Origin: Parachlamydiales bacterium | GTDB taxonomy: Bacteria > Chlamydiota > Chlamydiia > Chlamydiales > SM23-39 | Direction of reading: 5' to 3' | Length of the DNA stretch: 64,000 nt | NCBI GenBank assembly: GCA_015661075.1 | Contig: JACVQJ010000003.1 | Coordinates: forward strand, 28,623 to 92,622 | Shown here: in pieces, positions 1-64,000 of the stretch | Position numbering within the stretch: position 1 is the first letter of the stretch | How the letters are laid out: each line of letters starts with the position of its first letter | Program-made: the position numbers and the translations under genes | Notes under the pieces: model-generated | What the model saw: the letters and a program-made list of their open reading frames with translations, nothing else | Told to the model about the DNA's origin: nothing | The model's database searches: none

Positions 1-1
1 G

Positions 2-919
2 ATCGCTGTCATTGGAGTCGTAAAAAAGAAATCAGCGACATCTGTTGCCCCTTTAGAGGTGGTGCAGGAAGTGCCGCTTGCGGCAGATGCGCCAGCGAAT
101 GGCTCTGTCCATTTAACGAAACCCGAGATCAATGATGAAATTCCTGAGGTTAACCGGATTCCACAGCTATTTGCCCTGGATTCATCGAAACTCCCCATTG
201 TCGAGACGATTTCTTATACGAGCCGCGTACCCTGGCTGAAGGATCGCCCGGCGTGGATTGCCGACTATGCGACCCATTACTCAACGTCGCGCCATTTTAT
301 TGCCCGCAGTCTGAACCGCAAACCCGATTATTTTACTCAAAAGGTAACCCCCGGCGATCGCTTCAATGTTTTCAAATGCGACAAGAATATCCAATTTCAT
401 CTGCTGATTGATCTGTCTCGCTGCCGGATGTGGTTTTACTATGTCGATCTCGATGCCAACGAGCGCATGCTATTGAAGACATACCGCGTCGGAGTGGGAC
501 GGATCGATCCCAAGACGCAGTCCGGATATTTGACGCCGACGGGAAAATATATTCTAGGCAGCAAAATCGCGATTTTTAAGCCCGGCACGATGGGGATTTT
601 TCAGGAACGCAAGACTGAAATGATCCGCGTTTTCGGCACACGGTGGATTCCGTTCGAAAAAGAAGTCGAGGGGTGTACTGAAAATCCGAAAGGGTTTGGC
701 ATCCACGGCGCTCCCTGGGTGATGGATCCTCTCAGCGGCCAATGCATCGAAGATCGCAGCAAAATCGGCAAATATGAGAGCGATGGATGCATTCGCTTGA
801 ACTCTGAAGATATCGAAGAATTGTTCTCCATCATTGTGACCAAGCCCACGCAAATCGAGCTCGTGAAGGATTATCACGATGCAAGACTCCCCGGTGTGGA
901 AAAGGGTGCCAATCCATGA
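2..919 (+). CDS. L,D-transpeptidase (YkuD-domain) protein; 5' end lies outside the window
   Basis: The frame of listed ORF 59..919 stays open back to nt 2 ([19 protein letters not shown]-, a hydrophobic N-terminal segment), so the GTG at 59 is probably internal. The C-terminal half has the YkuD catalytic pattern (..FGIHGAPW.. then ..[14 protein letters not shown]..). The stop overlaps the accA start (ATGA at 916-919). Confidence 0.75.
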
Positions 920-1866
920 CTCTGCCCCACGAAAAGCAGATCTTCGAGCTCGAACAGACCATGGGCAAGCTGAAAGAGCAGAACAAGAATAATTCGCTCT
1001 GGAGCCAGGAAGAACTGCAAAAAATGGAGAGCAAGCTTGAGCTTCTGAAAAAAAATGTCTATTCACAGCTCAAACCCTGGGACCGGGTCGCTATTTGCCG
1101 CCATCCTCTGAGGCCGCATGCGGTTGATTATATTGAAAACATTGCGGATGAATTCGTCGAATTGTGCGGCGATCGGACGTTTCAGGATGATCACGCCATC
1201 ATTTGCGGCCTGGGCATGATCAGCTCTCAGAAATTCATGATCATCGGCCAGGAAAAGGGAAAAGATACGGAAAGCCGCCTCTTTCGCAATTTTGGGATGC
1301 CTCATCCCGAAGGCTATCGCAAGGCTTTGCGATGCATGAATATGGCTGCGAAATTCAATATTCCCATCGTCACGCTGCTTGATACGCCCGGAGCCTATCC
1401 CGGATTGACGGCTGAAGAACGCGGACAGGGATGGGCGATTGCGAATAATCTTTGGTCCATGGCTCGGCTGCCGGCGCCGATCATCGTTGTTTTGATTGGA
1501 GAGGGCTGTTCGGGCGGCGCTCTTGGCGTGGGCGTGGGAGATACGATTGGCATGCTCGAGCATGCCTATTATTCTGTTATTTCGCCGGAGGGTTGTGCGT
1601 CGATTCTATGGAAAGACGCCAAGAAAAACGCAATGGCTGCAGCCGCCCTGAAAATGCAGTCGGAAGACTTGATGGAGATGGGGATTATCGATGCGATTAT
1701 CCCCGAGCCGCGCGGGGGCGCGCATGTGGACCCCAAGCAGGCGTACGCCGCTGTAAAATCTTTTATTTGCGAACAATCGGAGCTGCTTTGCTGTATTCCC
1801 AAACAGCGGCTCATAGAAAATCGCTATCAAAAATTCCGCAAAATGGGCAAATTTAAAACGCAATGA
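916..1866 (+). CDS. accA: acetyl-CoA carboxylase carboxyltransferase subunit alpha
   Basis: 316 aa. Typical AccA blocks are present (..[19 protein letters not shown].., ..[10 protein letters not shown]..). ATGA coupling to the upstream gene. Confidence 0.95.
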
Positions 1867-1890
1867 TCCATCTTAGGTTGCGGTTCCTTC

Positions 1891-3801
1891 ATGCGATTAC
1901 TGATTCAGGCAGCTCTCAGAAACACTCGTCATTTAACGCTGGCTCTATGTACATTTTTTACGCTGATCTTTTTGACCGTCGCCAATCAGTGTGAGATGTT
2001 TTCCGTCGGCCTGATGGCCAATACCGGAGCTGATTTTTTCTCGCTTTTTGGCCCGGATGATCGAGGGCAAGTCAAAAAAATCCGCTTTGGAGAGGTTGTT
2101 CAGCGCTGGGAGCTCATTGATCAAAATCACGACGGGGCGATCAGCAAACAGGACGCCGCCATTTATATGGCGCAGCGCAAGGGATCCAATCCATTGGGCT
2201 GGGTCATGCATCGCGTTGCCTCCCATTTCGATATCGATGAAAATTTCGTCATGTTAATCGCGATTTTGGCCGCTGTGGCTCTTTTTAAGGCCGCCACGCT
2301 CTTTATTTCGCGCTATGCGACTCAACTGCTCGCGATACGCATTACACGCGATTTGCGCCAGCAGTTCTTTGAACATATCCAGTCTCTTCCCATGAGCTTT
2401 TATCAGGAGCATAATCTGGGCAGCCTGAGCTCGCGGGCTGTCGGCGACGCCGGTCAGATTGCCATGTCGATTAATTCATTGCTGACTAACTATTTACAGA
2501 CTCCTTTCACTCTTATTTCGACACTGGCCGCCTGTTTTTATCTTTCCTGGCAATTATCGATGGTGATTTTTCTGGGATTACCTCTCATCGTGCTGCCTGC
2601 CGTTATATTGACGCGGCAGGTCAAGAGAATCACCCGGCAGCTGCAAAAGAATCAGGAGCGGTTTTCATCAGTTTTATTGGATTTTCTTGCAGGGATTCAG
2701 ACAGTCAAAATTTTTGCCATGGAAGGTTTTTCGCTGCGCAAATACAAAGAGCAGAACGACCAGATGGCTGCGCTGGAGAGTCAGAGCGCCAAGTATAATT
2801 TGTTGACGCGCCCGGTCATGCATCTCATTGCGACAGCCTGTTTGGCCATCGTTGTTCTTTTTGGGCTGTATACTCTTCGAATGACCGTCGGGCAGCTGCT
2901 GATGTTTTGCGGCTTGCTCCATCTGTTTTATGAACCGGTCAAGAAGTTCGCTGAGGAAAATGCCAACGTTCAAAAAGGGGTGGTGGCAGCGGAGCGCATG
3001 TTCGAGGTGCTAAATCTCAAGCCACAGATTCAGGATCACGATGGCGCGATCCACATGGATCAATTTAATACCGCCATTGAGTTCGATCGCGTTTCTTTCA
3101 AATACAACAATGATTGGGTCATACGCGATCTCAGCTTCAAGGTCAAAAAAGGGGAGGTCGTTGCATTAGTCGGGGCGACCGGCGCCGGCAAATCGACCAT
3201 CGTTCAGTTATTGCCCCGCCTCTATGAGGTGCAGGAAGGGGAGATTCGCATCGATTCCACCCCGATCGAGACTTTGAGTCAAAAATCTCTGCGCGAGCAG
3301 ATTGCCTTTGTGCCCCAGCGGCCGTTTTTGTTTTATGATACCGTGGCCGCCAACATCGCCTTCGGGCGCTCCTATAGCCGAGAAGAGATCGAAGACGCTG
3401 CGAAAAAGGCGTATGCGCATGAGTTCATCGTCGATCTGCCCAAAGGATACGATACCCTGCTCGCTGAGATGGGCAAGAGCCTCTCCGGCGGCCAGCAGCA
3501 GCGCTTAGCCATCGCCCGCGCTCTTGTGAAAAAAGCGCCGATTCTGGTCATGGACGAGGCGACATCCTCTCTCGATGCGATCAGTGAAAGCCGCATTAAG
3601 CGGGCCATTCAGGATCTACAGGGAGAAGTGACGCAAATTCTCATCGCGCATCGCCTTTCGACGATCGAGCATGTCGATCGAATTATCTTTCTCGAAAAGG
3701 GCCGTAAAATCGCTGAAGGCTCCAAGGAAGAACTATTACAGACCTGCCGGCCGTTCCGCCTTATGTGGGAAGCGTATCATCAGAGTTCTGTTGAGGCATA
3801 G
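1891..3801 (+). CDS. ABC exporter, fused permease-ATPase (MsbA/lipid-export-like) with an enlarged TM1-TM2 loop
   Basis: 636 aa. A six-TM exporter domain is followed by an NBD with Walker A GATGAGKST, signature LSGGQQQR, Walker B ILVMDEATS and H-loop IAHRLS. Confidence 0.9.
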   Translation: MRLLIQAALRNTRHLTLALCTFFTLIFLTVANQCEMFSVGLMANTGADFFSLFGPDDRGQVKKIRFGEVVQRWELIDQNHDGAISKQDAAIYMAQRKGSNPLGWVMHRVASHFDIDENFVMLIAILAAVALFKAATLFISRYATQLLAIRITRDLRQQFFEHIQSLPMSFYQEHNLGSLSSRAVGDAGQIAMSINSLLTNYLQTPFTLISTLAACFYLSWQLSMVIFLGLPLIVLPAVILTRQVKRITRQLQKNQERFSSVLLDFLAGIQTVKIFAMEGFSLRKYKEQNDQMAALESQSAKYNLLTRPVMHLIATACLAIVVLFGLYTLRMTVGQLLMFCGLLHLFYEPVKKFAEENANVQKGVVAAERMFEVLNLKPQIQDHDGAIHMDQFNTAIEFDRVSFKYNNDWVIRDLSFKVKKGEVVALVGATGAGKSTIVQLLPRLYEVQEGEIRIDSTPIETLSQKSLREQIAFVPQRPFLFYDTVAANIAFGRSYSREEIEDAAKKAYAHEFIVDLPKGYDTLLAEMGKSLSGGQQQRLAIARALVKKAPILVMDEATSSLDAISESRIKRAIQDLQGEVTQILIAHRLSTIEHVDRIIFLEKGRKIAEGSKEELLQTCRPFRLMWEAYHQSSVEA

Positions 3802-4999
3802 GCATCTTTAAACAGACGACCATTGCTGAGATGTTGTCGGTCGATCCTGCATTATAGGCGGATATGACCGTAATGCTGGCCATATTCGCGCAATCTCTTG
3901 CTCCATATGAACGGATCGCATTGGCTAATTCAACGCTGGATACGACGTCGGTCACTCCGTCGCAAACGAGGTAGAGATATGTTTCATTTGTTAATTTGTG
4001 AATGGGTACGCGCGTAATGACCGGCCGTGCGCTAATGCCATGAATGTAAATATCGCCAATCGCGCCGGCGAGCGCCAGGTTCCCCGTCGAGCCCGAGATG
4101 CGGAAAACATCATGAGATTTCTTGGCAATGATGCCGCCGCGCTTGAGTATGCGGCGTGTAAAATGGGTGAAATAGCGAGTATCATTGAGCGTGATGGGCC
4201 AGATTTGTTCTTCACGATCATTGCATTGAGCGGGCTTCATATCTTCAGTTAAAGCCGTGATTCTGTCACCGCTCTCATCGATGAAAATTCTTGTATCGCC
4301 GCTGTGGGCCACCCAGAGCTGGCTGTCAATAATCAATGCGATGGATGCAGCAGTTCCGGAATTGTCCCTGATCTGATCATTCAGTGTCACAAACGTGCGT
4401 TTCAGGGCATTCCAAATGATCGGATCTATTGGCCCATCGGGAAAGCGCTGGCCCAGATTGTCGATTTGTATTTGGAATTGTGTACAAAAGTGATTTTTTA
4501 CGTGATTAGCGGTCTCGTTGCCGTTATGGCCGTCCAGAATGCCAAAAATCTGCGCATCATATTTCTGATGTTGAATTTCCAAGGTTGTTTGGCATGCAAT
4601 GTGTTCGTCTTCGAGTGTGATTCGATCGCCCTGAAAATGGCAATAGCCGCATTTAAATGGTCCAATTTGCAGATTTTCGAACTGAAAGATCAGTTTATTT
4701 TCTCTAAATAGCTGATCCATTTCTTGAAAATGTATCCTCAAAACGTTGTCTGCACGGAATGGAATGGATTTTTTCTGGAGAATTAGACCTCGGCGGTTTT
4801 TGTGGTCGCAATGCATGGCCTCATTGGCTGCGATCAGTTGTTTGGGCAGGCTCCGAGCGATATGATCCCAACATTCAATGCGGCGATTATAAGCGATTGA
4901 TCGGAAGGTTGTCGAATCATCATTGTATTGAGCAGCAAATGTAGTGATTGGCGATGGCATAATAATAATTTTTTTGATTTTTGAATGGTAGTTTTGCAC
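3761..4999 (-). CDS. PPM/PP2C-type Ser/Thr phosphatase with ~100-aa N-terminal extension
   Basis: PP2C motif series: ..GDRITLEDEH.., ..GILDGHNGNE.., ..GTAASIALI..LWVAHSGDTRIF.., ..LYLVCDGVTDV.., ..GSTDNISAMVV. No signal peptide. Alternative start at 4960 (MPSPITT). The 3' end overlaps the convergent ABC gene by 41 nt. Confidence 0.8.
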   Translation of the reverse strand: MQNYHSKIKKIIIMPSPITTFAAQYNDDSTTFRSIAYNRRIECWDHIARSLPKQLIAANEAMHCDHKNRRGLILQKKSIPFRADNVLRIHFQEMDQLFRENKLIFQFENLQIGPFKCGYCHFQGDRITLEDEHIACQTTLEIQHQKYDAQIFGILDGHNGNETANHVKNHFCTQFQIQIDNLGQRFPDGPIDPIIWNALKRTFVTLNDQIRDNSGTAASIALIIDSQLWVAHSGDTRIFIDESGDRITALTEDMKPAQCNDREEQIWPITLNDTRYFTHFTRRILKRGGIIAKKSHDVFRISGSTGNLALAGAIGDIYIHGISARPVITRVPIHKLTNETYLYLVCDGVTDVVSSVELANAIRSYGARDCANMASITVISAYNAGSTDNISAMVVCLKMPMPQQNSDDTLPT

Positions 5000-5122
5000 G
5001 CCGATTCCGTTTTACGCAACAACAATCTGTGCTCGACTTTGAGCTGTGTAGAGAAAAAATATGAATGCAAATATCCACAAAAACTTTTATGGTCATGCAA
5101 GCTTAAATTAACGAGTGTTTTC

Positions 5123-6934
5123 ATGTCTCAGGAGCCTTCTGGACTATTTCACGAGCAGCTTTTAGCTTTTTTGCAAGAAGATCTCCTCAGGAAAAAGAAA
5201 GAAGAAGGATGGGACGATCGATTTGATCCGCAGGTTCGCGATTATAGCGATGCGCTTAGTAGGGCTGTTCGCACATCGGCTCCGATGCCGTTGGATCAGA
5301 TTGTAGAAAAATACCAGCATCTTTTCTCCGGCCGGGGACCGGTGCATCTGGAGCAAAAGATCCTGCAGGCTTTTTCTGATAGCGAAATGCAGCGATGCGG
5401 TTTGCCTCGCTTGCGAATGGTTCGCGGCTTGCCGCGCCAATACCACCAAAACAGTATTGCAATTTCTAAAATCAAATCGGATTTTTCCTATTTGCCCGCT
5501 CTGCTCAAAACTGCAGGTGCCAAAGCCATTTTTTCTCTTTATTCCGAATATCCGGTGCCTCGCAATGCCAAAGTGACTATTTTGACTTGGGTGATTCCGG
5601 ATGGATTGGGCGATTTTTATGCATCGATTCATGTAGCGCGGGTGATAAAAAATGCTTTCCCGTTTTTGGAGATTCATCTTTTTGCTATCAGTGAAAAAGA
5701 GCTTGCGTCTGTGGATGATATTTCGATTGCTTTGTGGGATGGATCTGAGAGTCAATTGAATGCATTGCGCGGCTCAGATCTGATATTACAGATGCCGACT
5801 CACTATCCTAAAATCGATGAGATTCAAGCGCAAGTCGAAAGGATTGCGAGCGATGATCCTATGCCGAAATGGGAGTCTGTCGGCCAATATGGATATATTG
5901 AGTCGGACAATTTCCACCCCCGAACTAAAGCTCATTGCATGGGCCTGCATTTTCTGGAAAAAGGGGTTCTCATTCGCAAACCGGCCGAGTCATTTTCGAT
6001 CCTGGATTTGCAAAATGCGGGCCTTTTGAGATGGATGTTCGGTCAAGATTCAGTCAGTGATGCGGTGGTGGCAAAATATCGGAAGCATCATCGCTTTTTT
6101 CTGGGCTATCTTTTCAGCGAGGCGGGCATTTTTATCTATCTGCACGCACTTTTGAAATCACTGGAAAACGATGCAAAAGATGTTGATGTTTGCTTTCCTG
6201 ACGCTTCTCGAGTCATTTCCTATTTCGCATCACGCATCGATGAGAAAAAAGATTTGATTGAGAAGCGGTACGGTGTGCAAACGATCGCATTGCATATTGG
6301 CGCTCATCGAGCCGAATCGATCGGACCTCATAGTGGTAAAACCTTGCGCATTTTTTGTCCGGAGACGATCGACTCAACGGATTTTCAAAGGCTCGTCTCG
6401 TTTAGCGAGGATTTTGTGGGTTGCCGGGGCGATCAGAGCTTCAGCGACGCTGTCTCTCACAATAAATGCTTTTTTTATGAACCGCGCGATCATAGCCGTT
6501 TTTTCGTCAAAGATCTGATTGCTTTGGGGGAAAACCGCATTTCTTCCCATCCATCGGCAATGGGCATTTTACGTCTGTTTGGAAAGGTTCTGGATCATCA
6601 TCTGCCCCCAGAAGAGGGGGAGTGGGTCGACGAAATCTCGATCCAGCGCTCGAAAATGATAGATTGGATGCAAATCGCTGAAGAGATGGGGACCTATCTC
6701 CAGGATCCCACGGCGCACGCCGGGTTTAAAAAGCTCAATCGGATCATTCAGGAAGAGTACTCGTGCAACGAGTTTTTCATTCAACTGACTCAGCGAGCGA
6801 TTTGTCACCGCCGCCGTCCGCAAATCGAGCGGGCTGAAGAGAGGGAAATCAATCGGTTCATCCGCTCTGAGCAGTCCTTTGCCATTTCCGTAGAGCGCAT
6901 CCGCCATGAGCTGGCGAATGAATCGTTTGGATGA
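5123..6934 (+). CDS. large hypothetical protein (~603 aa), possibly GT-B-like
   Basis: Long ORF with normal codon texture. I moved the start from 4985 to ATG 5123 (MSQEPSGLF..) because 4985-5122 is AT-rich divergent intergenic-looking DNA. Segments ..KVTILTWVIPDGLGDFYASIHVARVIK.. and ..DFVGCRGDQSFSDAVSHNKCFFYEPRDH.. recall the two halves of GT-B glycosyltransferases. This is a weak inference. Confidence 0.6.
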   Translation: MSQEPSGLFHEQLLAFLQEDLLRKKKEEGWDDRFDPQVRDYSDALSRAVRTSAPMPLDQIVEKYQHLFSGRGPVHLEQKILQAFSDSEMQRCGLPRLRMVRGLPRQYHQNSIAISKIKSDFSYLPALLKTAGAKAIFSLYSEYPVPRNAKVTILTWVIPDGLGDFYASIHVARVIKNAFPFLEIHLFAISEKELASVDDISIALWDGSESQLNALRGSDLILQMPTHYPKIDEIQAQVERIASDDPMPKWESVGQYGYIESDNFHPRTKAHCMGLHFLEKGVLIRKPAESFSILDLQNAGLLRWMFGQDSVSDAVVAKYRKHHRFFLGYLFSEAGIFIYLHALLKSLENDAKDVDVCFPDASRVISYFASRIDEKKDLIEKRYGVQTIALHIGAHRAESIGPHSGKTLRIFCPETIDSTDFQRLVSFSEDFVGCRGDQSFSDAVSHNKCFFYEPRDHSRFFVKDLIALGENRISSHPSAMGILRLFGKVLDHHLPPEEGEWVDEISIQRSKMIDWMQIAEEMGTYLQDPTAHAGFKKLNRIIQEEYSCNEFFIQLTQRAICHRRRPQIERAEEREINRFIRSEQSFAISVERIRHELANESFG

Positions 6935-7112
6935 AATCATTCTCGAGCTAAAGGCTGTAGAAAAAGTCCTTCCCGTTCATGAGGCTCAGCTTTTGTCCTA
7001 TCTCCGACTATCAAACAAACAGGTGGGTCTCTTGATCAATTTTAACGTTCCTGTTCTCAAGAAACTTTTGGAAAACGCTGAGTTTAAAAGAACTGAGACG
7101 CCGAGACGCTGA
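6906..7112 (+). pseudogene. C-terminal remnant of a GxxExxY-family protein, 3' end fused to a palindromic repeat
   Basis: ..DEIILELKAVEKVLPVHEAQLLSYLRLSNKQVGLLINFNVPVLKK.. matches the conserved C-terminal half of GxxExxY proteins. The N-terminal half, including the GxxExxY motif, is absent. From codon 57 (nt 7074) onward the residues are encoded by repeat family F. Confidence 0.6.
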
Positions 7113-7332
7113 GAAAGAAAAAAATGCACAAGAGTGAGGGATACAAGCCGCCCATGTTTGCAAATGCATGCATGCGAAGCTGCGAAACTTTTAAGAAAGA
7201 AAGGGCACTTGAAAACCTGGCGTTAATTAGCCCCCTTTCTTTCTTAAAAGTTTCGCAGCTTCGCATGAAGAGCTTCGCTCAACATAGGCGGCCTCAGCGC
7301 CTCGGCGTCTCAGTTCTTTTAAACTCAGCGTT
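7074..7332. repeat. 259-bp nested palindromic element (family F)
   Basis: Outer 40-bp inverted repeat, 7074-7113 vs 7293-7332, with 1 mismatch (aacgctgagtttaaaagaactgagacgccgag..). Inner perfect 35-bp inverted repeat, 7171-7205 vs 7233-7267 (catgcgaagctgcgaaacttttaagaaagaaaggg). One copy in the window. No flanking direct repeat seen. Confidence 0.85.
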
Positions 7333-7389
7333 ATTCTCTAATAACCACTGAAGATGTGAAGGATGTTGATTTGGGATGTTAGCCATTAT

Positions 7390-7571
7390 CTCGACTTTGT
7401 ACATTTTTAGGGCCGCCTGCCTCGCCTATTTGCCCTCTGACGTTCGACCTCTGGTCGAACTAGACGTTTATTTAATAAGGAAGGGGATAGTCAACCCCCT
7501 TCCTTATTAAATAAACGCCTCTGAGGGCAAATATTTCGAGGCCTTCGCCCCTAAAAATGTACAAAGTCGAG
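7390..7571 (+). mobile_element. family A MITE-like palindromic element, copy 1 (182 bp)
   Basis: Terminal inverted repeats ctcgactttgtacatttttaggg.. / ..cctaaaaatgtacaaagtcgag. Internal 8-bp hairpin gttcgacc-tctg-ggtcgaac and a long central hairpin. Flanked by the perfect 5-bp direct repeat attat (7385-7389 and 7572-7576). Confidence 0.9.
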
Positions 7572-7600
7572 ATTATTGGCAAATATTTCGATTTTGTGCC

Positions 7601-7915
7601 ATGGATGAAATAAATGAGGAGCGAGATTCTATGGCCCAAGATATCTACTCACAGATGAGACAAGAGATCGCTTCTCTCTGGAAGATTCTTCAACATTCGT
7701 CGGGACATCGACTGCTTGATCGCAAAAGCGAGATTCATCGCAAACTTTCTGTTGTCAATGGATTCGCTACAAAAATCGGCGGCCGGATTCAGCGGGACTT
7801 TGATCAGTTAAAGCTGGATATCGATCGCTTTTTGCTGGGCGAGTTGACAACGGCTGAAATCACTCGAATGTTTCAGGACGTGTTGAAGATCGAGCAAGAT
7901 ACGAGAGAATTGTGA
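7601..7915 (+). CDS. small hypothetical protein (104 aa), helical/coiled-coil-like
   Basis: The only sizeable ORF in this gap, with a charged heptad-like composition. No recognisable motif. Confidence 0.5.
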   Translation: MDEINEERDSMAQDIYSQMRQEIASLWKILQHSSGHRLLDRKSEIHRKLSVVNGFATKIGGRIQRDFDQLKLDIDRFLLGELTTAEITRMFQDVLKIEQDTREL

Positions 7916-7918
7916 ATT

Positions 7919-8743
7919 TTAATCTATGATGCGATGGGGATAGCGGAATTTGAATCCCAGCTTTTTGATTTTGTGGTTCGATATACGTTTGTTGCCCCCG
8001 CGCCAAGAGGCGTCGCCGGGATTCCATTGGATGGATGGGAGGCCTAGTTTGGCTGCGATCTGATCATAGAGATCTCGCCGGGTTGGATGATCATCGTCTG
8101 CGAGATTATAAACCCCCTCAAGACGGCGACGGAGCGCATAGTCAACGGCGCTGGTGACATCGGCGCGGTGAATCATGTTGGAGTAATTTTTCCCTGAACC
8201 GGGAAGCGTCTGGCCCTGCAAGGCTCTGAGGCGGTGGGACAATTCGCGCAAGGGTCCGTAAATCTCCGATACTCTCAGGATGCAGACATGCCAGCCGAGA
8301 TCTTCCAGAGACAGAAAAACGCGCTCGGTCTCGATGAGAATCCGGCCTTGCTCTGATTTTAGTTTCAGCTTGCTCGATTCATCGACCCAAAGGCCGCGAT
8401 GATCGCCGTAGATGGCCGTGCTGCTGGTGTAAATCAGACGCCGCGGGGGCGAGCGGTCCAGGGCAACGCGGCGGATCGCGTGGGCCATCTGGAGATAGGT
8501 CTCTTCGAATTCATCCGGCAGATCGGCAGAGATCGTGACCAGGATGGTGTCGTTATTCAGAATCAAAGAGGCCAGTTCGTTTTCATCGTTTCCTTTGAAA
8601 ATGACGCATTTTTGAGCCACCCGGCTAAGGTCGGCCAATCGATCAGGATGGCGAGTCGTCGCCGTCACCTGATGCCCTTTTTTGGTCCAAAGCGCTGCGA
8701 CATCGCTGCCGATATATCCCGCGCCGAGAATCGCAATTTTCAT
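7919..8743 (-). CDS. NAD(P)-binding epimerase/dehydratase-family (extended SDR) protein
   Basis: N-terminal Rossmann motif MKIAILGAGYIGS. 274 aa. Start overlaps the upstream exonuclease stop (8740-8743). Confidence 0.8.
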   Translation of the reverse strand: MKIAILGAGYIGSDVAALWTKKGHQVTATTRHPDRLADLSRVAQKCVIFKGNDENELASLILNNDTILVTISADLPDEFEETYLQMAHAIRRVALDRSPPRRLIYTSSTAIYGDHRGLWVDESSKLKLKSEQGRILIETERVFLSLEDLGWHVCILRVSEIYGPLRELSHRLRALQGQTLPGSGKNYSNMIHRADVTSAVDYALRRRLEGVYNLADDDHPTRRDLYDQIAAKLGLPSIQWNPGDASWRGGNKRISNHKIKKLGFKFRYPHRIID

Positions 8744-9438
8744 TTTTTTGCCTTTAATAGCCCTAATTTTACAAACCCGTCCCTAAGCGGAGCATTTTCT
8801 TTTTTGTCCAGAGCCCCGCTCGTGTCCAGCCATTCGACGTAATCCTTCGGAACATCAGCCAGATTTTTACCCTGGTGTTTTCCGAAGGGCATGCGAGTCA
8901 TATCCTGAGGCCGGCTGAGAAGTTCGATGACCGTATTGAGGGGAAGGTCATCGATCATTTTGCTAAAAACCTGATGAAGTACAATCACGTCATCTAACGC
9001 CCTGTGCGCCTGGTTCGATTCGATTTTATATACTTCGCGTAAGAATTGGAGGTTATGTCGAGGCAGGTCAGTGCGGTATTTGCGAGACCATTTCAGTGAG
9101 TCGATATACTTCCATTCAGGCGGCTTGCGATTGATCCTTTGAAATTCGTCTTCTAAAAACAGCTGATCGAAGGCGTCATTGTTGTGAGCAATCAATACCG
9201 TGTCTCCTAGGCAAAAAGAAACGAATTCGTCCGCCACCGAGCCAAATGCAGGCGCATCCTTGACCATTTCGTCCGTGATGTGGCTGATGGCGGAGGATTC
9301 GGGGGGAATGGGGCATTGGGGGTTGATCAGGGATGCGAATGTTTTGTTTTGAACCGGGTCATACGCTGCTATCTCAATCACCCGATCTTTCCCGGGGCGT
9401 ACACCTGTCGTTTCCGTGTCATAATAAATGGGGCGCAT
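8740..9438 (-). CDS. DEDDh 3'-5' exonuclease (DnaQ/epsilon-like) with C-terminal DUF3820-like tail
   Basis: Exo motifs ..YYDTETTG.., ..IAHNNDAFDQLFL.., ..HRALDDV... The C-terminal ..MPFGKHQGKNLADVPKDYVEWL.. resembles the DUF3820 tail seen on such exonucleases. Confidence 0.85.
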   Translation of the reverse strand: MRPIYYDTETTGVRPGKDRVIEIAAYDPVQNKTFASLINPQCPIPPESSAISHITDEMVKDAPAFGSVADEFVSFCLGDTVLIAHNNDAFDQLFLEDEFQRINRKPPEWKYIDSLKWSRKYRTDLPRHNLQFLREVYKIESNQAHRALDDVIVLHQVFSKMIDDLPLNTVIELLSRPQDMTRMPFGKHQGKNLADVPKDYVEWLDTSGALDKKENAPLRDGFVKLGLLKAKK

Positions 9439-9586
9439 AAAAACCTTTTAAACAACGCCACATCTAACCCGAATCGTAAATTTTTCGCAATGGTCCCGTA
9501 GCCGATTTTTGGTTCATCAGGCTCATCCTCTTTCCTTTTTTCTATAAAATGAGGTATCTTTAAGCAGACAATTTAGATTTGAGCCT

Positions 9587-9751
9587 ATGAAAAAATATTT
9601 GATCCTATTTTCAATGATTTGCCTGTGCGGCTGTTTTCAGACCTCGACCGATGATAGCGAGCTGAGGACCGTTCCCGTAACGAATAATCCCCACATTATC
9701 CCGAATCATGGATCATCGATCCCGGGCATGGGAGAATCAACCCCCTACTAG
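9587..9751 (+). CDS. small putative lipoprotein (54 aa), below the ORF-track size cutoff
   Basis: My translation: MKKYLILFSMICLCGCFQTSTDDSELRTVPVTNNPHIIPNHGSSIPGMGESTPY*. Signal-peptide-like N-terminus with a lipobox-like LCGC. It ends 8 nt before the likely true pdhA start. Confidence 0.4.
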   Translation: MKKYLILFSMICLCGCFQTSTDDSELRTVPVTNNPHIIPNHGSSIPGMGESTPY

Positions 9752-9758
9752 ACTGGAA

Positions 9759-10778
9759 ATGATGGCTATCGGCCGGGATAAGAGTTTTTTTACCTTCGAT
9801 TTACAAAAAGTGATCGATGAGCTGGGCTGCGATGCTCTATTGGCCCATCTTCAAAAAATGCTCTTGATCCGGAACCTGGAAATCCGCGGCGAGGCGGCCT
9901 ATCAAAATGGTAAAGTAGGTGGATTTTACCACTCATATATCGGACAGGAAGCCATTCAGACGGGTTGCGTGGCGGCTGCAGGAGATCAACACTGGTATAC
10001 CACCACATACCGATGCCATGCGCTCGCCCTGCTTTTGGGGGCGACACCGAATGAAATCATGGCCGAGCTATTTGGCAAGGAAACGGGGAATGCCAAGGGC
10101 CGCGGCGGATCCATGCACCTTTTTACCGATCGATTGCTGGGCGGATTGGCAATCGTCGGCGGCCAGGTCCCCATTGCGACCGGAGCCGCTTTTAGCATAA
10201 AATATCAGAAGCAAAAGGGGATGGCCTCGTTCTGTTTTTTGGGTGAGGGCGCTGTGGCTCAGGGCGCATTTCACGAATCGCTGAACCTGGCCTCTTTGTG
10301 GAACCTTCCCGCCATCTATGTCATTGAAAATAACCACTGGGGAATGGGCACAGCCGCGAATCGCGCGATCGCAGTTGACCCAATTGCGGATCATTTATCT
10401 AAAAGCTATGACATGCGCTCTATTCGGGTCGATGGAATGGATTTTTTCGCCTGCTATGCCGCTTTTAAGGAAGCTCTAGCCGTTGTATTGAAGACATCGA
10501 GGCCGATTCTGATCGAGGCCGATACGCAGCGCTTCCGCGGCCATTCGATCTCGGATCCCGGCCAGTATCGCTCCAAAGAAGAGCTGCGCTGGGCGATGGA
10601 GCGCGATCCGATTGCGCTCATGAAAACTGTTTTGATCCTGCATAATATGCTTACGGAAGAAGAGTTTAGAAAAATGGACTTAGAACAGCGAGACAAGGTG
10701 CTTGCGGCCGTTTCCTTTGCCGAGGCAAGTCCCTGGCCATCGACTGTTAGTCTCGAAGAAGGAGTGATGGCGCCATAA
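9759..10778 (+). CDS. pdhA: pyruvate dehydrogenase E1 component alpha subunit
   Basis: TPP-binding E1-alpha blocks (..YHSYIGQEA.., ..GGSMH.., ..FLGEGAVAQGAFHESLN..IYVIENNHWGMGT..). Start moved from 9708 to the MMAIGRDK methionines (9759) so it does not overlap the small lipoprotein ORF. Confidence 0.9.
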   Translation: MMAIGRDKSFFTFDLQKVIDELGCDALLAHLQKMLLIRNLEIRGEAAYQNGKVGGFYHSYIGQEAIQTGCVAAAGDQHWYTTTYRCHALALLLGATPNEIMAELFGKETGNAKGRGGSMHLFTDRLLGGLAIVGGQVPIATGAAFSIKYQKQKGMASFCFLGEGAVAQGAFHESLNLASLWNLPAIYVIENNHWGMGTAANRAIAVDPIADHLSKSYDMRSIRVDGMDFFACYAAFKEALAVVLKTSRPILIEADTQRFRGHSISDPGQYRSKEELRWAMERDPIALMKTVLILHNMLTEEEFRKMDLEQRDKVLAAVSFAEASPWPSTVSLEEGVMAP

Positions 10779-11758
10779 TGGGACTGCAAACTGTAGAGAT
10801 CCGCGAAGCCCTGCGCCAAGCCCTCGATGAGGAAATGGCTCGCGATGAGAGGGTGTTTCTCATCGGCGAAGAGGTCGGCGAGTATAACGGCGCCTATAAG
10901 GTGTCGAAGGGCTTGCTGGACAAATGGGGGCCCATGCGCGTTCTGGATACGCCCATTTCTGAAAATGGCTTTACGGGCTTGGCCATCGGCGCTGCAATGA
11001 CGGGGCTAAGGCCCGTCGTCGAGTACATGAGCTGGAACTTTTCGTTCGTCGCCGCGGATCAGCTCATTTCAAATGCTTGTAAGATGCACTACATGTCAGG
11101 CGGAAGGTTCAACGTGCCTATCGTGCTGCGCGGCTGCAACGGTTCGGCGGCGCAGGTCTCCTGCCAACATTCCCACTGCGTCGAAGCGATCTATGGCAAT
11201 TTGCCCGGCTGGGTCATTGTGTCTCCGAGCAATGCCTACGATGCCAAAGGCCTGCTCAAGGCAGCGATCCGCTTCAACAATCCCGTCCTGTTCCTGGAAA
11301 ATGAGCTGGATTACGGGGATAAAATGGATATACCCCAAGATGAGTACATCGTCGAGATCGGAAAGGGAAAAGTGATCAAAGAGGGTCGTGATGCGACCAT
11401 CGTCTCTTACTCCCGCATGCTGAAATCCTGCGTTGCGGCGGCCCGCGAGATGGAAAAAAATGGATATTCGATCGAAATTATCGATTTGCGCACCGTCAAG
11501 CCGGTGGATATCGCCCTGATTGCGGCCTCGATTCGCAAGACGCATCGATGCCTTCTCGTCGAAGAAGGTCACCGCTTTGCCGGCATTTGCGCGGAGATCG
11601 GCTTTCAGATCATGGAACATTGCTTTGACGATCTCGATGTCCCATTAGAAAGGGTTTGCCAGAGAGAAACGCCGATGCCCTATTCAAAAGTGCTGGAACA
11701 GGAAACCATACCGAATCCGGAGCGGATCACCGCTGCTCTTAAACGATTATTTAATTGA
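10778..11758 (+). CDS. pdhB: pyruvate dehydrogenase E1 component beta subunit
   Basis: 326 aa with typical E1-beta/transketolase-like sequence (..EEVGEYNGAYKVSKGL..DTPISE..). The start abuts the pdhA stop. Confidence 0.95.
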   Translation: MGLQTVEIREALRQALDEEMARDERVFLIGEEVGEYNGAYKVSKGLLDKWGPMRVLDTPISENGFTGLAIGAAMTGLRPVVEYMSWNFSFVAADQLISNACKMHYMSGGRFNVPIVLRGCNGSAAQVSCQHSHCVEAIYGNLPGWVIVSPSNAYDAKGLLKAAIRFNNPVLFLENELDYGDKMDIPQDEYIVEIGKGKVIKEGRDATIVSYSRMLKSCVAAAREMEKNGYSIEIIDLRTVKPVDIALIAASIRKTHRCLLVEEGHRFAGICAEIGFQIMEHCFDDLDVPLERVCQRETPMPYSKVLEQETIPNPERITAALKRLFN

Positions 11759-11764
11759 GGATCT

Positions 11765-13042
11765 ATGCCTTTTATTCTCACCATGCCGAAGCTGTCCCCG
11801 ACAATGGAAGAGGGAACCATCGCCCAATGGCATAAAAAAGCCGGCGATCATATTCAGTCCGGCCAATTGCTGCTGGAAGTAGCGACCGATAAGGCGACGA
11901 TTGAATACAACGCTTTGGATGATGGGTATCTAAGGAAAATTCTCGTGAATGAGGGGCAAACGGCTGCGGTGAATCAGCCGATTGCGGTGTTTACCGTTCA
12001 GCCCCATGAAAGTATTGAAGGATTTCCGGCGGCATCTTCAGCTATGAAAGAATCTTCAGTGCCTTATACAGTTGCTCCCGTAGCCAAGGCAGTCACAGGC
12101 GCTGCCATGCAGCAGCCGGCATTCGTTCCTGAGCCGCCGCTCAAAAATTATCAATTTGCGTTTCCGACGGGTAATATTTCCGAGCGCGTATTGGCCTCTC
12201 CGCTGGCCAAAAAAATGGCGAAGGAAAGGGGATTGGATTTATCGACCATTAAGGGGTCGGGTCCGAAGGGGCGGATTGTCAGCCGCGATCTGGATCTGGC
12301 CCAGCCCAACCTGGCTGTGACCTTTGGCCGGCGCGAGATGCCGGATGTGCTGCCGGGAACATACGAAGAAGTGGCGTTAAGCCCGATGCGGAAGATCGTG
12401 GGGCTGCGATTGCAGGAAGCGAAAACGTTCATTCCCCATTTTTATATCCGCCAGGAAATCGATGCGGCCGCGCTCACCCTCGTGCGCGAACAGCTAAAAT
12501 CCTACAACATTCACTTGACTGTCAATGATTTCATCATTCGTGCGGCGGCGTTGTCCTTGCGCGATCATCCGAGTGTCAATAGCGGCTTTCATTCCGTCCA
12601 TCAGACGATCATTCAGTTTAAGACGGTTGACATTTCTGTCGCGGTCACTGTAGACGGGGGATTGGTGACTCCCATCATCCGCCATGCGGATTACAAAAAT
12701 ATCGGAGAGATCTCCGTGGAAGTGAAGGAACTGGCCGCGAGGGCCAAGTCCGGCAAACTGGAGGTCCATGAATATAAAGGCGGCTCGTTCACGATTTCCA
12801 ATCTGGGCATGTACGGCATCACCGATTTTGCTCCCATCCTCAATCCGCCCCAAGCGGCTATTTTAGGCGTCGGCGGTATTGAAGATTGCGTGCGGATCAA
12901 GGCCAATGGCAAAGCGTCGGCCGGCAAGAAGATGAATCTGATTCTTTCCCTCGATCATCGCGTCGTCGATGGCGCCGAGGGCGCCAAACTGATCAAGACG
13001 ATTCAGAAATATCTGGAAAATCCGGCCGTTTTGCTTATTTAA
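11765..13042 (+). CDS. pdhC: dihydrolipoamide acetyltransferase (E2)
   Basis: N-terminal lipoyl domain (..LLEVATDKATIE..), an E3-binding segment (..ASPLAKKMAKERGLDL..) and a catalytic domain with ..SLDHRVVDGA... Confidence 0.9.
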   Translation: MPFILTMPKLSPTMEEGTIAQWHKKAGDHIQSGQLLLEVATDKATIEYNALDDGYLRKILVNEGQTAAVNQPIAVFTVQPHESIEGFPAASSAMKESSVPYTVAPVAKAVTGAAMQQPAFVPEPPLKNYQFAFPTGNISERVLASPLAKKMAKERGLDLSTIKGSGPKGRIVSRDLDLAQPNLAVTFGRREMPDVLPGTYEEVALSPMRKIVGLRLQEAKTFIPHFYIRQEIDAAALTLVREQLKSYNIHLTVNDFIIRAAALSLRDHPSVNSGFHSVHQTIIQFKTVDISVAVTVDGGLVTPIIRHADYKNIGEISVEVKELAARAKSGKLEVHEYKGGSFTISNLGMYGITDFAPILNPPQAAILGVGGIEDCVRIKANGKASAGKKMNLILSLDHRVVDGAEGAKLIKTIQKYLENPAVLLI

Positions 13043-13959
13043 AGCCAGCGGTTTTTGATGAATAGCAGCATGGCAAAGAGCGAAAAAACGCCTGCGGTGG
13101 AAAGAATGATCATAAAGGCGTGGGGATAGTCTTTGAAAGGCACGGCCACGTTCATGCCATAGATCGAGGCGATCATGGTCGGTATGCTCAAAATGATCGT
13201 GATCGCGGTCAGTCGTTTGATGGTCTTGTTGACGTCGTTGGTAAAAATAATCTGATACGAGTCGCGCAAGCTGCGGATGCTTTTTACGTTGACGTGGCAG
13301 AGTTCCTCGGATTGGGTGATGGCGATGACCTGCTCCTGCAATTGCTCGCGGTCTTTATCGGCCAGTTCCAGATAATTGTGCGTAGCCAGGGCCTCTAGCA
13401 GATTGCGCATGGAGACCAGGGCGGTTAGATATTGATTGAGGGTCTCTTCATTCTTTGTCAGAGCGATGATTGCGTCGCTGTCGATCATGCGCGTGGGTTG
13501 TTCGTGCAATAAAATCGAATGGCGGACCTGTTTGATGCTCGTTGTGAATTGATGGGAGATTCTCGCCAAAAGATAGAGCAGCAGCATAGATCGGTTCGTT
13601 GTCGGGATATCGATATTGGAAAGAAGCATGTGGTTGATCAGCGGATTGGAATAGGGCGAGATCGCGATCAGGTATTTTTTTGTGAGAATCAAAGTCAAAG
13701 GTTCGGCATGCAGGCCCACCTCCTGTTCCCCGGGATGGCGGGTGAATAGAATGAGATTGTCCCCATGCTGCTCGACGCGGGGGATTTCATATTTGTCAAT
13801 GCTTCCATGAATATCGCCGATCTCGTGGGAGACGAGCTGATCGATTTGATCGAGATCTTCTAATGAGGCCTGCTTGACATAGACAAAACAGCCGAGGCAG
13901 TAATTCGCGATGGGATTGAATTCATTGTCGTGTTCTGTTTTTAAATATATTTCAATCAT
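13039..13959 (-). CDS. corA: CorA-family divalent cation transporter
   Basis: Two C-terminal TM helices with the ..IASIYGMNVAVPF.. (GMN) signature. Convergent 4-nt overlap with pdhC. Confidence 0.8.
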   Translation of the reverse strand: MIEIYLKTEHDNEFNPIANYCLGCFVYVKQASLEDLDQIDQLVSHEIGDIHGSIDKYEIPRVEQHGDNLILFTRHPGEQEVGLHAEPLTLILTKKYLIAISPYSNPLINHMLLSNIDIPTTNRSMLLLYLLARISHQFTTSIKQVRHSILLHEQPTRMIDSDAIIALTKNEETLNQYLTALVSMRNLLEALATHNYLELADKDREQLQEQVIAITQSEELCHVNVKSIRSLRDSYQIIFTNDVNKTIKRLTAITIILSIPTMIASIYGMNVAVPFKDYPHAFMIILSTAGVFSLFAMLLFIKNRWL

Positions 13960-14026
13960 GAACCTGGTCCCCTTTAATTTTCTTCATAGGGGCTGTCAGG
14001 GAATAAAGTAAAGGCAACTGTTTAGA

Positions 14027-14196
14027 GAGCCATTCCCGATGTGCCTCTTCGACGATATTCGGAATCTTTTCGACGATTTTACGCCCATTTTTCCGAAGTC
14101 CATATAACTCAAGGAGATATTGGACTTCGGAAAATGGGGTAAACTCGTTCGAAAATATCCCGAATCTCCCCGAAGAATTCACATCGGGAATGGCTC
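14027..14196 (-). mobile_element. family B MITE-like palindromic element, copy 1 (170 bp)
   Basis: Terminal inverted repeats gagccattcccgatgtg / cacatcgggaatggctc. Imperfectly palindromic interior. Flanked by the perfect 5-bp direct repeat ttaga (14022-14026 and 14197-14201). Inverted relative to copy 2. Confidence 0.9.
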
Positions 14197-14203
14197 TTAG
14201 ATA

Positions 14204-15250
14204 CTACTCGTCAGCTTTTTCAAGTTCAGCGATTTTCTTTTCCAGCTGCTTGATGCGCTCGACATATCCTTCGAGTCTCCGCACGTGTACTTCCTGGCGA
14301 TTGAATTCATTCACCGGAATCGCGGGGCTTCCGCGGTATTTGCCGGATTTAATTGATTTGCTCACGCCGCTGCGCGTGGCAATCATGGTCATATCATCGA
14401 TCTCGACATGTCCCAATACGCCCGCCTGGCCTCCCATCATGACATGATGGCCCGTTTTGGCTGATCCGGCGATGCCGGTTTGCGCGGCAATGAGATTGTA
14501 GGCGCCGATCTCGACGTTGTGGGCAATTTGAACTAGGTTGTCGATCTTCGTTCCCCGGCGGATGATCGTCATGTCAAAGCGGGAACGGTCGATCGTGGTA
14601 TTCGCTCCGATTTCGACATCGTCTTCAATTACGACAATGCCGAGCTGCTCGAGTTTATGATGGCAGCCGGTTTTATCGGTCGTATATCCAAATCCGCACG
14701 AGCCGATGATGGCGCCGCTTTGCAATATGACGCGATGGCCAATGCAGCAGCGCTCACGGACTACGCAGGATGGATAAATGTGGCCGTCTTGGCCGATTTC
14801 AACATGGGCGCCAATAAAAGTGTGGGCGTCGATGCGAGTCCTGTCTCCGATCCGGACGTGGGCGTCGATCACCGCGTAGGGACCCACCGAAACGCCAGCA
14901 CCGAGGATAGCGCTTGGGTCGATCATGGCCGTGGGATGGATTCCGGTAAACGCTGTTTGCATTTGACTGGAGATGAAAAGCTCGATGATTTGCTGGAATA
15001 CACGCGATGGATCATCGCATACGAAATAATTTTTGCCGCTGTCCGTGGGCGTTTGCCGATCGATGCAAATCACTCCGGCGGCGCTCTCTTTCATCGCCTC
15101 CCGATAGCGGGGATTGGCTAAAAAAGACGCCTCGACGCTCGTTGCTTTGTCTATGGCGTTAGCGCCTGAGATCACGTGCAACGGATTGCCGATCAACTCG
15201 ACTCGGAGTTGATCGGCTAATTCAGCCAGAGTAAAACTCTTTACCTGCAT
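14204..15250 (-). CDS. lpxD: UDP-3-O-acylglucosamine N-acyltransferase
   Basis: 348 aa. Left-handed beta-helix hexapeptide repeats plus a C-terminal helix. Conserved chlamydial context lpxD-skp-bamA. Confidence 0.92.
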   Translation of the reverse strand: MQVKSFTLAELADQLRVELIGNPLHVISGANAIDKATSVEASFLANPRYREAMKESAAGVICIDRQTPTDSGKNYFVCDDPSRVFQQIIELFISSQMQTAFTGIHPTAMIDPSAILGAGVSVGPYAVIDAHVRIGDRTRIDAHTFIGAHVEIGQDGHIYPSCVVRERCCIGHRVILQSGAIIGSCGFGYTTDKTGCHHKLEQLGIVVIEDDVEIGANTTIDRSRFDMTIIRRGTKIDNLVQIAHNVEIGAYNLIAAQTGIAGSAKTGHHVMMGGQAGVLGHVEIDDMTMIATRSGVSKSIKSGKYRGSPAIPVNEFNRQEVHVRRLEGYVERIKQLEKKIAELEKADE

Positions 15251-15255
15251 GCCGA

Positions 15256-15861
15256 TTAACCTGCGTGTTGATCGGACGTTTCTTTTCCGGCATTTTCGTC
15301 AGGCTGCTCTTCGCTGTTATCAGAGAGCTTTTTCGATTTGGAGTCGACATCGAAATTCTTGTCCATTTCTGAAATGACCTGCTGGGTCAATTCCAGATCG
15401 GGCCGATAGTAAAAACAGGCTTCTTTGTTGATCACGTAATCGAGTTTTTTGTCTTTAGCGACTTTTTCAGAAGCGCGGGTAATCTGAGCGCTCATTTTAT
15501 GTACGAGCTGCATTTGCGCTTGCTGCATGACCTGGTAGAATTGCCCTTGATAGCGAGAGAGGTCTTCGTTCAAGGTCTGAAAGCGCGCTTTCATCTCTTC
15601 TTCGGCTTTCGGAGACAGGCTGTCGAGATATTCGCTGTCTTCAAATTTGGCAGACAGGTCTTTGAGTTCCTTTTCAGTATCGTCGATTAAAGAGGACAGC
15701 TGCTTGCGCAGGCTCTCAAAGTTTTCCTGCTCTTTTTTGCCGTATTTGGAATTGGTAATGCAGGTCGAGAAATTGACGACCGATGTAGCGTCGGCAGCGC
15801 TCAGAGAAAATGTGACTCCGCATGCTGCAGCGACCCATGGTAAATATTTTCTTAGAAACAT
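15256..15861 (-). CDS. skp: OmpH/Skp-family periplasmic chaperone
   Basis: Signal peptide followed by a long charged coiled-coil. Located between bamA and lpxD. Confidence 0.8.
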   Translation of the reverse strand: MFLRKYLPWVAAACGVTFSLSAADATSVVNFSTCITNSKYGKKEQENFESLRKQLSSLIDDTEKELKDLSAKFEDSEYLDSLSPKAEEEMKARFQTLNEDLSRYQGQFYQVMQQAQMQLVHKMSAQITRASEKVAKDKKLDYVINKEACFYYRPDLELTQQVISEMDKNFDVDSKSKKLSDNSEEQPDENAGKETSDQHAG

Positions 15862-15913
15862 GAAATCACCCTCATTGTTAATTGATTGATTGCCAACGCA
15901 AGAATAAAGAAGC

Positions 15914-18340
15914 TCAGAACTGGCCTCCCATCGAGAAAAATAATTTTTGCCGATCGTCTAGATGGGCCGGATTGATCGCATAGCCATATCCCAGCACGAT
16001 CGGAGTTCCTTTGTTGATCTCGAGGCGAACCCCGGCGCCTGTACCGCAGCGCAATGTGTGCACCGACCAAGTGTCGAGCGTCACACTGCCGGCATCGAAG
16101 AAGAAAAAGACGTCGAGCATGCGCAAAAGCGAATAGTTGTATTCCGCAGATAGCAGGCAGGATGAAAAACCGCCAGTAGGAGTTTGGGTAAATTCTTCGA
16201 CTTGCTGGCCATGCTCATTCGTATATGTATAGTGAATTTTGGGGCCGAGAATAGATGGCTTATAGCCACGGACCGTCGATTCACCGCCCAAAAAGAAGCG
16301 TTCACTATAGGGAACATTTTTCATGGGCTCGCGCTCGCCGTATGGAGTAATGAAGCGCGCCTCGCCCCGGATTTTGAAGGTGCTGTTTGCTGTGACAGGG
16401 AAATAGATCGAATTCAAATAACTGACCTTCCAGAAATGAAACTTACCGCCTACGCCGGCCATTTCTCCCTCGAGATAGGATCGCCAGCCGCGATGGGGTT
16501 TCGCGGAGCTGTCAGTCGAGTCATACGCGATGTTCGCGCTGATGGCGGACAAAAAGCCTTTTCCCTGATTCCTTGATTTTGCTTCCCAGTAGGATTTTGA
16601 CTCTTCGCCATCCTTGGGCTTATGGATTTTTATCGAGTTTTGGGTGTGGCGCAGACGATCGCGTACACCCGCCGTCCAATAAACGGAGAGGGGATAGTTG
16701 AGTAGAACGGTTCCACCGTATGTGCTCACTCTGGAGTTTTTAGACTGGAGTTCGCTAAAGGTCTGGCTTAGTTCGACCCCAAAACGCCACAAAGTGTCGT
16801 TGACATAGGGGTTCATCCAGGAAAGGAGGATGTTTTCTTCTTTTTTGCCGAGAGTCGCCCGCGCATGGAAATACTGGCCGCCGCCGCGCAGAGAACTCAT
16901 CTGGCCATGCAAGGCCCGCCCCAAGCCGGCGATATTGAAATTGCGCTCCGTCAGATCCAGGCCGCCAAAAATACTGTCCATCGAGCTGAAACCCATGAAC
17001 AGACTGACATTGCCCGTCGTCGTCTCTTCCACTTCGATGTATACATCGCGGTAATTGTCACCGAGGCCGGCATCATCGCTGGTGCGGACCGCATAGACAT
17101 TGACGGTTTTAAAATAGCCGATCGCTTCGAGGCGCTGCTGGGTAGCCTTCAGTTTTCTGGAATCGAACGTTTCGCCCGGAACCAGCAATGACTCGCGCAG
17201 AATGACGTTATTCTTGGTCGAATGGTTGCCGAATATGTGGACCAGTCCGATCTTGTATTGCTGTCCTTCATCGATGACAAAATCGACATTGAAGATGGGG
17301 TCGTTTTCGCAAAGAGGCGTTTCAAATTGGACGCTGGCATCGATATATCCCTTCTGGCCGTATAAATCTTTCATGGCCTGGGCGCTGTCGCGTATTTTGT
17401 CCGGCGAAAAGATGTCGCCCTCGTGGACCAAAGCCCGTTTCATCACTTCATCGGTGGTAAGAACCGAATGGCCGCTCACATGAACCTGACCAATATGATA
17501 CTGGATCCCGCGATTCGCAGTAATGTCGACGATGATTTTGTCGCTGACGGGATCGTCGAGGATTTGAATATCAACCGCAGCATCGGCATAACCTCTGTTA
17601 TGCAGATAATTCAGGATCGTCATCTTGTCTTGTTCAAGCGCTTCGTCGCGGAACTTTCCGACGCCAGTCAGCCAGCTCGTAAAAAAGTTGTATTTCTTCA
17701 AATAGATCGCATCGCCGAGATCGCTCTGCTCGGATTTTGAAAATCCCTTAAATACGATTTTCTTGATGTTGCCGGATTTCCCTTCCTTCACATCGATCAC
17801 AATATCGATTTCATTGGTGTTTTCAATCGGGCGGATCGTGTAGGAAAGCTGCGATTCGAAATAGCCTTTTTTGATGTAGTAGTCCTTCACTTTGTTGAAG
17901 GCCTTGTTGAATTCCTGCCGGTTGAAAATGGTGTAGGGCTTGATCTCGAGTTCTTTTTGCAATGTGCCGGTGGAATAGCGCTCGTTGCCGGCAAACACGA
18001 TCTGATGGATGATGGGCCGAGGAGTCAGTCGGATCGTGATGACGAGATTTTCATCCTGAACGCGGAGCGTTGGTTGAACGCGGTCGTATTCCTCGGACAG
18101 GGATTTCAGGTCGTTGTCGAAGGTGAACTGGGAAAAGTCGTCGCCCTCTTTGGTCTTGAGCTTGGTCAAGACGGGTTTTGGATCAAACGATGTGTTGGAC
18201 TCTGGCGAATCGTATTCGACCTGGATGCGAGAGACTTTTTTCTCTTCATAGAGTTCGGCGCCGCTCAAAGGAATGGCAGCGGAGGCAAACAGGCAGGATA
18301 GCACAACGGTAGAGCGGATCAGGAATGTGTTTTTTGACAT
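15914..18340 (-). CDS. bamA: outer membrane protein assembly factor BamA (Omp85)
   Basis: POTRA repeats plus a C-terminal beta-barrel ending ..FFSMGGQF. Start moved to MSKNTFLIRSTVVLSCLFASAA (signal peptide) at 18340. Confidence 0.92.
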   Translation of the reverse strand: MSKNTFLIRSTVVLSCLFASAAIPLSGAELYEEKKVSRIQVEYDSPESNTSFDPKPVLTKLKTKEGDDFSQFTFDNDLKSLSEEYDRVQPTLRVQDENLVITIRLTPRPIIHQIVFAGNERYSTGTLQKELEIKPYTIFNRQEFNKAFNKVKDYYIKKGYFESQLSYTIRPIENTNEIDIVIDVKEGKSGNIKKIVFKGFSKSEQSDLGDAIYLKKYNFFTSWLTGVGKFRDEALEQDKMTILNYLHNRGYADAAVDIQILDDPVSDKIIVDITANRGIQYHIGQVHVSGHSVLTTDEVMKRALVHEGDIFSPDKIRDSAQAMKDLYGQKGYIDASVQFETPLCENDPIFNVDFVIDEGQQYKIGLVHIFGNHSTKNNVILRESLLVPGETFDSRKLKATQQRLEAIGYFKTVNVYAVRTSDDAGLGDNYRDVYIEVEETTTGNVSLFMGFSSMDSIFGGLDLTERNFNIAGLGRALHGQMSSLRGGGQYFHARATLGKKEENILLSWMNPYVNDTLWRFGVELSQTFSELQSKNSRVSTYGGTVLLNYPLSVYWTAGVRDRLRHTQNSIKIHKPKDGEESKSYWEAKSRNQGKGFLSAISANIAYDSTDSSAKPHRGWRSYLEGEMAGVGGKFHFWKVSYLNSIYFPVTANSTFKIRGEARFITPYGEREPMKNVPYSERFFLGGESTVRGYKPSILGPKIHYTYTNEHGQQVEEFTQTPTGGFSSCLLSAEYNYSLLRMLDVFFFFDAGSVTLDTWSVHTLRCGTGAGVRLEINKGTPIVLGYGYAINPAHLDDRQKLFFSMGGQF

Positions 18341-18427
18341 ATGATTTCTTTCGTTTCCAAAAATCGCAGCGAATAGTTGACCCATGTTAGGTCAATACCT
18401 TGAAAAATGCAAACGAAAGAGCGGACT

Positions 18428-19027
18428 CTATAGGGTTTGGCGGCCCGTCAAGGCCCGAGACAAAGTGCCCCCATCGATATGATCCAGCGAGCTGCCGACA
18501 GGCAGGCCGAAGGCAAGCCGGGTGATTTTCACATTGGGGGAGGTGAGCCTTTCTTTTAAAAAGAGCGCTGTCGCATCGCCCTCCAGCGTCGAATCAAATG
18601 CAATGATCACTTCCTGCACCTGATTTTCGTGGATGCGCGATTCAATCCTGTCGACTCGCAGCTCGGCCGCATATCGTCCATCCAAGGGCGATAAGAGGTG
18701 CTCCACGACATGATATAGCCCACGAAACGCTCTGGTTTCTTCGATCGAATAGACATCGCGCGCCGAGGCGAGGATGCAGAGCGAATGGCCGTCTCTCAAT
18801 CGCGAATCGCAAAATTGGCATTGACCGAGTTGAGTGAGGCAGCCGCATGTAGTGCACGGTGGAATTTTATTGCGGATCTGAGCCAGAAGCCCCCCAAAAT
18901 GGGTGAGTTCGTCGGAGCCCCAATTGATGAATTCAAAGGCGAATCGCTCAGCGGTCTTGCTCCCGATGCCTGGTAATTTTTTTAGAGCGGCGATCAAGTT
19001 TTGTAAGTCTTCGGGGTATTTTGGCAT
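18428..19027 (-). CDS. recR: recombination protein RecR
   Basis: 199 aa. HhH N-terminus (..LPGIGSKTAER..), a C4 zinc finger (CTTCGC..CQFC) and a Toprim domain. Confidence 0.95.
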   Translation of the reverse strand: MPKYPEDLQNLIAALKKLPGIGSKTAERFAFEFINWGSDELTHFGGLLAQIRNKIPPCTTCGCLTQLGQCQFCDSRLRDGHSLCILASARDVYSIEETRAFRGLYHVVEHLLSPLDGRYAAELRVDRIESRIHENQVQEVIIAFDSTLEGDATALFLKERLTSPNVKITRLAFGLPVGSSLDHIDGGTLSRALTGRQTL

Positions 19028-19246
19028 GGCTTAATTAATAAGTTTGAGGGTGTTGTTGTCTGTAAGTCTTTGTGTGTGAGTGGTTAGTAATTTAAAACAC
19101 TCATAACATCATCATATCCTTTTACAATATTTTATGGAAGTTCGGGAAAAATGAGCCAGCTCTTCTCTTTTAAAGAAAAATAGGGTACACTTTGTGTCAC
19201 TGATTTTTTATGTTTTTTTGCGGTTTGTATTAATGAAAAACAACAG

Positions 19247-20245
19247 ATGGCTTTGAAAGCGAGAATTATAGGAACCGGATCTTATTTGCCTGAGCGCGTT
19301 TTGTCGAACAGCGATCTTGAAAAGATCGTCGAGACGACCGACGAATGGATCGTCACGCGAACAGGAATGAAGGAAAGGCGCATCGCGCGCAGCGACGAAT
19401 TTTCTTCGGATATGGGGATTCATGCGTCCAGGGCGGCAATATCCGACGCCGGCCTGAGCGTGGATGATATCGATTTTATTCTAGTGGCAACGACGACTCC
19501 GGATTATTTATTTCCCAGTACAGCGTGTCTGATTCAGCATGGCCTGGGCGCTCAGCATGCCGGCGCTGTGGATTTGCTCGCCGCCTGTACCGGATATCTG
19601 TATGCATTGTCTGTTGCCAAGGCCTTTGTTGAAGCGGGCATGTATCGAAATGTGCTGGTCGTCGCAGCGGAAAAGCTCTCTGCCATCACCAATTATAAGG
19701 ATCGTTCCACTTGCGTACTCTTCGGCGATGGAGCGGGTGCTTGCGTCGTTTCTTCTGCCGGCAAGGGGTTGGCTATTTCGAATATCCGCCTCGGATCGGA
19801 TGGCGAGCAGGCCCAATTTGTTATCATGCCAGCGGGCGGCTGCCGCATGCCGGCGTCCGTCGATACAGTGCAAAATGATCAACATTTTATTCGAATGGCG
19901 GGGTCAGAGACGTTCAAGCACGCCGTGCGCCGGATGGAGTCCGCCTGCAAAGGCTGCCTGGAAGACGCTGGTTTAGCTGAGAGCGATATCAGCTGGCTGA
20001 TTCCCCATCAGGCCAATTTGCGCATCATTGAAGCCATCGCCAAGCGCTTCGAGCATCTTCCGCCTGAGCGGATTTACAAGACGATCCACAAATATGGAAA
20101 TACTTCCTCATCGACGATTGGAATCGCGCTCGACGAGCTGCTCAAGCAGAGCCAAGTAAAAAATGGCGAACATATTTTATTGACAGCCTTCGGCAGCGGT
20201 TTTACGTGGGGAGCGGCACTGCTCACAGCAGGAGACGGGTTATGA
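19247..20245 (+). CDS. fabH: 3-oxoacyl-ACP synthase III
   Basis: Active-site blocks ..AACTGY.., ..PHQANLRI.., ..GNTSSSTI... Confidence 0.95.
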   Translation: MALKARIIGTGSYLPERVLSNSDLEKIVETTDEWIVTRTGMKERRIARSDEFSSDMGIHASRAAISDAGLSVDDIDFILVATTTPDYLFPSTACLIQHGLGAQHAGAVDLLAACTGYLYALSVAKAFVEAGMYRNVLVVAAEKLSAITNYKDRSTCVLFGDGAGACVVSSAGKGLAISNIRLGSDGEQAQFVIMPAGGCRMPASVDTVQNDQHFIRMAGSETFKHAVRRMESACKGCLEDAGLAESDISWLIPHQANLRIIEAIAKRFEHLPPERIYKTIHKYGNTSSSTIGIALDELLKQSQVKNGEHILLTAFGSGFTWGAALLTAGDGL

Positions 20246-21186
20246 AAAATATTGCGTTTCTTTTTCCCGGCCAGGGCGCCCAATATCCCGGAATGGGGAA
20301 AGATTTTTTTGATGCGTTTGAGATAGCCCGCCACACCTTTGAAGAGGCGGACGACTTGCTCTCTTTTCATCTGAGCCAGGTGATTTTTGAGGGGCCTGCG
20401 GCTCTTCTGACGGAAACCCGATACAGCCAGGCCGCGATCTTCGTCAACAGTATGGCCATGATGCGCACTTTGCAAGAGCTGCTACCTGAATTAATTCCGG
20501 CCGTTTGTTCGGGGTTGAGTTTGGGCGAATACACCGCTTTGTGTGCCTCCGGCCGGCTCAGCTTTGCCGAGACGCTTCGTTTGATCCAGCTGCGCGGCGA
20601 GTATTTGAATGACGCCTGCGTCAGAACGAAAGGGTCCATGTCCGCCGTTTTAGGACTTGAGGCGCAGGATGTCGAGGAAGCCATCCGGTCGATTCCTCAA
20701 GTATGGATTGCGAATTTCAATTGCCCGGGACAGACGGTGATTTCCGGAACGCACGATGGGATCCGGGCGGCCGGCGAAGTGCTGAAGCAAAAGGGCGCCA
20801 AGCGGTTGATTCCGTTGCAGGTGCAGGGAGCATTTCATAGCAGGTTGATGCAAAGCGCTCAGGATCGGCTTAAATTCCGGATTGCCGAGGCGAACATTGT
20901 TGACAGCGCAACCGGCTTTGTGATGAATGTCACGGGCAGTTATGTCGATGGGATCGATCCGGTCAAAGACAATCTTACGCGCCAGGTGACCCATTCAGTT
21001 CGGTGGGAGCAGGGCGTCCGTGCGATGATGGAAAAGGGCGTTTCGCTCTATCTGGAAATCGGATGCGGGAAGACCTTGACTGGCATGAATAAAAAAATGG
21101 GCATGACGCAGCCATTTTTCAGTATTGAAAAGGTGTGTGATCTGGATGGGGTGGCCCGTCAGATTGAAGGGGTTGTGGGTATATAA
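20242..21186 (+). CDS. fabD: malonyl-CoA:ACP transacylase
   Basis: ..FLFPGQGAQY.. and ..GLSLGEYTAL... Start moved to MKNIAFLF (20242), which gives an ATGA overlap with the fabH stop. Confidence 0.93.
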   Translation: MKNIAFLFPGQGAQYPGMGKDFFDAFEIARHTFEEADDLLSFHLSQVIFEGPAALLTETRYSQAAIFVNSMAMMRTLQELLPELIPAVCSGLSLGEYTALCASGRLSFAETLRLIQLRGEYLNDACVRTKGSMSAVLGLEAQDVEEAIRSIPQVWIANFNCPGQTVISGTHDGIRAAGEVLKQKGAKRLIPLQVQGAFHSRLMQSAQDRLKFRIAEANIVDSATGFVMNVTGSYVDGIDPVKDNLTRQVTHSVRWEQGVRAMMEKGVSLYLEIGCGKTLTGMNKKMGMTQPFFSIEKVCDLDGVARQIEGVVGI

Positions 21187-21939
21187 ATGCAATTCACAGG
21201 TAAGACAGTTCTTGTCACGGGCGGATCGGCCGGCATTGGCCGGGAAATTGCACTGGCGTTTGCGAAAAATGGGGCCAGCGTGGCGATTTTTGGAACCAAT
21301 GAAGAGCGCTCGCAGGGAGTGGTCCGCGAGATGGAGTCTTTGAAAATCGATAACGCCCAGCGGTTCGGCTATTATCTCGTCGATGTCTCGAAAACGAAAG
21401 AGGTGGAGACGACCATCCTCCAACTTCTCAGTGCCTGGGGCCAGGTCGATATTCTAGTCAATAATGCGGGGATTACTCGCGATAATCTGCTCATGCGGAT
21501 GAGCGAAGAAGATTGGGATTTAGTTGTTGATGTCAATTTAAAATCAATTTATAACACCTGCCGTATTTTGGCTCGGCCCATGATGAAAGCGAGGGCCGGG
21601 AAGATTATTAACATTACCTCTGTCATTGGATTGACGGGGAATGCAGGACAGGTGAATTATTCCGCCTCCAAGGCGGGTATGATCGGCTTCACAAAATCGC
21701 TGGCCAAGGAATTGGCCTCTCGCGGCATATGCGTCAATTGCGTGGCGCCCGGTTATATTCAAACTCAGATGACCGAGGGACTTTCGCCTCAAGTCAAAAA
21801 CGAGGTTCTATCCAAAGTTCCGCTTTCCCGCATCGGGCAGCCCAGTGAAGTGGCTCATGCGGTCCTATTTCTTGCGAGCGATCAGGCGAACTATATCACA
21901 GGCCAGGTGCTCACAGTCGATGGCGGAATGGTCATGTAA
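21187..21939 (+). CDS. fabG: 3-oxoacyl-ACP reductase
   Basis: SDR motifs ..TGGSAGIG.., ..NNAG.., ..YSASKAG... Confidence 0.95.
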   Translation: MQFTGKTVLVTGGSAGIGREIALAFAKNGASVAIFGTNEERSQGVVREMESLKIDNAQRFGYYLVDVSKTKEVETTILQLLSAWGQVDILVNNAGITRDNLLMRMSEEDWDLVVDVNLKSIYNTCRILARPMMKARAGKIINITSVIGLTGNAGQVNYSASKAGMIGFTKSLAKELASRGICVNCVAPGYIQTQMTEGLSPQVKNEVLSKVPLSRIGQPSEVAHAVLFLASDQANYITGQVLTVDGGMVM

Positions 21940-21962
21940 GCAATGTTTAAATATGAGGAAAT

Positions 21963-22202
21963 ATGTCAGTTCAACAAGAAGTAATGGATATCATTATAGA
22001 GCAGCTCGGGGTGGATGCGAACGATGTGGCTCCCGAAAAGTCATTCGTTGAAGATCTCAATGCCGATTCATTGGATCTCACTGAGCTGATCATGACATTT
22101 GAAGAGCGCTTCGGTTTTGAAATCTCAGAAGAAGATGCCGAGAAGCTCAAGACCGTCGGCGATGTCATCAGTTACATCGAAAAAAGAAAAGTGAAAGTCT
22201 GA
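21963..22202 (+). CDS. acpP: acyl carrier protein
   Basis: 79 aa with the phosphopantetheine site ..[13 protein letters not shown]... Confidence 0.95.
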
Positions 22203-22211
22203 GTTCCATTA

Positions 22212-22246
22212 AAAGCCAAATGATGGTTTGATCATTTGGCTTTTTA
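22212..22246 (+). terminator. rho-independent terminator after acpP
   Basis: The hairpin aaagccaaatgat-ggtttg-atcatttggcttt is followed by tt, directly after the acpP stop. Confidence 0.7.
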
Positions 22247-22296
22247 CAGGTTTGGATTGCCTGTGCCCTAATCGTTACCCACCTGTCTAACTATTG

Positions 22297-23292
22297 TTAA
22301 AGCGTTGGTTTCAGGATCTGAATGCAAAGCAGATGAAGATCTTTCTGCAGATCTTTGCGTTTGGTGGCAAACGAGATTTCCTTATGGAGCATCGCGGCCG
22401 TTGTCTCTATGCCGTCTTGGGCAAAATACTTTAATGTTTTCGTCAAAAGGTCGGACATTTTCTGCGGTTCTTTGAAAAAAGACGCAAAGCCGTGGTTCAT
22501 GAGAAAAACAAAGTCTCCGGCCGCTACTCGGCGCTTGCCTTTCAGTTGTTTTAGATCCCCATCTTCCACCGACCAGATATAGGGCGTGGCGCAGTTGGCC
22601 GATTGGGATGATATCATCGATCGCTCCCTGTTCAAAGTAATGCGCAGCGAGGGAAACGGCAGTTTTTCCTGGGGATGGTCTTTCGAGAGTTTGTATTGGG
22701 TTAACAGCTGATACATTCCATCAAACCCTACCTGGTTGGCTTCTGCCAGATAAATGCTCAGGAGCTCGGGGCGGTCCGAAGCGGGGAAATCGACGAGCAA
22801 ACCGCGGGTGGAGGCGGAAGGGAAAGAGATGGCTTTAACAGCGATCGCCTCGGATGAACACTCATCGATGTTTTTTTGCAGCATCAGGTGTTGCAGCAGC
22901 CGCGCGCACTCGGCCTCGCCATACATGCGCTCCCAAAGTCGCGAATTTTCCTTCAGCCGGTTGATGTTTTCAAGCAGGCACTCGCTCATGGTGTTGAGCG
23001 TATTGGCCAGCTCTTTCAGCTCTCTTGGGCCGGTTACCTGAATCGATTCGCCATAATGACCCGCGGCAATCGCCAGAGCGGAATTGTTCAGCTTTTGTAC
23101 CGGTTCGGAAATTTTTCCCGCGATGAAATACAACGAAACCGTCGCGATGATAGCCAGGAGTGCAACGCCGAGAACAGCCAGATGGGTGTGCTCGATAAAA
23201 ATCCGGCTATAGCATAAGAGGAGGGCGATCAATATGATGTCTCCGACCAATGCGGGAAGAAGAGAGAGCAGCAAACGGGTGCGGATTTTCAT
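22297..23292 (-). CDS. membrane HAMP-domain protein with degenerate PPM/SpoIIE-like (RsbU-like) C-terminal domain
   Basis: Start moved to MKIRTRLLL (23292), giving an ATGA overlap with the upstream stop. Two TM helices with a very short loop, then a HAMP-like segment (..ISEPVQKLNNSALAIAAGHYGESIQVTGPRELKELANTLNTMSECL..). The C-terminus aligns by eye to the SpoIIE/PP2C fold, but the expected metal-binding Asp positions read ..YLAEANQVGFDG.. and ..FLMNHGF... Confidence 0.6.
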   Translation of the reverse strand: MKIRTRLLLSLLPALVGDIILIALLLCYSRIFIEHTHLAVLGVALLAIIATVSLYFIAGKISEPVQKLNNSALAIAAGHYGESIQVTGPRELKELANTLNTMSECLLENINRLKENSRLWERMYGEAECARLLQHLMLQKNIDECSSEAIAVKAISFPSASTRGLLVDFPASDRPELLSIYLAEANQVGFDGMYQLLTQYKLSKDHPQEKLPFPSLRITLNRERSMISSQSANCATPYIWSVEDGDLKQLKGKRRVAAGDFVFLMNHGFASFFKEPQKMSDLLTKTLKYFAQDGIETTAAMLHKEISFATKRKDLQKDLHLLCIQILKPTL

Positions 23293-23732
23293 GGCGCTCG
23301 CTGAGCAGCTCCATTGAGACGGCATGAAAGGGGGTTGGCATAGCTTTGCAATAGAGCCACGGCCACAGAGGGGCACTCCGAAATGACAGATAACAAATGG
23401 CTGCGCGAAAGGATGAATAGCCGGACATCGGTTTTGCAGATGGCAAAATAGCTTCTGGGCTGCTCATTGAATAGAGACTCATCTCCAAAAAAGTCTCCCG
23501 AATTCAGTTCGCATACCGCGCGCATGCGCTCATCGAGGATTTGCACAGTGCCGTCGTAGATGATGTACATGCGGTTCGCCGCTTGATGCAGGGAAAACAC
23601 CTGATCTTTCTGGTCGTACTCGTCGTAGAGCAGTTTTTCGGCGATGGCCAATAGAAGATCGAGGTCGAGATCATTGAAGATCTTGACCTTTTTCAAAAAG
23701 AAAGCCTTTTCAATCAGACTAAAGTGTTTCAT
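23289..23732 (-). CDS. stand-alone cyclic-nucleotide-binding (cNMP/CAP-effector) domain protein
   Basis: 147 aa. ..FFLKKVKIFNDLDLDLLLAIA..NSGDFFGDESLFNEQPRSYFAICKTDVRLFILSRSHL.. is a typical cNMP-binding beta-roll. No HTH or other output domain. ATGA overlaps at both ends. Confidence 0.8.
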   Translation of the reverse strand: MKHFSLIEKAFFLKKVKIFNDLDLDLLLAIAEKLLYDEYDQKDQVFSLHQAANRMYIIYDGTVQILDERMRAVCELNSGDFFGDESLFNEQPRSYFAICKTDVRLFILSRSHLLSVISECPSVAVALLQSYANPLSCRLNGAAQRAP

Positions 23733-26515
23733 GTCTCTAACAGCTCATAGGCAAAGTGATGGAACGTTTCATCGGAGCGCTTGATTTGCTCGCGCAGCTC
23801 CTGGCGCCAGTTCGGCATTTGCAGCATGGCCTTTAAACGGGCCGCGACGACTTTATCGTACAAGGAACCCGAGCGATCCAGCGTGGCCAGCAAATCCGAA
23901 AGCGACAACTGGGGTAAATCTTTTTTGAAGCGCAGACAGGCCGCCAGCTTGTCTTCCAGGGGCCGATCATCGATCAGTGGAGAGATGCGTCGAAATAATC
24001 GCGGATCGCAGGTTCTTTCCAGGCTTTCGACAGCATTGGATTGAATTTTGGCATTGCGGCTATAGAGTGCGCGCGCCAGCATCTCCGGCTCTTGCAGTGA
24101 GCCTGCCGCCCCTAATAAATGGATTACGAAGTCAATCACGCTGCGAAAGCCGGTCAAAAGAGCGTTTTCCAGTAATTCAAGGTCGTAGAGCGGGTATTGT
24201 TTTTGAATCTTATGGCCAAAGTAAAAATAGAAATAGGCCCGGTCGATCTCGATTCCAATCACATCCGTCAGATTGGCCTGGAGTTGCGGCAGCGCTAACC
24301 GGCCCAGGATTTTTCCCGCCAGAATGCGGCTGCGGTCGGGAATGGACAAATCTTTGGTGAGAGACAAAAGAATGGGCACTGTTTTGAGCCCCATGGCAAT
24401 GATGATCTCTTCGGTTCGGCGCCGTTCGTTCGGACGGAAGTATACGCTAGCGGCAAGAAGGTCTTTCACGGTCGACGAATCGGCGATTTTACCGAGGGCG
24501 TCGAGGCAATAGAGGCGGAAAAAATTGTCACGCGACGATTCCAGCTCATCGATCAGGCGCGGCGCATCTCTACTGAAGTGGGGATCGGCCAGGCGCGCGA
24601 TGCAGCGCGCGGCGGAGCGCTTCACGAGAATCGCATCGTGAGATAAAAAGGGCAGCGCCTTCCCTGCGCCCTGCGGCACTTCGCCTTCGGCAAGAATGTC
24701 GAGCGCCATACTGATCTCATCGATGCGCGATGATTTCAGCATGATTTCGATCTTTTTCGTTGCGATCGCGCGATGGATGGCCGCCGTTTCGATGGGCTGG
24801 GAAACGAGAGATTTCTGCAGCGTCAATATAGCCGATCCTTGCAATAACAGATCGCTATTTTCCAGATCGTCTTCGACTTTTTCCGGATGATGCAATCCGC
24901 GCTTGGCGAGATAGAAGCTGGCCCATTTGCAAAATTCCGGCGATTCGCTTTCATTCATCCAGCTCGCGATGCTGTCCAGCACTCGGGCGTCGTTCGAAAA
25001 TGAACTGGCTTCGAACATTTTCAGCAGCTGGATTTTGCTCAGCGTGCCAAAACCGCGGCTCACTTCGAGAATCTGCGCGAGCACGGTTGCGTCGTGCAGC
25101 GACAAAAGCGATTCACAAGCCAGCAGGCGAACCTCTTCGCGGCCGCTACGGAGCGCCGCCAGAATGTCTTTGCGGGCCTCTTTCTGCTCCCTGCGACCCA
25201 TTGAGGCTAGCCAGTCCTTCAATTTTCGGTCAAAATGCAAGGCATTGTCTTTCAAATTGATCAGGATCGCTTTGGAATACAGGGCCCGGATCAAAAGAGT
25301 GATGGCGAGCGAAATGAGGGTCAGCGCCAAGCCTAGCCAGCGGCTGCCGGATTGCATCCCCAATAATAGCAATGAACTCACCAGCATTCCGATCGGCTCG
25401 AAAAAGGAGTCGTTGATGATGCGTACCTTTGACTTCAGCTGTGCTGGCACGGCATTGGACAGGAGATTGAAGCAGTTGTCTTCTATGGTAAACAGAATGC
25501 CGTCGACCGCAATGAGCCCCAAGATAGCGATAATGAGGGTATCGTATGTGACCCATTGAGAATAAACAGCCAAAAAGAAGATCGGCGTGATCAAAATGGC
25601 GTTGCAAAGGCCGATGCGCCTCACGAAGCGGCTATAGAAGAAAAATCCGACCAGGATATTGCAAGCCGAGATATAGGCGCGGCATTTGCCCAGAAATTCG
25701 GCGATCGTTCCAACCGAAATCCCGGATTCGGCCGAATTAAAAATCCGTCCAAAACTATCCATATAACTGTATTCGGAAACGGTGATCAGCAGCTGTGTGA
25801 TCAGGCTCAATGAAAGAAGATAGATGGTGAAAGGGGAGCGGCTGATGAGTTTGACGATTGAGGCAAAACCGCTGCGATCGGTTGAGAATACGCCATCCAC
25901 GGTGTCATCGTGCACAGCAGGGGTTTTGTGTGCGATGGTTCGCGCTTCGGTCAAGGCGATGAGCAATGATACTGCGGCGATAATCAATAGAGCGGGGATT
26001 CCTAGCATGTTCAGGGCGATGTTGATGAGAATGCCCGAGCAGATGTTCCCCAAAAAATATGCAGCGCTATAGAGAGAATAGACTCTTTTCGCGTCCTGCA
26101 GATCGTGGTATTGGTCGATGAATGTCCAGGAACAGGCAATCAAAACGGTAAAGAGCATCCGGGAGGCGATTTTAAAAGCGTACCAAAATATGAGCGGGGG
26201 CGAGCCGCTCACAAAAAAGGCCGATGAGGCGCAAAGAAGGGCGCCGATGCTGATGGCAATGGTCAAAATTCGATAGGGACTTGTGAATCGCAAACAATAG
26301 AGCACGATCGTTGAGACGCAAACCATTGAAAGGGAGGTTATTAAAAAAACGATCGGAAGAAATTGGGCGCCGGCTTTTTCTAGAAAAAACCCATCGGATA
26401 GAGTCTCGAGGGTTGTTATTCCAAGAGCCCAGAAAATGGCCAGACGGGCAAATCGCAATGATTTGATCCCCTCACCGGGATAAATACCAAAAACTTTTTG
26501 AAAAAGGCGTTGCAT
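23729..26515 (-). CDS. 12-TM TLC/MFS-like transporter domain fused to a ~500-aa HEAT/ARM-repeat domain
   Basis: 928 aa. The N-terminal ~420 aa are polytopic and resemble the Npt/TLC-MFS style. The remainder is helical repeats of HEAT type (..VRLLACESLLSL.., ..VKRSAARCIARLADP.., ..FRLYCLDALGKIAD.., ..IQSNAVESLERTCDP..). Confidence 0.7.
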   Translation of the reverse strand: MQRLFQKVFGIYPGEGIKSLRFARLAIFWALGITTLETLSDGFFLEKAGAQFLPIVFLITSLSMVCVSTIVLYCLRFTSPYRILTIAISIGALLCASSAFFVSGSPPLIFWYAFKIASRMLFTVLIACSWTFIDQYHDLQDAKRVYSLYSAAYFLGNICSGILINIALNMLGIPALLIIAAVSLLIALTEARTIAHKTPAVHDDTVDGVFSTDRSGFASIVKLISRSPFTIYLLSLSLITQLLITVSEYSYMDSFGRIFNSAESGISVGTIAEFLGKCRAYISACNILVGFFFYSRFVRRIGLCNAILITPIFFLAVYSQWVTYDTLIIAILGLIAVDGILFTIEDNCFNLLSNAVPAQLKSKVRIINDSFFEPIGMLVSSLLLLGMQSGSRWLGLALTLISLAITLLIRALYSKAILINLKDNALHFDRKLKDWLASMGRREQKEARKDILAALRSGREEVRLLACESLLSLHDATVLAQILEVSRGFGTLSKIQLLKMFEASSFSNDARVLDSIASWMNESESPEFCKWASFYLAKRGLHHPEKVEDDLENSDLLLQGSAILTLQKSLVSQPIETAAIHRAIATKKIEIMLKSSRIDEISMALDILAEGEVPQGAGKALPFLSHDAILVKRSAARCIARLADPHFSRDAPRLIDELESSRDNFFRLYCLDALGKIADSSTVKDLLAASVYFRPNERRRTEEIIIAMGLKTVPILLSLTKDLSIPDRSRILAGKILGRLALPQLQANLTDVIGIEIDRAYFYFYFGHKIQKQYPLYDLELLENALLTGFRSVIDFVIHLLGAAGSLQEPEMLARALYSRNAKIQSNAVESLERTCDPRLFRRISPLIDDRPLEDKLAACLRFKKDLPQLSLSDLLATLDRSGSLYDKVVAARLKAMLQMPNWRQELREQIKRSDETFHHFAYELLET

Positions 26516-26579
26516 CTCACTCGTAAAAACGGGCTGTTAGTCTTTATATTATACGATATCGAGGCATTATTTCTCTGTT

Positions 26580-26723
26580 TTGAACGCATTTCTTGCCGCA
26601 ATCCCACCCCTTCAGGGGTGGGTCTAGGCAAGATATTTTATTCGTGCGGTAAGCGGCTTTAGCCGCACCGCCTCCAAAAGCTACGTAAAGAATCTCCTCC
26701 TTTTAAGGAGGAGTTCTTCAAAA
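26580..26723 (-). repeat. family C multi-stem-loop repeat, copy 1
   Basis: As a reverse complement it matches 45750-45904 nearly base for base. It contains stems cccacccc/ggggtggg, gcggc/gccgc, cttgcc/ggcaag and ctcctcc/ggaggag. Confidence 0.85.
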
Positions 26724-26758
26724 AATCTTTTTTAGCTGGTATTGACCTATACCATTAG

Positions 26759-26854
26759 CTCGACTTTGCAACTTTTTGGACCCGAAGGCCTCGAGATATT
26801 TGTTCTCGGAGCAAATAGACGAGGCAGGCGGGTCCAAAAAGTTGCAAAGTCGAG
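26759..26854 (-). mobile_element. family A element, short variant (96 bp) lacking the central module
   Basis: ctcgactttgcaactttttggacc..ggtccaaaaagttgcaaagtcgag. The arms are homologous to the two family A arm types. Flanking 5-mers attag / tttag match at 4 of 5 positions. Confidence 0.8.
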
Positions 26855-26980
26855 TTTAGATCTCCATTTCCGAGTTTGCGTGAATGGCCTGTTTATCCTT
26901 GAGGAAATTCGGCCAAGCGGTGTAGAACTATTGATACTTAAAATTTTTTAGCGCGGCTGTTTTGCGCTCAGAGGCAAAGT

Positions 26981-27934
26981 ATGGAAAGACATCACTTGGT
27001 AATCATTGGATCAGGACCGGCAGGTTATTGCGCGGCGATCTATGCGGCGCGAGCTAACTTGAAACCAGTTCTGTTCGAAGGTTTTATGTCGGGAACCGCA
27101 GGCGGACAGCTCATGATCACCACCGAAGTGGAAAATTACCCGGGTTTTCCCGATGGGATCCTGGGACCGCAATTGATGGAAAGCTTTCGAGCGCAGGCCA
27201 AGCGTTTCGGGACTGTCGTGTTCACAGAGGATGTTGAATCGATCGATTTGTCCAAAAAGCCGTTTTTTATCAAGAGCTCGCAGAACCAGATGTTAGCCGA
27301 TGCGATCATCATTGCGACAGGGGCTACGGCGAAGCGGATGGACATCGAGGGCACTCGCGACGGAGAGTTTTGGCAAAAGGGCGTGACGGCGTGCGCCGTA
27401 TGCGATGGGGCGGCGCCGATTTTTCGCAACAAACCGCTATTCGTGATCGGCGGCGGCGACAGCGCGGTTGAAGAAGCGATTTTTTTAACCAAATATGCCA
27501 GCCGTGTTTTTCTCGTCCACCGCCGCGATCAATTGCGAGCTTCGAAAATCATGGCGGCCCGCGCTCTGAAACATCCCAAGATTGAAGTACTCTGGAATCG
27601 GACCCTGGAAAAAGTACAGGGAGATCAGATCGTACGAAAGGTCATTTTACAAAACCTGTTGACCCATGAAATGGAACAGCGAGAGGCCGGCGGTGTATTT
27701 TTTGCCATCGGACATTCGCCCAACACAGTTTTTTTGCAAGGGCAGCTGAAATTGAATGATGCGGGATACATTGTTGTGAAGAAGGGAACTACATATACGA
27801 GCAAGGCGGGAATTTTTGCTGCGGGCGATGTGCAAGATCCAGTGTATCGGCAGGCGGTTACAGCAGCCGGCTCTGGATGCATGGCTGCGCTGGATGTCGA
27901 ACGGTGGCTGAGCAAAAAAGGAATTGTGGAATGA
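26981..27934 (+). CDS. trxB: thioredoxin reductase
   Basis: FAD motif GSGPAG, redox centre CAVCDG, NADPH motif [10 protein letters not shown]. Confidence 0.95.
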
Positions 27935-28746
27935 AGATTAAGGCAATCATCCTCAGCGTTTTGTTTTTTCCGGGGCTATGCCACAGTCTTGAAGTACAGC
28001 CATGGTTTGGCGACGTTTTTGAATTTCATTTTCTAGGTAGCTATGTTTACAGCCGTTTCAATAGCGTTCAGGGCGGAGATCCTCAGTTGAAGAGTCCTTT
28101 CAACTCAAATCTGGGTTATTTGGGATTGGAATTTTGTCCAACATCTGACTGGAGTATTGATGGCGATGTGCAGGTGGCGGATACGACGGCCGTGCCATTT
28201 AATTTTCGATCGGTGGCTCTGCAGCTGCGCTATCTATGGGCGGACGACATCGTTGGTAATCCTGTGACCTTTTCCACGGGAGCCAATTTCCGCGCTACTT
28301 CTGAGTCAGCCCTGCGCGATGTAAGCTGTCCTTCTCATGCCAATGTCGATTTTGAGATGAATTTTGCTCTTGGAAAGGAATTCGATGCTTCAGAGAGCTG
28401 GCGATGGCGGCTTTGGTGTTTTGGGGCTCTGGGTCAGGCGAATCGCGGATCGCCATGGGTGCGAGCGATGGCTGCCGTTGAAACGAACATCGATGATAAG
28501 CATAAATGGGGGCTTTTGGCGATAGGCAGCAATGGCTATGGCCGCCACTCTCATGTGAATACCGAACATTTTAACGGGTATGGAAAGATCCGGCAAAAAT
28601 CGATCGATGTGGGAATCCGCTACGGCTATCGCACAGGAGTCTGGGGGACGCTGCGCGTGGAATATCAACGGCGCGTCTTGGCAAAAGCATGTCCCCAGAA
28701 TGTTAACGCATTTATCTTTAGCTATTTGTTGCCATTCTCTCTTTAG
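27931..28746 (+). CDS. secreted hypothetical protein, possibly an outer-membrane beta-barrel
   Basis: Start moved to [19 protein letters not shown] (signal peptide), giving an ATGA overlap with the trxB stop. Alternating aromatic/polar beta-strand-like pattern. Ends ..[11 protein letters not shown]. Confidence 0.55.
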
Positions 28747-29180
28747 AAATCATCGTCCGGTACTTGTGGTGGAGAGGGGAGTCGGCGTCGAACAGCTTCC
28801 GGAAGCTCGATTGTGAACTCTTTCGCTTCAAGAATTTTAGGATTTCTTATCCTCTGCGCATTGCATTTTATCCATGCAAAAGCCTCTGTTACACAAGGGA
28901 ATTCCCTGTAAGACATGGATTGAGGTAAAAGAACATAGATATTCGGGGTATTATATCCTACGAAGCATAGGCCTGTAGCTGGGCGATCGCTTGAAAACTT
29001 ATTTGTTTCAAAAATCTTGTAAGTATTTATATTCCGTTCGTTCAGTCTTATCCATATAAAAGCCTCTTCTACGCGAGAGAATTCTTTGTAAGAAACGGAT
29101 GGAGGTGTGTGAATAGACGGAAGCTCGCCAATAGAACCGTGTCTGGTACTTAGGCTGTATTCAACAAGGAAAGCGGACAC
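28743..29180 (-). CDS. small hypothetical protein built from an internal tandem duplication
   Basis: 145 aa. ..PPSVSYKEFSRVEEAFIWIRLNERNINTYKIFETNKFS.. repeats as ..LPQSMSYREFPCVTEAFAWIKCNAQRIRNPKILEAKEFT... The DNA segments starting at 28861 and 29041 align with a 180-nt period. Confidence 0.55.
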   Translation of the reverse strand: MSAFLVEYSLSTRHGSIGELPSIHTPPSVSYKEFSRVEEAFIWIRLNERNINTYKIFETNKFSSDRPATGLCFVGYNTPNIYVLLPQSMSYREFPCVTEAFAWIKCNAQRIRNPKILEAKEFTIELPEAVRRRLPSPPQVPDDDF

Positions 29181-29184
29181 TTTA

Positions 29185-29565
29185 TTAACCTTTTTGTAAA
29201 CCGATCCAAATCGCTACGGCTGTAGCGTATTGCTCTGTATGGCTGATTGAAACGAGCAACGTGGGATCCTGAAATTCTTTTTTCAGAGGATCAGAAAGAT
29301 AGACGACGGGCTTGCCGTACTCGTCATTGAGAACCTCGATGTCGTGCCACTGGACTTTGGCTCCAAACCCGGTACCAAAAGCTTTGACGATGGCTTCTTT
29401 CGCCGCGAAGCGTCCGGCGAAATGGGGCATCGAGTCTTTGAACTTATTGCAGTAATCTTGTTCTTTCTTGGTAAAAATCCGGTTCAAAAAAGGCTGCCCC
29501 TGCCGTTCAATGCTTTGGCGCAATCTGGCCACTTCCAGAATGTCGTTTCCGATCCCTTGAATCAT
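29185..29565 (-). CDS. acpS: holo-ACP synthase
   Basis: 126 aa. N-terminal MIQGIGNDI.. motif and ..FAAKEA.. block. Confidence 0.9.
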   Translation of the reverse strand: MIQGIGNDILEVARLRQSIERQGQPFLNRIFTKKEQDYCNKFKDSMPHFAGRFAAKEAIVKAFGTGFGAKVQWHDIEVLNDEYGKPVVYLSDPLKKEFQDPTLLVSISHTEQYATAVAIWIGLQKG

Positions 29566-29571
29566 TTTTTT

Positions 29572-30645
29572 TTATGGCTGTTCGTCGTTATCGTCGTGCG
29601 GATGGTAATCCCCTTCTTCATCCATGGCGTTGCAGAAAATCATGCGGCCCGAAGAGGTGTGTTTAACCGACAAAACCAATGCATCGATAGTATCCCCGAT
29701 GAAAGCGCCGCCGCCGTTCACGACGACCATCGTGCCGTCTTCGAGATATCCGACTCCCTGGCGCGGCTCTTTGCCAAAGCGCTGGATTTTGATCTTGATC
29801 CTCTCGCCGGCTTGCATTAATGGCTTCAAGGCGTTCGAAAGAGCGTGAATATTGATAATGCGCACACCTTCAATCGCAGAGATCTGGACGCGGCTGATGT
29901 CCGCCGTTAAAATATTTCCATCGAGGAGGCGCGCAAGTCTGAGCAGTTTGCTCATAAAATCTTTGACTTCAGGAAAGTCGGTGTCGTTATAGCGCATTTC
30001 CAGACCGGGGAGTTGTTCGAGTTTTTTCACAACTTCCAGAGCGCGTTTGGCTTTGTTGCGCAACATTTCATCGCTGGCCTCTGACTGGGCATAAAGATCT
30101 TTCAAGAGAAAACGGGGTAAAACCAGATGGTGATCGATCATCCCGGAAGATGCCAAATCGATGATGCGGGCATCCGCTAAAACGGAAGAATCGATGATCA
30201 GATCTTTCTTTTTCTGAGCGGTCGGAGTGAATTTGACGAACGGAATGGACACATAAAGCTCATCGGACGCCCGCAGCGTCATGATTGTGCCGAGATAAGT
30301 GCCGAAGAGAAACAGACAGATTTTGACGATTTCCAGAATTTGGCTATTTAAATGAATGCTGGCGGCGGAGATGTCGAGTACTGCCCGAAAGATCAATACC
30401 AGCGCTTCGCCCATGAAGAAGCCGATGAACAATCCGATGATGGCGATGTTGAACGAGCGCAGGTTGAACCGTTTGAAGAGAAGATCAAAGCCGATGAGCA
30501 AGAAACCGAGAAGCGATCCGAGTCCGACGCCCATGAGTAAGTTGGGGAAGGTGTAGCCGGAATCGCCGGAGATCATGTAGGTAGTAATAAAAAAAATGCA
30601 CAGTATGAAAAAGAATAACCTGGTGAAGGCCAATGCGATGTTCAT
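29572..30645 (-). CDS. membrane-anchored PIN + TRAM domain protein (YacL-like)
   Basis: Start moved to MNIALAFTRLFFF (30645). Four N-terminal TM helices, a PIN-like core (..LIIDSSVLADARIIDL..) and a C-terminal TRAM-like barrel (..GVGYLEDGTMVVVNGG..). Confidence 0.75.
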   Translation of the reverse strand: MNIALAFTRLFFFILCIFFITTYMISGDSGYTFPNLLMGVGLGSLLGFLLIGFDLLFKRFNLRSFNIAIIGLFIGFFMGEALVLIFRAVLDISAASIHLNSQILEIVKICLFLFGTYLGTIMTLRASDELYVSIPFVKFTPTAQKKKDLIIDSSVLADARIIDLASSGMIDHHLVLPRFLLKDLYAQSEASDEMLRNKAKRALEVVKKLEQLPGLEMRYNDTDFPEVKDFMSKLLRLARLLDGNILTADISRVQISAIEGVRIINIHALSNALKPLMQAGERIKIKIQRFGKEPRQGVGYLEDGTMVVVNGGGAFIGDTIDALVLSVKHTSSGRMIFCNAMDEEGDYHPHDDNDEQP

Positions 30646-30868
30646 ATTTTTTTTTCCTGTATTTGGGTCTTCATCCCATCGAGAAGGCTTTTTTTGTGAA
30701 AAAGCGCTCTTCAAGGATAGTTTACTTAAATCTGGGTAGTTTGTCCTTATTTAGGTTAGCAAAATGCTCTGATGAAATAAATCATCTTGTACATCTGTCC
30801 AGCCATAAAAAATTGAATTGTAGTTTGCTCGGCGTTTTTTTGTCGACCATACAAAGAAAAAAAAATCC

Positions 30869-31291
30869 TCACTTGTGATATGGAGATTTTTTAGAGATCT
30901 CCAGGGAGCGGTAGATCTGTTCGATTAGCACAAGTCGGGTCAATTGATGGGTAAAAGTTAGTGGGGAAAGACTCCATTTTAAGTATGCCTTTTGCAGCAG
31001 ATCTGTTGGAAAGCCGTTGGGGCCTCCAATCGCGAACGTAATTCGGCTGCCGGTTTTTTCAATGGCCTGAAGCAGGTGTTGACTGAATGCGATGCTATCA
31101 TAAGAAATGCCTGCCGGATCAAGCGCGATAAAAGTTTCATTTCGAAGCAAAAGAGGAAGCTGACTGTCATCGTCCGCCTGAATCCAGCTCATCTGTAAAA
31201 GGGGCGAAAGTCGCTTTTCGTATTCTGCGATTGCGATCCTGAGCCACTCTTCTTTGCATTTTCCGACCGCGATCACTTTGACTTTAAACAT
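30869..31291 (-). CDS. rlmH: 23S rRNA (pseudouridine1915-N3)-methyltransferase, SPOUT family
   Basis: 140 aa. MFKVKVIAVGKCKEEWLRIAIAEYEKRL.. and the C-terminal ..LSLSPLTFTHQLTRLVLIEQIYR.. are typical of RlmH. Confidence 0.85.
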   Translation of the reverse strand: MFKVKVIAVGKCKEEWLRIAIAEYEKRLSPLLQMSWIQADDDSQLPLLLRNETFIALDPAGISYDSIAFSQHLLQAIEKTGSRITFAIGGPNGFPTDLLQKAYLKWSLSPLTFTHQLTRLVLIEQIYRSLEISKKSPYHK

Positions 31292-31317
31292 GTTTTTGCC
31301 ATCCTAGGAGAGTAAAA

Positions 31318-31497
31318 CTCGACTTTGTACATTTTTAGGGCCGCCTGTCTCGCCTATTTGCCCCCTGACGTTCGACCTACGGTCGAACTAGGCGTTAATT
31401 TAAGAAGGAAGGGGATAGTAACCCCTTCCTTCTTAAATTAACGCCTCAGAGGGCAAATATTTCGAGGCCTTCGGCCCTAAAAATGTACAAAGTCGAG
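31318..31497 (+). mobile_element. family A MITE-like element, copy 2 (180 bp)
   Basis: Same architecture as copy 1. Lies 26 nt from the rlmH start and 15 nt from the lgt start. Flanking 5-mers taaaa / taaag match at 4 of 5 positions. Confidence 0.9.
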
Positions 31498-31512
31498 TAA
31501 AGGGTAAACGCA

Positions 31513-32409
31513 ATGATATTGTCTCAAATTCCCCATCATTTCACGTCAATAGCTGTATTTCATTGGGATCCAGATCCAGACCTTTTCATTATCCCTGGTC
31601 TGAACTGGCCCATCAAGTGGTATGGTCTTCTTTTCGCGCTGGGTTTTGCTGTCGGCTTTACCATTTTTCAAGCCATTGTCTATCGCTATCTTTTACAAGT
31701 GTCTGATTGTGAAAATCAGCGTTTAAAGGAAATGGCACTCAAAATGACCGATCGCATCACTCTTTATGCCGTTGTTGGAACCGTCATAGGAGCGCGATTG
31801 GGCCATTTTATCTTTTATGAAAATCCTTCCCTCTATATTACCCATCCTCTGGAAATATTGCGAGTATGGAATGGAGGATTGGCCAGTCATGGGGCAGCGA
31901 TTGGCATCATTGCTGCAATTGTTTTATTTTCCCGTTACTCAAAAACGATTGAACCCGGATTAACCTGGATTCGATTGTTGGATTTTATTTGTGTTCCGAC
32001 CGCTTTGGCCGGCGCGTTGATCCGCTGGGGCAATTTTATCAATCAAGAGATTCTAGGTACGAAGAGTGCGCTTCCATGGGCCGTTGTTTTCGGCCATCCG
32101 GCCGATCACAGCTTCCCTGCCCCTCGCCATCCCGTTCAGCTCTATGAATCTTTTTTTTATCTGATCGTCTTTTTGATACTCTGGCATCTGAGCTATCGGC
32201 GGAAATATCTGCTAAGACAAGGATGGCTGATCGGTCTGTTTTTGATCCTTGTTTTCGGATATCGCTTTTTCATCGAGTATTTCAAGATTGAACAGAGCCA
32301 TCTTGTATCCGCAGCCCATCAGCTGACGATGGGACAGTGGCTTAGCATCCCGCTGGTCATCATGGGAGCTTTGTTGATGTTTTTTTCAAAGCGATCGGCC
32401 AAGAGTTAA
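31513..32409 (+). CDS. lgt: prolipoprotein diacylglyceryl transferase
   Basis: Polytopic, 298 aa, with Lgt blocks (..GGLASHGAAIG.., ..RHPVQLYES..). Confidence 0.9.
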   Translation: MILSQIPHHFTSIAVFHWDPDPDLFIIPGLNWPIKWYGLLFALGFAVGFTIFQAIVYRYLLQVSDCENQRLKEMALKMTDRITLYAVVGTVIGARLGHFIFYENPSLYITHPLEILRVWNGGLASHGAAIGIIAAIVLFSRYSKTIEPGLTWIRLLDFICVPTALAGALIRWGNFINQEILGTKSALPWAVVFGHPADHSFPAPRHPVQLYESFFYLIVFLILWHLSYRRKYLLRQGWLIGLFLILVFGYRFFIEYFKIEQSHLVSAAHQLTMGQWLSIPLVIMGALLMFFSKRSAKS

Positions 32410-32804
32410 TGATTCTTGGGTCGATAAGCGATGCAAGAGATTTCTATGGGCGAGTCTAGCGGCAGTTTGGCCACCTGGATCGTTTGCCTGGCTGGCGGCG
32501 GCGAATGGTTAAAACGCTCGCCATAGGTCCGATTGAATGCCGGGAATTGGGCCAGGTCTTTTAAAAATACATCTGTTTTTACGACATGCTCCAATGTCAA
32601 ATGGGCGGAGGCCAAAATCGCTTCCAGATGATCGATGACTTTGTGGGTCATCGCTTCGATATCTCCGCTGATGAGCTGGTCAGTTTTGGGATCGATCGGC
32701 AGCTGCCCGGAAACAAAGACATATTCACCTGCTTTGATTCCCTGGGAATAAGGCCCGATCGCTTTCGGAGCATGCTCGCTATAAATTTTTTCGGTTTTTC
32801 GCAT
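32406..32804 (-). CDS. ridA: RidA/YjgF-family reactive-intermediate deaminase
   Basis: 132 aa. ..APKAIGPYSQGIKAGEYVFVSGQLPIDP.. and ..PARQTIQVAKLPLDSPIEI.. are classic YjgF blocks. Confidence 0.9.
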   Translation of the reverse strand: MRKTEKIYSEHAPKAIGPYSQGIKAGEYVFVSGQLPIDPKTDQLISGDIEAMTHKVIDHLEAILASAHLTLEHVVKTDVFLKDLAQFPAFNRTYGERFNHSPPPARQTIQVAKLPLDSPIEISCIAYRPKNH

Positions 32805-32854
32805 AGTTACCTTTAAAAAATTAAATTATGTCTTTTGGTGTGGATTTCCTCAAG

Positions 32855-33023
32855 GAGCCATTCCCGATGTGAATTCTTCGGGGAGATTCGGGATATTTTC
32901 GAACGAGTTTACCCCATTTTCCGAAGTCCAATATCTCATTGAGTTATATGGACTTTGGAAAATGGGCGTAAAATCGTCGAAAAGATTCCGAATATCGTCG
33001 AAGAGGCACATCGGGAATGGCTC
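32855..33023 (+). mobile_element. family B MITE-like element, copy 2 (169 bp)
   Basis: Same termini as copy 1, in opposite orientation. Flanked by the perfect 5-bp direct repeat tcaag (32850-32854 and 33024-33028). Confidence 0.9.
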
Positions 33024-33094
33024 TCAAGAGTTTGCTTGACCCGATAACGGGGGGCAGAGGATAATGGGCGCATAAGAATTGATAGGGGGATGGT

Positions 33095-33565
33095 ATGAAT
33101 TTTCTTACGATTGCGGGCCATTTAGGCGCTGATCCGGAAGTGCGGTTTATTTCATCGGGCAAAAAAGTGACGACCATGCGCGTCGCTACGAATACGCGCC
33201 GCAATGGCGCCGACGACACGATCTGGTGGCGAGTGACGATCTGGGGCGAGCAATTCGATAAAATGATTGCTTTTTTCAAAAAAGGCAGTGCGATCGTGGT
33301 ATTTGGAGAACTCCAAAAACCGGAAATTTTTACCGGCCGCGATGGCAAGCCGCAAATCTCTATGAATATTACGGCGTCGAGCATTCAATTCAGCCCATTC
33401 GGAAAACCTGATCGCCAGGGTCAAGGCCAAGAGGGGGCTAGTTCAGCGCCCGGAGCCGCTCCGTTTGGTGCGACGGGCGATAATGTAAACAATCCCTACG
33501 TGCCGCCCATTCAGTCGGGCAAGGCGCCGATTGGTGAGACGGTTGATGATGAAGTCCCATTTTAA
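33095..33565 (+). CDS. ssb: single-stranded DNA-binding protein
   Basis: OB-fold N-terminus (MNFLTIAGHLGADPEVRF..), a Gly/Pro/Gln-rich linker and the acidic tip ..DDEVPF. Confidence 0.95.
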   Translation: MNFLTIAGHLGADPEVRFISSGKKVTTMRVATNTRRNGADDTIWWRVTIWGEQFDKMIAFFKKGSAIVVFGELQKPEIFTGRDGKPQISMNITASSIQFSPFGKPDRQGQGQEGASSAPGAAPFGATGDNVNNPYVPPIQSGKAPIGETVDDEVPF

Positions 33566-33578
33566 TTGAGATCGACCC

Positions 33579-35048
33579 ATGCTGAAAATCGTTTGCCAGA
33601 AAGCGTTTGAGAAACGCGAGCTGTTCGAGTTAATGGTCTTGCCGTATTGGGAAGGTCCCGGAGAAGCGGCGGATCTTTCGATGTGGAAAGAAATCGCGGT
33701 TCAACCTCTCGCGAGCGGCGATTTCAATGGGAAAGCAGGCGATACTCTTCTTCTCTATAGCCAGGGCCGCCTTTTGTTTCTGGGTCTTGGCAAAAAGGAT
33801 GCCGTGAATGGCGAGTCTTTGCGGCGCGCCTATTCGGCGGCGGTCCGGCTGGCCCAGACGAAAAAAGTTAAAACGATTCACCTCGTTGTCCCAAAAATAC
33901 CCAAGATGGCTGATGAAGATGTCTTGCGGGGCATCTCTGAGGGAATTTTGCTGACGAATTATTCTTTTTCGCAATTGAAGTACGACTCATTGAAGGAAAA
34001 TCCTGTCTGTTTGCTTGAAAAGGCTTATTTCATCGGGTTGGAGATGAAGCATGAGGCCTTGATTCAAAAATTGACACAGATCGCAGCGGGCGTCTATCTG
34101 ACGCGCGAGCTCGTCAATGGCAATGCCGATGATGTGACGCCGAAAATGCTGGCTGAAACGGCCCTTTCATTAGAAAAGCGAACGCCAGGTCTCAAAGCGA
34201 CGATTTTGGATAAAAAACAGATCGAAAAAGAAAAGATGGGACTGCTCTTGGCCGTTAATCGCGGCTCATCAATGGACCCCTATCTCATTAATTTATCCTA
34301 TCAGGGTAATCCTAAATCCAAAGAGCACATCGTGCTCGTTGGCAAGGGGATCACTTACGATACCGGCGGCCTGGCGCTGAAGCCGGCAGATGGCATGGCG
34401 ACCATGAAGTGCGATATGGCCGGGGCAGCTACTGTACTTGCGGTTGTTCATACCGCCGCCGCTTTGCAGTTGAAAGTCAATGTGACGGCCGTCGCTCCGG
34501 TGACGGAAAATGCGATTGACGCCAATAGCTACAAAAACGGCGATGTCTATCGCTCCATGAGCGGCAAAACCATCGAAGTCAATAATACGGATGCTGAGGG
34601 ACGGCTGGTTCTGGCCGATGCGATGACCTATGCGATCAAACATTGGCAACCGACGAAAATGATCGATGTGGCGACCCTGACGGGAGGGATTATTATTGCC
34701 CTGGGCGAGGAGATCGCTGGCGTTTTTGCCAATGACGATCAATTGGCGAAAGACTTGGCTATTTCTTCGGAAGCTACGGGAGAAAATGTTTGGCGCATGC
34801 CACTGCATGCCGATTATAAGGAAATGCTCAAATCCGAAACGGCGGATCTCTTGAATTCAGCGGGTAAATCGGCATCTTCGATGACGGCAGCCCTCTTTTT
34901 GCAGGAATTTGTCGGATCGGTACATTGGGCGCATATCGATTTCGCCGGAAGCAGCTATCTATCCAAGCCTAAATATTACAATACTTCGAAGGCGACCGGC
35001 TTCGGCGTGCGCCTGCTCATTGATTTTCTCGAGCGCCACGCTACATGA
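33579..35048 (+). CDS. pepA: leucyl aminopeptidase (M17)
   Basis: ..VGKGITYDTGG.., ..MKCDMAGAA.., ..NTDAEGRLVLADA... Confidence 0.93.
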   Translation: MLKIVCQKAFEKRELFELMVLPYWEGPGEAADLSMWKEIAVQPLASGDFNGKAGDTLLLYSQGRLLFLGLGKKDAVNGESLRRAYSAAVRLAQTKKVKTIHLVVPKIPKMADEDVLRGISEGILLTNYSFSQLKYDSLKENPVCLLEKAYFIGLEMKHEALIQKLTQIAAGVYLTRELVNGNADDVTPKMLAETALSLEKRTPGLKATILDKKQIEKEKMGLLLAVNRGSSMDPYLINLSYQGNPKSKEHIVLVGKGITYDTGGLALKPADGMATMKCDMAGAATVLAVVHTAAALQLKVNVTAVAPVTENAIDANSYKNGDVYRSMSGKTIEVNNTDAEGRLVLADAMTYAIKHWQPTKMIDVATLTGGIIIALGEEIAGVFANDDQLAKDLAISSEATGENVWRMPLHADYKEMLKSETADLLNSAGKSASSMTAALFLQEFVGSVHWAHIDFAGSSYLSKPKYYNTSKATGFGVRLLIDFLERHAT

Positions 35049-35923
35049 CTCTTCGATGGCGCCAATCTCATTCGGCTCGGTTGATCGAAGCATTAAAGAT
35101 GCGCGTCGATCCCTCTTTTTCTGCCCGATTTATCAAACGCGCTCTGGAAGCCAATGTTTGCCGGGTGAATGGCCGTATCGAGCGATTCGCATCGGCTGCT
35201 CTATCTGCCGGCGATATCATTGAATTGAAAGATCGTTGGGAGAGTTTTGACGAAAAGAGCTCTGATGAGGTTTCGATCCTGTATGAAGATCGTGAGCTCT
35301 TGATCATCAATAAAGCCCCGCTTTCCGTATGTACTGACAGCTATTTCTCTCAAAAGCTTCAAAAAACCGTTTGGCTGGCTCACCGTCTCGATAAGGACAC
35401 AACAGGGGTCTTGTTGTTTGGGAAAGATCCTGGCGTTGCTGTTGAGCTTCAGGAGTGTTTTAAACAACGCCTTGTCCAGAAGGAATATTTAGCGATCGTT
35501 GACAGAGCAGTGGAAAAAAAAGAGGGAGTTATCGAAACCCGGCTGGCGAAAAAAGGATCATACCAGGGACAGACAATCTGGGGATCGTGTGCGGGGCAGG
35601 GGCTTTATGCCAAAACCGCATGGCATTGCGTGTCTGTTTCGCGCAATGCGTCATTGTTATTATGCCGTCCCGAAACAGGGCGCACCCATCAAATCCGGGT
35701 GCATCTGGCAGAAATGGGGCATCCGATCATTTTTGATCGCCAATATTCCTCTCATTTTCAATCGAAAATATATGCCGCACGCCCTATGTTGCACTCTTTG
35801 GGCCTGAAATTGCAATGGCGTGGGAGATCGTTAGAGATCAACGCTCCTCTTCCCCAGGACTTCATCGAAGTTCTGAATCAATCCGGTTTGCACTATGAAG
35901 CAGAAAAACGATGCAGTTTTTGA
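35045..35923 (+). CDS. RluA-family pseudouridine synthase with N-terminal S4-like domain
   Basis: Catalytic motif ..HRLDKDTTGVLLF.. and ..GRTHQIRVH... ATGA overlap with pepA. Confidence 0.85.
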   Translation: MTLRWRQSHSARLIEALKMRVDPSFSARFIKRALEANVCRVNGRIERFASAALSAGDIIELKDRWESFDEKSSDEVSILYEDRELLIINKAPLSVCTDSYFSQKLQKTVWLAHRLDKDTTGVLLFGKDPGVAVELQECFKQRLVQKEYLAIVDRAVEKKEGVIETRLAKKGSYQGQTIWGSCAGQGLYAKTAWHCVSVSRNASLLLCRPETGRTHQIRVHLAEMGHPIIFDRQYSSHFQSKIYAARPMLHSLGLKLQWRGRSLEINAPLPQDFIEVLNQSGLHYEAEKRCSF

Positions 35924-36972
35924 TCGTCAAGACATCTTCTCTCGGGGATATCATTCAGGCGTTTGGCGTATTAACTTATTTACATCGAAAGTTTCCCGCG
36001 GCATCCATTGACTGGGTCGTAGACGAGCGGTTCGCATCGATTGTCGCGGCACATCCCTTGGTGAGAAGAGCTATCTCGTTCGATATCAAACAATTTAAAA
36101 GGCGTTTTCGCGATCAAACGTTCCGGCACGGCATTTGTCGTTTTGTTCGTGCGTTGAGAGATCAAAAGTATGATGCGGTTTTCGATTTGCAGGGCAACTG
36201 CAAATCAGGCGCGATTACATTTCTTTCCCGCGGCAGAGAAAAAGTGGGTTTTGGAAGAAAGAGCGTTCGCGAATGGCCAAATATTATGGCTACGCGCACG
36301 CGGTTTGAAATCCCGCGCAGGGTGAATATTCGTTTGCAGTATACGACCCTCATTCAGAAGTTTTACAACGATTCCTCTCCCGCTGTGATGGAGGGGGTCC
36401 GATTCAAGATGAGCCTCGAGGAGCAATATCAGTTAAAAGTGCTGCTATCATCGAGCGAGCTCGGCAATAAATGCCGGGTGATGGTCTGTCCCGGATCGAA
36501 ATGGATCAATAAACAGCTTCCTCTGGAAACGTTGGCTGATTTTATGAAAAAAATTGAGGTGGCTCTGCATTGTTCCTTTCTTCTGGTCTGGGGAGGGGAA
36601 GAGGAAAAACAAATGTGCCATAGTCTTTGGCAGCGCTTTTCGCATTGCAGCGTGGTCGTTGATCGCCTGGAGGTTCCTTTGTGGCAGAACTTGATGTGCG
36701 AGGCGGATCTGGTGATTGCAATGGACTCCAGCGCTCTACATCTTTGCGGCACCACGTCGACGCCATCGTTCAGCATTTTCGGTCCCACTTCACCGGAAAT
36801 TTTTAAACCCCCCGGCACTGCTCACGCGGCCTACCTGGGCTGTTGTCCCTACAATAAGTCATTCGATAAGCAGTGCCCGCTGCTTCGCAGCTGCTCTACC
36901 GGCGCCTGTATCCGCGATATTTCCGCCGATCAGTTGTTCCATCATTTTCTTCAGACCATAAAGTTTAATTAA
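35911..36972 (+). CDS. glycosyltransferase family 9 (LPS heptosyltransferase-like)
   Basis: MQFLIVKTSSLGDIIQA.. N-terminus and ..DLVIAMDSSALHLCG.. are typical of GT9. Confidence 0.8.
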   Translation: MQFLIVKTSSLGDIIQAFGVLTYLHRKFPAASIDWVVDERFASIVAAHPLVRRAISFDIKQFKRRFRDQTFRHGICRFVRALRDQKYDAVFDLQGNCKSGAITFLSRGREKVGFGRKSVREWPNIMATRTRFEIPRRVNIRLQYTTLIQKFYNDSSPAVMEGVRFKMSLEEQYQLKVLLSSSELGNKCRVMVCPGSKWINKQLPLETLADFMKKIEVALHCSFLLVWGGEEEKQMCHSLWQRFSHCSVVVDRLEVPLWQNLMCEADLVIAMDSSALHLCGTTSTPSFSIFGPTSPEIFKPPGTAHAAYLGCCPYNKSFDKQCPLLRSCSTGACIRDISADQLFHHFLQTIKFN

Positions 36973-37111
36973 TTTTAAACATTTAAGTATTTGCGTGTCT
37001 TTTATAAATCTTAAATGTGTGTAAATTTTCATTTCTTTGTTGAAAATTATGGAGTTTTATTGAATAGAAACTATTAAATAATAGGTGGATTTGCACTTGG
37101 CAGAGGTCTTA

Positions 37112-37243
37112 GTGAGAAGTCTCGTGATCATCACATTCTTAATCTTCTGCTTGGCGTCATGTGTGGATCGAGCCAATAAATACAATAAATATAGCGAGCC
37201 TGAAAAAACCACTCTGAAAGAAAAACGTGACAGGCATTGGTAA
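37112..37243 (+). CDS. small putative lipoprotein (43 aa), below the ORF-track cutoff
   Basis: GTG start preceded by agagg. My translation: (M)RSLVIITFLIFCLASCVDRANKYNKYSEPEKTTLKEKRDRHW*. Classic lipobox L-A-S-C. Confidence 0.4.
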   Translation: MRSLVIITFLIFCLASCVDRANKYNKYSEPEKTTLKEKRDRHW

Positions 37244-37251
37244 TAGAAACT

Positions 37252-39861
37252 TTACAAATACAATTTCCTTTTCCAATTCCCGATTGATTTCATCACGTCA
37301 AAAATATCGTAGTTGTGGAAGTTGGCGGCTATCCTGTTTTTCGCACGATCCGCGACCAGTTTTCCGCTCATGGCTCCCAGAAAAAGAGACGCAACGGTAC
37401 TGATGATGTGGAATGAGAAGAATGATGCGCTCAGAGCCCCGACGGCGACGGTCGTTGGATAGTCGACGCGATTCGAGAGGAGTATCACTGTTGCCGTACC
37501 TGTGATCGTTGCCGCAGCATGGCCAAATATGTATGACAGCTGCCACGCGAAGACAATACCGGCCAAAATGCAGATCGTTGCAGGGGCGCCTCCGAGGGAT
37601 TGAATGATGATCTGAGTCATGGGCTCTATTTTGCGGATGCGAAGCAGCCTGGCATTTTCTGAGACCTTCTGGATCTGTAACGGCATACGGGAAAGGTCCG
37701 TTAACACCACCAGTTGATGGGATCTCATCGATAATTCCAGTTGCTGGCGAACAGGTGGTATCGATTCTGTTAACTGGGCGATGAATTCGTCGGATATTGG
37801 AGCGGCATCTGGTTCTGATCGAGCGAAGGTTTGAAGCAGGCGACCCATCGGGCTTTCTCGATAGCATCCCGAAACGCGGCCGAGGACACGTCTAAATCCG
37901 GCGATATCGCATGAGCGAAATTGGCTCAGCATCATACTGAGCTGTTCAAAGTCTTTGTATTGATCTTCCAAAGAAACAATCGAAGCTTGCCCCGATTGGG
38001 TCCGGCGGATCATGACTCCCAGATTGCCCATTTCATGATGAATCGGTTGCATCGATTGGTCGATTCCAGGCTGAAGAGGGGATGGAACGCGTTGGGGATC
38101 GCACGTTAGCTCGCCCTTCAGCGCCTGAATCATTGCATTGAGTTCTCTAGTGAGATCCAATGAATTCGGTGGAATTTGGATCGAGCGGATCAAAGTCAAT
38201 CGCATTGAATCGAAGATTTCGCGCAGCTGGCCTCTTTCTGGTAAACTTGCCTCCACGGTTGGAATCAGAATTAGAATTTTTTGCACGTCATGCCAGCCAA
38301 GATTGAGTCGATCTTGACAGGCGGCGATGGCTTGCGCCCAGGAGTCTAAGGGCGCCGGGATCGGTCGTTGCATTCGCTGAACGGAATCGTTCAGCTCATG
38401 GATCGCTTCAGAGGGTAAATGGACGATCTGTTCGAGTTTTCCCTGAATTAACCGATCACTTTCCTGGATGGGCTGATGGATAACAGTTAATTGGGTGCGC
38501 AGATCCTGTTCGACACTCAGAGCCATTTGCTGAACGCGCTTCTCCGACGGCCCGAATAGCTGCTCTATGACCATTCCAGAGAAGAGCTCTCGTCCTTCGC
38601 CAATGATTTGCCCTTTCAAAGCCTCATATTGCTCCAGCAGATCCTTCAATTCTTCCGGTGTCGAGGGTGGTTCAACATCGAAAATATGTAAAGCAGAGTA
38701 AAAAATTTCTTCTGAATGTTCTGGATCGGAAATAAATGTGAGAAAAATGCGGCTGATGTCGATTTGATCTATGCTGACGCAGATCAGTTGAGAGAGTGTA
38801 TTGCTGGCTGGTTTGAGCTGATTTTGAACTTCCTGGTGCGTTTTACAGGATGCAAGCTGGTGCGCTTTGATGAGTTTTGTAACTACCTCGAGTAATTTTT
38901 CCTCTCGGGAGTCATCGGCGTTCGGTAAATGAATGGTCGATTCAATATGGGTTTTGAATTTTTGCAGCTGCCGGATCAGCGCCGATGTGATTGCGACGGC
39001 AAACGGGAGCATAGTAAAATGAAGAGAAGGGCTTGGAGCTCCAGTGCTTTTCGCGTGGAAGAGGAATGAGATGCATTTTCCTATGCTAAAGCGAAGAAAC
39101 CGGTTGGCCGCATATCCGATCGTAGCGTCGAAAAAAAACCCGCTCCACCGAATAAAAAACCATGAGCTTTTTTTTAGCGAAATAAAGAAGGGGACGCGCG
39201 GTAAAAATTCATAGACGGCATTTTGGGCAAATTGCCGGCAGATTTGTTCGAAGGGAGTGCCTTGCTTGAGGAGTTCTCTTTTGGAGCGAGCCTTGTCTTT
39301 GCCGTTGGCATAATTTTCGGCCGACTCAAAAAAAAGATCCAACATGAAACTGGCATCGCTCAGCAGTCTGTGGTTCAGCGCAGGGATATTCAGGCCGCCC
39401 TCGCCATGAATTAATTCCGAGCGCATCTTGGCCAGAAGCGTTTTCATGAATGTATCGAGGGTGTTGGGAATGATGCCAAGGCGGAACAGAAAAAAATATT
39501 TGAAGCCCGCGGCTCTTTTCTGGAAAAATGATCGGTTTTTGCCGGTTTTTTCCATGAATAGACTGTAAATGGAGCGATGCGTGTCAAAGCTGCTGTTGAC
39601 GATATCCATCGCGTCGCATGCGGCTATCTGATGGTCCATCGCGATCACCATCGCCAGCATGGAAGCCTTGTGGATGAAAATATCGAGCTCCCGATCGGTT
39701 TGTTCATGCGGATCATTTACAGGGCGATCGTCTAGGGAGGGAGCCTGTGCAATCGAATCGGCCAATGCCGGGGGGGCAATATATTGAGAGCTGTTAGATG
39801 ATATCCCATCCTTAGGCGTTGTGCGATCAGGTGTAGATGGTGAGACGGCCTGAATACCCAT
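37252..39861 (-). CDS. large hypothetical protein (869 aa), candidate secreted/membrane-inserting effector
   Basis: No signal peptide. Ser/Pro/Thr-rich, disordered-looking N-terminus. A long helical middle. A C-terminal ~100-aa hydrophobic block (..ICILAGIVFAWQLSYIFGHAAATITGTATVILL..VAVGALSASFFSFHIISTVASLFLGAM..). No enzymatic motif recognised. Confidence 0.65.
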   Translation of the reverse strand: MGIQAVSPSTPDRTTPKDGISSNSSQYIAPPALADSIAQAPSLDDRPVNDPHEQTDRELDIFIHKASMLAMVIAMDHQIAACDAMDIVNSSFDTHRSIYSLFMEKTGKNRSFFQKRAAGFKYFFLFRLGIIPNTLDTFMKTLLAKMRSELIHGEGGLNIPALNHRLLSDASFMLDLFFESAENYANGKDKARSKRELLKQGTPFEQICRQFAQNAVYEFLPRVPFFISLKKSSWFFIRWSGFFFDATIGYAANRFLRFSIGKCISFLFHAKSTGAPSPSLHFTMLPFAVAITSALIRQLQKFKTHIESTIHLPNADDSREEKLLEVVTKLIKAHQLASCKTHQEVQNQLKPASNTLSQLICVSIDQIDISRIFLTFISDPEHSEEIFYSALHIFDVEPPSTPEELKDLLEQYEALKGQIIGEGRELFSGMVIEQLFGPSEKRVQQMALSVEQDLRTQLTVIHQPIQESDRLIQGKLEQIVHLPSEAIHELNDSVQRMQRPIPAPLDSWAQAIAACQDRLNLGWHDVQKILILIPTVEASLPERGQLREIFDSMRLTLIRSIQIPPNSLDLTRELNAMIQALKGELTCDPQRVPSPLQPGIDQSMQPIHHEMGNLGVMIRRTQSGQASIVSLEDQYKDFEQLSMMLSQFRSCDIAGFRRVLGRVSGCYRESPMGRLLQTFARSEPDAAPISDEFIAQLTESIPPVRQQLELSMRSHQLVVLTDLSRMPLQIQKVSENARLLRIRKIEPMTQIIIQSLGGAPATICILAGIVFAWQLSYIFGHAAATITGTATVILLSNRVDYPTTVAVGALSASFFSFHIISTVASLFLGAMSGKLVADRAKNRIAANFHNYDIFDVMKSIGNWKRKLYL

Positions 39862-39895
39862 AAAAGATTGCCTCTAAATGCGTTGATACATCATC

Positions 39896-40558
39896 ATGGA
39901 CATAGTCCTTTGCAAGGCAAGTAGAATATTTAATTGTAGGTTTTGTATCAAAGAAATATTGGAATTACTACAGATTGCAGACCGTCTTCTCGGCCCTGGA
40001 GGTTGTCCCTGGGACCGGGAACAAACGTTATTGACCCTGCAAAAATATCTGTTGGAAGAGACGCACGAGCTCATTGAGGCTATCGATCGGGATGATTCCG
40101 GGCAAATTGTTGAGGAGATGGGCGATGTATTGTTTTCTCTCATTTTTATAGGAAAATTGGGTGAAAAAGCCAATCGATTTACATTCAACGATGCGGTTCA
40201 GTGTGTTTGTGAAAAACTGATTCGGCGCCATCCCCATATTTTTGCAGGCGTGAGCGTGAATGGCGTCGATGACATCGTTCAGAACTGGGAAGCCATCAAG
40301 AAGAAAGAAAAAGAGCGGAAAACGATTTTTGAGGGGATCCCTCCCACATTGCCGATTTTGGCCCGGGCGCAAAAAATGATTGAAAAGCTTCAGCGCCACA
40401 AAAGTTCATTGGCACCCATCGGATCTGGCCAGAAAGTTTCTGAAGAGGAAGTGGCGAGACGTTTATGGGAGTTGCTGGGACAGGCCCAAAGTTCAGGGGT
40501 CGATGCCGAGTCAGCCTTGCGCCGTTATTGTCAGCAGATAAAAAACACCGGAGAGTGA
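39896..40558 (+). CDS. mazG: nucleoside triphosphate pyrophosphohydrolase MazG
   Basis: ..GGCPWDREQTLLTLQKYLLEETHELIEAI..EEMGDVLF..RRHPHIF... The true start may be TTG at 39959; only 34 bp separate ATG 39896 from the divergent gene. Confidence 0.85.
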   Translation: MDIVLCKASRIFNCRFCIKEILELLQIADRLLGPGGCPWDREQTLLTLQKYLLEETHELIEAIDRDDSGQIVEEMGDVLFSLIFIGKLGEKANRFTFNDAVQCVCEKLIRRHPHIFAGVSVNGVDDIVQNWEAIKKKEKERKTIFEGIPPTLPILARAQKMIEKLQRHKSSLAPIGSGQKVSEEEVARRLWELLGQAQSSGVDAESALRRYCQQIKNTGE

Positions 40559-40645
40559 TCCGCGGCAAAAACTGAATCCTTAAGGCTGCTACCTTCCGGT
40601 CCTGACCTGGTTCAGATTGCTTATCCCGCGAGTTCCCCGGTGAAA
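40548..40645 (-). ncRNA. ffs: signal recognition particle RNA (4.5S/SRP RNA)
   Basis: The minus strand reads ..cgcgggataagcaatctgaaCCAGGTCAGGACCGGAAGGTAGCAGCCttaaggattcagtttttgccgcgg... The capitalised block is almost identical to the E. coli 4.5S domain IV core (CCAGGUCAGGUCCGGAAGGAAGCAGCC) with its GGAA tetraloop. Flanking strands pair (tctgaa/ttcag, cgcgg/ccgcg). Ends are approximate, and the 3' end overlaps the mazG stop. Confidence 0.8.
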
Positions 40646-40650
40646 ACTAA

Positions 40651-40680
40651 AGTATAGTATCTATCTTTCCTTTATCTCAA
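40651..40680 (-). promoter_or_regulatory. sigma-70-type promoter for ffs
   Basis: On the minus strand: TTGAGA (40680-40675), 18 nt, TATACT (40656-40651), about 7-10 nt upstream of the predicted RNA 5' end. Confidence 0.45.
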
Positions 40681-41891
40681 CGTACTTCCGTTTTCTTTTC
40701 GGGAATGGCGTTTAAATTCAGCAAGTAGGTCTCCGGAAAGAATTTTGAAAGAATTTTTATGGCATTATCGCCATTTTGAGCCATCGCCGAAGCCGAATAG
40801 AGGCATAGGCCGACGCCGTGTCCCTTGCCAAATCCGCTAAAGCTGACCGATTCTTCTTTCAATGAAACAGTGAAGTCGCTGCTGAGCAGATGCTGCTTGC
40901 CCAAGCGCTCTTGCAGAGTAAAGAAATCAATGTCATGCGCATCATGACCGTCTTTGATTCTCAGGCCGTAGACTTTGTTCGACGAGGCATCGACGAATAA
41001 TTCGATGCTGTTGATTTGGGGCACATCGAGCAGATGGGCCAGCGTTTTCTTCGCGATCGAATAGTTCCATTTTGCATCTTTGCGATCCAATGCGGCATGG
41101 GGCGCTTCTACGCCAGCGCTGATAGCGAAAGCATCCTTGCGGAACATCGTTTGGAAAGCGGCTGTTTTTCCGGCGCTATGTTCAGTCCAGGATGTGGCGA
41201 ATGGAAGAGATCTTCCCTCTTTGGGATGGACGAGAATCAGATGGCGCGTGGATTCCACAGCTTTCGCAACCGAAGAAACAGGGGAAATCAATCCGGATCC
41301 CTGATAGCCGACATCGGCGGCAAAAACGTTCCAGAAGGCCTCATGATGCCTTGAGGCGGTGTAGTAGGCGTTCGTTCGGATGAGGATCGCCATGGCAGAC
41401 ATCACTTCGCTTTCGAGGGGTTGGGCGAGGTGGACGGACAACAGGCTTTTTACATACGATTCGATGTCGAGATCGTTCACGATGTTGATCCGGTTGCCAA
41501 CGGCGTAAATGGCGACGCTTCCGCTATATTGGATGCCATTGATAAAAATGGATGTTTCATCCGAGCGGGGCTGAATCAGCAATTGATAGAAGCCGGGAAA
41601 CTCTTCTCCCCATTTGAGACCCGTTGGTGTGGCATGAACCATGAAGCGCTTGCCGAGAAGGCCTGAGGCGACTTTGGTTCCATCCTGCGGGTTGAACAGG
41701 AAATAGGAGCCCTTGACCTCCAGGAGCGCTTCGGTTGCGTCTCTTTCAAGGAGCACCTGAATATTTTGTGGAGCGGCGGGCTCCGCGATGTTTTCAAAAT
41801 TAGCGTCGGGGGTGGAACCGACATCGGCCCAAATAGTCGTTAGCGATACACCGCACAGGGCCGCAGCGATGATAGCAGGAATGATGCGCAT
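40677..41891 (-). CDS. spoIID: SpoIID/LytB-domain protein (peptidoglycan remodelling)
   Basis: Start moved to MRIIPAIIAAALCGVSL (signal peptide, 41891). C-terminal ..GFGKGHGVGLCLYSASAMA.. is the SpoIID signature region. Confidence 0.8.
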   Translation of the reverse strand: MRIIPAIIAAALCGVSLTTIWADVGSTPDANFENIAEPAAPQNIQVLLERDATEALLEVKGSYFLFNPQDGTKVASGLLGKRFMVHATPTGLKWGEEFPGFYQLLIQPRSDETSIFINGIQYSGSVAIYAVGNRINIVNDLDIESYVKSLLSVHLAQPLESEVMSAMAILIRTNAYYTASRHHEAFWNVFAADVGYQGSGLISPVSSVAKAVESTRHLILVHPKEGRSLPFATSWTEHSAGKTAAFQTMFRKDAFAISAGVEAPHAALDRKDAKWNYSIAKKTLAHLLDVPQINSIELFVDASSNKVYGLRIKDGHDAHDIDFFTLQERLGKQHLLSSDFTVSLKEESVSFSGFGKGHGVGLCLYSASAMAQNGDNAIKILSKFFPETYLLNLNAIPEKKTEVR

Positions 41892-41895
41892 ACGT

Positions 41896-42933
41896 TTACT
41901 CCATTTTTCTTGAGGGGCTTTTCTTCCCCATGTGATGATAAGCAATTGCTGTCGCCTCCCGTCCGCGCGGAGTCCTCTTCAGAAAACCCTGCAGGATCAG
42001 GTAAGGCTCGTAGACCTCTTCCAGCGTGTGAGCCTCTTCTCCCACCGCTGCAGCCAAATTACTCAGGCCGACAGGTCCACCTTCGTGATGATCCATGATA
42101 ACGCTTAGAATTTTTTTGTCCATTTCCTCTAAACCCGCCTCGTCAATGGCGAGCATTTCCAGCGCTCGATTGGCAACCAAAGTGTCGATCGATGCGATTG
42201 TATGGGCTTGCGCATAGTCGCGGACCCATCGCAGTAAATTATTCGCGATGCGCGGAGTGCCGCGCGAGCGCCTCGCGATCACTTGCGATGCGGCCATATC
42301 GATCGAAATGTTTAGCAGTTTTGCGGATCGCTGAATGATTTGCTGCAAAATCGCAGGTTCATAATAATCCAGGCGCAAATGAATGTTGAAGCGCGAGCGC
42401 ATCGGGGCGCTCAAAAGGCCTGATCGTGTGGTCGCGCCAATCAGGGTAAATGGATTGAGCTTTACTTCCACGCTGCGGGCATTGGGGCCAGAGTCGATCA
42501 TCAGATCCAGAGCAAAATCTTCCATGGCGGGATAGAGATACTCTTCCGCGCTTTTGGCCAGGCGGTGGATTTCATCGATAAAAAGGACGTCGCCGAGTTT
42601 CAGATTGGTCAATAGTCCTGCAAGGTCCCCGGCTTTTTCAATCGCCGGTCCGGAAGTGACGACGAGATTCGATCCCATTGATTTGGCGATAATGTGGGCC
42701 AATGTGGTTTTTCCTAGTCCCGGCGGGCCGGAAAAAAGACAATGGCCCAGCGCTTCTTTGCGCCCTTTGGCGGCTGTGATAATGATCTCAAGGCGTTTAC
42801 GAACCGATTCCTGGCCGAGAAAATCGTTCAATGTCTGTGGACGAAGAGGGATTTCAAAAGGCTGATCCGGCTGAGCCCACGAAGATTCGATAAAATTGCT
42901 GCCCTTAGGGGCGCTTGAGGAGTTGTCCATCAT
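41896..42933 (-). CDS. ruvB: Holliday junction branch migration helicase RuvB
   Basis: Walker A GPPGLGKTT, Walker B ..VLFIDEIHRL.., sensor and winged-helix regions. Confidence 0.95.
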   Translation of the reverse strand: MMDNSSSAPKGSNFIESSWAQPDQPFEIPLRPQTLNDFLGQESVRKRLEIIITAAKGRKEALGHCLFSGPPGLGKTTLAHIIAKSMGSNLVVTSGPAIEKAGDLAGLLTNLKLGDVLFIDEIHRLAKSAEEYLYPAMEDFALDLMIDSGPNARSVEVKLNPFTLIGATTRSGLLSAPMRSRFNIHLRLDYYEPAILQQIIQRSAKLLNISIDMAASQVIARRSRGTPRIANNLLRWVRDYAQAHTIASIDTLVANRALEMLAIDEAGLEEMDKKILSVIMDHHEGGPVGLSNLAAAVGEEAHTLEEVYEPYLILQGFLKRTPRGREATAIAYHHMGKKSPSRKME

Positions 42934-42987
42934 TAAAACTCTAGCAAGAAAACGAATTCAAACGCTATATCATATATGATTCAGCAT

Positions 42988-43167
42988 CTCGACTTTGTTC
43001 ATTTTTAGGGTCGAAGGCCTCGATGGATTTGCCCTCTGAGGCGTTCATGTAAGAAGGAAGGGGGTGACTATCCCCTTCCTTCTTACATGAACGCCTAGTT
43101 CGACCAGAGGTCGAACGTCAGAGGGCAATAGGCGAGGCAGGCGGCCCTGAAAATGTACAAAGTCGAG
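42988..43167 (-). mobile_element. family A MITE-like element, copy 3 (180 bp, inverted orientation)
   Basis: Same termini and modules as copies 1 and 2, but reverse-complemented. Lies 54 nt from the ruvB start and 21 nt from the dcd start. Flanking 5-mers agcat / aacat match at 4 of 5 positions. Confidence 0.9.
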
Positions 43168-43188
43168 AACATAACAAAGGTGGTTTTC

Positions 43189-43755
43189 ATGTTACAGTCA
43201 GATCGATGGATTCGGAAAATGGCGCTCGAGCATGGAATGATCGAGCCGTTTGTAGACCGGCAGATGAGAGCTACCGAAGGGAGCAAGATCGTTAGCTTTG
43301 GATTGTCGAGTTATGGATATGATTTGCGCGTCGCTGATGAATTCAAGGTGTTTACCAATGTGTATAACTCGATCGTCGATCCCAAGAATTTTCGCGACGA
43401 TTCTTTTGTCACTTTCAAGAATGCATCGACGTGCATTATTCCGCCGAATTCCTTTGCCCTGGCCCGAAGCATCGAATATTTTCGCATTCCGCGGAATGTA
43501 TTGACCCTCTGTATTGGGAAGTCGACGTATGCCAGGTGTGGAATCATTGTCAATGTGACTCCGTTCGAACCCGAATGGGAAGGTACGGTCACTCTCGAAA
43601 TTTCCAATACAACCCCCCTTCCGGCGAAGATTTATGCCGGGGAAGGACTCGCTCAAGTCCTCTTTTTTGAGGCCAAAGAAGCGTGCGAGGTTTCATATGC
43701 TGATCGTAAAGGTAAGTATATGAAGCAGATGGAAATAACTTGTCCACGTATTTGA
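43189..43755 (+). CDS. dcd: dCTP deaminase
   Basis: ..[16 protein letters not shown].. and the rest are typical of Dcd. Start moved to [12 protein letters not shown] (43189), because the listed [12 protein letters not shown] extension is encoded by the family A repeat terminus. Confidence 0.9.
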
Positions 43756-43851
43756 TTAAAAATGGAACCCTCCTGATAATTCAGGTCAGGACGTGGGTTT
43801 ATGGGCGGGACAATCAGCCAGATTCATTCGAAATCGGTTCGATCATCCATC

Positions 43852-44130
43852 ATGAGGAAACTTTTTGTTCACTCATGGTGGGCGGTTGTGTTTTCTACGC
43901 TGTGCATCGCGTTCTATTTTCAGGCGGCGCACAGCCGCTCTACAGTGCTTTTCGATCTATCTTCGCGCATGCAGGATATGGAGCAGGAAAAGTTGATCGT
44001 CGCGCAAGAGCAGGATGAACTAAATCTCCGCCTGCAATCTGAATCCGATCCGGCCTGGATTGAAATGACCCTGATGAAAGAACTCGGCGTAGTGCCCGAG
44101 GGTTGGACGAAGGTCCATTTCCAGAAGTAA
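43852..44130 (+). CDS. FtsB/DivIC-like septum-formation initiator (bitopic coiled-coil protein)
   Basis: Start taken at MRKLFVHSWWAVVFSTLCIAFYF (a single TM). A coiled-coil follows, with the ..DPAWIEMTLMKELGVVPEG.. C-terminus typical of the family. Confidence 0.55.
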   Translation: MRKLFVHSWWAVVFSTLCIAFYFQAAHSRSTVLFDLSSRMQDMEQEKLIVAQEQDELNLRLQSESDPAWIEMTLMKELGVVPEGWTKVHFQK

Positions 44131-44177
44131 CAGTAATTTCAGCTAGCTATTCCTACCTTGCCGGCATCAGCCGTGGT

Positions 44178-44369
44178 CTTTAAGGATAGGAGTTCTTCGA
44201 CAGCTAATGGCGGGCGCTTAAAAGCGACCGATAAAATAAATAGCTCGGCTTACCCGCCCCTGAAGGGGCGGGATTGCGCTTCGAGCAAGCTGTTCAAAGG
44301 CACTTGTGATGGGAAGCTGTGCTGCTTAGAAGTGACCAGATGCCTGGAACGACAAAGAAAGAAAAGGGG
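44178..44369 (+). repeat. family C (diverged) + module D repeat, copy 3
   Basis: Collinear with 45750-45973. Module D (44301-44369) is nearly identical to 45905-45973. The C part is diverged, but its stems are preserved by paired substitutions. Confidence 0.8.
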
Positions 44370-44557
44370 ATTCCCTTCCCAGGAAGAGACGCGAATCCGT
44401 TTTTGATTAATAAAAGCGCAAAAACTCTCGAAAAGGCAAAAGGGACTGTTGGAAGAGGTCGTCGGCCAGAACGAGGCCGATCAGATCAGCTATCTCAATC
44501 GCGAAGAGTTGCTCGCCGTTTTCGAGACGATCTGGAAAGGCGTTTCTCAGCGTCTTT

Positions 44558-45616
44558 TCAAAAGCAAATGCGCTTGTTCAGATTCGGGATTTTTAGGGGT
44601 GGTGGTGGTGAGAGTTTTTTCTGAGTTAATTGGGAGGTAAGGCGTAAGGATTTGAGCGTTTTATTTAATTCGAATAACTCTTTTTTGTCAGCTTTAATTT
44701 GTGTGTTGATTATTGCATATTTTTTATAATGAAGCTCGCATGTATTTCTATTAGAGAGATTCTCAAATTCGAGAGTTTCAATTTGTTGAGCAACTGAATT
44801 ATTGCTAGCGGTGGAACTTGAAAAGCTATCAGTGAGCCCTTCTTTCTTATTGTCAGTTGGAGTGGGCATTATAGTTGTGCGTCGTTGGCTAAGATTTATG
44901 GGAAATTCGGACTTTTTAGGAGGGGTGGGGATATTATTTTTTTCTGAGTCATCTGAGCCAATAGGTGTTGATGAGATAACTGTTGGGGATTCGGGCATAT
45001 GTTTAATTGGCTTTAAATTTTCTTTGAGGCCTGTAATTCCATCAGTAATAACTATATGTTTATTTATATCACGGGTATAATTATCATAATGAGTATCGGC
45101 TATTTTTTGATTTAAGACCAGCGCTTCTTCGAGATCTGAAATTCGTTTTATAATTTCCTTCTCATTGGTAGGGAGGGAACTTCGAATGTCAATAGGGATC
45201 TCTTTAACGGCGCTCGATTCGTTAGTTGGAATATCCTTTTCAATTTTATCTACAATTTTTTTAGCAAGAGTTTCACGGAACAAATCTGATATCCGATTTT
45301 GCAAAATAAGCGATCCTATCTTCTTGGCGCTTTTTAGAATCATGCTATTGTCTGTTTTTTTGTCGGTAATTTTATAGGCAAGATCTACAATATCTTGAGT
45401 AAGATTGTCTAAGCCATTATCGTTATATATTTGGGTGTTTTTATCCCAGGTTTTTAACAAATGACTAAAAGCCACTTTTGCGAGGTTTCTGATCTCCTGA
45501 TTGATTTTTCTATCAAATAACGTTGAAAGTCGGATGCAAAAACGTTTAAAAAACCCAGGGATTGCAAAATTGCTAGAGTATGTTGTTAAACTAGTTGGGC
45601 TTAATGCAGGATTCAT
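44558..45616 (-). CDS. hypothetical protein (352 aa) in a visibly AT-rich segment; effector-like low-complexity protein
   Basis: Asn/Lys/Ile/Ser/Thr-rich sequence, a Pro-rich C-terminal region (..KLSPPPPLKIPNL..), no signal peptide and no TM. Composition contrasts with neighbouring genes. Bracketed by the C+D direct repeats. Confidence 0.6.
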   Translation of the reverse strand: MNPALSPTSLTTYSSNFAIPGFFKRFCIRLSTLFDRKINQEIRNLAKVAFSHLLKTWDKNTQIYNDNGLDNLTQDIVDLAYKITDKKTDNSMILKSAKKIGSLILQNRISDLFRETLAKKIVDKIEKDIPTNESSAVKEIPIDIRSSLPTNEKEIIKRISDLEEALVLNQKIADTHYDNYTRDINKHIVITDGITGLKENLKPIKHMPESPTVISSTPIGSDDSEKNNIPTPPKKSEFPINLSQRRTTIMPTPTDNKKEGLTDSFSSSTASNNSVAQQIETLEFENLSNRNTCELHYKKYAIINTQIKADKKELFELNKTLKSLRLTSQLTQKKLSPPPPLKIPNLNKRICF

Positions 45617-45749
45617 AATTAACCTCTATATTATCTATGTCTTATACATATATTATATAATAAATTAATAATAATGTAAAGGATGTAATAAGTCTTTATA
45701 TAGCGTGGTTGCGCTAAGTGTATCGCGCTTATAGTAAGCGACTTAAAAT

Positions 45750-45973
45750 GATAGGAGTTTGAAGAACTCCTCCTAGAAAGGAGGCGATTCTTTAAGTAGC
45801 TTTTGGAGGCGGTGCGGCTAAAGCCGCATACCGCATCTCATAAAATAGCTTGCCTAGACCCACCCCTAAAGGGGTGGGATTGCGGCAAGCAGTGCGTTCA
45901 ATGGCACTTGTGATGGAAAGACGTGCTGCTTAGAAGTGACCAGATGCCTGGAACGACAAAGAAAGAAAAAGGG
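45750..45973 (+). repeat. family C + module D repeat, copy 2
   Basis: Contains stems ctcctcc/ggagg, gcggc-taaa-gccgc, gcttgcc..ggcaagc and cccacccc-taaa-ggggtggg, followed by module D cacttgtgatgg..aaagaaagaaaa. Confidence 0.85.
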
Positions 45974-45995
45974 ATAAATATTAACTTCTTTGGTA

Positions 45996-46055
45996 AGGGA
46001 CTGTAATAGAGTAGAGGAGTTAAGCGATTAACTCCTCTACTCTATTACAGTCCCT
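45996..46055. repeat. perfect 28-bp-stem hairpin with 4-nt loop
   Basis: agggactgtaatagagtagaggagttaa-gcga-ttaactcctctactctattacagtccct. There is no U-tract on either side, so it is not a standard terminator. Confidence 0.9.
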
Positions 46056-46218
46056 AAGGACATCTGGAGTCGGCCGCGTCATTCCGCCTATCCATAGAGG
46101 AATGGTTCTCTTAAAACAGCTGCTCCTGCTTTCATTAGGAATTGCTGAGCCAGTTGCAAGTTTCTTGCAAAACTTTTTCTTTAGCACTAATCTACCGTTT
46201 GATTGATTCGAGGATCGA

Positions 46219-47475
46219 TTGCACGATTTGGCTCTGGTTTTTATTTTACTTTTTTTGATTTCGGGATCTGCATTACTGTCTGCATCTGAAACGGCGCTTT
46301 TTTCATTATCGCCTTTGACGCTGCGCTATTATCGCACTGCCAACGATCCGCACCAGAGACTGATCTCTCAGCTCATGGATCGGCCTCGCGATGTGTTGGT
46401 CACGATTCTTATCATGAACGTTGTTTCCAATTTGCTGATCCAAAACACCGTTTCGAGCATTTTTGATCAATTCGGCTACTGGACCCTCAAAGTGGGTCTT
46501 CCTCTTGTCCTCGTACTGGTATTTGGAGAGGTCATTCCCAAATCGATTGCATTGCCGAACAATGCAGCGATAGCTTCCAAAGCGGCACCCGTTGTCAATT
46601 CACTGATGCGATTATTCAGGCCTTTTCTCGTTCGGCTAAATAGTCTGGCCAGTTTGATTTCCCGCGTTGTTTTCTTTTTCCTGCACGAGGATGAAGAGAT
46701 TAGCGCCGACGAGCTGCGCCACGTCGTCAAGACTTCATTGGCCGGCGGCGTATTAAGCCGCCACGAGGCCGAGCTGATCGACGGCGCTTTGGATTTAAAG
46801 GACGCCACCGTGAAAGAACTCATGCGTCCGCGCGATGAAGTGCTTTTTTACGATATTCAGGAGCCGATGCCGCAGCTGATGCATCTGTTTGTCGCGCAAA
46901 AATATACTCGTATTCCCGTCTGCGATTCCCAGCTCGACAATTTGTTGGGCATCCTGTCGGTCCGGCGATTTTTCTTTCACCAGGAAAAAATACATTCCAG
47001 TGCTGATCTGGTCCCGATTTTAAAAAAACCCTATTTTGTTCCTGAAACCACTAATGGCTGGTCATTGCTCCAGACCTTGCGCGAAGCGGGCGAGGACATG
47101 GCGATTGTGGTGGACGAGTATGGCTCGATTTCCGGATTGATTACGCAGGAAGATTTGATTGAGACGGTTGTAGGGCAGATCGCCCGGCAGGATGAAAAGA
47201 GCCTATATACCCGATCCGGCGACGATGTCATCATCGCCAGCGGAAAAATGGAGATCAGCGAGTTTGAGGATCTGTTTGGCGTGAAGCTTTTGTCCAAAGA
47301 AAATCCAGTGACTTTGGGAGGATGGTTGATCGAGCAGCTGGGAGACATTCCGGCCGCCGGTACAAAATACGCCACAGATGATTTTCTTTTTTATGTTCTG
47401 GCCGCCGATCCGAACAGGATTCGAAGAATCTATGTCCGACGCATTCGCACGCCGAAAAAAGGATGGAAGCGATGA
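46219..47475 (+). CDS. DUF21(CNNM)-CBS-CorC_HlyC hemolysin-like membrane protein
   Basis: Four N-terminal TM helices, a CBS pair and a C-terminal CorC/HlyC-type domain. TTG start as listed. First of a tandem pair. Confidence 0.85.
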   Translation: MHDLALVFILLFLISGSALLSASETALFSLSPLTLRYYRTANDPHQRLISQLMDRPRDVLVTILIMNVVSNLLIQNTVSSIFDQFGYWTLKVGLPLVLVLVFGEVIPKSIALPNNAAIASKAAPVVNSLMRLFRPFLVRLNSLASLISRVVFFFLHEDEEISADELRHVVKTSLAGGVLSRHEAELIDGALDLKDATVKELMRPRDEVLFYDIQEPMPQLMHLFVAQKYTRIPVCDSQLDNLLGILSVRRFFFHQEKIHSSADLVPILKKPYFVPETTNGWSLLQTLREAGEDMAIVVDEYGSISGLITQEDLIETVVGQIARQDEKSLYTRSGDDVIIASGKMEISEFEDLFGVKLLSKENPVTLGGWLIEQLGDIPAAGTKYATDDFLFYVLAADPNRIRRIYVRRIRTPKKGWKR

Positions 47476-48689
47476 TGGTTCCGTGGCTATCATTTTTAGG
47501 CTTTACGCTTCTGGCCGTCTTCATTCAGGGGTTTTTTGCCATGTTTGAAATGGCATGCGTTTCATTTAATAAAATGAGGCTGCATTATTTCGCCAGCCAG
47601 GGAAAAAAACGCGCTATTTGGCTCAGCAAATTGATCCAACGGCCGTCCCGACTCTTTGGAACGACTCTGATCGGCATCACTGCTTCCATGCAAATCGGGT
47701 CCGAATGTGCCAGAAGATTTTATGAGTCCCTTTCGATCGATCCCGACTGGGCTCCTTTGACACAGGTTTTTCTCGTCATTATTTTTGGCGAGCTCGTTCC
47801 CATGTTTGCGGCCCGCCGCCATCCGGAACAGCTTGCGATGACTTTTTCGCCTTTGATGATATTGATCTCGCGGATTTTGAGTCCGATCATTTGGGCATTC
47901 GATATGATCGCGATGCTGATCCATCGCATCATGGGCAAATCCCGCGAAGTTCCTTCGTTTCTTTCCAGAGAAGAAGTGCAAAAGGCCTTTGAGGAAGGCG
48001 AAGAGGTGAGAGAGGAATTTAATTCGCTTGTTTCTAAGGTGTTCAGGGTGAAAAATCTGCATGCCCGCCAAACAATGACCCCGGTTCATGCCGTAAAAAT
48101 GATTGCATCCAGCGCATCTATTGATGCGGCGAGGCAGCAATTGACGGCCCATTATACACCGTTTCTTCCGGTCTATCATCAGAGCGTGCAAAATATCGTA
48201 GCGATCGTTCATTTGAGGGATTTGTTGAATGTTGATCCCAAAAAAAAGGTCTTGGATGTTTCGAAACCGCCGTGGTTTGTCACTCAGGAGGCCTCGCTCA
48301 TGCAGATCCTGGAGCAATTTCGCCGCAACAGCCAGAGTGTGGCTGTCATCCTGGATGCGGGCGGTCATGCGTGCGGCCTATTGACCATCGACCAGATCAT
48401 CGATACGATTTTTGGCCCCGAGCAGTATTCTCCTCTGGAAATAGATAAAGGCAACCTATACGTGGAGCGCACGGTGGCAGGCTCAATGACCGTCGAGCAA
48501 TTTAACCGCGATTTTCAAGCCCATCTCCCGTTTAAAAAGAAAGAGACGCTGAGCGATTTGATTGTCTCCCAACTTCATCACCCTCCCGCTAAGGGCGAGG
48601 CGATTGAGATCGGATCCTTTGAATTGACCGTTCTCGAGCCAAGTATTCGCGGTGCGAAGATGATCTCTGTGAAAACGATCGATATTTAG
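47463..48689 (+). CDS. DUF21(CNNM)-CBS-CorC_HlyC hemolysin-like membrane protein (paralogue)
   Basis: Same architecture as the upstream gene. Alternative starts at 47472 and 47475 are tightly coupled to the upstream stop. Confidence 0.85.
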   Translation: MEAMMVPWLSFLGFTLLAVFIQGFFAMFEMACVSFNKMRLHYFASQGKKRAIWLSKLIQRPSRLFGTTLIGITASMQIGSECARRFYESLSIDPDWAPLTQVFLVIIFGELVPMFAARRHPEQLAMTFSPLMILISRILSPIIWAFDMIAMLIHRIMGKSREVPSFLSREEVQKAFEEGEEVREEFNSLVSKVFRVKNLHARQTMTPVHAVKMIASSASIDAARQQLTAHYTPFLPVYHQSVQNIVAIVHLRDLLNVDPKKKVLDVSKPPWFVTQEASLMQILEQFRRNSQSVAVILDAGGHACGLLTIDQIIDTIFGPEQYSPLEIDKGNLYVERTVAGSMTVEQFNRDFQAHLPFKKKETLSDLIVSQLHHPPAKGEAIEIGSFELTVLEPSIRGAKMISVKTIDI

Positions 48690-48803
48690 GCGTCGTAAGC
48701 AAATAACTATTTCATTTTGCGGCCATTATAGAGGCCCATCTGTAAACGATCGCTCCTCGGAGATATTAGAAAATATCCCGCTCGTCATTTGCTTACGACG
48801 CCT
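48688..48803. repeat. 116-bp palindromic element between convergent genes (family E); possible bidirectional terminator
   Basis: 17-bp perfect terminal inverted repeat aggcgtcgtaagcaaat / atttgcttacgacgcct. It fills almost the whole gap between the stops at 48689 and 48809. One copy in the window. Confidence 0.7.
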
Positions 48804-48808
48804 TAGTT

Positions 48809-49936
48809 CTACTTTCTGATTTTGCGGACGACTTCGGTCAGGCGCTCGATACAGGCGTCGATTTCTTCGCGCGTGTTCATCCGGCTGACGGAGAATCGCA
48901 GCGAGGATCGGGCGATAGAACGGCTCATTCCCATTTGCAGCAATACACGGGACGGCTCCAGAGCTCCCGATGAACAGGCGGAGCCGTGGCTAACAGCTAC
49001 GCCGGCCATGTCGAGATGGATGAGAAGTGTTTCTCCGTCGATCCCCGGAAAAGCGAGATTCGAGGTGTTGGCGATGCGCGGACCTGCGCCGTTGATTGTA
49101 ATGTCGGGAAACTCGCGAATCAGGCTGATCTCCAAATGATTGCGAAGGTCCTGGAGATGGTGGGTGATGTCGGTCTGCTTTTCCTTGAGAATTTGTATGG
49201 CTTCGGCCAGGCCTAAAATGCCAGCGAGATTTTCCGTGCCGGCCCGCCGTTGATACTCTTGTCCGCCGCCGGTCAATAGAGGGGTCAGTTTTAAGCTGGA
49301 GCGCGCGATCACACCGCCAATTCCTTTGGGAGCATGGAATTTATGCCCGCTGAAGGCGATAGCACTGACGCCGGGAGGCATGGGAAGCGGTTCTTTGCCG
49401 ATATAGGCCACAGCGTCGAGGATGAGGGGAATTTCTCGCTGATGCGCAATACTTGCGATTTTTTCGATGTCGAGTTTGACTCCGGTTTCACCATTGGCCG
49501 CAGATAAAACGATGGCACTCGTATGGGGAAGAATAGCTGCTTCAAGTTGTTCGGGAAGGGGAGCGCCCCAGGCGTCGACGGGCAGATAAGTCACCGACAC
49601 TCCTGAATTTTCCAATGACTGAACGGTTTTATAGACTGATGCGTGTTCGATCGATGTCGTGATGAGATGCCCCTTGGACCGGCCGCCAAATGAGCCGCGG
49701 ATCAGCATATTGATGCCTTCCGTGCCGCCGGAGGTAAAAATAAGTTCTTCCGGTTTGGCGCCAAAAAATGAGGCGATCGAGCGGCGGGCGGTGTTCAGCA
49801 GGGATTTGGCCTGTTGGCCAAAATAGTGGATGCTCGATGGGTTCGCCGGCGGGCCACTGAATTCGGCAATCATGGCCTTGAACACACGAGGATCGAGAGC
49901 CGTTGTAGCGTTGTTATCGAGGTAGAGCCGTGCCAT
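48809..49936 (-). CDS. cysteine desulfurase (NifS/IscS-type class V aminotransferase)
   Basis: PLP-lysine block ..AFSGHKFHAPKG.. and catalytic Cys loop ..SHGSACSSG... Confidence 0.9.
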   Translation of the reverse strand: MARLYLDNNATTALDPRVFKAMIAEFSGPPANPSSIHYFGQQAKSLLNTARRSIASFFGAKPEELIFTSGGTEGINMLIRGSFGGRSKGHLITTSIEHASVYKTVQSLENSGVSVTYLPVDAWGAPLPEQLEAAILPHTSAIVLSAANGETGVKLDIEKIASIAHQREIPLILDAVAYIGKEPLPMPPGVSAIAFSGHKFHAPKGIGGVIARSSLKLTPLLTGGGQEYQRRAGTENLAGILGLAEAIQILKEKQTDITHHLQDLRNHLEISLIREFPDITINGAGPRIANTSNLAFPGIDGETLLIHLDMAGVAVSHGSACSSGALEPSRVLLQMGMSRSIARSSLRFSVSRMNTREEIDACIERLTEVVRKIRK

Positions 49937-50720
49937 TATTTATGAGGGGTTCCAAGCTGTTGTTATTGTAATTTAGGGCCACCTCTTCAGCTGCCGAAAT
50001 CATTAAAACGGTGATGTTATCACCACCGCCCATTATTTTAGCGCAATCAATCATTTTTTGAGCTGCTTTGTCCATCGAGCGAGAGTTTCGCAAAATCTTT
50101 TGCAGCTCGTCTTTGGAAACGGCATCAGACAAACCATCGCTGCAGAGGAGATACAAATCCTGGGGATCATGCTGAGAAAAGGAAATCTCCGGATTCGCAG
50201 CTCGAGGGGTGCCTATGGCGCGGGTGATGATGTTTTTAGGCGGCGTGGGCTGCTTGGGCCTCTTTTTTGAAAGCCAGCGAGCCAGTAGAGAATGATCGCG
50301 GGTCAGCAGTTCCAGCCGGTCATTGCGAAAGCGGTAGATTCTACTGTCTCCGACATGGGCGTAATAGATGATTGAATCGGTCCATAACACACAGCAAATG
50401 GTCGTCCCCATTCCATGGAGTGATTCGCTGCCGCAGCCCATTTTGTATACCCATCGATTGGCTAGTTCGATGGATTCGCGCAGTTGATGTGAGTAATCGA
50501 TTTTGTCTTCAAATTGCCGGGTGGTTTCCCAGAGCTGGCGCATTGATTCGCAAAGGATCTGCACGGCTTCTTTCGCCGCAACATCTCCCGCCCGCCGGCC
50601 GCCCATCCCGTCGGCCAGAACAAAAAACCCCCATTCCGGTTTGGCTGCCCAGACATCCTGATTGATCAATCGGTTGAGGCCGATATCAGATAAGCCGTAA
50701 TAATGAAGTGAGGACTGCAT
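49914..50720 (-). CDS. bacterial PP2C-family Ser/Thr phosphatase (Stp/PrpC-like)
   Basis: ..YGLSDIGLNRLINQD.., ..LADGMGGRRAGDVAA.., ..YAHVGDSRIY.., ..LLCSDGLSD.., ..GGGDNITVLMI... The 3' end overlaps the desulfurase start by 23 nt. Confidence 0.88.
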   Translation of the reverse strand: MQSSLHYYGLSDIGLNRLINQDVWAAKPEWGFFVLADGMGGRRAGDVAAKEAVQILCESMRQLWETTRQFEDKIDYSHQLRESIELANRWVYKMGCGSESLHGMGTTICCVLWTDSIIYYAHVGDSRIYRFRNDRLELLTRDHSLLARWLSKKRPKQPTPPKNIITRAIGTPRAANPEISFSQHDPQDLYLLCSDGLSDAVSKDELQKILRNSRSMDKAAQKMIDCAKIMGGGDNITVLMISAAEEVALNYNNNSLEPLINNGTALPR

Positions 50721-50736
50721 CGAGCATCCTTGTTAA

Positions 50737-50895
50737 CTCGACTTTGTACATTTTTAGGGCCGCCTGCCTCGCCTATTTGCCCTCTGTCGTTCGACCTCTG
50801 GTCGAACTAGGCGTTTATTTAAGAAGGAAGGGGATTAAACGCCTCAGAGGGCAAATCCATCGAGGCCTTCGGCCCTAAAAATGTACAAAGTCGAG
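50737..50895 (+). mobile_element. family A MITE-like element, copy 4 (159 bp, central stem half-deleted)
   Basis: Termini are intact. The right arm of the central hairpin is missing. Flanked by the perfect 5-bp direct repeat gttaa (50732-50736 and 50896-50900). Lies 16 nt from the PP2C start and 1 nt from the CPBP stop. Confidence 0.9.
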
Positions 50896-50896
50896 G

Positions 50897-51748
50897 TTAA
50901 GTTCCCAAAAAGTATAAATTAGCAATACTTAACGCGTTAAATGCCGCATGCAAAATCATTGATGCGAGCAAGGATCCCTGTCTTTCATACACATACCCTA
51001 AAAATATGGAGAAGATGAAGAGAGATCCAATGATCGGGATATTGCCCAAGCCCTGTTCGTTGGAGTAATGAAAGAGCGCAAAACAGGCTGAGGCGATCAG
51101 AATGGCCGCGGGTGCATTGAAATAGCGGCGTAAATATGTTTGAAGAAACCCTCGAAACAGAATCTCTTCGATGACAGGAGCAAAAATGATGATCGAAAAG
51201 ATAGCCATGAAAAAATAGAGCGGTTTTCCAAATGTCATTTTGAGGAAGAGAATGATGAGCTGATCCGGAAGCTCGAAAGTGTGAAAAATGAAATAAACGG
51301 CCAGTTCGAGAAATTGTCCGGCAAAAATGACGACGGGGAATGCGATGAGGCAAGCTGCAAGAGCAGTGATTGCGTCGTTTTTCAGAGGATTATCGGGATT
51401 GCGGCGCCAAATCGTTTGCCGGATGGGGTGGAAAATTCCCCGTGAGAAAAGCCAGATGCATGTAATGGCTGATGTACTGGTCAAAAATGTGACCCAGGTC
51501 CCGATGCCGATGCGGTCTTGCAGGCCCCATTGAATGATCAGGTGGGTAAAAATAGCCGGCAGGAAGAGATTAACGGCAAAATAGATAACGAAAGCGATCA
51601 AAACGAGTAGAAAAGGCGGGGGGCAGATCGGTGGGGGCGAATTTTGCCAGCGAAAAAAAAAGCCTTTGCGAAAGGCAATCCACAATATCACAAAAGATAC
51701 AGCGGCGGAGAGAATCGCTCCCTCCACCTCTGATGTGAGCGATGTCAT
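50897..51748 (-). CDS. CPBP-family intramembrane glutamic endopeptidase (CAAX protease/Abi)
   Basis: Polytopic, with the motifs ..EEILFRGFLQ.., ..FALFH.. and ..HAAFN... Confidence 0.85.
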   Translation of the reverse strand: MTSLTSEVEGAILSAAVSFVILWIAFRKGFFFRWQNSPPPICPPPFLLVLIAFVIYFAVNLFLPAIFTHLIIQWGLQDRIGIGTWVTFLTSTSAITCIWLFSRGIFHPIRQTIWRRNPDNPLKNDAITALAACLIAFPVVIFAGQFLELAVYFIFHTFELPDQLIILFLKMTFGKPLYFFMAIFSIIIFAPVIEEILFRGFLQTYLRRYFNAPAAILIASACFALFHYSNEQGLGNIPIIGSLFIFSIFLGYVYERQGSLLASMILHAAFNALSIANLYFLGT

Positions 51749-52386
51749 CGGCTCTTCGCCAAATGAATGTATTCGCCAATGCGGGTGGCAAGTTCCTCAA
51801 CGATTTGAGTATGAGCGATTCCCAATGGGGATTTGCTGTACTCATCCGTTCCCCACACGGCCACGGTGTAATCCGTCGGAAGAAGGGTCTTGGGAATATA
51901 ATACGAATCGCGGACGAGTTCCTGGAGCACGATTTGCGGGGTGGTCCCTCGCAAATCGACAACCCGGATGCGGACGCCCATTTTTAAATCGATCGATGTT
52001 TCAAAGGGAACTTCCTGCACTTTTTTGTTGCCTTTGGCGATCGCAACGTTTTCATGTTCGGCCAGTTCCAGAAAAACAACAAATTCGTTGGTTGGAAATT
52101 CGCGCTTCATCCAGGACAAATCGGGACTGAACGGATTTTCGGTATAGGCGATGTTGTCGTTTCGAGAGACGAAGATCGATCCGCCCTGCGAGAGCCGGCT
52201 AACGAACATGGTCGTAAGTTCTTCGGATAAGCTCCAGGGAAGGTCGAACGACGTGGCATCGATGACAGAAGCGACAGTCACTATCGGCTTGGCTCGGCCG
52301 TCTTCATGGAAGCGAGTCAAATCGCTTCCTTTGTGGCTGCAGGCAGTCAAAGCGAGAGAAAAGGCAAAGGCAATCAAAAAGCGCAT
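51745..52386 (-). CDS. hypothetical lipoprotein
   Basis: MRFLIAFAFSLALTACSHKG.. has a signal peptide and the lipobox L-T-A-C. 4-nt overlap with the downstream CPBP gene. Confidence 0.7.
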   Translation of the reverse strand: MRFLIAFAFSLALTACSHKGSDLTRFHEDGRAKPIVTVASVIDATSFDLPWSLSEELTTMFVSRLSQGGSIFVSRNDNIAYTENPFSPDLSWMKREFPTNEFVVFLELAEHENVAIAKGNKKVQEVPFETSIDLKMGVRIRVVDLRGTTPQIVLQELVRDSYYIPKTLLPTDYTVAVWGTDEYSKSPLGIAHTQIVEELATRIGEYIHLAKSR

Positions 52387-52424
52387 GAAATCCTCACTAA
52401 ATTCCAGTATATGAACTGTAGCAA

Positions 52425-53528
52425 TCAGCTCGATTCTTTTCCAGCGAATATGCCATTGAGAAAAATATCGTCGCGAACATCAGAAAGGTTTTTCTCTTTT
52501 CCAAAAGCATAGGAATCGATTTCTTTGCGGATTTGATAAAATTGGGATTGATTTTCCTCGAAAGTCCGAGCGATGAAATCGAAGACATTTTCTTTTCCTT
52601 TTGTGGAAATTTCCATGCCGCACCGATGGAGAAAACGCCCTCGATCATTTTTTAAATCGGTTTTCGCGGGGTTAAAAAAATACATCGGTTTATTGAATCG
52701 GAGAAAATCATATCCAATCGATGAAAAGTCTCCGAGATACGCATCGCTCATCGACAGAAGGGGGTAAATGGGAGGGAAGTCTTCCAGAAAGAGTACTTGC
52801 GGATGGTCTTTGTATTTTTCGCAAATCAGGATGGTTTTCGCGGGGTGCTGCTCGTAAAGATAGGGATGGAGCTTGATGAGAAGATTAAATGGCTGTGTGA
52901 TTTGATCGATCAAAGAGGCGCATTCGTTAAAAAAGGAGGAAGGGTTTTCTTGGCAATCCCAAGTGGGAGCATAAAAGATCGTTTTTTTTCTCTTGTCCAG
53001 TTTTGAAAAAATTCGGCTGTGTGCGAGCTCTTGATAAAATTTTTGATGTTCAACAAAAAACGAATAGCGGTAGTTGCCTGTGGCAATCGTTTGGTGGATC
53101 TTGTCGAACATGCCGGTGTCTTTGAGAAGATCCAGCATATGATCTCCGTAAACCAGAGAGATATCTTCAGGATTGTGAAGCTCTTTTGTCAGGGTATGGC
53201 CCTTGTCGGAGTTTCCATGCGGGCAGTAGACGATGCGCATTTTTTTCTGACAGAAAAGGGGAAATAATTGAACCAGCTCAATGGCCCATAATTTGCTGCT
53301 GACAAAAAGAATGTCGAAGTTCGATGCGAGGTATTCCAGGGAGAGCTCTCTTTCTTCCATCAGAGTGGTTTTTACCTGAGGATAAAAAGATGATGCTATC
53401 TCAAGGGTTTTATCGTCTGAAACAATGAGGGGAATCTCGAGGATGGCAGCCAGAACCCCCAAATGATCGAGGACATTGCTAGGCCGTGGATGTAGAGCGA
53501 CGGCGCGGTGGGGTAAAGTCTTTTTCAT
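52425..53528 (-). CDS. CDP-glycerol glycerophosphotransferase-family (TagB/TagF-like) protein
   Basis: ..KKTIFYAPTWDCQ.. and ..AYLGDFSSIGYDFLRFNKPMYFF.. match the conserved YAPTWR and D-x-SS..DF...KP blocks of the Glyphos_transf family, by eye. Confidence 0.65.
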   Translation of the reverse strand: MKKTLPHRAVALHPRPSNVLDHLGVLAAILEIPLIVSDDKTLEIASSFYPQVKTTLMEERELSLEYLASNFDILFVSSKLWAIELVQLFPLFCQKKMRIVYCPHGNSDKGHTLTKELHNPEDISLVYGDHMLDLLKDTGMFDKIHQTIATGNYRYSFFVEHQKFYQELAHSRIFSKLDKRKKTIFYAPTWDCQENPSSFFNECASLIDQITQPFNLLIKLHPYLYEQHPAKTILICEKYKDHPQVLFLEDFPPIYPLLSMSDAYLGDFSSIGYDFLRFNKPMYFFNPAKTDLKNDRGRFLHRCGMEISTKGKENVFDFIARTFEENQSQFYQIRKEIDSYAFGKEKNLSDVRDDIFLNGIFAGKESS

Positions 53529-53680
53529 ACATGGAGGCCCCTGCTTGTGATTAATAATAAGGTTCTCGTTTCTGGTTCTAAGGGTGGCAAATTTGAGTCA
53601 AAAATGGAAGTAAGTTGCGCAATTTTCATAACAACCTAAAAACAAGATGCTTGTACGTAATCGTTTGCTGCTGTAGACAT

Positions 53681-55657
53681 TTAGGAATGGTTTGCGCCGA
53701 TAGCAACAATGGCCGAAAAGGGAAGCAGTTCGATGGATTCATTCAATGGAAAGCCTTTTTGCGGCTCATTCAGATGGTGGCGGTCCCAGCAATCGGCCGT
53801 ATTGACGATGAGCCTCCATTTGTTCGCGGGAGGCAGATAAACAAGAGCTTCTCGAACATCGGCATTGAAGGCGGCATAAATGGGCGTATCGCTTTTGAGA
53901 GTGAATGCAATGAAGCGCGAGTGGGTTTTCCAGTCGGGGCGGTGAGGAAGGTGGCCATGCCACTCGATGTCCTCGTCCTCCAGGAACCATTTTTTTCTGA
54001 ATACCGGATGCGATTTGCGAAAACGGATCAGGGAAGTGACGAATTCCTGCATCGAATGATTATGCTTCAATACATCCCAATCAAACCAATTGATGTCATT
54101 GTCCTGGACGTAAGGATTGTTGTTGCCTTTTCTCGTGTGCCCGTATTCATCTCCCATGAGAAACATCGGAATTCCCTGCGATAAAAATAGCGCAAGCCAA
54201 AAATTGCGCAGCTGGCGCTCCCTCAGCTCGTGAATCTCCCGATTTTGCGTCGGCCCTTCAGCGCCGCAGTTCCAGTTTTCGTTATGATCGGCTCCGTCCC
54301 TGTTGTTCTCGCCGTTTTCGATGTTATGTTTGTGCTGATAGGTCACTAAATCGCGCAGGCAAAAGCCATCATGCGCCGTGATGAAGTTGATGCTCGATTG
54401 CGGATTAGTTGTTGGATAGGTCGGTTCGCTGCCGCAAATAGAGGCGGCAAAGCCCCCTGTTTCATGATCCGTGCCTTTGATGAAGCGACGCACATGATCG
54501 CGATAGGATCCATTCCATTCAGACCAGGAGCCCCATTTGTGGAACTGACCGACCTGGCTGAGACCGGCTGCATCCCATGGTTCGGCGATCAGCTTGACGT
54601 TTTTCAGAACCGGATCCTGATTCATGGCCTTGAGAATGGGCGGATCTGCCATTGGATGGCCAAACGAATCGCGGGTCAAAATGGATGCCAGATCAAACCG
54701 GAATCCATCCACTTTCATCTCTTGTGTCCAATACCTGAGACTGTCGATGATGATTTTCTGGCCCAAAGGGCCGTTGGTCAAAAATGTATTGCCGCAGCCG
54801 GTGTAATTGGTGTCAGCCCCATGTTTATCCTTGATGAAATATCCGGCAGAGTCGATGCCCCGAAATGAAACGGGATAATCGTCTCCTTCGCCCGTATGGT
54901 TGTAGACGACATCGAGGATGACCTCGATGTTGGCCCGATGAAGCTCTCGCACCATCGTTTTGAATTCATCGATGGCTTTTTGCGGATGGGATGCATAGCG
55001 GCTTACAGGAATAAAAAAACTGATCGGGTTGTAACCCCAGTAGTTGATGCGCGGCAGTTGCGTGGATGAATAGACTTTCGGGGAGTGGGTTTCGTCGAAT
55101 TCATAGACAGGCATCAGCTCGACAGCGTTGATGCCGAGCTGTTTCAGATATTCGATTTTTTCAATCAATCCGGTGTAAGTCCCTTTGGATTGGACCTGGC
55201 TCGATGGATGCATCGTAAATCCGCGCACGTGCATTTCATAGATGATCAGATCTTCCAGAGGAATGCGGGGATTGTCGACGCCCTGCCAGTCAAATGGCGT
55301 TGGAGGCGCAATGTCGCACAGATATGGATTTCTGCGGCAGGCAAAATCTCCCCAATGACAGCTCCCAGAAAACGAGCGGGCATAGGGATCAGCGAGAAAA
55401 ACTCCGCCGTCGATGCGATAGGCATACGACCCATTGGGCGGAAGCGCTTCGACGGATACATGCCAAACGCCGTCGGTCGGTCCGCGCATGGGGATTTCAA
55501 CAATAGGTGTCGCTGCCTCAGCAACGAACAGACATAGATCGACTCGATGGGCTTTTGGAGATGCGAGGGCAAAATTGGCGCGCTGATCAGAAAAAGTAAG
55601 CCCCAACGGTTCCGGGGAGCCATCGCCTGATAAGGTCGGAGTTTGACTGCGAGCCAC
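53681..55657 (-). CDS. glgX: glycogen debranching enzyme (GH13)
   Basis: GH13 blocks ..VILDVVYNHT.., ..GFRFDLAS.., ..IAEPWD.., ..FITAHDGF... I prefer the in-frame GTG at 55657 ((M)ARSQTPTLSG.., ~658 aa). The listed 71-aa extension to 55870 runs through AT-rich promoter-like DNA. Confidence 0.88.
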   Translation of the reverse strand: MARSQTPTLSGDGSPEPLGLTFSDQRANFALASPKAHRVDLCLFVAEAATPIVEIPMRGPTDGVWHVSVEALPPNGSYAYRIDGGVFLADPYARSFSGSCHWGDFACRRNPYLCDIAPPTPFDWQGVDNPRIPLEDLIIYEMHVRGFTMHPSSQVQSKGTYTGLIEKIEYLKQLGINAVELMPVYEFDETHSPKVYSSTQLPRINYWGYNPISFFIPVSRYASHPQKAIDEFKTMVRELHRANIEVILDVVYNHTGEGDDYPVSFRGIDSAGYFIKDKHGADTNYTGCGNTFLTNGPLGQKIIIDSLRYWTQEMKVDGFRFDLASILTRDSFGHPMADPPILKAMNQDPVLKNVKLIAEPWDAAGLSQVGQFHKWGSWSEWNGSYRDHVRRFIKGTDHETGGFAASICGSEPTYPTTNPQSSINFITAHDGFCLRDLVTYQHKHNIENGENNRDGADHNENWNCGAEGPTQNREIHELRERQLRNFWLALFLSQGIPMFLMGDEYGHTRKGNNNPYVQDNDINWFDWDVLKHNHSMQEFVTSLIRFRKSHPVFRKKWFLEDEDIEWHGHLPHRPDWKTHSRFIAFTLKSDTPIYAAFNADVREALVYLPPANKWRLIVNTADCWDRHHLNEPQKGFPLNESIELLPFSAIVAIGANHS

Positions 55658-55935
55658 GATGAATGCCTGTTTTTTATTTATGTGTATAAGTTTTATTTTA
55701 ATATCAATAAAAATTGTTAAAAAATCGTTGTTTGTGCTAATGTTTAAATATAGGCGCAACAGGCTTTTTTGTGGCAAATGTTGGAAATCAACGCGGGAAA
55801 TTCCTTGCCAGCTTTCCAGGAAAGATTTATAACTGTTGCAGTAAAAATTGAACATTTTCTCCGTTTGCAAGATGAGCCTGCTATAGTATTTGCATTTGCA
55901 AACGGATGCACAAAATTACATTCGTGGAGGACTGC

Positions 55936-56448
55936 ATGTCGTTTGAGAACGCCAAGGCGAATCTAAGAGAGTTCGGCAAAGAGCTGAATCTTGAAGGATT
56001 GCTTTTTGATGAAAATAATACCTGTATTCTCGGCATTGATAATGCCTTTTCATTGCATATCACATATGAACCCAACTCAGATCGTCTCTATCTCTATTCG
56101 CCCATCCTCGATGGACTGCCAAAAGATGATAAGATCCGCCTGAAGCTTTTTGAAAGGCTCTTAGAAGGATCGATGCTGGGCGGCCAAATGGCCGGCGGTG
56201 GTATCGGTGTGGCTCCCAAAGAAGAATTGATATTGATGCACTGTGTCCTGGATATGGGATTGGGCGTCGATGGCAATGCCTTGCGCCGATTTGCGCCTTT
56301 ATTCGTAGAAACTGTTGAAAAATGGCGCGAGATCGTCACCAAGATTTGTGCCGGTGAAGATCCAGGACCTTTTCAATTCCCCGTTCCCCAGCAGCAGATG
56401 CCATCGCAAATGTCAGCCAAGCCGGGCGAGCGTTTCATTAAGATCTAA
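55936..56448 (+). CDS. CesT/SycE-like class I type III secretion chaperone
   Basis: Start moved to MSFENAKANLREFGKELNLEGLLFDENNTCILGIDNAFSLHITYEPNSDRLYLYSPI... The pattern (..lgl..L.fde.g.c.l..d....) followed by ..LLEGSMLGGQ.. is the usual T3S chaperone layout, with a Pro/Gln-rich tail. Confidence 0.65.
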   Translation: MSFENAKANLREFGKELNLEGLLFDENNTCILGIDNAFSLHITYEPNSDRLYLYSPILDGLPKDDKIRLKLFERLLEGSMLGGQMAGGGIGVAPKEELILMHCVLDMGLGVDGNALRRFAPLFVETVEKWREIVTKICAGEDPGPFQFPVPQQQMPSQMSAKPGERFIKI

Positions 56449-57764
56449 TTTCGATTTATGCGGAGCGCTGGCAACGGTGCTCTGCGAACTAATTTTCTCA
56501 CAATCGCTTCGACAGGCTCTGCAAAAGGCGCCTGATTGGTTTCAATGGCATTTTTTACCTGTTTGACGCTGGACATGACCGTTGAATGGTCCCGATTGAA
56601 TAGGCGCCCGATTCCCTGAAAAGGCATTTCGAGCAGTGTGCGGCATAAAAACATCGCGATCTGGCGCGGCTGTGCGAATTCGCGCATCTGGGATTTTCCC
56701 GTCAAATCTTCCGTTCGGATACCGAAATGGACCGCAGTCTGTTTGATCACTTTATCGATCGTCAAAACCGATTCCGATTCTTTTTCCAAAAGATCTTTCA
56801 AAACCCGCTCGACATGAGGGATTTGAAGGTTTTTGGGGCATCTATGCGCGAGAGCGTGAAGCGCTTCGATCGATGCGTGGCTTTTGCTGGTAAAACGCAG
56901 AAGAAGAAAATCAATGAGTTCAGTGGAAGGGGACAGATCCAGAAATTTAGATTTTTGGTTCAGGATTTGCTTCAGTGCGGCCGGATCCGGAGGATGGAGA
57001 CTCAATGAAATGCCCCATTCAAAACGGCTGATCAGGCGCTGTTCGATATCCGGGAGTTGGCCGGGTGTGTCGTTGGCGCTCAAGATGATGGGTAGATCAA
57101 GGGTATGCAGAGAGTTGAAGGTGTGGAAGAATTCTTCTTGCGTGGCACTTCGGCGCGCCAGGAGATGAATGTCGTCGACGATCAGCGCGTCGATGGCCCG
57201 GTAAGCGTTGCGAAAATCCTGCATATGGCCCAACCGGATCGCCTGGACGACATGATCAGTAAAGGTCTGCGCGCTGACATAGAAAACCTTCTTGCCGAGC
57301 GCTTGCAGCGAGAGAGCAATTCCCATCAGCAGGTGCGTTTTGCCTGAACCGGATGGGCCGGAAAAAAATACCGGATTAAATCCGCATTTTCCCGCGCGGG
57401 CGATTTCATTGGCTGTTTCATATGCGATCAGGTTGGCGCTCGATGGCAAAAACTGATCGAGGCTGTACTCCTTTTCGAGTGGATCGGGATTGATTATAAA
57501 AGTCAGCTCGGCTGTTTGCTGTTTAGAAATGATCCGCGTTTTTTCGAAATGAATTTTGATGGGGCGCTGATTGTTATTGCAGAAATTAAGCGGCATCAAG
57601 GGCCGGATCTGCTCTTCGAACCAGGACTGCTGGAAGGGCGTTGCCTCCAGAAAAATATTGGCGGCATCAAATCGCACGACCTTCATGGGTCTCAGCCACT
57701 GGGCCACTACTTCAGGGCCCAGTTTCTGTTCCAGCTTTGACAGAAGATCATCCCAAGCTTTCAT
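56445..57764 (-). CDS. dnaA: chromosomal replication initiator protein DnaA
   Basis: AAA+ Walker A GPSGSGKTHL, ..LIVDDIHLL.., and a C-terminal DNA-binding domain (..FNRDHSTVMSSVKQV..). Start moved to MKAWDDLLSKLE (57764), giving an ATGA overlap with the yidC stop. Confidence 0.93.
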   Translation of the reverse strand: MKAWDDLLSKLEQKLGPEVVAQWLRPMKVVRFDAANIFLEATPFQQSWFEEQIRPLMPLNFCNNNQRPIKIHFEKTRIISKQQTAELTFIINPDPLEKEYSLDQFLPSSANLIAYETANEIARAGKCGFNPVFFSGPSGSGKTHLLMGIALSLQALGKKVFYVSAQTFTDHVVQAIRLGHMQDFRNAYRAIDALIVDDIHLLARRSATQEEFFHTFNSLHTLDLPIILSANDTPGQLPDIEQRLISRFEWGISLSLHPPDPAALKQILNQKSKFLDLSPSTELIDFLLLRFTSKSHASIEALHALAHRCPKNLQIPHVERVLKDLLEKESESVLTIDKVIKQTAVHFGIRTEDLTGKSQMREFAQPRQIAMFLCRTLLEMPFQGIGRLFNRDHSTVMSSVKQVKNAIETNQAPFAEPVEAIVRKLVRRAPLPALRINRN

Positions 57765-59662
57765 TTTTTCACAGTTAACGCTTCTTCTTTCATTTTTTTC
57801 GTCAAATACCATTGCTGGAGGATCCCGAGAAGCGTGGATGAAATGAAGTAGATGTTCAATCCCGAGGGAAATCCGTAAAACATCACGGTAAAGACGATCG
57901 ACATGATATTGCCCATCATTTTTTGCTGTTTTTGGGAATCCGACAGGTCCTTCTCGTCCTTGGGCATTTTCGATGTCATTTTTTGCTGCAAGAACATGGT
58001 CGCGCCCAATATGATCGGGAGCAGGTGGAATTCATTTCCGATCATGAAGATCGGATAGCCCCAGCTAAAAAGAACGTCCGGCGCGGCCAGATTGTCGATC
58101 CATCCGGGAATAAACGATGCCCCTCGCAGCGGAAACGTCGATTTGAGCAAATAGAACATTCCGATCAAAAACGGCATTTGCAAAAGCATTGGAAAGCAGC
58201 CGCCGAAGGGATTGATGCCCTCTTGGCGATAGAGATTCATGACCTCCAGCTGGCCTTTTTTTGGATCTTTTTTAAACCGGTCCTGAATGGCTTTGACCTT
58301 GGGCGCCATTTCCTGCATCCGGACGGTCGATTTGATCGACCAGTTATTGAGCGGATACATCATCAATCGAAGCGCGATCGTCAGCAAAATGATCGAAAAA
58401 CCCCACGAGCCGGATATGGTATAAAACAGCTTCAAGAGCAAATAAAGAAATTTTGAGAAGGGCTGGGAGATAAAAGAGAACCATCCCTGGATGCTTTGCG
58501 CATCCGCGTAATCGGGATTATATCCTTTCAGCGGGTCGTCATAGAGTTCGTCCAGTTCTTTTAAGAGAGTGTCGTCGAAGGGACCGGCAAAAACACGAAA
58601 GGTCTGCGCAGCTCCGCTTTTTAAGGGCAAATAGGTCGAGTATCCCGGGAATTTATCCGCCGGATAGGGTTGGTAGGCGGCGTCGATGACCGTCATGCGG
58701 GTAGGCACCGTGGCGCCAGGGATTTTTGCCGCACGGTAACCGGAGGCGATATCAGTCAATGGATCCATGATCAGGCCGAGAAATCCATTCGAATTGCTGA
58801 TCCAATGCGGCGATACGGAAGTGACGATCATGACGGGGTTTTTGTCAGACAGATCGATCGTCTCGACATCGGCTGTATTGTTGCGCATGATCTGGTAGCG
58901 GAGCATTGGGCTGAAGCTGCCGCTGAGCATTTCTGCTTCCGGCACTCCGGAAGAAAGCCATAATCCGCGCGCGTCGCCCTCGATTTGTATGCTCGCTTCA
59001 AAGCAGTAAGGACCATTTCGCTCTTCCGGAATAGTAAATGTCTTGATGATTCGGCGCTGGGCCTGGCTCGCTTCAAACTGGATTAGATTTTTTTCAAAGC
59101 GCGTGACCCTGTATTCCAGCGATGATATTTCGGAATCGTCGCTCACGATGTTCATGGCGTAATACTGAGGATCTAGCAGATGACGGACAGTTCCGTCCGC
59201 TTGATAGATGGAGCGGCGGAGCAGAGGATAGTAGCCGCCGATCGTTCCTTCGGATATGTTGGAAGAACCCGCTTGATAGGCCGGCTGCGATGGAAAATGG
59301 GCATTGGCCGGATCGTCTTTCACGATCAGGCGGTCAAATCCGATCTCTTTGACAAGGCTTTTGGATGTTTTTCCGGTTTTCAGAGGCAGGTTGATTTCGG
59401 CCAGACTTCCGCCTCGCGATGAAAATACCAGCTGCTGATATTCGTTTTCCAAAACGTAAAGTTGTTCCTCGCCTTTCGCTGTATTTTTCGCTGCCAGTCT
59501 TTGGGTTTGCTGCACAACGGGGGCTTCCGTGGCCACTTGTTGCGATGTCTGTTGTGGCGCCGGCTTTGAATCTTTGTTGCCCCACTCGAACCAGGCTTGA
59601 ATGCCAAAGAAGGCAAGGCTGACGCAGGCGATGAAAAGCAAAGAGCGTTTGTCCATGATCAA
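57761..59662 (-). CDS. yidC: membrane protein insertase YidC
   Basis: 633 aa: an N-terminal TM, a large periplasmic domain and the conserved C-terminal 5-TM core (..MQEMAPKVKAIQDRFKKDP..LYRQEGINPFGGCFPMLLQMPFLIG..). Confidence 0.93.
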   Translation of the reverse strand: MIMDKRSLLFIACVSLAFFGIQAWFEWGNKDSKPAPQQTSQQVATEAPVVQQTQRLAAKNTAKGEEQLYVLENEYQQLVFSSRGGSLAEINLPLKTGKTSKSLVKEIGFDRLIVKDDPANAHFPSQPAYQAGSSNISEGTIGGYYPLLRRSIYQADGTVRHLLDPQYYAMNIVSDDSEISSLEYRVTRFEKNLIQFEASQAQRRIIKTFTIPEERNGPYCFEASIQIEGDARGLWLSSGVPEAEMLSGSFSPMLRYQIMRNNTADVETIDLSDKNPVMIVTSVSPHWISNSNGFLGLIMDPLTDIASGYRAAKIPGATVPTRMTVIDAAYQPYPADKFPGYSTYLPLKSGAAQTFRVFAGPFDDTLLKELDELYDDPLKGYNPDYADAQSIQGWFSFISQPFSKFLYLLLKLFYTISGSWGFSIILLTIALRLMMYPLNNWSIKSTVRMQEMAPKVKAIQDRFKKDPKKGQLEVMNLYRQEGINPFGGCFPMLLQMPFLIGMFYLLKSTFPLRGASFIPGWIDNLAAPDVLFSWGYPIFMIGNEFHLLPIILGATMFLQQKMTSKMPKDEKDLSDSQKQQKMMGNIMSIVFTVMFYGFPSGLNIYFISSTLLGILQQWYLTKKMKEEALTVKK

Positions 59663-59819
59663 ATACCTCTAGGTTCCGACCACTTTATCAAATCGATCCA
59701 AACATGGAAAGGGGATATGCATTGCAAATGGTTTTGAATAAATTACTATCTTTTGTTAGCATGCGATTAAGCAGCAAATAAACTTTGGTTGAATTTAATT
59801 ATTAATATCGAAGGTGTGC

Positions 59820-60959
59820 ATGTCTAAATTAAAATCTGTGTGTTTGAATATGATCGTGAAAAATGAGAGCAAGGTCATTCGGCGCTGTATCCATTCGATC
59901 CGGAGTCTGATTGATTATTGGGTCATCGTGGATACCGGTTCGACGGACGGAACGCAGGAGATCATCAAAGAAACTCTGAAAGATATTCCCGGAGAGCTTT
60001 ATGAGCGTCCCTGGAAAAATTTTGAGCATAACCGCAATGAAGCGATGCGGCTGGCGTATCCAAAGGCCCGATATCTGCTATTTATCGACGCCGATGAAGT
60101 ATTAAAGGCACCGAAGAATTTTTCGCTCGGGACGCTCGACAAAGATATCTTCCTAATCAATGTCCAGCTTTCGAGCGGAACGATGTTTACCCGTCAGTTC
60201 ATGATCGGCACGCGCATTCGATGGTTTTGGAAAGGCGTCGTTCATGAGCAGGTATATACAGATGTCAAGAGCACGACCCATCGCTTTTTGGAAGACGCCT
60301 ATCTATATGCCAGCGATGACGGAGGGAGAACAGGCCAGGATTCCAGCGTAAAATTTCTCCACGACGCTGAAGTGCTCGAAGAGGCTCTCAAAACCGATCC
60401 TCGCAATAGCCGCTACGTGTTTTATCTGGCCAACAGTTATTCCCACGCAAAAAAACTGGATCTGGCTTTGCAGAACTATGAAAAAAGAGTTATCATGGCA
60501 GGCTGGGATCAGGAAGTCTTCTATTCTCTCTATTGCATCGGCCGGATCCAGAGTGAGATGAATATGCCACCCGAGGTATTCATCAATAGTTATTACAAAG
60601 CGTATCGCTATCGGACGACTCGAGCCGAGCCGCTCTTTTGGATCGCACATCACTACATGGAAATCAAGGACTACGAAGCTGCGTACGAAGTTCTTGTCAA
60701 GGCGGTCGAAATTCCGCTTTCCAAAGACGCCATGATGGTGGAGCACAGCATTTATGAGCATGCTTTGAAATGGATGTTTGCCGACTGTCTATTTTCATTA
60801 AAAAAATACGAAGAGGCCGAAAAAATATATCAAGAGCTTATGGCCAAGCCCAAATTGCCGAAAGAAGTTCGCCCGGTCATGATGCAGAATATGAAGCAGA
60901 TTCAAAGATATCTGCAAAAGACCAGGAAATCGGGTGAACTCCCGGAGCTTGGTTTTTAG
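59820..60959 (+). CDS. family 2 glycosyltransferase fused to TPR-like helical repeats
   Basis: ..VCLNMIVKNESKVIRRCIHSIRSLIDYWVIVDTGSTDGT.. and ..FIDADE.. indicate a GT-A fold. The C-terminal half is TPR-like. ATG 59820 is preferred over the listed GTG 59814. Confidence 0.8.
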   Translation: MSKLKSVCLNMIVKNESKVIRRCIHSIRSLIDYWVIVDTGSTDGTQEIIKETLKDIPGELYERPWKNFEHNRNEAMRLAYPKARYLLFIDADEVLKAPKNFSLGTLDKDIFLINVQLSSGTMFTRQFMIGTRIRWFWKGVVHEQVYTDVKSTTHRFLEDAYLYASDDGGRTGQDSSVKFLHDAEVLEEALKTDPRNSRYVFYLANSYSHAKKLDLALQNYEKRVIMAGWDQEVFYSLYCIGRIQSEMNMPPEVFINSYYKAYRYRTTRAEPLFWIAHHYMEIKDYEAAYEVLVKAVEIPLSKDAMMVEHSIYEHALKWMFADCLFSLKKYEEAEKIYQELMAKPKLPKEVRPVMMQNMKQIQRYLQKTRKSGELPELGF

Positions 60960-60969
60960 ATATGGCTTT

Positions 60970-62415
60970 TTACATTTCTGGTTTAAAGCTGCATTCCGTT
61001 AGAGGAATCAATTTGGTTCGATTCCAGAACTTGAATCCTAAGTAAAACATCATAAAAATTGGCAATCCAATATAAGTTCCGATCAAATTGTCGAGGTTGA
61101 CATTATGAAGGATCCATGCATCGAATTGTTGTCCCGCGATGACGAAAACGCATAAAACGAGCGCAAAGATCGAGCCAAACGGAAAGCCTTTGGCAAGATA
61201 GGGCAAGTCGGAGAGTTTGCGGCCTTGCGCCAGGTATGCTTTGCGGAAGCGGTAGTGGCAAAGCGCGATGCCGAACCATGCAATAAACCCGGTTAAGCTC
61301 GAAATATTTAATAGCCAGACAAACAATTGCCCGCTTCCGACCTGGGATGACAAAAATACGGCTGCGCTAATAATTGAGGTTAACACTAAAGCAGCAATGG
61401 GAATGCCATGTCTTTTTGACGTGGTCATTAAAAACCGGGGTGCATTTCCTTCTCGGGCAATATGCCACAATGTTCGGGCGGCTGTGTACATGCTCGCGTT
61501 GGCTGCAGAAAGAATCGCTAGCAAAATCACAATCGTCATGGTGACCTGAGCAAAATGCAAGCCGGCCATCTGCAAAATAATCGTAAAGGGGCTGGCTCCG
61601 ACATTGGTGGTGCTCGCGACAATCAATAGAGGGTTGTTATAAGGAACCAGAAAACTGATGATACCCATCGTCAGGATGTAGAATATAACAATCCGCCAGA
61701 AAACATTGCGTACTGCTTTCGGAATGCTGGTCGTCGGGTCTTTGGTTTCTCCGGCGGTGATTCCAAAAATCTCCGTGCCCTGGAATGAAAACCCCGCAAT
61801 CATCAATACGCTCATAAAACCGACCCAGCCAGAATGAAACGGCGCGTCATCGATAGTCCAGTTGGTCCAATCGAGGGGTTTTTGATGTCCGACGATCCCT
61901 AAAATCACGAAGATGCCGATCAAGATAAACAAGATGACGGCGGCTACCTTGATGCCTGAAAACCAATATTGCATCTCGCCGTAAAATGCGACGGGTACGA
62001 TGTTCATTAAGACAATCAATACGAAAAAGATCACTGTCCAGGCGAAAAATGAAATCTCCGGAACCCAGGTGTGTATGATCAGCGCTGCGGCAGAAAGGTC
62101 CACCGCTGTGGTCACAGCCCAATTGAGCCAGTAATTATACGACATCGCAAATCCAAAGGCCGGATCAACGAAGCGAGTCGCGTAGTCGCAAAAACTGCCT
62201 GTTGTGGGAAGCAGCGTGGACATTTCGCCCAGGCTCGTCATTAAAAAATAGACCATCATGCTCATGATCAGGTAGGCAAGTAGAGCACCTCCGGGCCCCG
62301 CCGTATGAATGGCGGTGCCGCTGGCGACAAAAATGCCTGAACCGATCGAGCCGCCGATAGCGATCATCGCGATATGACGCGCGCTAAGCCGTCGATGCAA
62401 CGAGTTACATTCCAT
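60970..62415 (-). CDS. APC-family amino acid permease, LysP-like
   Basis: ..RRLSARHIAMIAIGGSIGSGIFVASG.. closely parallels the E. coli LysP N-terminus (..RRELKARHLTMIAIGGSIGTGLFVASG..). 12 TM helices. I prefer the start at MECNSLHRRL (62415), because 62416-62645 looks like a structured leader. The listed start at 62496 remains possible. Confidence 0.85.
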   Translation of the reverse strand: MECNSLHRRLSARHIAMIAIGGSIGSGIFVASGTAIHTAGPGGALLAYLIMSMMVYFLMTSLGEMSTLLPTTGSFCDYATRFVDPAFGFAMSYNYWLNWAVTTAVDLSAAALIIHTWVPEISFFAWTVIFFVLIVLMNIVPVAFYGEMQYWFSGIKVAAVILFILIGIFVILGIVGHQKPLDWTNWTIDDAPFHSGWVGFMSVLMIAGFSFQGTEIFGITAGETKDPTTSIPKAVRNVFWRIVIFYILTMGIISFLVPYNNPLLIVASTTNVGASPFTIILQMAGLHFAQVTMTIVILLAILSAANASMYTAARTLWHIAREGNAPRFLMTTSKRHGIPIAALVLTSIISAAVFLSSQVGSGQLFVWLLNISSLTGFIAWFGIALCHYRFRKAYLAQGRKLSDLPYLAKGFPFGSIFALVLCVFVIAGQQFDAWILHNVNLDNLIGTYIGLPIFMMFYLGFKFWNRTKLIPLTECSFKPEM

Positions 62416-62478
62416 ATAAAATCCAGTAAAAAAATATATGCAGAAAAGTCCCCAAAGAAATGGACGACTCGAATCGAT

Positions 62479-62645
62479 GCGAAGGGCTCCACGCATTGCG
62501 TGACAGTGTTAATCCTTTCGCAATTAACACTACGGAGCTGTCTAATAATAAACTGATATGATTTCGGCGCTTATCTCCTGGACACTGCTTCCATGGCGTT
62601 GGGATGCCTCGACAGTGCTTGTTAGTAAGCGCACCTCTTCTGCGG
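62479..62645 (-). promoter_or_regulatory. candidate lysine riboswitch (L-box-like) leader of the LysP-like permease
   Basis: The minus-strand RNA gcAGAAGAGGUGCGCuuacuaacaAGCACUGUC..cagugu..uaaGCGCCGAAAuc..GUGUUAAUugcgaaaggAUUAACACUGUCACGCAaugCGUGGAGCCCUUCGC shares the order and sequence of L-box core blocks as I remember them: AGAGGUGCG, GCUGUC, GCGCCGAAG, and hairpin + ACUGUCACG + hairpin + GAGAGCC. P3 would be unusually short. Confidence 0.55.
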
Positions 62646-62651
62646 TCACTG

Positions 62652-62681
62652 ATTCTACGTAAATGTTGGGATTTTGTTCAA
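62652..62681 (-). promoter_or_regulatory. sigma-70-type promoter for the riboswitch-like leader
   Basis: On the minus strand: TTGAAC (62681-62676), 18 nt, TAGAAT (62657-62652). This places the transcript start just before the AGAGGUGCG block. Confidence 0.5.
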
Positions 62682-62792
62682 AATATTTAAAACCTGGCAC
62701 AAAAAAATAGAAGCCGCTGCATCAATTTAACAATTCTTGACCATAAGTTAGGGATTAGTTAAACTTGTCGCTTTATTTAAAGGAATGATTTT

Positions 62793-64000
62793 ATGGCGGC
62801 AACTAATCAGTATTTGCAAGATAATTTACACTATAGACCTCTGAGTGCACATCTTGGAAGGGCAACCGTTTGGACAGCCACTGAATTACAAAAAAACGCA
62901 TCTGATTCGGCATGGCATGGAAGGATTGTCACTGTCCTCTCAAAAACTATTGTAGCCGTTGCCGCGCTCGCTTGCATACCTCTATCTTTAATTGAATTAG
63001 TAAGCAGCTTCGTTTTGGCATCAATCGCTGGTTGTTTCAATAAAATCCTTTTTGATAACAGGAGCGAATTCCTGCAAAAGCATACGCTTAAGCTCCTCTC
63101 TTTTTCTATACATAGCGCGCTCGGAACGGTAGCTCTTGTGTTCTTGTTCTATAAGAACTGCCGGGGGCTTAACTTGAAGTGTCACACCCTTTCAGCAGTT
63201 GTCGATCACAGCATCCATCTCGGCATAGCGATCTTTGTTCAGGCCACATATGGAGCTTACTTAGACCGCCAGGCGGGAAGGGATGAAAAATTATTTGCTA
63301 CTCGAATCATCAATTTATTCAGAGACAGTCATCCCAGATTGATTCAGGATCTCAGGAGACAAATTGAACGCGATGCAGGAATTCTCCTTTCCGTCTTAAG
63401 AGAAAGGATTGTAAATGCACCCGCTGTGAGCACCTATCTCGGGCAACATCTTGAAGCGCGAAATTTCATAATGACTTTTGACCTTGGCACGTTTATCTCC
63501 TCCGTAGAATATCGCCGGCAGGCGGTTGGAATCGTTGGAAGTGTCCTTACCGATTTACAACTGGCCTCTCCGATGGGCGCCCAACAGTGGGATTTAAACC
63601 AACATAGACCCGATGAATCGCGGTATCAAGATCATCTTGCACAGCTCATCAAAGAAGCATTCCTCGAAATTCATAACAAACCCGATCTTTGGCACGGTTT
63701 AGACCAGGAAGAACTGCCGGGTAATGAACTTTTGGAATGTATGGATGCGACTACATTTACACCGCTTGCAGCAGCGGCGGCCTATCGGGAAATTCTTGAA
63801 GATGGGATGTATTGCCCTGAACAGTTTGACGGCAATCTCGCTCAGTACAACGGACGAAGAGAACAAATTATTGAAGCCAAACAGATTGTTGGAGGGTTAA
63901 CCCAAGCTCAGAAAGATCAGCTCTACCAAAAAATCATTAGAGGATCCGATTACAATGTCGATAATCAATGTATTCAAGAGGCTTTTTTGAAAATCAGCGC
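62793..64000 (+). CDS. Inc-like hypothetical membrane protein, 3' end outside the window (not in the ORF track)
   Basis: My translation from ATG 62793 stays open to the window end (>400 codons): MAATNQYLQDNLHYRPLSAHLGRATVWTATELQKNASDSAWHGRIVTVLSKTIVAVAALACIPLSLIELVSSFVLASIAGCFNKILF... About 44 polar residues are followed by a bilobed hydrophobic segment (aa 45-82), the layout of chlamydial inclusion-membrane proteins. Further hydrophobic stretches follow. Confidence 0.6.
   Translation, partial: MAATNQYLQDNLHYRPLSAHLGRATVWTATELQKNASDSAWHGRIVTVLSKTIVAVAALACIPLSLIELVSSFVLASIAGCFNKILFDNRSEFLQKHTLKLLSFSIHSALGTVALVFLFYKNCRGLNLKCHTLSAVVDHSIHLGIAIFVQATYGAYLDRQAGRDEKLFATRIINLFRDSHPRLIQDLRRQIERDAGILLSVLRERIVNAPAVSTYLGQHLEARNFIMTFDLGTFISSVEYRRQAVGIVGSVLTDLQLASPMGAQQWDLNQHRPDESRYQDHLAQLIKEAFLEIHNKPDLWHGLDQEELPGNELLECMDATTFTPLAAAAAYREILEDGMYCPEQFDGNLAQYNGRREQIIEAKQIVGGLTQAQKDQLYQKIIRGSDYNVDNQCIQEAFLKIS

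Follow-up and report, generated by a model that had tools for sequence, protein, structure and literature searches.

Correia elements of Neisseria (CREE/NEMIS) are non-coding, intergenic, multi-copy sequences of ~100−155 bp that have 26-bp inverted ends and a TA duplication and occur also as shortened variants. They are co-transcribed with the neighbouring genes, their transcripts fold into hairpins, and both RNase III processing and promoter activity have been documented. ERIC sequences (IRU) are imperfect palindromes of ~127 bp, which are found in transcribed intergenic DNA at orthologous sites across species, vary in size and are presumably under constraint for the structure of their RNA. 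Rickettsia palindromic elements (RPEs) of 100−150 bp have proliferated in an obligate intracellular bacterium, and different species keep them at orthologous sites. However, RPEs often lie within genes, in the reading frame, and show no clear combination of inverted ends and duplications. The Tn3-derived miniature elements (TIMEs and integron mobilisation units, IMUs) are non-autonomous, measure ~200−300 bp and generate 5-bp duplications, and the Tn3-type inverted repeats are ~38 bp long and begin with GGGG. Mobile DNA abounds in environmental chlamydiae, in contrast to the pathogenic Chlamydiaceae.

The window, which was the whole 64-kb stretch of Parachlamydiales DNA analysed, showed the chlamydial bamA-ompH-lpxD gene order and a G+C content of ~49%, and contained two copies of a repeat designated family B. 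Like the Correia elements, family B was short, non-coding and multi-copy, and it had inverted ends, a hairpin and shortened forms. However, 5 (or 4) A+T-rich bp were duplicated at the target, and the 17-bp ends were unrelated to the 26-bp ends of Correia elements. Orthologous persistence and compensatory changes were shared with ERIC, whereas the sequence, the phylum and the duplication were different, since family B had clear 5-bp duplications and a much stronger genome-specific homogenisation. As in RPEs, a palindromic repeat was kept at orthologous sites, but it was intergenic and had defined ends and duplications. In its behaviour family B most resembled ERIC, Correia and Rickettsia palindromic elements.

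Other known types were considered and rejected. The 15 perfect 5-bp duplications of family B were reminiscent of TIMEs and IMUs, but the perfect repeat was 17 bp long and began with GAGCC, the 38-bp ends of the GGGG type were absent, and no Tn3-type transposase was seen. A MITE derived from IS630/Tc1-mariner (Correia, RUP, Nezha) would have a TA duplication, whereas that of family B was 4−5 bp long and varied in sequence. REP/BIME (RAYT) and IS200/IS605-type sequences are 20−40-bp palindromes or sub-terminal hairpins, which have no inverted ends and no target duplication, when family B is 170 bp long and has both. We know of no IS family that combines a GAG... terminus with a variable 4/5-bp duplication; the termini of IS1380, IS701/ISAba11, ISH3 and the IS2 group, all with 4−5-bp duplications, presumably differ from those of family B. 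In searches of the open literature, neither chlamydial MITEs nor the family-B end sequence were found to be described. Family B hence appears to be undescribed, although as a MITE it is of an ordinary type. Bacterial MITEs are well known, and family B adds a chlamydial case in which the hairpin is kept by matching mutations. Its value lies in the frozen ends as opposed to the structure-kept interior, in a deep series of persistence and decay at the ssb site, and in the evidence of homogenisation.

The coordinates of both copies, their opposite orientation and their corA/lpxD and ridA/ssb settings, as given in the initial annotation, were found to be exact by sequence reading, alignment and Pfam searches (CorA PF01544, LpxD PF04613, RidA PF01042 and SSB PF00436). 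The features are listed in Table 1.

Table 1. Features of the two family-B copies and of their surroundings (positions in the window)
Feature	Position	Strand	Remarks
Family-B copy 1	14027..14196	+	170 bp; + strand runs from end A (GTGCCTCTTCG) to end B; 7 nt beyond the stop codon of lpxD and 67 nt ahead of the corA start, both genes on the − strand
Copy 1 end A, terminal inverted repeat GAGCCATTCCCGATGTG	14027..14043	+	exact match
Copy 1 end B, terminal inverted repeat	14180..14196	−	exact match
Copy 1 target-site duplication TTAGA, left	14022..14026	n/a	
Copy 1 target-site duplication TTAGA, right	14197..14201	n/a	
Mechanical ORF, 76 aa	13952..14182	−	runs through copy 1; not a gene
Family-B copy 2	32855..33023	−	169 bp; − strand reads end A to end B; in the gap of the divergent ridA/ssb promoters, end A 71 nt before the ATG of ssb
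Copy 2 end B, terminal inverted repeat	32855..32871	+	
Copy 2 end A, terminal inverted repeat	33007..33023	−	
Copy 2 target-site duplication TCAAG, left	32850..32854		overlaps the predicted ridA −35 hexamer (TTGAGG, − strand)
Copy 2 target-site duplication TCAAG, right	33024..33028		immediately upstream of the conserved ssb promoter
ssb promoter-like site TTGACC-N18-GATAAT	33036..33065	+	conserved in relatives; outside the element
ridA promoter-like site TTGAGG-N17-CATAAT	32825..32853	−	abuts copy 2; consensus match only
Reconstructed empty site of copy 2			...GGATTTCCTCAAGAGTTTGCTTGACC...
Family-B element bounds			GAGCCATTCCCG...CGGGAATGGCTC

When the two copies were aligned in opposite orientation, one 1-nt indel and two substitutions were counted (~98% identity). 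Alignment in the same orientation still gave 84% identity, so the element was an imperfect palindrome, and it folded as a single long hairpin; the imperfectly palindromic interior described earlier was thus confirmed. The shared terminal inverted repeats were perfect over 17 bp at all four ends, and the reported perfect 5-bp direct repeats (ttaga/ttaga and tcaag/tcaag) were present in the sequence at both copies. Exact GAGCCATTCCCGATGTG occurred four times in the window, always at element ends, whereas 0.28 matches were obtained in the shuffled window even at a tolerance of three mismatches. No third copy was detected in the window with an nhmmer profile of family B. The junction of copy 1 was also present in another assembly of the same strain.

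Further, the exact end sequence was scanned for in 596 Gb of DNA with one genome per species, and 98 loci were obtained. Most of these were single chance matches, as expected of a 17-mer in a dataset of this size. However, 31 loci belonged to one Chlamydiae MAG, clean362 (DAIDIM01), in which ~40 copies or fragments of family B were recognised. At least 15 of the 31 loci were located where a contig ends, as is usual for repeats that interrupt an assembly. Family B thereby causes fragmentation of chlamydial MAGs, since no fewer than 15 contigs of clean362 terminate within a copy. The exact end was also detected in clean353, in Rhabdochlamydiaceae SMAG_U1308 and in MFD05580.bin.2.37 (labelled Verrucomicrobiae), and family-B copies were present in clean362 and four other chlamydial assemblies. 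By BLAST, full-length copies 83−91% identical to those of the window were found together with shortened and truncated ones. The metagenome scan added ten more loci, including the JGI contigs Ga0206225, Ga0206882 and Ga0055467; the copies of the Ga0206225 contigs were 93−96% identical to those of the window. The census of copies suggested earlier thus revealed further ones in relatives, while the own genome yielded two copies in the ~73 kb covered.

The target duplications were compared in 32 two-ended elements. Perfect 5-bp duplications were found in 15 elements and perfect 4-bp ones in 6; five more had a 5-bp duplication with one mismatch, two had 3 bp and four had none. When left flanks were paired with right flanks of other elements, duplications of at least 4 bp appeared 0.34 times on average and three times at the maximum, in contrast to the 21/32 perfect 4−5-bp duplications observed. 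The flanking-repeat statistics therefore favoured the earlier proposal. The duplicated 5-mers were 83% A+T and showed no further consensus in the flanks of the 32 insertions. The elements were intergenic, and about half of them lay within 12 nt of a stop codon.

Neither a clean empty site nor an insertion polymorphism was seen, as the orthologous sites in relatives were filled or contained decayed remnants. For copy 1, no comparable site was available in relatives with LpxD of 73−82% identity, because those relatives have other genes downstream of lpxD. The downstream gene was different in each relative examined (L099−L101), namely a peptidase C69, a DUF498 gene and a short ORF, and copy 1 was consequently placed at the lpxD/corA synteny break (window 14197−14210). 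Several family-B copies were old, so that mobility in the present day is putative. Family B marks both old and recent insertions and could serve as a lineage marker.

The inverted ends, the target duplications, the dispersed copies and the lack of coding capacity are the anatomy of a MITE, and on these features (169−170 bp, non-coding, inverted ends, duplications, dispersed copies) family B is supported as a bacterial MITE. The initial annotation, in which a MITE-like mobile element was proposed, was thus upheld: the same ends were found on many dispersed chlamydial copies, and the non-coding, intergenic elements had duplications far above chance. We proposed, with a probability of about 0.85, that both copies belonged to a MITE family of environmental chlamydiae (Parachlamydiales and relatives) that behaves as follows. 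A non-coding, nearly complete palindrome of 170 bp would be mobilised by a transposase supplied in trans, which most likely recognises the invariant 17-bp ends. Judging from the anatomy, integration would take place by a 5-nt (sometimes 4-nt) staggered cut into A+T-rich intergenic DNA, resulting in the duplication of the target. The inserted copies would persist for a very long time and would decay by a symmetric loss of the palindrome centre, so that two ends are left. The likeness of copies within a genome would most simply be kept by gene conversion between them, and the interior would be held to a hairpin shape rather than to a sequence.

The folding of the element was compatible with this proposal. 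As DNA, family B formed one long hairpin of −60.3 kcal/mol (z = −14), and the RNA of the opposite strand reached −107 kcal/mol (z = −16). A structural alignment was built of 21 near-full-length elements (167−172 bp) from all lineages sampled. The outer 9 nt were invariant in 21/21 elements, and the outer helix (columns 1−17 with 157−173) essentially never varied, although the lineages were 65−90% identical overall; it was kept even in the ~65%-identical elements of L033 and L113. In the interior helices, by contrast, both sides had changed in 16 of the 51 pairs while 97.7% of the cells remained paired. Only 3.9 ± 1.3 such changes were observed in column-shuffled controls (16 was reached in 0/500) and at most 9 with slid partners. 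For example, the central stem was CCGAAGTCC/GGACTTCGG in the window, CGCAAAGC/GCTTTGCG in clean362 and TCGAAGTCC/GAACTTCGA in L070. The invariant ends probably represent a transposase recognition site, and the compensatory changes indicate that the interior is constrained for pairing and hairpin shape, not for sequence. Family B may hence be regarded as a natural experiment, in which sequence-frozen ends with the signature of protein recognition are opposed to a compensatory interior, and in which orthologous copies track the paralogues of their own genome. Certain asymmetries between the arms (CCT versus AAT after the end, GACGAT versus GRGGAG) were common to all lineages; a fresh inverted duplication in each genome was therefore ruled out as the source of the palindromy.

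The persistence of family B was best followed upstream of ssb, where the conserved promoter-like site served as an anchor of the insertion point in the cross-genome comparison. Contig L010 of clean362 was syntenic with the ssb-pepA region of the window (Ssb 54% and PepA 51% identical), and its copy, oriented like copy 2, started at a distance of exactly 71 nt upstream of the ATG of ssb. The right terminus GGCTC was located 12−14 nt upstream of the ssb −35 hexamer in the window, clean362, L105 and L103/L104. At this site, L105 (PepA 71%) retained a 32-nt remnant, GAGGCCATGCCCG-CGATAA-CGGGAATGGCTC, and L103/L104 (PepA 73%) a 9-nt remnant, GAGC-GGCTC; the ridA-ssb spacer was 150−170 nt in the closer relatives as against 290 nt in the window. 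With a full-length element in two lineages and remnants in the two others at a shared position, it was concluded that the site had been occupied before the four lineages split. A second site, immediately downstream of smpB, was shared by clean362 and clean353, in which an 83-bp derivative was present. Elements of 131, 123, 95, 83, 80, 71, 70, 63, 45, 32 and 9 nt were recorded, all with both ends kept. Long palindromes are expected to undergo symmetric central deletion, and the graded lengths together with the ssb remnants were interpreted as a decay series of this kind.

However, the orthologous copies were not mutual closest relatives. The ssb-site copy of clean362 had clean362-type bases and was ~97% identical to its paralogues; in general, identities reached 90−99% among the copies of clean362 and 98% between those of the window, whereas they were 83−91% between genomes. 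The 71-nt spacer beside the element was only ~42% identical between the window and clean362. Such a pattern was contrary to simple vertical descent and required either homogenisation or re-insertion. Gene conversion was favoured over re-colonisation, because the insertion sites showed no sequence specificity, and it would be the simplest explanation of the likeness within genomes.

It is unlikely, in our estimate, that the shared ssb-upstream position arose by repeated targeted re-insertion, through homing to an end remnant or to a structural feature. Such homing would explain why each full-length copy at the site resembled the paralogues of its own genome and why the duplication of copy 2 was still perfect, and the clean362 copies positioned directly beside family-A ends (see below) hint at insertion next to other elements. 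Nevertheless, a target consensus beyond A+T richness was lacking in the 32 insertion flanks, and no older end remnant was present beside copy 2. The distance from terminus to promoter varied only within 12−14 nt, which is what descent accompanied by small indels would give. The perfect duplication at so old an insertion may in turn be explained by its overlap with the ridA −35 hexamer and its contact with the ssb promoter, where selection may preserve it.

Strand asymmetry was observed as well. The strand running from end B to end A folded 10−35 kcal/mol better as RNA than its complement in ~29 of the 32 elements, with 3−8 G·U pairs compared to 0−2 on the complement. Most arm-to-arm transitions yielded G·U pairs on the B-to-A strand (~16 independent events versus ~5 opposite ones, a count made by eye and with no formal test), and many asymmetric G·U sites were shared by descent. 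The B-to-A strand was the sense strand in 11/14 co-directional gene pairs (one-sided p ~0.03) and in 7/8 full-length elements of such pairs, including copy 1 of the window (lpxD/corA). The orientation bias towards the sense strand is only suggestive. The G·U asymmetry would fit selection on a transcribed hairpin and could also be produced by a C-to-T mutation bias that is linked to transcription and affects the sense strand. We infer, with moderate strength, that upon co-transcription with the neighbouring genes the hairpin plays a role as RNA, or that at least its mutations arise at this level. A further step, namely that the hairpin is under strand-specific RNA-level selection at gene ends and that the copies are renewed by conversion or homing, is somewhat unlikely, though a real chance; if true, the ssb/ridA gap would have stayed occupied since before chlamydial lineages with ~50% protein identity diverged.

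An element of MITE origin may alternatively have been domesticated, so that family B would now be primarily a host-selected RNA or DNA structure, for example a hairpin with a regulatory role, a site for RNase III or a stabiliser of 3′ ends, and would owe its wide conservation to function and not to mobility. The compensatory maintenance of the hairpin, the asymmetric G·U pairing, the usual sense orientation of the better-folding strand and the frequent proximity to stop codons all speak for it, as does the retention of the ssb-upstream copy between genomes whose Ssb/PepA are ~52% identical and whose spacers have diverged. We regard this explanation as quite improbable. In two closer relatives the element at the ssb site was reduced to 32 nt and 9 nt, and no consequence was visible; copy 2, being located between divergent promoters, is probably part of neither transcript. 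That most copies have perfect duplications points to recent transposition and not to a set fixed long ago. Additionally, no Rfam family matched family B at gathering score, the only hits being sub-threshold models of miRNA precursors, i.e. generic hairpins (E≤1), and no terminator-like T-run followed the hairpin, by which an intrinsic terminator was rejected.

The possibility that the repeats resemble each other by chance, arose in the assembly or encode a small protein is practically negligible, since in spite of the mechanical ORF through copy 1 the exact 17-mers far exceeded the shuffled expectation, independent assemblies of the same strain contained the copy-1 junction, the family recurred in independent MAGs and metagenomes, and the ORF was disrupted in the majority of copies, being frameshifted in copy 2 and stopped after ~20 codons in clean362 copies, and had no Pfam match. 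The initial annotation had already judged that ORF probably not to be a gene.

An autonomous partner of the MITE family, as sought on the suggestion of the initial annotation, did not emerge from the window, the 121 fetched loci, PLSDB, IMG/VR or the metagenome scan. Pairs of ends 0.4−3 kb apart were absent from the window and the fetched loci, and no multi-copy ORFs were found in the window or the chlamydial loci. Pfam revealed no transposase among ten uncharacterised ORFs of the window, and the ORFs beside solo ends in L106, L107, L108 and L112 were housekeeping genes. BLAST of PLSDB plasmids with the element and with its 36-nt end gave nothing relevant, the IMG/VR scan gave four chance matches in coding DNA only, and the metagenome scan gave no ORF-carrying element with family-B ends. 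The identity of the transposase would show how environmental chlamydiae reshape their intergenic regions.

A second palindromic repeat, family A (termini CTCGACTTTGTACA), was located at 7390−7571, 31318−31497, 42988−43167, 50737−50895 and 26759−26854 of the window. It was similar to family B in being palindromic, ~180 bp long and flanked by 5-bp duplications (ATTAT and GTTAA perfect, three others matching at 4/5), and the two families co-occurred in the window, in Ga0206225 and in the flanks of clean362 copies. The termini, however, had no similarity to those of family B. Both points, the common duplication length of 5 bp and the unrelated termini, had been noticed in the initial annotation and were correct. 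The common length would be in keeping with the related transposases suggested there as one option. In the Ga0206225 contigs (L110), family-A copies 92−93% identical were found alongside family B; a 272-aa ORF (10171−10989) situated between two inverted family-A copies appeared by eye to have a U-box/RING-like motif and was dismissed as a transposase candidate, since it looked like a U-box/RING effector. In clean362, a family-B copy followed a family-A terminus (AAGTCGAG) after 6−8 nt, end to end, in L053 (~7720−7740) and L081 (~7625−7645).

Elements sharing part of family B were encountered elsewhere. Six loci of soil Alphaproteobacteria MAGs (L015, L016, L040, L058, L090 and L094) contained a ~213-bp palindromic element, the first 18 nt of which were the family-B end from the very terminus. 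By contrast, its interior was unrelated, its other end was GAGCAAATCCCGAAAGC, and it was always flanked by YTA|...|TAG, i.e. by a TA duplication in a CTAG-like target and not by 5 bp. The difference in duplication length argued against the same enzyme acting on both elements. It is unlikely that a chance 17-mer would land exactly on the terminus of this element (~1 in 1,000, a rough estimate that was not computed). Plasmids matched the alphaproteobacterial element only through an internal GC-rich motif. In Rhabdochlamydiaceae SMAG_U1308 (L095 3691−4052), a ~195-bp palindromic element with termini CAGGGAAATTGCATGATAAA was nested in a family-B-type element, the 167-bp form of which was present in L033.

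Several other features of the window were recorded. A third repeat family of ~145 bp occurred in inverted orientation at 26580−26722 and 45758−45901, and was met once more in this genome, 5 kb ahead of the window (L120 4014−4160). Nested near-perfect palindromes (40-nt arms 179 nt apart and 35-nt arms 27 nt apart) were found at 7074−7332; they adjoin a family-A copy, and independent assemblies of this strain break there (L120 ends at window position 7266). Direct repeats of 80 nt with 94% identity (44292−44371 and 45896−45975) bracketed a low-GC segment with an orphan 352-aa ORF (44558−45616, − strand) that had no Pfam match. Only two Rfam matches at gathering score were obtained in the window, a lysine riboswitch (62474−62647, − strand) and a bacterial small SRP RNA (40543−40642, − strand). 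Finally, tandem overlapping CNNM-CBS-CorC paralogues, putatively involved in Mg2+/Co2+ efflux, were located on the + strand at 46219−47475 and 47463−48689.

Follow-up and report, generated by a model that had tools for sequence, protein, structure and literature searches.

The window, that is, the whole 64-kb stretch of DNA analysed here (GC ~49%), contains exactly five copies of a short repeated element, four of ~180 bp and one of 96 bp. Direct reading of the sequence, a repeat finder and an nhmmer profile agreed on this count and recovered each copy where the preliminary description had placed it; the repeat finder and the profile detected no additional copies or fragments in the 64-kb window. 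The 180-bp copy that serves as our reference (31318–31497, + strand; nhmmer E = 4.8e-56) separates rlmH, which starts at 31291 on the minus strand, from the divergent lgt (start 31513), and is flanked by TAAAA (31313–31317) and TAAAG (31498–31502). A second full-length copy of 182 bp (7390–7571, + strand) is bracketed by a perfect duplication, ATTAT (7385–7389 and 7572–7576); it is located 29 nt upstream of a 104-aa ORF at 7601 and adjoins a 259-bp palindrome at 7074–7332. The third, again of 180 bp, is inverted (42988–43167, minus strand), located in the spacer of a divergent pair, ruvB (start 42933) and dcd (start 43189), and flanked by AGCAT and AACAT.

The remaining two copies are shorter. 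The 159-bp copy (50737–50895, + strand) is without one side and the loop of its central hairpin (21–23 nt missing) and is separated by 16 nt from the PP2C start at 50720; its perfect duplication, GTTAA (50732–50736 and 50896–50900), contains the stop codon of the upstream gene at 50897–51748 (minus strand). The 96-bp short form (26759–26854, inverted, minus strand) has kept its termini and arms but none of the hairpin modules. Its neighbours are a 928-aa gene on the minus strand (start 26515) and trxB (start 26981), and it is flanked by ATTAG and TTTAG. In total, the flanking 5-mers of the window comprise two perfect pairs and three that match at four of five positions, each pair reading as first described.

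When up to three mismatches were allowed, the 23-mer CTCGACTTTGTACATTTTTAGGG matched the window eight times as four inward-facing inverted pairs, compared with an expectation of 0 from shuffled sequences. These 23-bp terminal inverted repeats are perfect in three of the four long copies. The early claim that all copies share them has to be qualified for the 96-bp form, which carries the variant terminus CTCGACTTTGCAACTTTTTGGAC (TGCAAC), altered complementarily at both ends. Elements of this kind (46–202 bp) have no coding capacity and contribute only spurious ORF starts, such as the ATG at 43153. This ATG, in the right terminus, opens an ORF at 43153–43755 that extends dcd by 12 codons, confirming the false extension suspected from the sequence: one automatic annotation of a Logan contig gives dcd as a 200-aa form, compared with 188 aa in the NCBI record.

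All five copies in the window are intergenic and four lie 16–54 nt from a start codon, as had been reported, and 8 of the 10 window flanks face a start codon. The further claim that the element always sits beside gene starts did not generalize. For 45 chlamydial copies whose neighbouring ORFs were called in a simple way, the adjoining gene presents its 5' end at 42 flanks and its 3' end at 32, which indicates no general bias; many copies abut stops, with 12 of the 32 3' flanks located within 7 nt of a stop codon. No orientation bias was observed across the same 45 copies.

Distribution, flanking duplications and empty sites

When one genome per species was scanned with a degenerate terminus pattern, at least 103 stretches matched. 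Approximately 35 of these hold full-length homologues of ~180 nt (73–82% identity). Their loci are unrelated, and the host MAGs are chlamydial, many of them from Parachlamydiales, Rhabdochlamydiaceae and other groups. Some of the hosts bear the label Verrucomicrobia; the SurE protein of the most copy-rich one is closest to proteins of Parachlamydiales and Rhabdochlamydiaceae, and 'Candidatus Acheromyda' is a chlamydial genus. Because of this affinity and placement, we treat the 180-nt family as chlamydial, with just its termini crossing phyla, and do not claim a spread outside Chlamydiota.

The exact window terminus was located in metagenomes at 18 loci, nearly all of them from sample Ga0206225. 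The copies there are 91–97% identical to those of the window, so that these loci derive from the same or a sister genome, and they add at least 20 copies to the five described above. Across 17 full-length copies, taken from the window and from the Ga0206225 loci, pairwise identity averages 93%, and the copies of MGME01 are nearly identical in the alignment. Both observations point to a fairly recent amplification, so that a supply of transposase is to be expected, at present or in the past.

To survey the flanks, termini were paired within 50–320 nt and the 5 nt outside each end were compared, with one flank offset by 1–5 nt as a control. In a first survey, 25 of 42 elements had perfect duplications among the matches listed. 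The full survey covered 56 complete elements from many genomes, and among the matches listed 32 were perfect over 5 bp and 12 matched at four of five positions; each of ten offset controls gave only 0–3 perfect pairs out of 56. In the independent Ga0206225 set, 9 of 14 complete copies had a perfect duplication. The tabulation of flanking 5-mers that had been proposed as a check thus disclosed a large excess, and the duplication is real and 5 bp in length. The target reads nTWAn: the second position is T in 29 of the 32 sites, and the fourth is A in 26 of them. Since nTWAn includes TAA and TAG, copies come to overlap stop codons, and the duplication restores the stop.

The preliminary description had attributed the flanking repeats to a transposase acting on a non-autonomous element, and this is borne out by the flank excess together with the empty sites and the full-length IS presented below. 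In the mechanism that we propose, a transposase supplied in trans would bind both identical ends and move or copy the element into an nTWAn target cut with a 5-bp stagger, and repair of the cut would duplicate the 5 bp. Copies persist only in the short spacers between genes of this compact genome, probably in the 5' UTRs of divergent genes or directly on stop codons, and a stop codon hit by the insertion is regenerated by the duplication.

Comparison with related genomes uncovered empty orthologous sites at two of the five window loci. In a chlamydial CG10 MAG (L036), whose locus is syntenic with window positions 26981–33433, the starts of rlmH and lgt are ~25 nt apart, compared with 221 nt in the window; subtracting the element and one duplicate from the window spacer leaves 36 nt. 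For ruvB–dcd, relatives were drawn from a 90% protein cluster of dcd. Two of them (L110, dcd 95% identical; L111, 94%) contain the same conserved 37-nt block as the window, with the element absent, and a JGI contig (dcd 91% identical) has a spacer of 80 nt as judged from gene coordinates only. An exact match to the predicted empty site of the copy at 50737 was sought in metagenomes, and none was detected. With an ancestral spacer of 25–36 nt in the divergent pairs, the element would now be interposed between a gene and its promoter or be transcribed as a leader. Of the earlier proposal that the copies lie in promoters or 5' UTRs, the 5'-UTR location is thus likely for the divergent pairs, and the idea that they drive adjacent genes is unsupported, as consensus scans revealed no promoter or intrinsic terminator in the element above shuffle expectation. 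The copies may influence their neighbouring genes.

One locus deserves mention for a different explanation, in which the repeat is a vertically inherited, non-mobile intergenic palindrome (REP/BIME-like or regulatory) and its flanking repeats are accidental. L036 has a partial copy upstream of trxB, as the window has its short form there, which could be a common position of a palindromic, intergenic and multi-copy sequence. The distances to trxB (62 vs 127 nt), the flanks and the left neighbour differ between the two genomes, and we read the trxB position as a probable independent insertion. Given the very large excess of duplications, the insertion sites that differ between genomes, the existence of empty sites and termini equal to those of an autonomous IS, we regard a non-mobile palindrome as scarcely credible. 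REP elements are not known to make duplications. In size and heads they are also unlike the element, being described as 20–40-bp palindromes with GTAG/CGTC heads (PMC3733652). A REP/BIME identity was rejected for an element of 180 bp that starts with CTCGAC and has 5-bp duplications.

Termini shared with an IS701 clade

The same 22 nt also occur outside the chlamydiae, where they bound a 1.8-kb element in Rhodobacteraceae and Parvibaculaceae. The Loktanella element (L083, 1803 bp) is a complete IS from end to end, with the bounds CTCGACTTTGTACATTTTTGGG ... TGTACAAAGTCGAG. Its 460-aa product scores 323 bits against the NCBIfam model NF049999, 'IS701 family transposase' (cut-off 170; E = 2.5e-96), and also matches Pfam DDE_5 (E = 5e-25). 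A chromosomal IS copy in Marivita measures 1800 bp and is flanked by the perfect duplication TTCAG. The search for a full-length IS with the same termini, suggested at the outset, was therefore answered by an alphaproteobacterial IS of the IS701 family that also makes 5-bp duplications. The ends common to the element and this IS read CTCGACTTTGTACATTTTT(A/G)GG; over its first 22 nt, the window terminus matches the IS left end (L083, L071) except at position 20 (A/G). Both ends of the element resemble the IS left end through 22 nt, while the IS right end matches over ~16 nt only.

Similar ends were found in more distant relatives. Named members of the clade with an NF049999 IS are Loktanella, Marivita, Roseovarius, Rhizobium, Sinorhizobium and Skermanella. 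Distant plasmid relatives retain CTCGACTTTGnnCA and perfect 5-bp duplications in Rhizobium (70% aa identity, CCAAG) and Skermanella (42%, ATGAC), and relatives in Roseomonas and Gloeocapsa retain the same core. In Ktedonobacteria, elements of 95 nt and of 264–272 nt have unrelated interiors between the same termini, which are identical to the window terminus at 22 of 22 nt, and are flanked by 5-bp duplications. Some chlamydial MAGs likewise contain different interiors of 156, 162 and 164 nt between these termini. The shared termini and duplication length represent a signature of one IS701 clade, on which several independent MITE families have formed.

Taken at the level of sequence, the element has every feature that defines a bacterial MITE: it is small and non-coding, bears terminal inverted repeats, is flanked by a duplication of fixed length above chance, occupies unrelated loci with presence/absence differences, and carries the termini of an autonomous IS. 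The IS bearing these termini encodes an IS701-family transposase and generates a duplication of equal length, as expected for an IS701 derivative. Very probably, then, the five repeats are MITE copies that keep the ~22-bp ends recognised by the DDE transposase of one IS701 clade. Beyond the termini, the element and the IS share no sequence similarity; the alphaproteobacterial IS is autonomous, with its 460-aa DDE transposase and a small antisense ORF, whereas the element is non-coding.

The preliminary description stated that no transposase is encoded in the window, and this holds for the IS701 type (tblastn, best E 0.87). None was found in 145 kb of Ga0206225 loci or in ~70 chlamydial 8-kb loci, for which the tblastn matches were alphaproteobacterial only. 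A large protein search with the transposase returned close relatives only, and the named ones are Alphaproteobacteria (cluster members Sphingobium and Mesorhizobium). The ORFs beside unpaired chlamydial termini correspond to housekeeping genes, the end of an LRR protein gene, an IS630-like ORF and an Rpn-like gene, with no IS701 among them. Candidate 3.5-kb composite elements in two loci (L042 and L066) were rejected, as their terminus pairs enclose ordinary genes and belong to separate elements. From the sequence of its ends, the enzyme mobilising the element in chlamydiae would be an IS701-clade transposase acting in trans; it might still be present there, or the chlamydial partner may be extinct or highly diverged. 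IS701-family elements transpose actively and have been described as replicative in Deinococcus (PMC8944449).

The absence of an IS701 transposase near any chlamydial copy examined could also fit a MITE of another 5-bp-duplicating family, with a coincidental likeness to the IS701 terminus. One candidate is a Tn3-derived miniature element (TIME), since the Tn3 family typically makes 5-bp duplications and TIMEs are non-autonomous, like the element. We consider this very improbable. The element termini match the IS701-clade IS at 21–22 of 22 consecutive nt, and even a relative with 42% protein identity retains the core CTCGACTTTGnnCA. Chance matches to this 22-mer pattern are estimated at ~9 in the 596-Gb collection, against at least 103 stretches concentrated in few lineages. 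Tn3-type termini are typically ~38 bp long and start with GGGG; the element ends are unrelated to it, lacking the initial GGGG and starting with CTCGAC like the IS701 clade. A TIME identity was rejected on these grounds, the fit in duplication length notwithstanding.

Fold and conservation of the 180-nt element

The reference copy is predicted to fold as a single long hairpin, both as RNA (-124 kcal/mol, z = -20) and as DNA (-78 kcal/mol, z = -19). Its left terminal inverted repeat, CTCGACTTTGTACATTTTTAGGG (31318–31340, + strand), is the presumed site of transposase binding and cleavage, and the right one (31475–31497, minus strand) reads CCCTAAAAATGTACAAAGTCGAG on the + strand. Inside them, the left subterminal arm (31341–31368, + strand) pairs imperfectly with the right subterminal arm (31447–31474, + strand) to form helices 2–4. 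A side hairpin, GTTCGACC-TAC-GGTCGAAC (31370–31388, + strand; helix 5), is the sole asymmetric module and sets the orientation of the element. The central 25-bp hairpin (31390–31446, + strand; helix 6) ends in a near-invariant GGAAGGGG/CCCCTTCC apex.

The size classes observed across genomes are deletion derivatives along this palindrome: 46 nt with the termini only, 75–101 nt with termini and arms, 123–125 nt with the side hairpin added, then 159 nt and the full 180 nt; a class of 202 nt results from an internal duplication. As the short forms still have perfect duplications, the core of the element is dispensable for insertion.

We aligned 33 full-length copies from about 20 genomes. The consensus comprises 59 pairs, and 95.6% of cells are paired, compared with 36–53% when partners were slid by 1–3 columns. 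Changes on both sides that preserve pairing were seen in 26 pairs, including the termini (TGTACA/TGTACA vs TGCAAC/GTTGCA), 11 of 20 pairs in helix 6 and 2 of 6 in helix 5. The observed covariation score, percentage paired and counts of both-side changes were reached by 0 of 500 shuffles. The hairpin has thus been kept by compensatory changes across chlamydial lineages. Almost no G-U intermediates occur in the alignment, and complementarity at the DNA level or selection on both strands fits their rarity at least as well as an RNA made from one strand. Conservation extends over the whole ~180 nt and not the termini alone, with ~84% column identity across chlamydial families. This exceeds what transposase binding alone would need, and the simple MITE model may not be the whole account; the architecture could have been kept because it is helpful to propagation, or because transcripts tolerate copies able to fold.

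This conservation raises the question of whether the MITE has additionally been co-opted by its host, its hairpin core working at the RNA or DNA level as a structured module that determines how strongly neighbouring transcripts are expressed or how stable they are. Such a core might form a structure in the 5' UTR, offer a cleavage site to RNase III, act as a bidirectional attenuator or be bound by a protein. The identity of the full 180 nt across families, the 26 compensated pairs, the near-invariant apex and the extreme predicted fold (z about -20) are all compatible with such a role. The same can be said of copies in the very short spacers of divergent housekeeping genes (rlmH/lgt and ruvB/dcd), which must be transcribed or interposed between promoter and gene. 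Nevertheless, several observations make this addition to the mobile reading rather unlikely: the consensus scans yielded neither promoters nor terminators, the adjoining genes are functionally unrelated, truncated forms of 46–159 nt without the core still insert with perfect duplications, no orientation or start-codon bias is evident, and the scarcity of G-U pairs suits palindromic DNA at least as well. No family in Rfam 15 matches the element, within which just sub-threshold chance matches occur. Elsewhere in the window, Rfam matches correspond to a lysine riboswitch and an SRP RNA.

The hairpin core might be a functional module that chlamydiae retain and use again, either as a structured leader or processing site for adjacent genes or as a hairpin bound by a host factor that the IS701-clade transposase needs, a proposal that we hold to be doubtful. 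If true, a functional core would explain why ~180 nt stay ~80% identical, their stems compensated, across chlamydial families whose proteins are only 50–70% identical.

Relation to known elements and consequences for chlamydial genomes

Bacterial MITEs such as Correia of Neisseria, RUP of Streptococcus pneumoniae and MITEPye1 resemble the chlamydial element in being small, non-coding, multi-copy and mostly intergenic, with inverted ends, duplications, a long hairpin and the termini of an autonomous IS. RUP derives from an IS630 parent and Correia has no known parent IS, whereas the parent family here is, on the reading we prefer, IS701. The element further differs from other bacterial MITEs in its 5-bp duplication at nTWAn rather than TA, in its environmental chlamydial hosts, and in a core that is unusually conserved and co-varies across deep lineages. 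MITEPye1 of Paracoccus yeei, whose parent is IS1182, was defined by the same features that we list above for the element (PMC11578231).

Parallels also exist in other compact genomes of obligate intracellular bacteria, and MITEs have been described in Orientia (PMC2575882). The chlamydial element is likewise a short palindromic repeat in a genome of this type. Rickettsia palindromic elements (RPE) and the MITEs of Orientia and Wolbachia are short palindromic repeats that have spread in such genomes. RPE are often located in frame within genes, are not known to show a clear inverted-repeat and duplication signature and have no known transposase; in contrast, all copies of the present element seen are intergenic, with clear ends and duplications.

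Our literature search, whose coverage was incomplete, found no description of this terminus, of chlamydial MITEs or of IS701-derived MITEs of this form. The element is apparently a family not yet described for environmental chlamydiae, of an ordinary kind and well supported. No new kind of system is revealed; the one feature that a textbook MITE would not show is that the hairpin is deeply conserved over its whole length and has evolved by compensated changes.

The element has practical consequences for genome analysis. It breaks short-read assemblies of environmental chlamydiae, in which Logan contigs end inside copies, it seeds false start codons such as that of the 200-aa dcd gene call, and it places 180-nt hairpins into the tiny spacers of essential divergent genes or onto stop codons. 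For these reasons, it should be masked and annotated in chlamydial MAGs. The 93% copy identity and the presence/absence differences between close relatives indicate recent transposon activity in an obligate intracellular lineage. This activity is linked to an IS701 clade with 22-bp ends that hardly differ between Alphaproteobacteria, Ktedonobacteria and chlamydiae. Lastly, the 33 diverged full-length copies with compensated stems provide a natural data set on how a palindromic MITE retains its fold.

Derivatives and relatives of family A

The smallest derivative among those seen was a 46-nt element at positions 6319 to 6364 of L039, one of the loci compared, which consists of the two family termini placed back to back and separated by 2 nt. 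The family A repeat breaks up assemblies of the window's organism; two short-read Logan contigs of SRR13434397 containing rlmH and lgt, L104 (1–27) and L105, end within a family A terminus.

Comparison with L036, a distant chlamydial MAG, disclosed a partial copy (7557–7628) consisting of one terminus and its arm, located 62 nt upstream of trxB. The same gene follows the 96-bp short form in the window (26759–26854, minus strand), and neither the flanks nor the left neighbour are the same at the two sites.

In the alphaproteobacterial IS701-clade element, represented by the whole IS on a Loktanella contig (L083), we found a conserved antisense ORF of approximately 100 aa (24–326, minus strand), with the same region present in L071, L045, and L027. 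The ORF stops just within the left terminus (...FIANEGIFWTWT*) and is a putative passenger or accessory gene.

Many of the 95-nt ktedonobacterial MITEs, at loci of Dictyobacter arantiisoli, lie 7 nt downstream of a conserved GGAATCAAACACT (L003, L025, L041, L069, L078, L081, and L087), and sequence complementary to this motif appears to be present on their far side. These MITEs seem to have been placed in the middle of another palindromic repeat, a location that hints at a structural target preference.

Other repeats in the window

A second MITE-like family of approximately 175 bp is represented by two mutually inverted copies (14026–14200 and 32851–33024) that share 96–100% identity. Its inverted ends, GAGCCATTCCCGATGTG, are unlike those of family A, and TTAG/TTAG and CTTG/CTTG look like 4-bp duplications around the copies.

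The third repeat family, approximately 145 nt long, occurs at 26580–26722 and 45758–45901 in the window as well as in L129 (1832–1974) and L116 (4186–4329), and is built from three small hairpins (cccacccc.../gcggctttagccgc/ctcctcc...ggaggag). Both in the window and in L129, a family A copy is positioned 11–36 nt away from it, indicating that repeats accumulate in the same spacers.

An 80-nt direct repeat (44292–44371 and 45896–45975; 94% identity, 1.6 kb between copies) falls in the region of the window with the lowest GC content (44000–46000, 40.5%). Immediately upstream of the family A copy at 7390–7571 is a near-perfect palindrome of 259 bp (7074–7332), whose 40-nt outer arms match at 98% and whose 35-nt inner arms match at 100%; no second copy of it was found in the window.

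Structured RNAs and the ruvB-dcd spacer

Rfam matches above the gathering score in the window were a lysine riboswitch (62474–62647, minus strand, 52 bits) and a small SRP RNA (40543–40642, minus strand, 51 bits), with no others. The ruvB-dcd spacer contains a 37-nt block, aaaactctagcaagaaaacgaattcaaacgctatat (42934–42970), that is 95% identical in the relative L110, where the flanking genes reach just 71–80% at the DNA level. This block could represent a conserved promoter or operator.

Follow-up and report, generated by a model that had tools for sequence, protein, structure and literature searches.

What is a markedly AT-rich gene, bracketed by two direct repeats, doing between two neighbours that stay together in related chlamydiae? 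In the window, i.e. the whole stretch of 64,000 nucleotides analysed here, this gene (hereafter ORF352) and its surroundings had been read in the original prediction as acquired foreign DNA, with the repeat as the recombination site used for the acquisition. As developed below, the first part of this reading agrees with our data, and the second part has to be replaced.

A lineage-specific insertion in a tight gene junction

The extra DNA is framed by two genes:

43801..44130, plus strand: 'ftsB-like' small conserved gene, left flank (tblastn, 40-52% identity in L001-L009)
46219..47475, plus strand: DUF21a, CNNM/CorC-type transporter, right flank (Pfam CNNM, CBS and CorC_HlyC; synteny)

When synteny was compared with nine related chlamydial MAGs, the gene order spoIID-ruvB-dcd-'ftsB-like'-DUF21a-DUF21b was found in all nine, with 60-71% identity for DUF21a. 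The gap between 'ftsB-like' and DUF21a is -4 to +69 nt in these relatives, so that the two genes abut or overlap. In the present genome DUF21a lies 2,088 nt away from this usual upstream partner, the two being parted by the extra DNA 44131-46218. Both the repeat and ORF352 are absent from the junction in 9/9 relatives. A junction that is tight in the relatives and devoid there of repeat and gene marks all 2,088 nt as an insertion specific to this lineage.

This comparison, together with the deviant composition described below, sustains the view of the segment as acquired foreign DNA; the composition deviates significantly, and the orthologous loci of the relatives carry neither the gene nor the repeats. 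It had also been expected that relatives might show the interval between 'ftsB-like' and DUF21 with a single repeat copy. None of the nine does. As no relative has a copy, the repeats are not read as a recombination site that was there beforehand; they came with the inserted DNA and are IS91/ISCR-like 3' ends, each with a MITE in it. Nor do the data support 44440-44557 as the remnant of a gene that originally occupied the site, since no gene ever stood at that place in the relatives; 44372-~44445 belongs to the inner part of an IS end, and the remaining ~110 nt before ORF352 have no detectable homologue and are open on both strands.

The 'ftsB-like' gene itself, which in the relatives stands directly before DUF21a or overlaps its start, matches no significant Pfam or NCBIfam family. 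An exact look-up of its protein, made for excised variants, returned the same three contigs and nothing else. The arrangement being known from one genome only, there are no intermediate states to compare.

Structure of the two direct repeats

Each repeat is composite: a 12-nt tip, a hairpin-rich module C and a module D. The unit extends over 44182-~44445 on the left and 45747-45975 on the right.

44182..44193, minus strand: left tip, the extreme 12 nt of an IS91/ISCR-like 3' (oriIS-side) end; AAGGATAGGAGT on the plus strand, thus ending in ...ACTCCTATCCTT in the transposase sense
44194..44297, plus strand: C', left copy, a decayed member of the 141-nt C family; ~29 nt missing at its 5' end, ~70% identical to each other copy
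44298..44445, minus strand: D-long, left copy, the rest of the IS 3' non-coding end; ~90% identical to L050:2023-2170
45747..45758, minus strand: right tip, 12 nt; AATGATAGGAGT on the plus strand
45759..45901, plus strand: C, right copy, full-length with three strong hairpins; 5'-TTGAAGAAC...TGCGTTCAA-3'
45902..45975, minus strand: D-short, right copy, the outer 74 nt only of the IS end; subterminal palindrome missing

The claim that direct C+D repeats flank ORF352 is confirmed: 44292-44371 and 45896-45975 are identical at 75 of 80 positions (94%), a match that chance equalled in 0/100 shuffles. Gapped homology spans 44209-44371 and 45808-45975. For D proper we computed 68/72 identities, close to the 65 of 69 first counted by eye, and D contains a perfect stretch of 47 nt common to both repeats; its total length is ~148 nt on the left and 74 nt on the right. 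An extension of the repeat beyond D through the common AAGGGACTGT was considered and dropped, its score being reached in 26/300 shuffles.

C' and C are only ~70% alike next to D parts that are 94% alike, so that a one-step duplication of the whole unit is insufficient: a local decay of C', or the conversion of C by other members of its family, is needed in addition.

Repeats of this kind raise the question of the assembly, as a tandem structure might arise from mis-joining at repeated k-mers, and short-k Logan contigs are indeed interrupted within them (positions 44222, 44336 and 45825). An artefact is nevertheless extremely unlikely: two independent assemblies agree, the arrangement being 100% identical over 14.2 kb in the one from ENA, and the copies are unequal in length and C content and disagree at 5/80 D positions, unlike a collapsed or duplicated repeat.

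Module C is a MITE-like hairpin element

Module C is a non-coding, hairpin-rich, MITE/REP-like element of 141 nt which interrupts the IS end 12 nt from its tip. We found at least 32 distinct full-length copies, on both strands, with sharp ends and unrelated, non-alignable flanks. Three copies lie in the window, and the right C is 92% identical to the one at 26580-26722 (minus strand) and 94% identical to that of L019. Folding yields three hairpins, the z-scores lying between -6 and -8.6 (-6.2 for the right copy); 6 of the 35 pairs of the consensus show compensated changes, and even in the decayed C' hairpin 3 displays one, CCCGCCCC/GGGGCGGG. The ends form a terminal inverted repeat of 6-7 nt, TTGAAG.../...GTTCAA.

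By its length, its non-coding nature, its multiple copies with sharp conserved ends and its stable hairpins kept by compensated changes, C resembles the MITE and REP/BIME elements (Coxiella MITEs, enterobacterial RU/ERIC, neisserial Correia); its short terminal inverted repeats may be a further likeness. No conserved target was visible, and no target-site duplication was detectable in the 32 copies. The family has no Rfam match, and we found no description of it in the papers searched.

Folding of this quality could also be that of a functional structured RNA or regulatory leader, the two repeats being then copies of an sRNA or of a riboswitch-like 5' UTR, one for DUF21a and one for a lost gene; the right copy does stand upstream of this CorC/CNNM transporter gene, and C folds far above shuffles, with compensated pairs. 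We consider this very unlikely. There is no match to an Rfam family even at E<=10, C is found on both strands and in no fewer than 32 unrelated contexts, D folds no better than shuffles (z ~ -1.2) and is homologous to IS 3' ends, and the relatives regulate DUF21a without C+D.

Module D and the tip as an IS91/ISCR-like 3' end

The IS91/ISCR family consists of rolling-circle insertion sequences with HUH Y2 transposases (Pfam PF04986, PF14319). In its characterised IS91 members, a target tetranucleotide GTTC/CTTG abuts oriIS and there is no target duplication.

Judging from alignment with related elements, each repeat is the oriIS-side 3' end of an IS91/ISCR-like insertion sequence. Homologous non-coding 3' ends, ~215 nt in length, are found behind IS91-type transposase genes on related chlamydial contigs. 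The match of D-long, L050:2023-2170, is preceded at ~50 nt by an IS91-type transposase remnant, itself 82% identical in protein to an IS91-type transposase of the same MAG. Compared with plasmid IS91-family transposases, such remnants gave matches at E 1e-5 to 8e-31; PF04986 is present in their relatives. Once C is removed, both window copies align with four other IS 3' ends (L050, L053/L055, L060, L057), all with the common tip ...GTGCC(A/T)TTGAA..CTATCCTT, beyond which the flanks diverge. D was without match in viral contigs.

The left copy has a subterminal palindrome (GGATTC...GAATCC / CTTCC..GGAAG at ~44361-44400), homologous to a perfect palindrome in L053, and D-long contains a terminator-like site on the minus strand, 44380->44361; the palindrome is missing from the right copy. 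This recalls published elements, in which oriIS lies downstream of tnpA and includes subterminal palindromes (PMC13181058).

An IS91/ISCR-like family is also hosted by the same genome. In L057, a split transposase matches Zn_Tnp_IS91, Y2_Tnp and NCBIfam ISCR clade Ia (E 1e-48); L057 and L010 are in the same ENA assembly, and the L057 protein accessions are 74 apart from that of ORF352.

The locus departs from IS91/ISCR elements on several points. It has no transposase: tblastn gave no match to IS91 transposases in 44131-46218, nor in the whole window at E<=0.1, the weak matches in the window (E 0.86-8.5) all lying outside the interval. A terIS end, which in this family has a palindrome and a cleavage site, was not recognised either: nothing resembles the upstream part of the L057 element, and the 6-bp palindrome beside the right tip may be a chance one. 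A MITE is inserted in each IS end, and the tips lack the GTTC/CTTG tetranucleotide: the four bases outside the tips differ between copies and are not GTTC or CTTG, and no target duplication was seen.

Two other assignments were examined and rejected. A GTTC that abuts D could pass for the IS91 target tetranucleotide, but it is the end of the inserted C, and the true tip lies 12 nt beyond C. C itself might have been terIS, with C+D as the ter-ori junction of a circle; yet C is sharply bounded at both ends in 32 unrelated sites, and beyond it the IS sequence resumes with the tip.

ORF352 is a compositionally foreign orphan gene

44558..45616, minus strand: ORF352, AT-rich orphan gene; product soluble and mostly helical, with a linker rich in Pro/Ser/Thr
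45617..45746, minus strand: upstream region of ORF352, with promoter, ribosome-binding site and short palindrome

ORF352 had been described as more AT-rich than its neighbours. Calculation bears this out: GC is 0.354 and GC3 0.315, against 0.496 (sd 0.035) and 0.562 (sd 0.059) for the 47 long ORFs of the window (z ~ -4 for both). In a scan of the 64 kb by 1,200-nt windows, GC falls below the mean minus 2.5 sd solely for starts at 44201-45351, where the lowest value is 0.344; ORF352 is the most AT-rich segment of all. The frame has 355 open codons (shuffles: mean 75, maximum 191). ORF352 is a real gene and, by its composition, foreign to the host genome.

The protein is rich in K (11%), I (10.5%), L (10%), S (9%), T (9%) and N (8%). 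It has no transmembrane segment (the maximum Kyte-Doolittle value over 19 residues is 0.79) and contains the motif ..SPPPPLKIP.., both as originally predicted. Its first 30 residues include no Asp or Glu and 10 Ser/Thr/Pro, and two PxxPx[K] motifs are present. As for homologues, neither a word-index search of 5.8e9 clusters nor an exhaustive phmmer search of 1.84e9 representatives returned anything but the protein itself; nothing matched in Pfam, NCBIfam, PADLOC, PDB sequences, plasmids or phages. An AF2 single-sequence model has a mean pLDDT of 54.8, with confident helices at 152-201 and 268-334 and an overall fold that is not confident.

ORF352 may conceivably encode a secreted host-interaction protein. 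ORF352 is like the chlamydial T3SS effectors in being an orphan, soluble and helical/coiled-coil, a likeness which is compositional only; it differs from them by its lack of homology to known effectors and of the bilobed hydrophobic domain of Inc type.

Upstream, a GAGG ribosome-binding site is read 6 nt ahead of the ATG, and the promoter scan gave a sigma-70-like promoter, TTTACA-17-TATAAT, at 45680->45652 on the minus strand (11/12 match). ORF352 would thus be transcribed from its own predicted promoter, the transcript probably ending at the IS subterminal hairpin of D-long, and its product would be a soluble helical/coiled-coil protein with proline-rich motifs.

Arrangement of the locus and possible arrival of ORF352

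The interval contains two head-to-tail IS91/ISCR-like 3' ends, each with C already inserted 12 nt from the tip. In the transposase sense (minus strand of the window) the order is: IS end R (D-short, C, tip), a 130-nt spacer with the promoter, ORF352, ~110 nt, and IS end L (D-long, C', tip). ORF352 thus has the position and orientation expected for the transposase of copy L, the slot of a transposase to which it bears no relationship. It also follows immediately, on the downstream side, after the oriIS tip of copy R, which matches the place and orientation of the variable cargo of ISCR1, found at 0-1211 bp downstream of oriIS and oriented alike (PMC6218425). The likeness to ISCR1 extends to the direct repeats on both sides. 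The differences are that here the IS ends themselves form the repeats, in place of a duplicated integron 3'-CS, and that an environmental chlamydia carries as cargo an orphan gene instead of one for resistance.

An orphan gene between two decayed IS91/ISCR-like ends makes of this locus mobile-DNA debris, and we reject a novel type of cassette. The fuller reading, in which 44131-46218 is lineage-specific mobile-DNA debris inserted in the tight 'ftsB-like'/DUF21a junction, with ORF352 as IS-associated foreign cargo, is probably the right one. As the interval has neither transposase nor recognisable terIS, we infer mobilisation by the IS from position only. ORF352 would be AT-rich cargo linked to these IS copies, and may have arrived inside a non-autonomous IS91-derived unit inserting head-to-tail beside a resident copy, or with a circular intermediate recombining into a resident IS end.

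A site-specific cassette or island would suppose that an att-like sequence of ~200 bp already lay between the two genes and was duplicated by integration of a circular element. A compositionally foreign gene bracketed by direct repeats is what it predicts, and a circle integrating at an IS end by homologous recombination would give the identical final picture. We hold this reading to be unlikely, as a repeat copy at the empty site was found in 0/9 relatives and the repeat is a composite of two mobile elements; moreover, in contrast to integrase-driven islands, the locus shows no integrase or recombinase ORF, no att site in an RNA gene (no tRNA/tmRNA and no Rfam RNA target was found) and no single att copy at empty sites.

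Alternatively ORF352 was not acquired, and is a fast-evolving or de novo gene, born in situ from AT-rich non-coding DNA or from a decayed transposase in a resident IS. Its place exactly in the transposase slot, its status of strict orphan and a protein largely predicted as disordered or as simple helices are in line with this. We find it unlikely too: 355 open codons in DNA of 34% GC are far beyond chance (the shuffle maximum is 191), no residual protein similarity to IS91 transposases is left, and a GC3 of 0.315 is unlike that of the host genome or of its own IS copies (loci of GC 0.40-0.50).

Returning to ORF352 as IS-associated cargo, the locus is a concrete case of a compositionally foreign orphan gene inside a conserved chlamydial operon junction, alongside IS91/ISCR-like and MITE debris. 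As things stand this is ordinary genome plasticity, well explained; were ORF352 proved to be secreted, the locus would exemplify IS-associated gain of an effector. A bolder proposal, improbable in our estimation, is that IS91/ISCR-like elements of environmental chlamydiae capture and deliver host-interaction genes, ORF352 being a secreted effector that was imported recently, has SH3-ligand-like PxxPxK motifs and rides on a transposase-less 'transporter' derivative whose oriIS end hosts a MITE. If true, it would put ISCR-style gene capture at work outside the world of antibiotic resistance.

The repeats were also proposed as a substrate for deletion of the gene. This idea stands, as the 47 nt of perfect identity within D could support RecA-mediated loss of ORF352. 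In Parachlamydiales MAGs, the two repeat families (the 141-nt triple-hairpin element and the IS91-type 3' end) confound assembly and annotation.

Minor features of the interval

44446..44557, no strand: ~110-nt spacer of normal GC, open on both strands; IS ends, transposase, the terIS side and the fetched loci gave no match
45996..46055, no strand: perfect 28-nt inverted repeat with a 4-nt loop, within the extra DNA upstream of DUF21a

For the spacers (44131-44181, 44448-44557, 45617-45746 and 45976-46218), comparison with IS 3' ends and with the terIS side of L057 gave no match; the best explanation does not account for the ~110-nt spacer or for 45976-46218. The 28-nt inverted repeat drew only spurious miRNA-model matches from Rfam, and it occurs once in the window and across all loci compared. 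A small palindrome, CGCTTA-TAG-TAAGCG, with arms of 6 bp that may be due to chance, adjoins the right IS tip at 45727-45741.

Insertion between 'ftsB-like' and DUF21a

Scanning one genome of each species gave nine related chlamydial MAG loci, whose DUF21a (the CNNM/CorC-type transporter gene, 46219-47475, plus strand, in the window) is 60-71% identical to the one considered here. The gene order spoIID-ruvB-dcd-'ftsB-like'-DUF21a-DUF21b is kept in all those extending far enough. The distance from the stop of 'ftsB-like' (a small conserved gene, 43801-44130, plus strand) to the start of DUF21a ranges from -4 to +69 nt in the nine relatives, with an overlap of the ATGA type in four; the two genes are probably co-translated there. 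Because these nine junctions are so short, and because ORF352 (a 352-aa AT-rich ORF) and every part of the repeats surrounding it are absent from them, the 2,088-nt interval 44131-46218 is specific to this lineage, splitting a gene pair that is tight elsewhere; DUF21a is here no longer directly coupled to its upstream gene. Two proposals of the original prediction are thereby excluded: an ancestral site marked by one repeat copy, and a formerly resident gene of which 44440-44557 would be what is left. The extra DNA 5' of DUF21a also contains a 28-nt perfect inverted repeat with a 4-nt loop (45996-46055), of which neither the window nor the fetched loci hold a further copy, and which matches only miRNA models of Rfam, spuriously.

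ORF352, a compositionally foreign orphan gene

ORF352 (44558-45616, minus strand; MBF8262597.1, locus tag HW387_262, on a 113,891-bp contig of a Parachlamydiales MAG) has a GC of 0.354 and a GC3 of 0.315, against averages of 0.496 (sd 0.035) and 0.562 (sd 0.059) for 47 long ORFs of the window, which confirms that it is compositionally foreign, as first supposed from the sequence. Over the 64 kb, only the 1,200-nt windows starting at 44201-45351 fall below the mean GC minus 2.5 sd. ORF352 is a strict orphan: it matched only itself in a word-index search of 5.8 billion protein clusters and in an exhaustive phmmer pass over 1.84 billion representatives, and nothing in Pfam, NCBIfam, PADLOC, PDB sequences, plasmids or phages. 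It is a real ORF despite this status, with 355 open codons, when shuffling the AT-rich segment 2,000 times gave 75 on average and 191 at most; a GAGG lies 6 nt 5' of the ATG, and a promoter-like site TTTACA-17-TATAAT (11 matches out of 12) at 45680->45652.

The AF2 single-sequence model of the protein is poor (pLDDT 54.8); it shows an N-terminal part that is helical, two confident long helices (residues 152-201 and 268-334) and a Pro/Ser/Thr linker that is disordered. ORF352 has no transmembrane segment, and its first 30 residues include ten Ser/Thr/Pro and no acidic residue. Two PxxPxK motifs, at residues 230 and 337, are both encoded by an internal 45-nt direct repeat (44582-44626 and 44905-44949, 78% identical). 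These features are compatible with a putative secreted host-interaction protein.

Nature of the flanking repeats

That direct repeats flank ORF352 is borne out: 44292-44371 and 45896-45975 are 94% identical over 80 nt, a match never reached in 100 shuffles, and gapped homology extends out to 44209/45808. The 14.2 kb around the locus are found at 100% identity in an independent ENA assembly; short-k Logan contigs end within the repeats, a break that multi-copy sequence makes likely. Each repeat combines two modules, C and D. The two D copies have a perfect stretch of 47 nt in common, which could serve RecA-mediated excision; excised variants are absent from the records.

The right copy of C is complete (45759-45901), and a third copy at 26580-26722 (minus strand) is 92% identical to it. 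C', the left copy (44194-44297), is without the first hairpin and about 70% identical to every other C. A metagenome scan with the third hairpin gave 41 loci; these and the window together supply 32 different full-length copies, sharply bounded (5'-TTGAAGAAC...TGCGTTCAA-3') amid wholly unrelated flanks, and their alignment shows no target duplication. C folds as three strong hairpins (z-scores of -6.2 and -8.6 against shuffles), with compensated changes in 6 of 35 consensus pairs, and has no match in Rfam. Taken together, these properties identify C as a MITE/REP-like dispersed element. In hairpin 3, columns 110/123 of the A5 alignment of the 32 copies show an A-C mismatch in six copies on the strand presented, that is a G-T wobble on the opposite one, which may hint at the strand forming the structure.

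Module D folds no better than shuffles (z ~ -1.2) and was found elsewhere in the fetched DNA only at L050:2023-2098, where homology to the left copy runs over about 150 nt (window 44298-~44445); the right copy retains the outer 74 nt of D alone. In this L050 locus, D begins ~50 nt past a transposase remnant that is frameshifted; its protein shares 82% identity with an IS91-type transposase of the window's own MAG, and the remnant also matches plasmid IS91-family transposases. Diverged versions of this 3' end occur in L053/L055 (a second contig family) and in L060, each behind its own IS91-type remnant; relatives of these remnants contain Pfam Y2_Tnp. Without C, the two window copies can be aligned with these four IS 3' ends up to a common terminus, ...GTGCC(A/T)TTGAA-(A/T)YT(A/C)CTATCCTT, past which all flanks differ:

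44182-44193 (left copy) and 45747-45758 (right copy): IS terminus, the 12 nt immediately beyond C, from the alignment of IS ends with C removed

Because the C-less copies reach this terminus, each C+D repeat is the end, on the oriIS side, of an IS91/ISCR-like element into which C has inserted 12 nt from the tip. In the IS91 family, oriIS lies 3' of tnpA and has subterminal palindromes (PMC13181058). The left copy has such a palindrome (~44361-44400), also scoring as a minus-strand terminator; the right copy has lost it. Unlike in IS91, no target tetranucleotide GTTC/CTTG adjoins the real tips of the aligned IS ends; the GTTC next to D is the end of C and not this target.

Of the original prediction, the foreign gene inserted between direct repeats stands, while the nature of the repeats and the "remnant gene" do not.

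IS91-like elements in the same genome and in L060

L057, a locus on another contig of the MAG, from the same ENA assembly as the window's contig (protein accessions 74 from that of ORF352), carries at 3267-4744 a near full-length transposase, split into two ORFs, that matches Zn_Tnp_IS91, Y2_Tnp and NCBIfam "ISCR clade Ia" (E 1e-48). On this sequence evidence, the genome demonstrably hosts the IS91/ISCR family. The L057 transposase comes with a 3' end of its own, belonging to another subfamily; nearby are a partial C element and a gene for a DDE_Tnp_1 transposase. In L060:1-770 (Ga0206225_1000014), an IS91-like 3' end, identical by eye to that of L057 over ~118 nt, is followed within ~10 nt by a second IS91-like copy, 5'-truncated and in the same orientation. 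This head-to-tail nesting of two remnants, with no cargo, shows that IS91-like elements do pile up in this manner.

Proposed arrival of ORF352

Read in the transposase sense (minus strand), the locus comprises the right IS end (D-short, C, tip), 130 nt with the promoter, ORF352, ~110 nt, the left IS end (D-long, C', tip), 51 nt and the end of 'ftsB-like'. ORF352 thus occupies the slot expected for the transposase of the left copy, in the same orientation, and the oriIS tip of the right copy lies immediately upstream of it. ISCR1 carries its variable cargo genes in this position and orientation, at distances of 0-1211 bp from oriIS (PMC6218425). No transposase or recognisable terIS is left in the interval. 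We infer that ORF352 arrived with the IS: either a transposase-less derivative would have inserted beside a resident IS copy, or a circle would have recombined into a resident IS end. The divergence is unequal (~70% identity between C' and C, 94% for D), so that the history is not one clean duplication.

What the locus adds is one more example of familiar components (an orphan gene, IS91/ISCR-type debris and a MITE), here in an environmental chlamydia, a little explored setting. Its interest is moderate to low; only proof that ORF352 is secreted as an effector, or a recurrence of the link between IS and cargo elsewhere, would raise it.

Other features of the window

A second intergenic repeat family of ~100-190 nt, corresponding to other modules of the original prediction, occurs at 7386-7571, 31314-31497 and 50733-50895, with partial copies at 42988-43167 and 26759-26854. 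The C copy at 26580-26722 adjoins one member, the repeats clustering in the same spacers. In the ruvB-dcd spacer, which measures only ~80-100 nt in six relatives, the family contributes a perfect inverted repeat of 25 nt (43039-43096). Two structured RNAs score above the Rfam gathering score:

62474-62647, minus strand: lysine riboswitch (52 bits)
40543-40642, minus strand: bacterial small SRP RNA (51 bits)

Follow-up and report, generated by a model that had tools for sequence, protein, structure and literature searches.

Family C, the name used here for the repeat under study, occurs three times in the window, i.e. the whole stretch of 64,000 nucleotides (64 kb) that was analysed and in whose positions all coordinates are given. 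The window derives from a Parachlamydiales MAG, a genome through which the repeat has spread. Family C is a new family of an already known kind of mobile element. We interpret it, with a probability of roughly 0.85, as a PATE, i.e. a non-autonomous, gene-less derivative of IS200/IS605 transposons in which the two hairpin ends are fused. PATEs were first defined in Haloquadratum walsbyi (PMC3119063) and have also been described in Geobacillus stearothermophilus (PMC10055086). [quoted passage not shown]

Family C agrees with all parts of this definition. With a unit length of 115–145 nt it is too short for a transposase, and it has no ORF of its own. It is inserted on one strand at a fixed position 3' of its target, which is not duplicated. 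Subterminal palindromes are present at both ends (P1 at one, P3/P4 at the other) and both covary, while long inverted repeats are absent. Homology to IS605-type ends is established via the left end; at the right end, a framework is all that is held in common.

Based on this dataset, we propose a mechanism in which a left-end hairpin module (P3/P4) and a right-end hairpin (P1), joined by a short linker and supplemented by P2 in some subfamilies, would be recognised on the single-stranded top strand by a Y1 HUH TnpA encoded elsewhere. This TnpA would excise family C as a single-stranded circle and paste it 3' of another TTGAA ('peel and paste'). More speculatively, a TnpB encoded in trans could use transcripts that leave the right end as its guide RNAs, and TTGAA would be the TAM.

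Copies in the window, folding and insertion site

A core pattern of 27 nt matches the window three times, at the three copies, against a chance expectation of 0. All three copies named in the first-pass annotation are likewise recovered by alignment and by a covariance model, which assigns 137.6 bits to 26580–26721 (minus strand), 129.4 bits to 45759–45901 (plus strand), and 63.6 bits to 44180–44297 (plus strand), where 20 model positions are deleted and part of the first hairpin is gone. No fourth copy is detected by this model across the 64-kb window. The boundaries originally given as 45750–45904 had to be corrected to 45759–45901, and the terminal five bases of this interval, TTCAA, are the target site and lie outside the element. 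The bounds of the element proper (Table 1) were set by BLAST against about 60 other copies and by empty-site comparison. Strands in Table 1 refer to the inferred top strand of the transposon (tnpB/omegaRNA sense), which is the reverse complement of the orientation read in the first-pass annotation. The two full-length window copies are 94% identical to each other, and the copy at 26585..26721 displays 98.6% identity to a copy at locus L039.

Table 1. Family C elements, their target sites and their structural parts in the window (LE, left end; RE, right end).
Feature	Positions	Strand	Basis or remark
Full-length family C element, B subfamily	45759..45896	-	Covariance model, 129.4 bits
Target pentanucleotide, TTCAA on window + strand = 5'-TTGAA-3' on top strand, directly 5' of the left end	45897..45901	-	Empty paralogs
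P1, right-end (RE) subterminal hairpin	45761..45793	-	Helix 1 of covariation test; base GAAGAACTC/GAGATTCTT
P2, optional internal hairpin GCGG-T-GCGGC-TAAA-GCCGC-ATA-CCGC	45809..45834	-	Helices 3 and 4
Left-end (LE) module: P3 enclosing P4 (CCCACCCC-TAAA-GGGGTGGG), with invariant GGGATTGCG	45848..45890	-	Helices 5–7
First top-strand bases of the element, CGCACT; 3 or 4 pair with the linker beside P1 (P0)	45891..45896	-	Helix 2
Second full-length copy, B subfamily; top strand = window + strand	26585..26721	+	Covariance model, 137.6 bits
Target pentanucleotide TTGAA of the second copy	26580..26584	+	Empty-site comparison
Truncated copy, subfamily E	44180..44292	-	Covariance model, 63.6 bits
Target pentanucleotide of the truncated copy (TTCAA on + strand)	44293..44297	-	Empty-site comparison

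The covariance model was built from 44 representatives, after which 100 full copies were realigned. In this alignment, which is fitted to the model and hence favours structure, standard pairs make up 94% of cells, as compared to 48–53% with partners slid by 1–3 columns. Both sides vary in 28 of the 40 pairs, compensatory cells number 363 versus 16–54 in the slid controls, and none of 500 shuffles reaches any observed measure. The conclusion of covariation is nevertheless safe, as the slid controls fall far behind and a large variety of pair types occurs across 28 subfamilies.

Five helices covary strongly in the roughly 100 copies, which derive from metagenomes and MAGs of several phyla. P1 consists of a conserved base and a variable, covarying apical stem. 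In P0, the linker following P1 pairs with the bases that directly precede TTCAA (window 45796–45800 with 45891–45896), and all 3 pairs of this helix covary, in pairing registers that were read by eye. P2, which is missing in the shortest subfamilies, covaries in 8 of 8 pairs. P3 encloses P4, and the two account for helices 5–7 of the alignment. Such strong covariation in about 100 aligned copies indicates that the element functions in a folded, single-stranded form. For the internal loop of P3/P4, a K-turn was considered and dropped on inspection for lack of fit.

The compensatory exchanges between copies from which selection for structure had first been proposed are indeed present in the sequence, namely cccAcccc/ggggTggg versus cccGcccc/ggggCggg, gctTgcc/ggcAagc versus gctCg/cGagc, and the swap of the hairpin gcggc-taaa-gccgc for gcgctt-aa-aagcg. 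The proposal itself is borne out as well, the covariation being genuine and statistically strong in the larger alignment. The paired base changes stem from different element subfamilies, and we infer that master copies are under selection to keep the stems so that the transposase recognises them. When copies of a mobile element covary, this reflects selection on the master copies of subfamilies and not a function at each locus. For annotation, it is relevant that a repeat with several stems and clean compensatory changes may represent the ends of a transposon and not a regulatory RNA.

The third copy (44180–44297) had been described as a diverged copy with its stems kept, as if it had drifted in place. 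It is 96–97% identical over 115–117 nt to full-length elements at L042, L065 and L083, which makes it a truncated member of another lineage and not a product of in-place divergence. Full-length members of its subfamily occur in a related metagenome (L033, L042, L065, L082). Its first ~30 nt, comprising the outer strand and the loop of the RE hairpin, are absent, and for this reason it is probably immobile. A truncation resembling it is found at L040.

An 80-nt direct repeat (44292–44371 and 45896–45975, 94% identical) starts at the TTCAA target of two family C copies. These two copies, both on the plus strand in the first-pass orientation, have a common left flank, GATAGGAG, in addition to the common 80-nt right flank. 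The similarity that runs 80 nt rightward of them is a separate flanking repeat and does not belong to family C. On the simplest reading, two different subfamilies inserted into a repeated sequence containing TTCAA, after which the E-type copy would have lost 29 nt of its RE hairpin between the short repeats GGAG-TT and GGAGA-TT. The 80-nt repeat pair brackets 44558–45616, a stretch of 40.5% GC with an orphan low-complexity ORF of 352 aa on the minus strand, for which no Pfam match was obtained.

Among 85 distinct insertion sites, no direct repeat beyond chance is found at the element flanks. In 84 of the 85, TGAAG is preceded by a T. As the search pattern prescribes TGAA, the element itself has TTGAA at this end. 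On the target flank, the base following GTTCA is A in 68 of the 85 sites. As many copies sit inside other repeat families, an empty-site search was feasible, in which the two flanks of each copy were joined and uninterrupted paralogs were sought. This yielded at least 9 uninterrupted paralogs, each with one ...TTCAA... and no element. Comparison with the filled sites (...TT|GAAG...GCG|TTCAA...) gives TTGAAG...GCG as the net insert. On the top strand, the element hence lies directly 3' of 5'-TTGAA-3' and ends in ...GGAGTTCTTCAA-3', with no target duplication. Such duplication-free insertion on the 3' side of a fixed target is characteristic of the single-strand 'peel and paste' route of IS200/IS605 transposition; for IS608 the target is TTAC and the terminal bases are TCAA, and ISDra2 uses TTGAT as its target. 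Relative to replication, elements of this kind would be expected to have their top strand on the lagging-strand template. In family C, 49 of 80 copies have it on the locally G-rich strand (49:31, p = 0.057), a trend that does not reach significance.

Distribution of family C and other repeats of the window

In about 0.8 Mb of related loci, family C is represented by ~100 full and ~20 partial copies. A scan of species-representative genomes with the core hairpin pattern returned full elements in Rhabdochlamydiaceae, Chlamydiales, Verrucomicrobiae and Deltaproteobacteria MAGs and in one unclassified MAG, and the 3' half only in a Nitrospiria MAG. A metagenome scan, anchored on unpaired motifs only, returned 91 loci, of which ~90 hold genuine family C copies. 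The metagenome Ga0206225 contains more than 30 copies, including near-identical relatives of both window subfamilies, and also carries the other repeat families of the window. Full copies start with (T)TGAAGAAC in the related loci and with (T)TGAAGAACTCC in the species-representative scan, and in both sets they end with CGTTCA(A). The family is divided into many subfamilies (28 consensuses). Truncated, internally deleted, head-to-head and nested copies are common in the fetched loci, and no long elements bounded by family C ends were found there. Clustering of neighbouring genes within 3.5 kb of ~90 copies revealed no recurrent gene. The core-hairpin pattern was not found in viral contigs, and a literature search with family C sequence motifs gave only unrelated primers. 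These data document an abundant IS200/IS605-derived family in environmental chlamydiae and other uncultured phyla.

Two further sets of loci touch on this distribution. L057 6517–13612 aligns to 22313–28754 of the window at 70–74% identity with the MFS-HEAT transporter/trxB gene order kept. Its MFS-HEAT/trxB spacer of 187 nt is without the family C and family A copies of the window, and family C is found elsewhere on that contig. Loci L001, L004, L009, L011 and L012 (Alphaproteobacteria MAGs) contain the exact 27-nt sequence ACCCTCCCCT(G/A)AAGGGGAGGGATTGCG in a different, GC-rich repeat context. At these five loci the other family C modules and CGTTCAA are absent, and no tnpA or tnpB lies nearby. 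The 27-nt sequence may be distantly related to the left-end hairpin or may be a REP that arose by convergence.

The window contains several other repeats. Family A is a ~180-nt foldback repeat whose terminal inverted repeats measure ~40 nt (CTCGACTTTGTACATTTTTAGGGCCGCC...), located at 7390–7571, 31318–31497, 42988–43167 and 50737–50895, with a partial copy at 26754–26865. It looks like a conventional MITE, and is also present in Ga0206225 loci. Inverted copies of another ~180-nt repeat, 96–100% identical, lie at 14025–14201 and 32850–33025, and this repeat also occurs at L065. The block at 7062–7354 consists of nested long palindromes, of which L015 has three copies at 90–92% identity. A 101-nt stretch at 48686–48786 is 99% identical to L040 5824–5924 and represents another repeat in common with the Ga0206225 organism. 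Between a family C copy and the CNNM/CorC gene there is a perfect palindrome with 25-bp arms (45990–46055), where the Rfam matches are confined to generic miRNA hairpin models. At gathering score, Rfam finds just two RNAs in the window, a lysine riboswitch (62474–62647, minus strand, 52 bits) and a small SRP RNA (40543–40642, minus strand, 51 bits).

Homology to autonomous elements and the search for a transposase

In a blastn search against plasmids, a copy of a short (A-type) subfamily matched, with 83% over 48 nt, the end of an insertion sequence (IS) on Aeromonas and Shewanella plasmids, which is annotated as IS200/IS605 tnpA plus RNA-guided TnpB. Only this shorter A-type copy matched; the window copy gave no match against plasmids. 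The covariance model scores 36 bits at the Aeromonas IS end. A second genomic context of this IS places its boundaries at 235–2547, coinciding with the exact stop of the family C match (...GGGATTGCGCGGGCGTTTCG|TTCAA). A second IS, on pRAS3, carries a tnpB that is 73% identical to that of the first at the DNA level. Its left end reads CTTGC-TTGA-CTCGCCCC-TAAA-GGAGCGAG-ATTGC-GCAAG-CACTCCG|TTCAA and, compared to the first IS, has its own compensatory change in P4. In a seven-row alignment of the two IS ends with the LE modules of the three window copies and of two further family C copies, mean column identity amounts to 81%. TTGAA flanks the left end of both Aeromonas elements; in each, tnpB is read in sense on the strand on which TTGAA precedes the element, and the orientation agrees throughout. 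By sequence comparison, the left end of family C proves to be homologous to the left ends of these autonomous tnpA plus tnpB elements, down to the same terminal base.

At the other boundary, both ISs have a hairpin directly at the end, with the tnpB stop codon in its loop. The RE framework (G/T)TGAA..ACTC-stem-TAAA-stem-GAG.TTC is common to P1 and both ISs, and P1 agrees in architecture with the RE hairpin that L105 and L106 have at the tnpB stop codon. By the model, the right-end similarity to the Aeromonas elements is not significant (9.5 bits, E 0.22), and it is the architecture alone that is common.

A cognate tnpA or tnpB was found neither in the 64-kb window nor in the other fetched loci, and ~350 kb of a closely related metagenome contain no tnpB. 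One contig with family C copies, L035, carries a divergent tnpA/tnpB pair 200 nt from a copy; its TnpA (PF01797, Y1) is 50% identical to the Aeromonas TnpA. The pair belongs to a complete-looking IS605-type element (L035 3840–5520; tnpA 153 aa, tnpB 375 aa) with a nested left-end hairpin adjoining TTTGA and an RE hairpin with the tnpB stop codon in its loop. The neighbouring family C copy is itself nested in another MITE-like repeat. The L035 element was rejected as the parent of family C, as its target is TTTGA and its ends do not align to family C above an opposite-strand control. Since no cognate tnpA or tnpB is present in the window or most loci, and since the L035 ends differ, we infer that the transposase of family C acts in trans. 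The abundance of family C would imply that a single-strand transposase is active in these lineages, now or recently. A parent element would be expected to have the bounds TTGAA|CG...GCAATCCC-hairpin and ...GGAGTTCTTCAA, with genes inside, and the covariance model together with the target motif TTGAA may be used to find the partner TnpA and TnpB.

Alternative readings and comparison with known systems

The first-pass annotation had proposed a functional RNA, for instance an sRNA or an element for processing or stability. In this rival reading, the repeat would be a host-functional structured RNA on the strand read there, and a cis-regulator would belong here as well. The strong covariation of the helices would fit, as would the location of two window copies upstream of, and in the same sense as, transporter genes (a 928-aa MFS-HEAT protein and CNNM/CorC). 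We nevertheless consider a host RNA very unlikely. The recommended comparison with Rfam was carried out for the window and eight loci, at gathering score and at E <= 10. No Rfam 15 family reached its gathering score on any copy, and the lower threshold added only chance-level hits and the sub-threshold model sot0042. The four possible orientation combinations of neighbouring genes are about equally frequent (12/14/10/13, ~50 copies), and no gene is consistently linked to family C. On the strand in question, G.U pairs are not in excess of A.C (86:105 in all copies, 23:40 in subfamily consensuses). No consensus promoter is seen in or beside the window copies, and their 3' end has neither a U-tract nor a consistent terminator. 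Mobility is indicated by copy numbers of dozens per genome, by nested insertions and truncations and by the specificity for a target site, and a related genome (L057) lacks family C at the orthologous site. The mobile unit that emerges is very probably not the host element that had been proposed. A role as guide RNA, on the other hand, would add to the transposon reading without replacing it. Transcribed from the top strand, each copy would supply an omegaRNA-like scaffold (P3/P4, P2, P0, P1) whose 3' flank guides a trans-encoded TnpB or a nuclease-dead relative, in homing and retention or in gene control. PATEs reportedly often encode omegaRNAs for obligatory use in trans by a TnpB (PMC10055086). 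The RE hairpin of family C is located where omegaRNA scaffolds end, TTGAA would be the TAM, and the whole element approximates a scaffold in size. G.U pairs are slightly more frequent on the top strand (40 vs 23, subfamily consensuses), where sot0042 also matches weakly (20.9 bits, E 0.0012 for 260 nt). This score is far below the gathering threshold of 88, however, and beyond the terminal hairpin no similarity was found to the tnpB-proximal region of the Aeromonas elements, the expected site of a scaffold. As neither a consensus promoter nor, in the window or the ~350 kb of related metagenome, a tnpB was found, we regard the guide function as a tentative and rather doubtful addition. If the copies are transcribed, they are candidate trans-acting guide RNAs. 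It would be bolder still, and in our judgement improbable, to view the dozens of copies as a dispersed guide library for a trans-encoded TnpB-family nuclease or repressor, in which case each guide would target the sequence beside its own insertion site, or to view P0 as an undescribed form of circular-junction recognition.

Two other kinds of mobile element deserve attention. The label 'REP-like' had placed family C in the right neighbourhood. Its ends match those of transposons of the IS200/IS605 family, in which the hairpins are maintained for the single-strand transposase. In a REP/REPIN-type system the element would be moved by a RAYT. RAYTs are Y1 HUH relatives of TnpA, REPs are multi-copy intergenic hairpins, and one L035 TnpA homolog bears the source name 'REP-associated tyrosine transposase'. 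Family C, however, is asymmetric, comprises 115–145 nt with two unlike end modules instead of a 20–40-nt palindrome or an inverted REP doublet, and lacks a GTAG-type 5' motif. It spans several phyla, unlike lineage-bound REPs, and no Y1 gene flanked by copies occurs in the examined loci. With ends homologous to insertion sequences that carry tnpA and tnpB, there is hardly any room for this explanation. A conventional MITE that depends on a DDE transposase, in which TTGAA...TTCAA would be inverted termini of 5 bp or TT a target duplication of 2 bp, appears equally remote. The termini do read in this way, the element starts with TG and ends with CA, and the two-base TT ambiguity at the junction is compatible, by sequence, with a 2-bp duplication. 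Yet the conserved bases outside the putative duplication are one-sided: CAA is found on one flank only, at odds with DDE enzymes, whose choice of target is symmetric. The inverted termini extend over just 5 nt, one arm of the supposed repeat is the pre-existing target, and the homology to IS605-family ends again stands against a DDE origin. Integron attC sites, self-cleaving ribozymes, IS110 bridge RNA and IS91/Helitron-type ends were also considered and dropped on inspection, as none fitted.

Among the closest known systems are the two autonomous Aeromonas ISs, on the plasmids pMCR5_045096 (NZ_CP028567.2, 176361–178673) and pRAS3-3432 (NZ_CP038105.1). They have in common with family C the P3/P4 hairpin, GGGATTGCG, CGTTCAA, and TTGAA 5' of the left end. 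In contrast to the gene-less family C of 115–145 nt, they are 2.3 kb in length, carry divergent tnpA and tnpB, and reside in Gammaproteobacteria. Their right ends finish with TTCAC, whereas family C has TTCAA, and the P0 pairing of family C is not visible in either of them.

IS608 from Helicobacter pylori and ISDra2 from Deinococcus radiodurans are the mechanistic models for IS200/IS605 transposition. Like family C, they are generally known to have as target a fixed sequence of four or five nucleotides (TTAC and TTGAT, as compared to TTGAA) and to insert on its 3' side. They also resemble it in their subterminal hairpins, strand-specific action, TCAA-like right-end bases and lack of duplication. 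There is no sequence similarity between them and family C. In family C, the RE hairpin lies within 2 nt of the end, and the LE and RE hairpins are unlike in sequence, having a TTTA-type loop and a pyrimidine-rich 5' arm in common. With regard to RNA, the omegaRNA (reRNA) of TnpB likewise finishes, shortly ahead of the boundary, with a GC-rich hairpin that has a UUNA loop. Similarly, sot0042, the sense-overlapping transcript of IS1341-type tnpB, corresponds to family C in right end, top strand and overall size. The tnpB coding part of a normal scaffold is missing from family C, and its sot0042 score falls short of the threshold as given above.

Known PATEs, finally, are the kind of element that family C most resembles. 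They carry hairpins near both ends and a targeting sequence on the 5' side, form heterogeneous subfamilies, and frequently insert into other repeats, as does family C. Family C constitutes a different sequence family, and its hosts are Parachlamydiales and uncultured bacteria (Verrucomicrobiae, Deltaproteobacteria and Nitrospiria MAGs), whereas known PATEs are from haloarchaea and Firmicutes. Furthermore, family C possesses the extra covarying helix P0, in which the left end, by its first bases, pairs with the linker next to the RE hairpin. In the circular excised form, P0 would close directly around P1 and the cleavage site.
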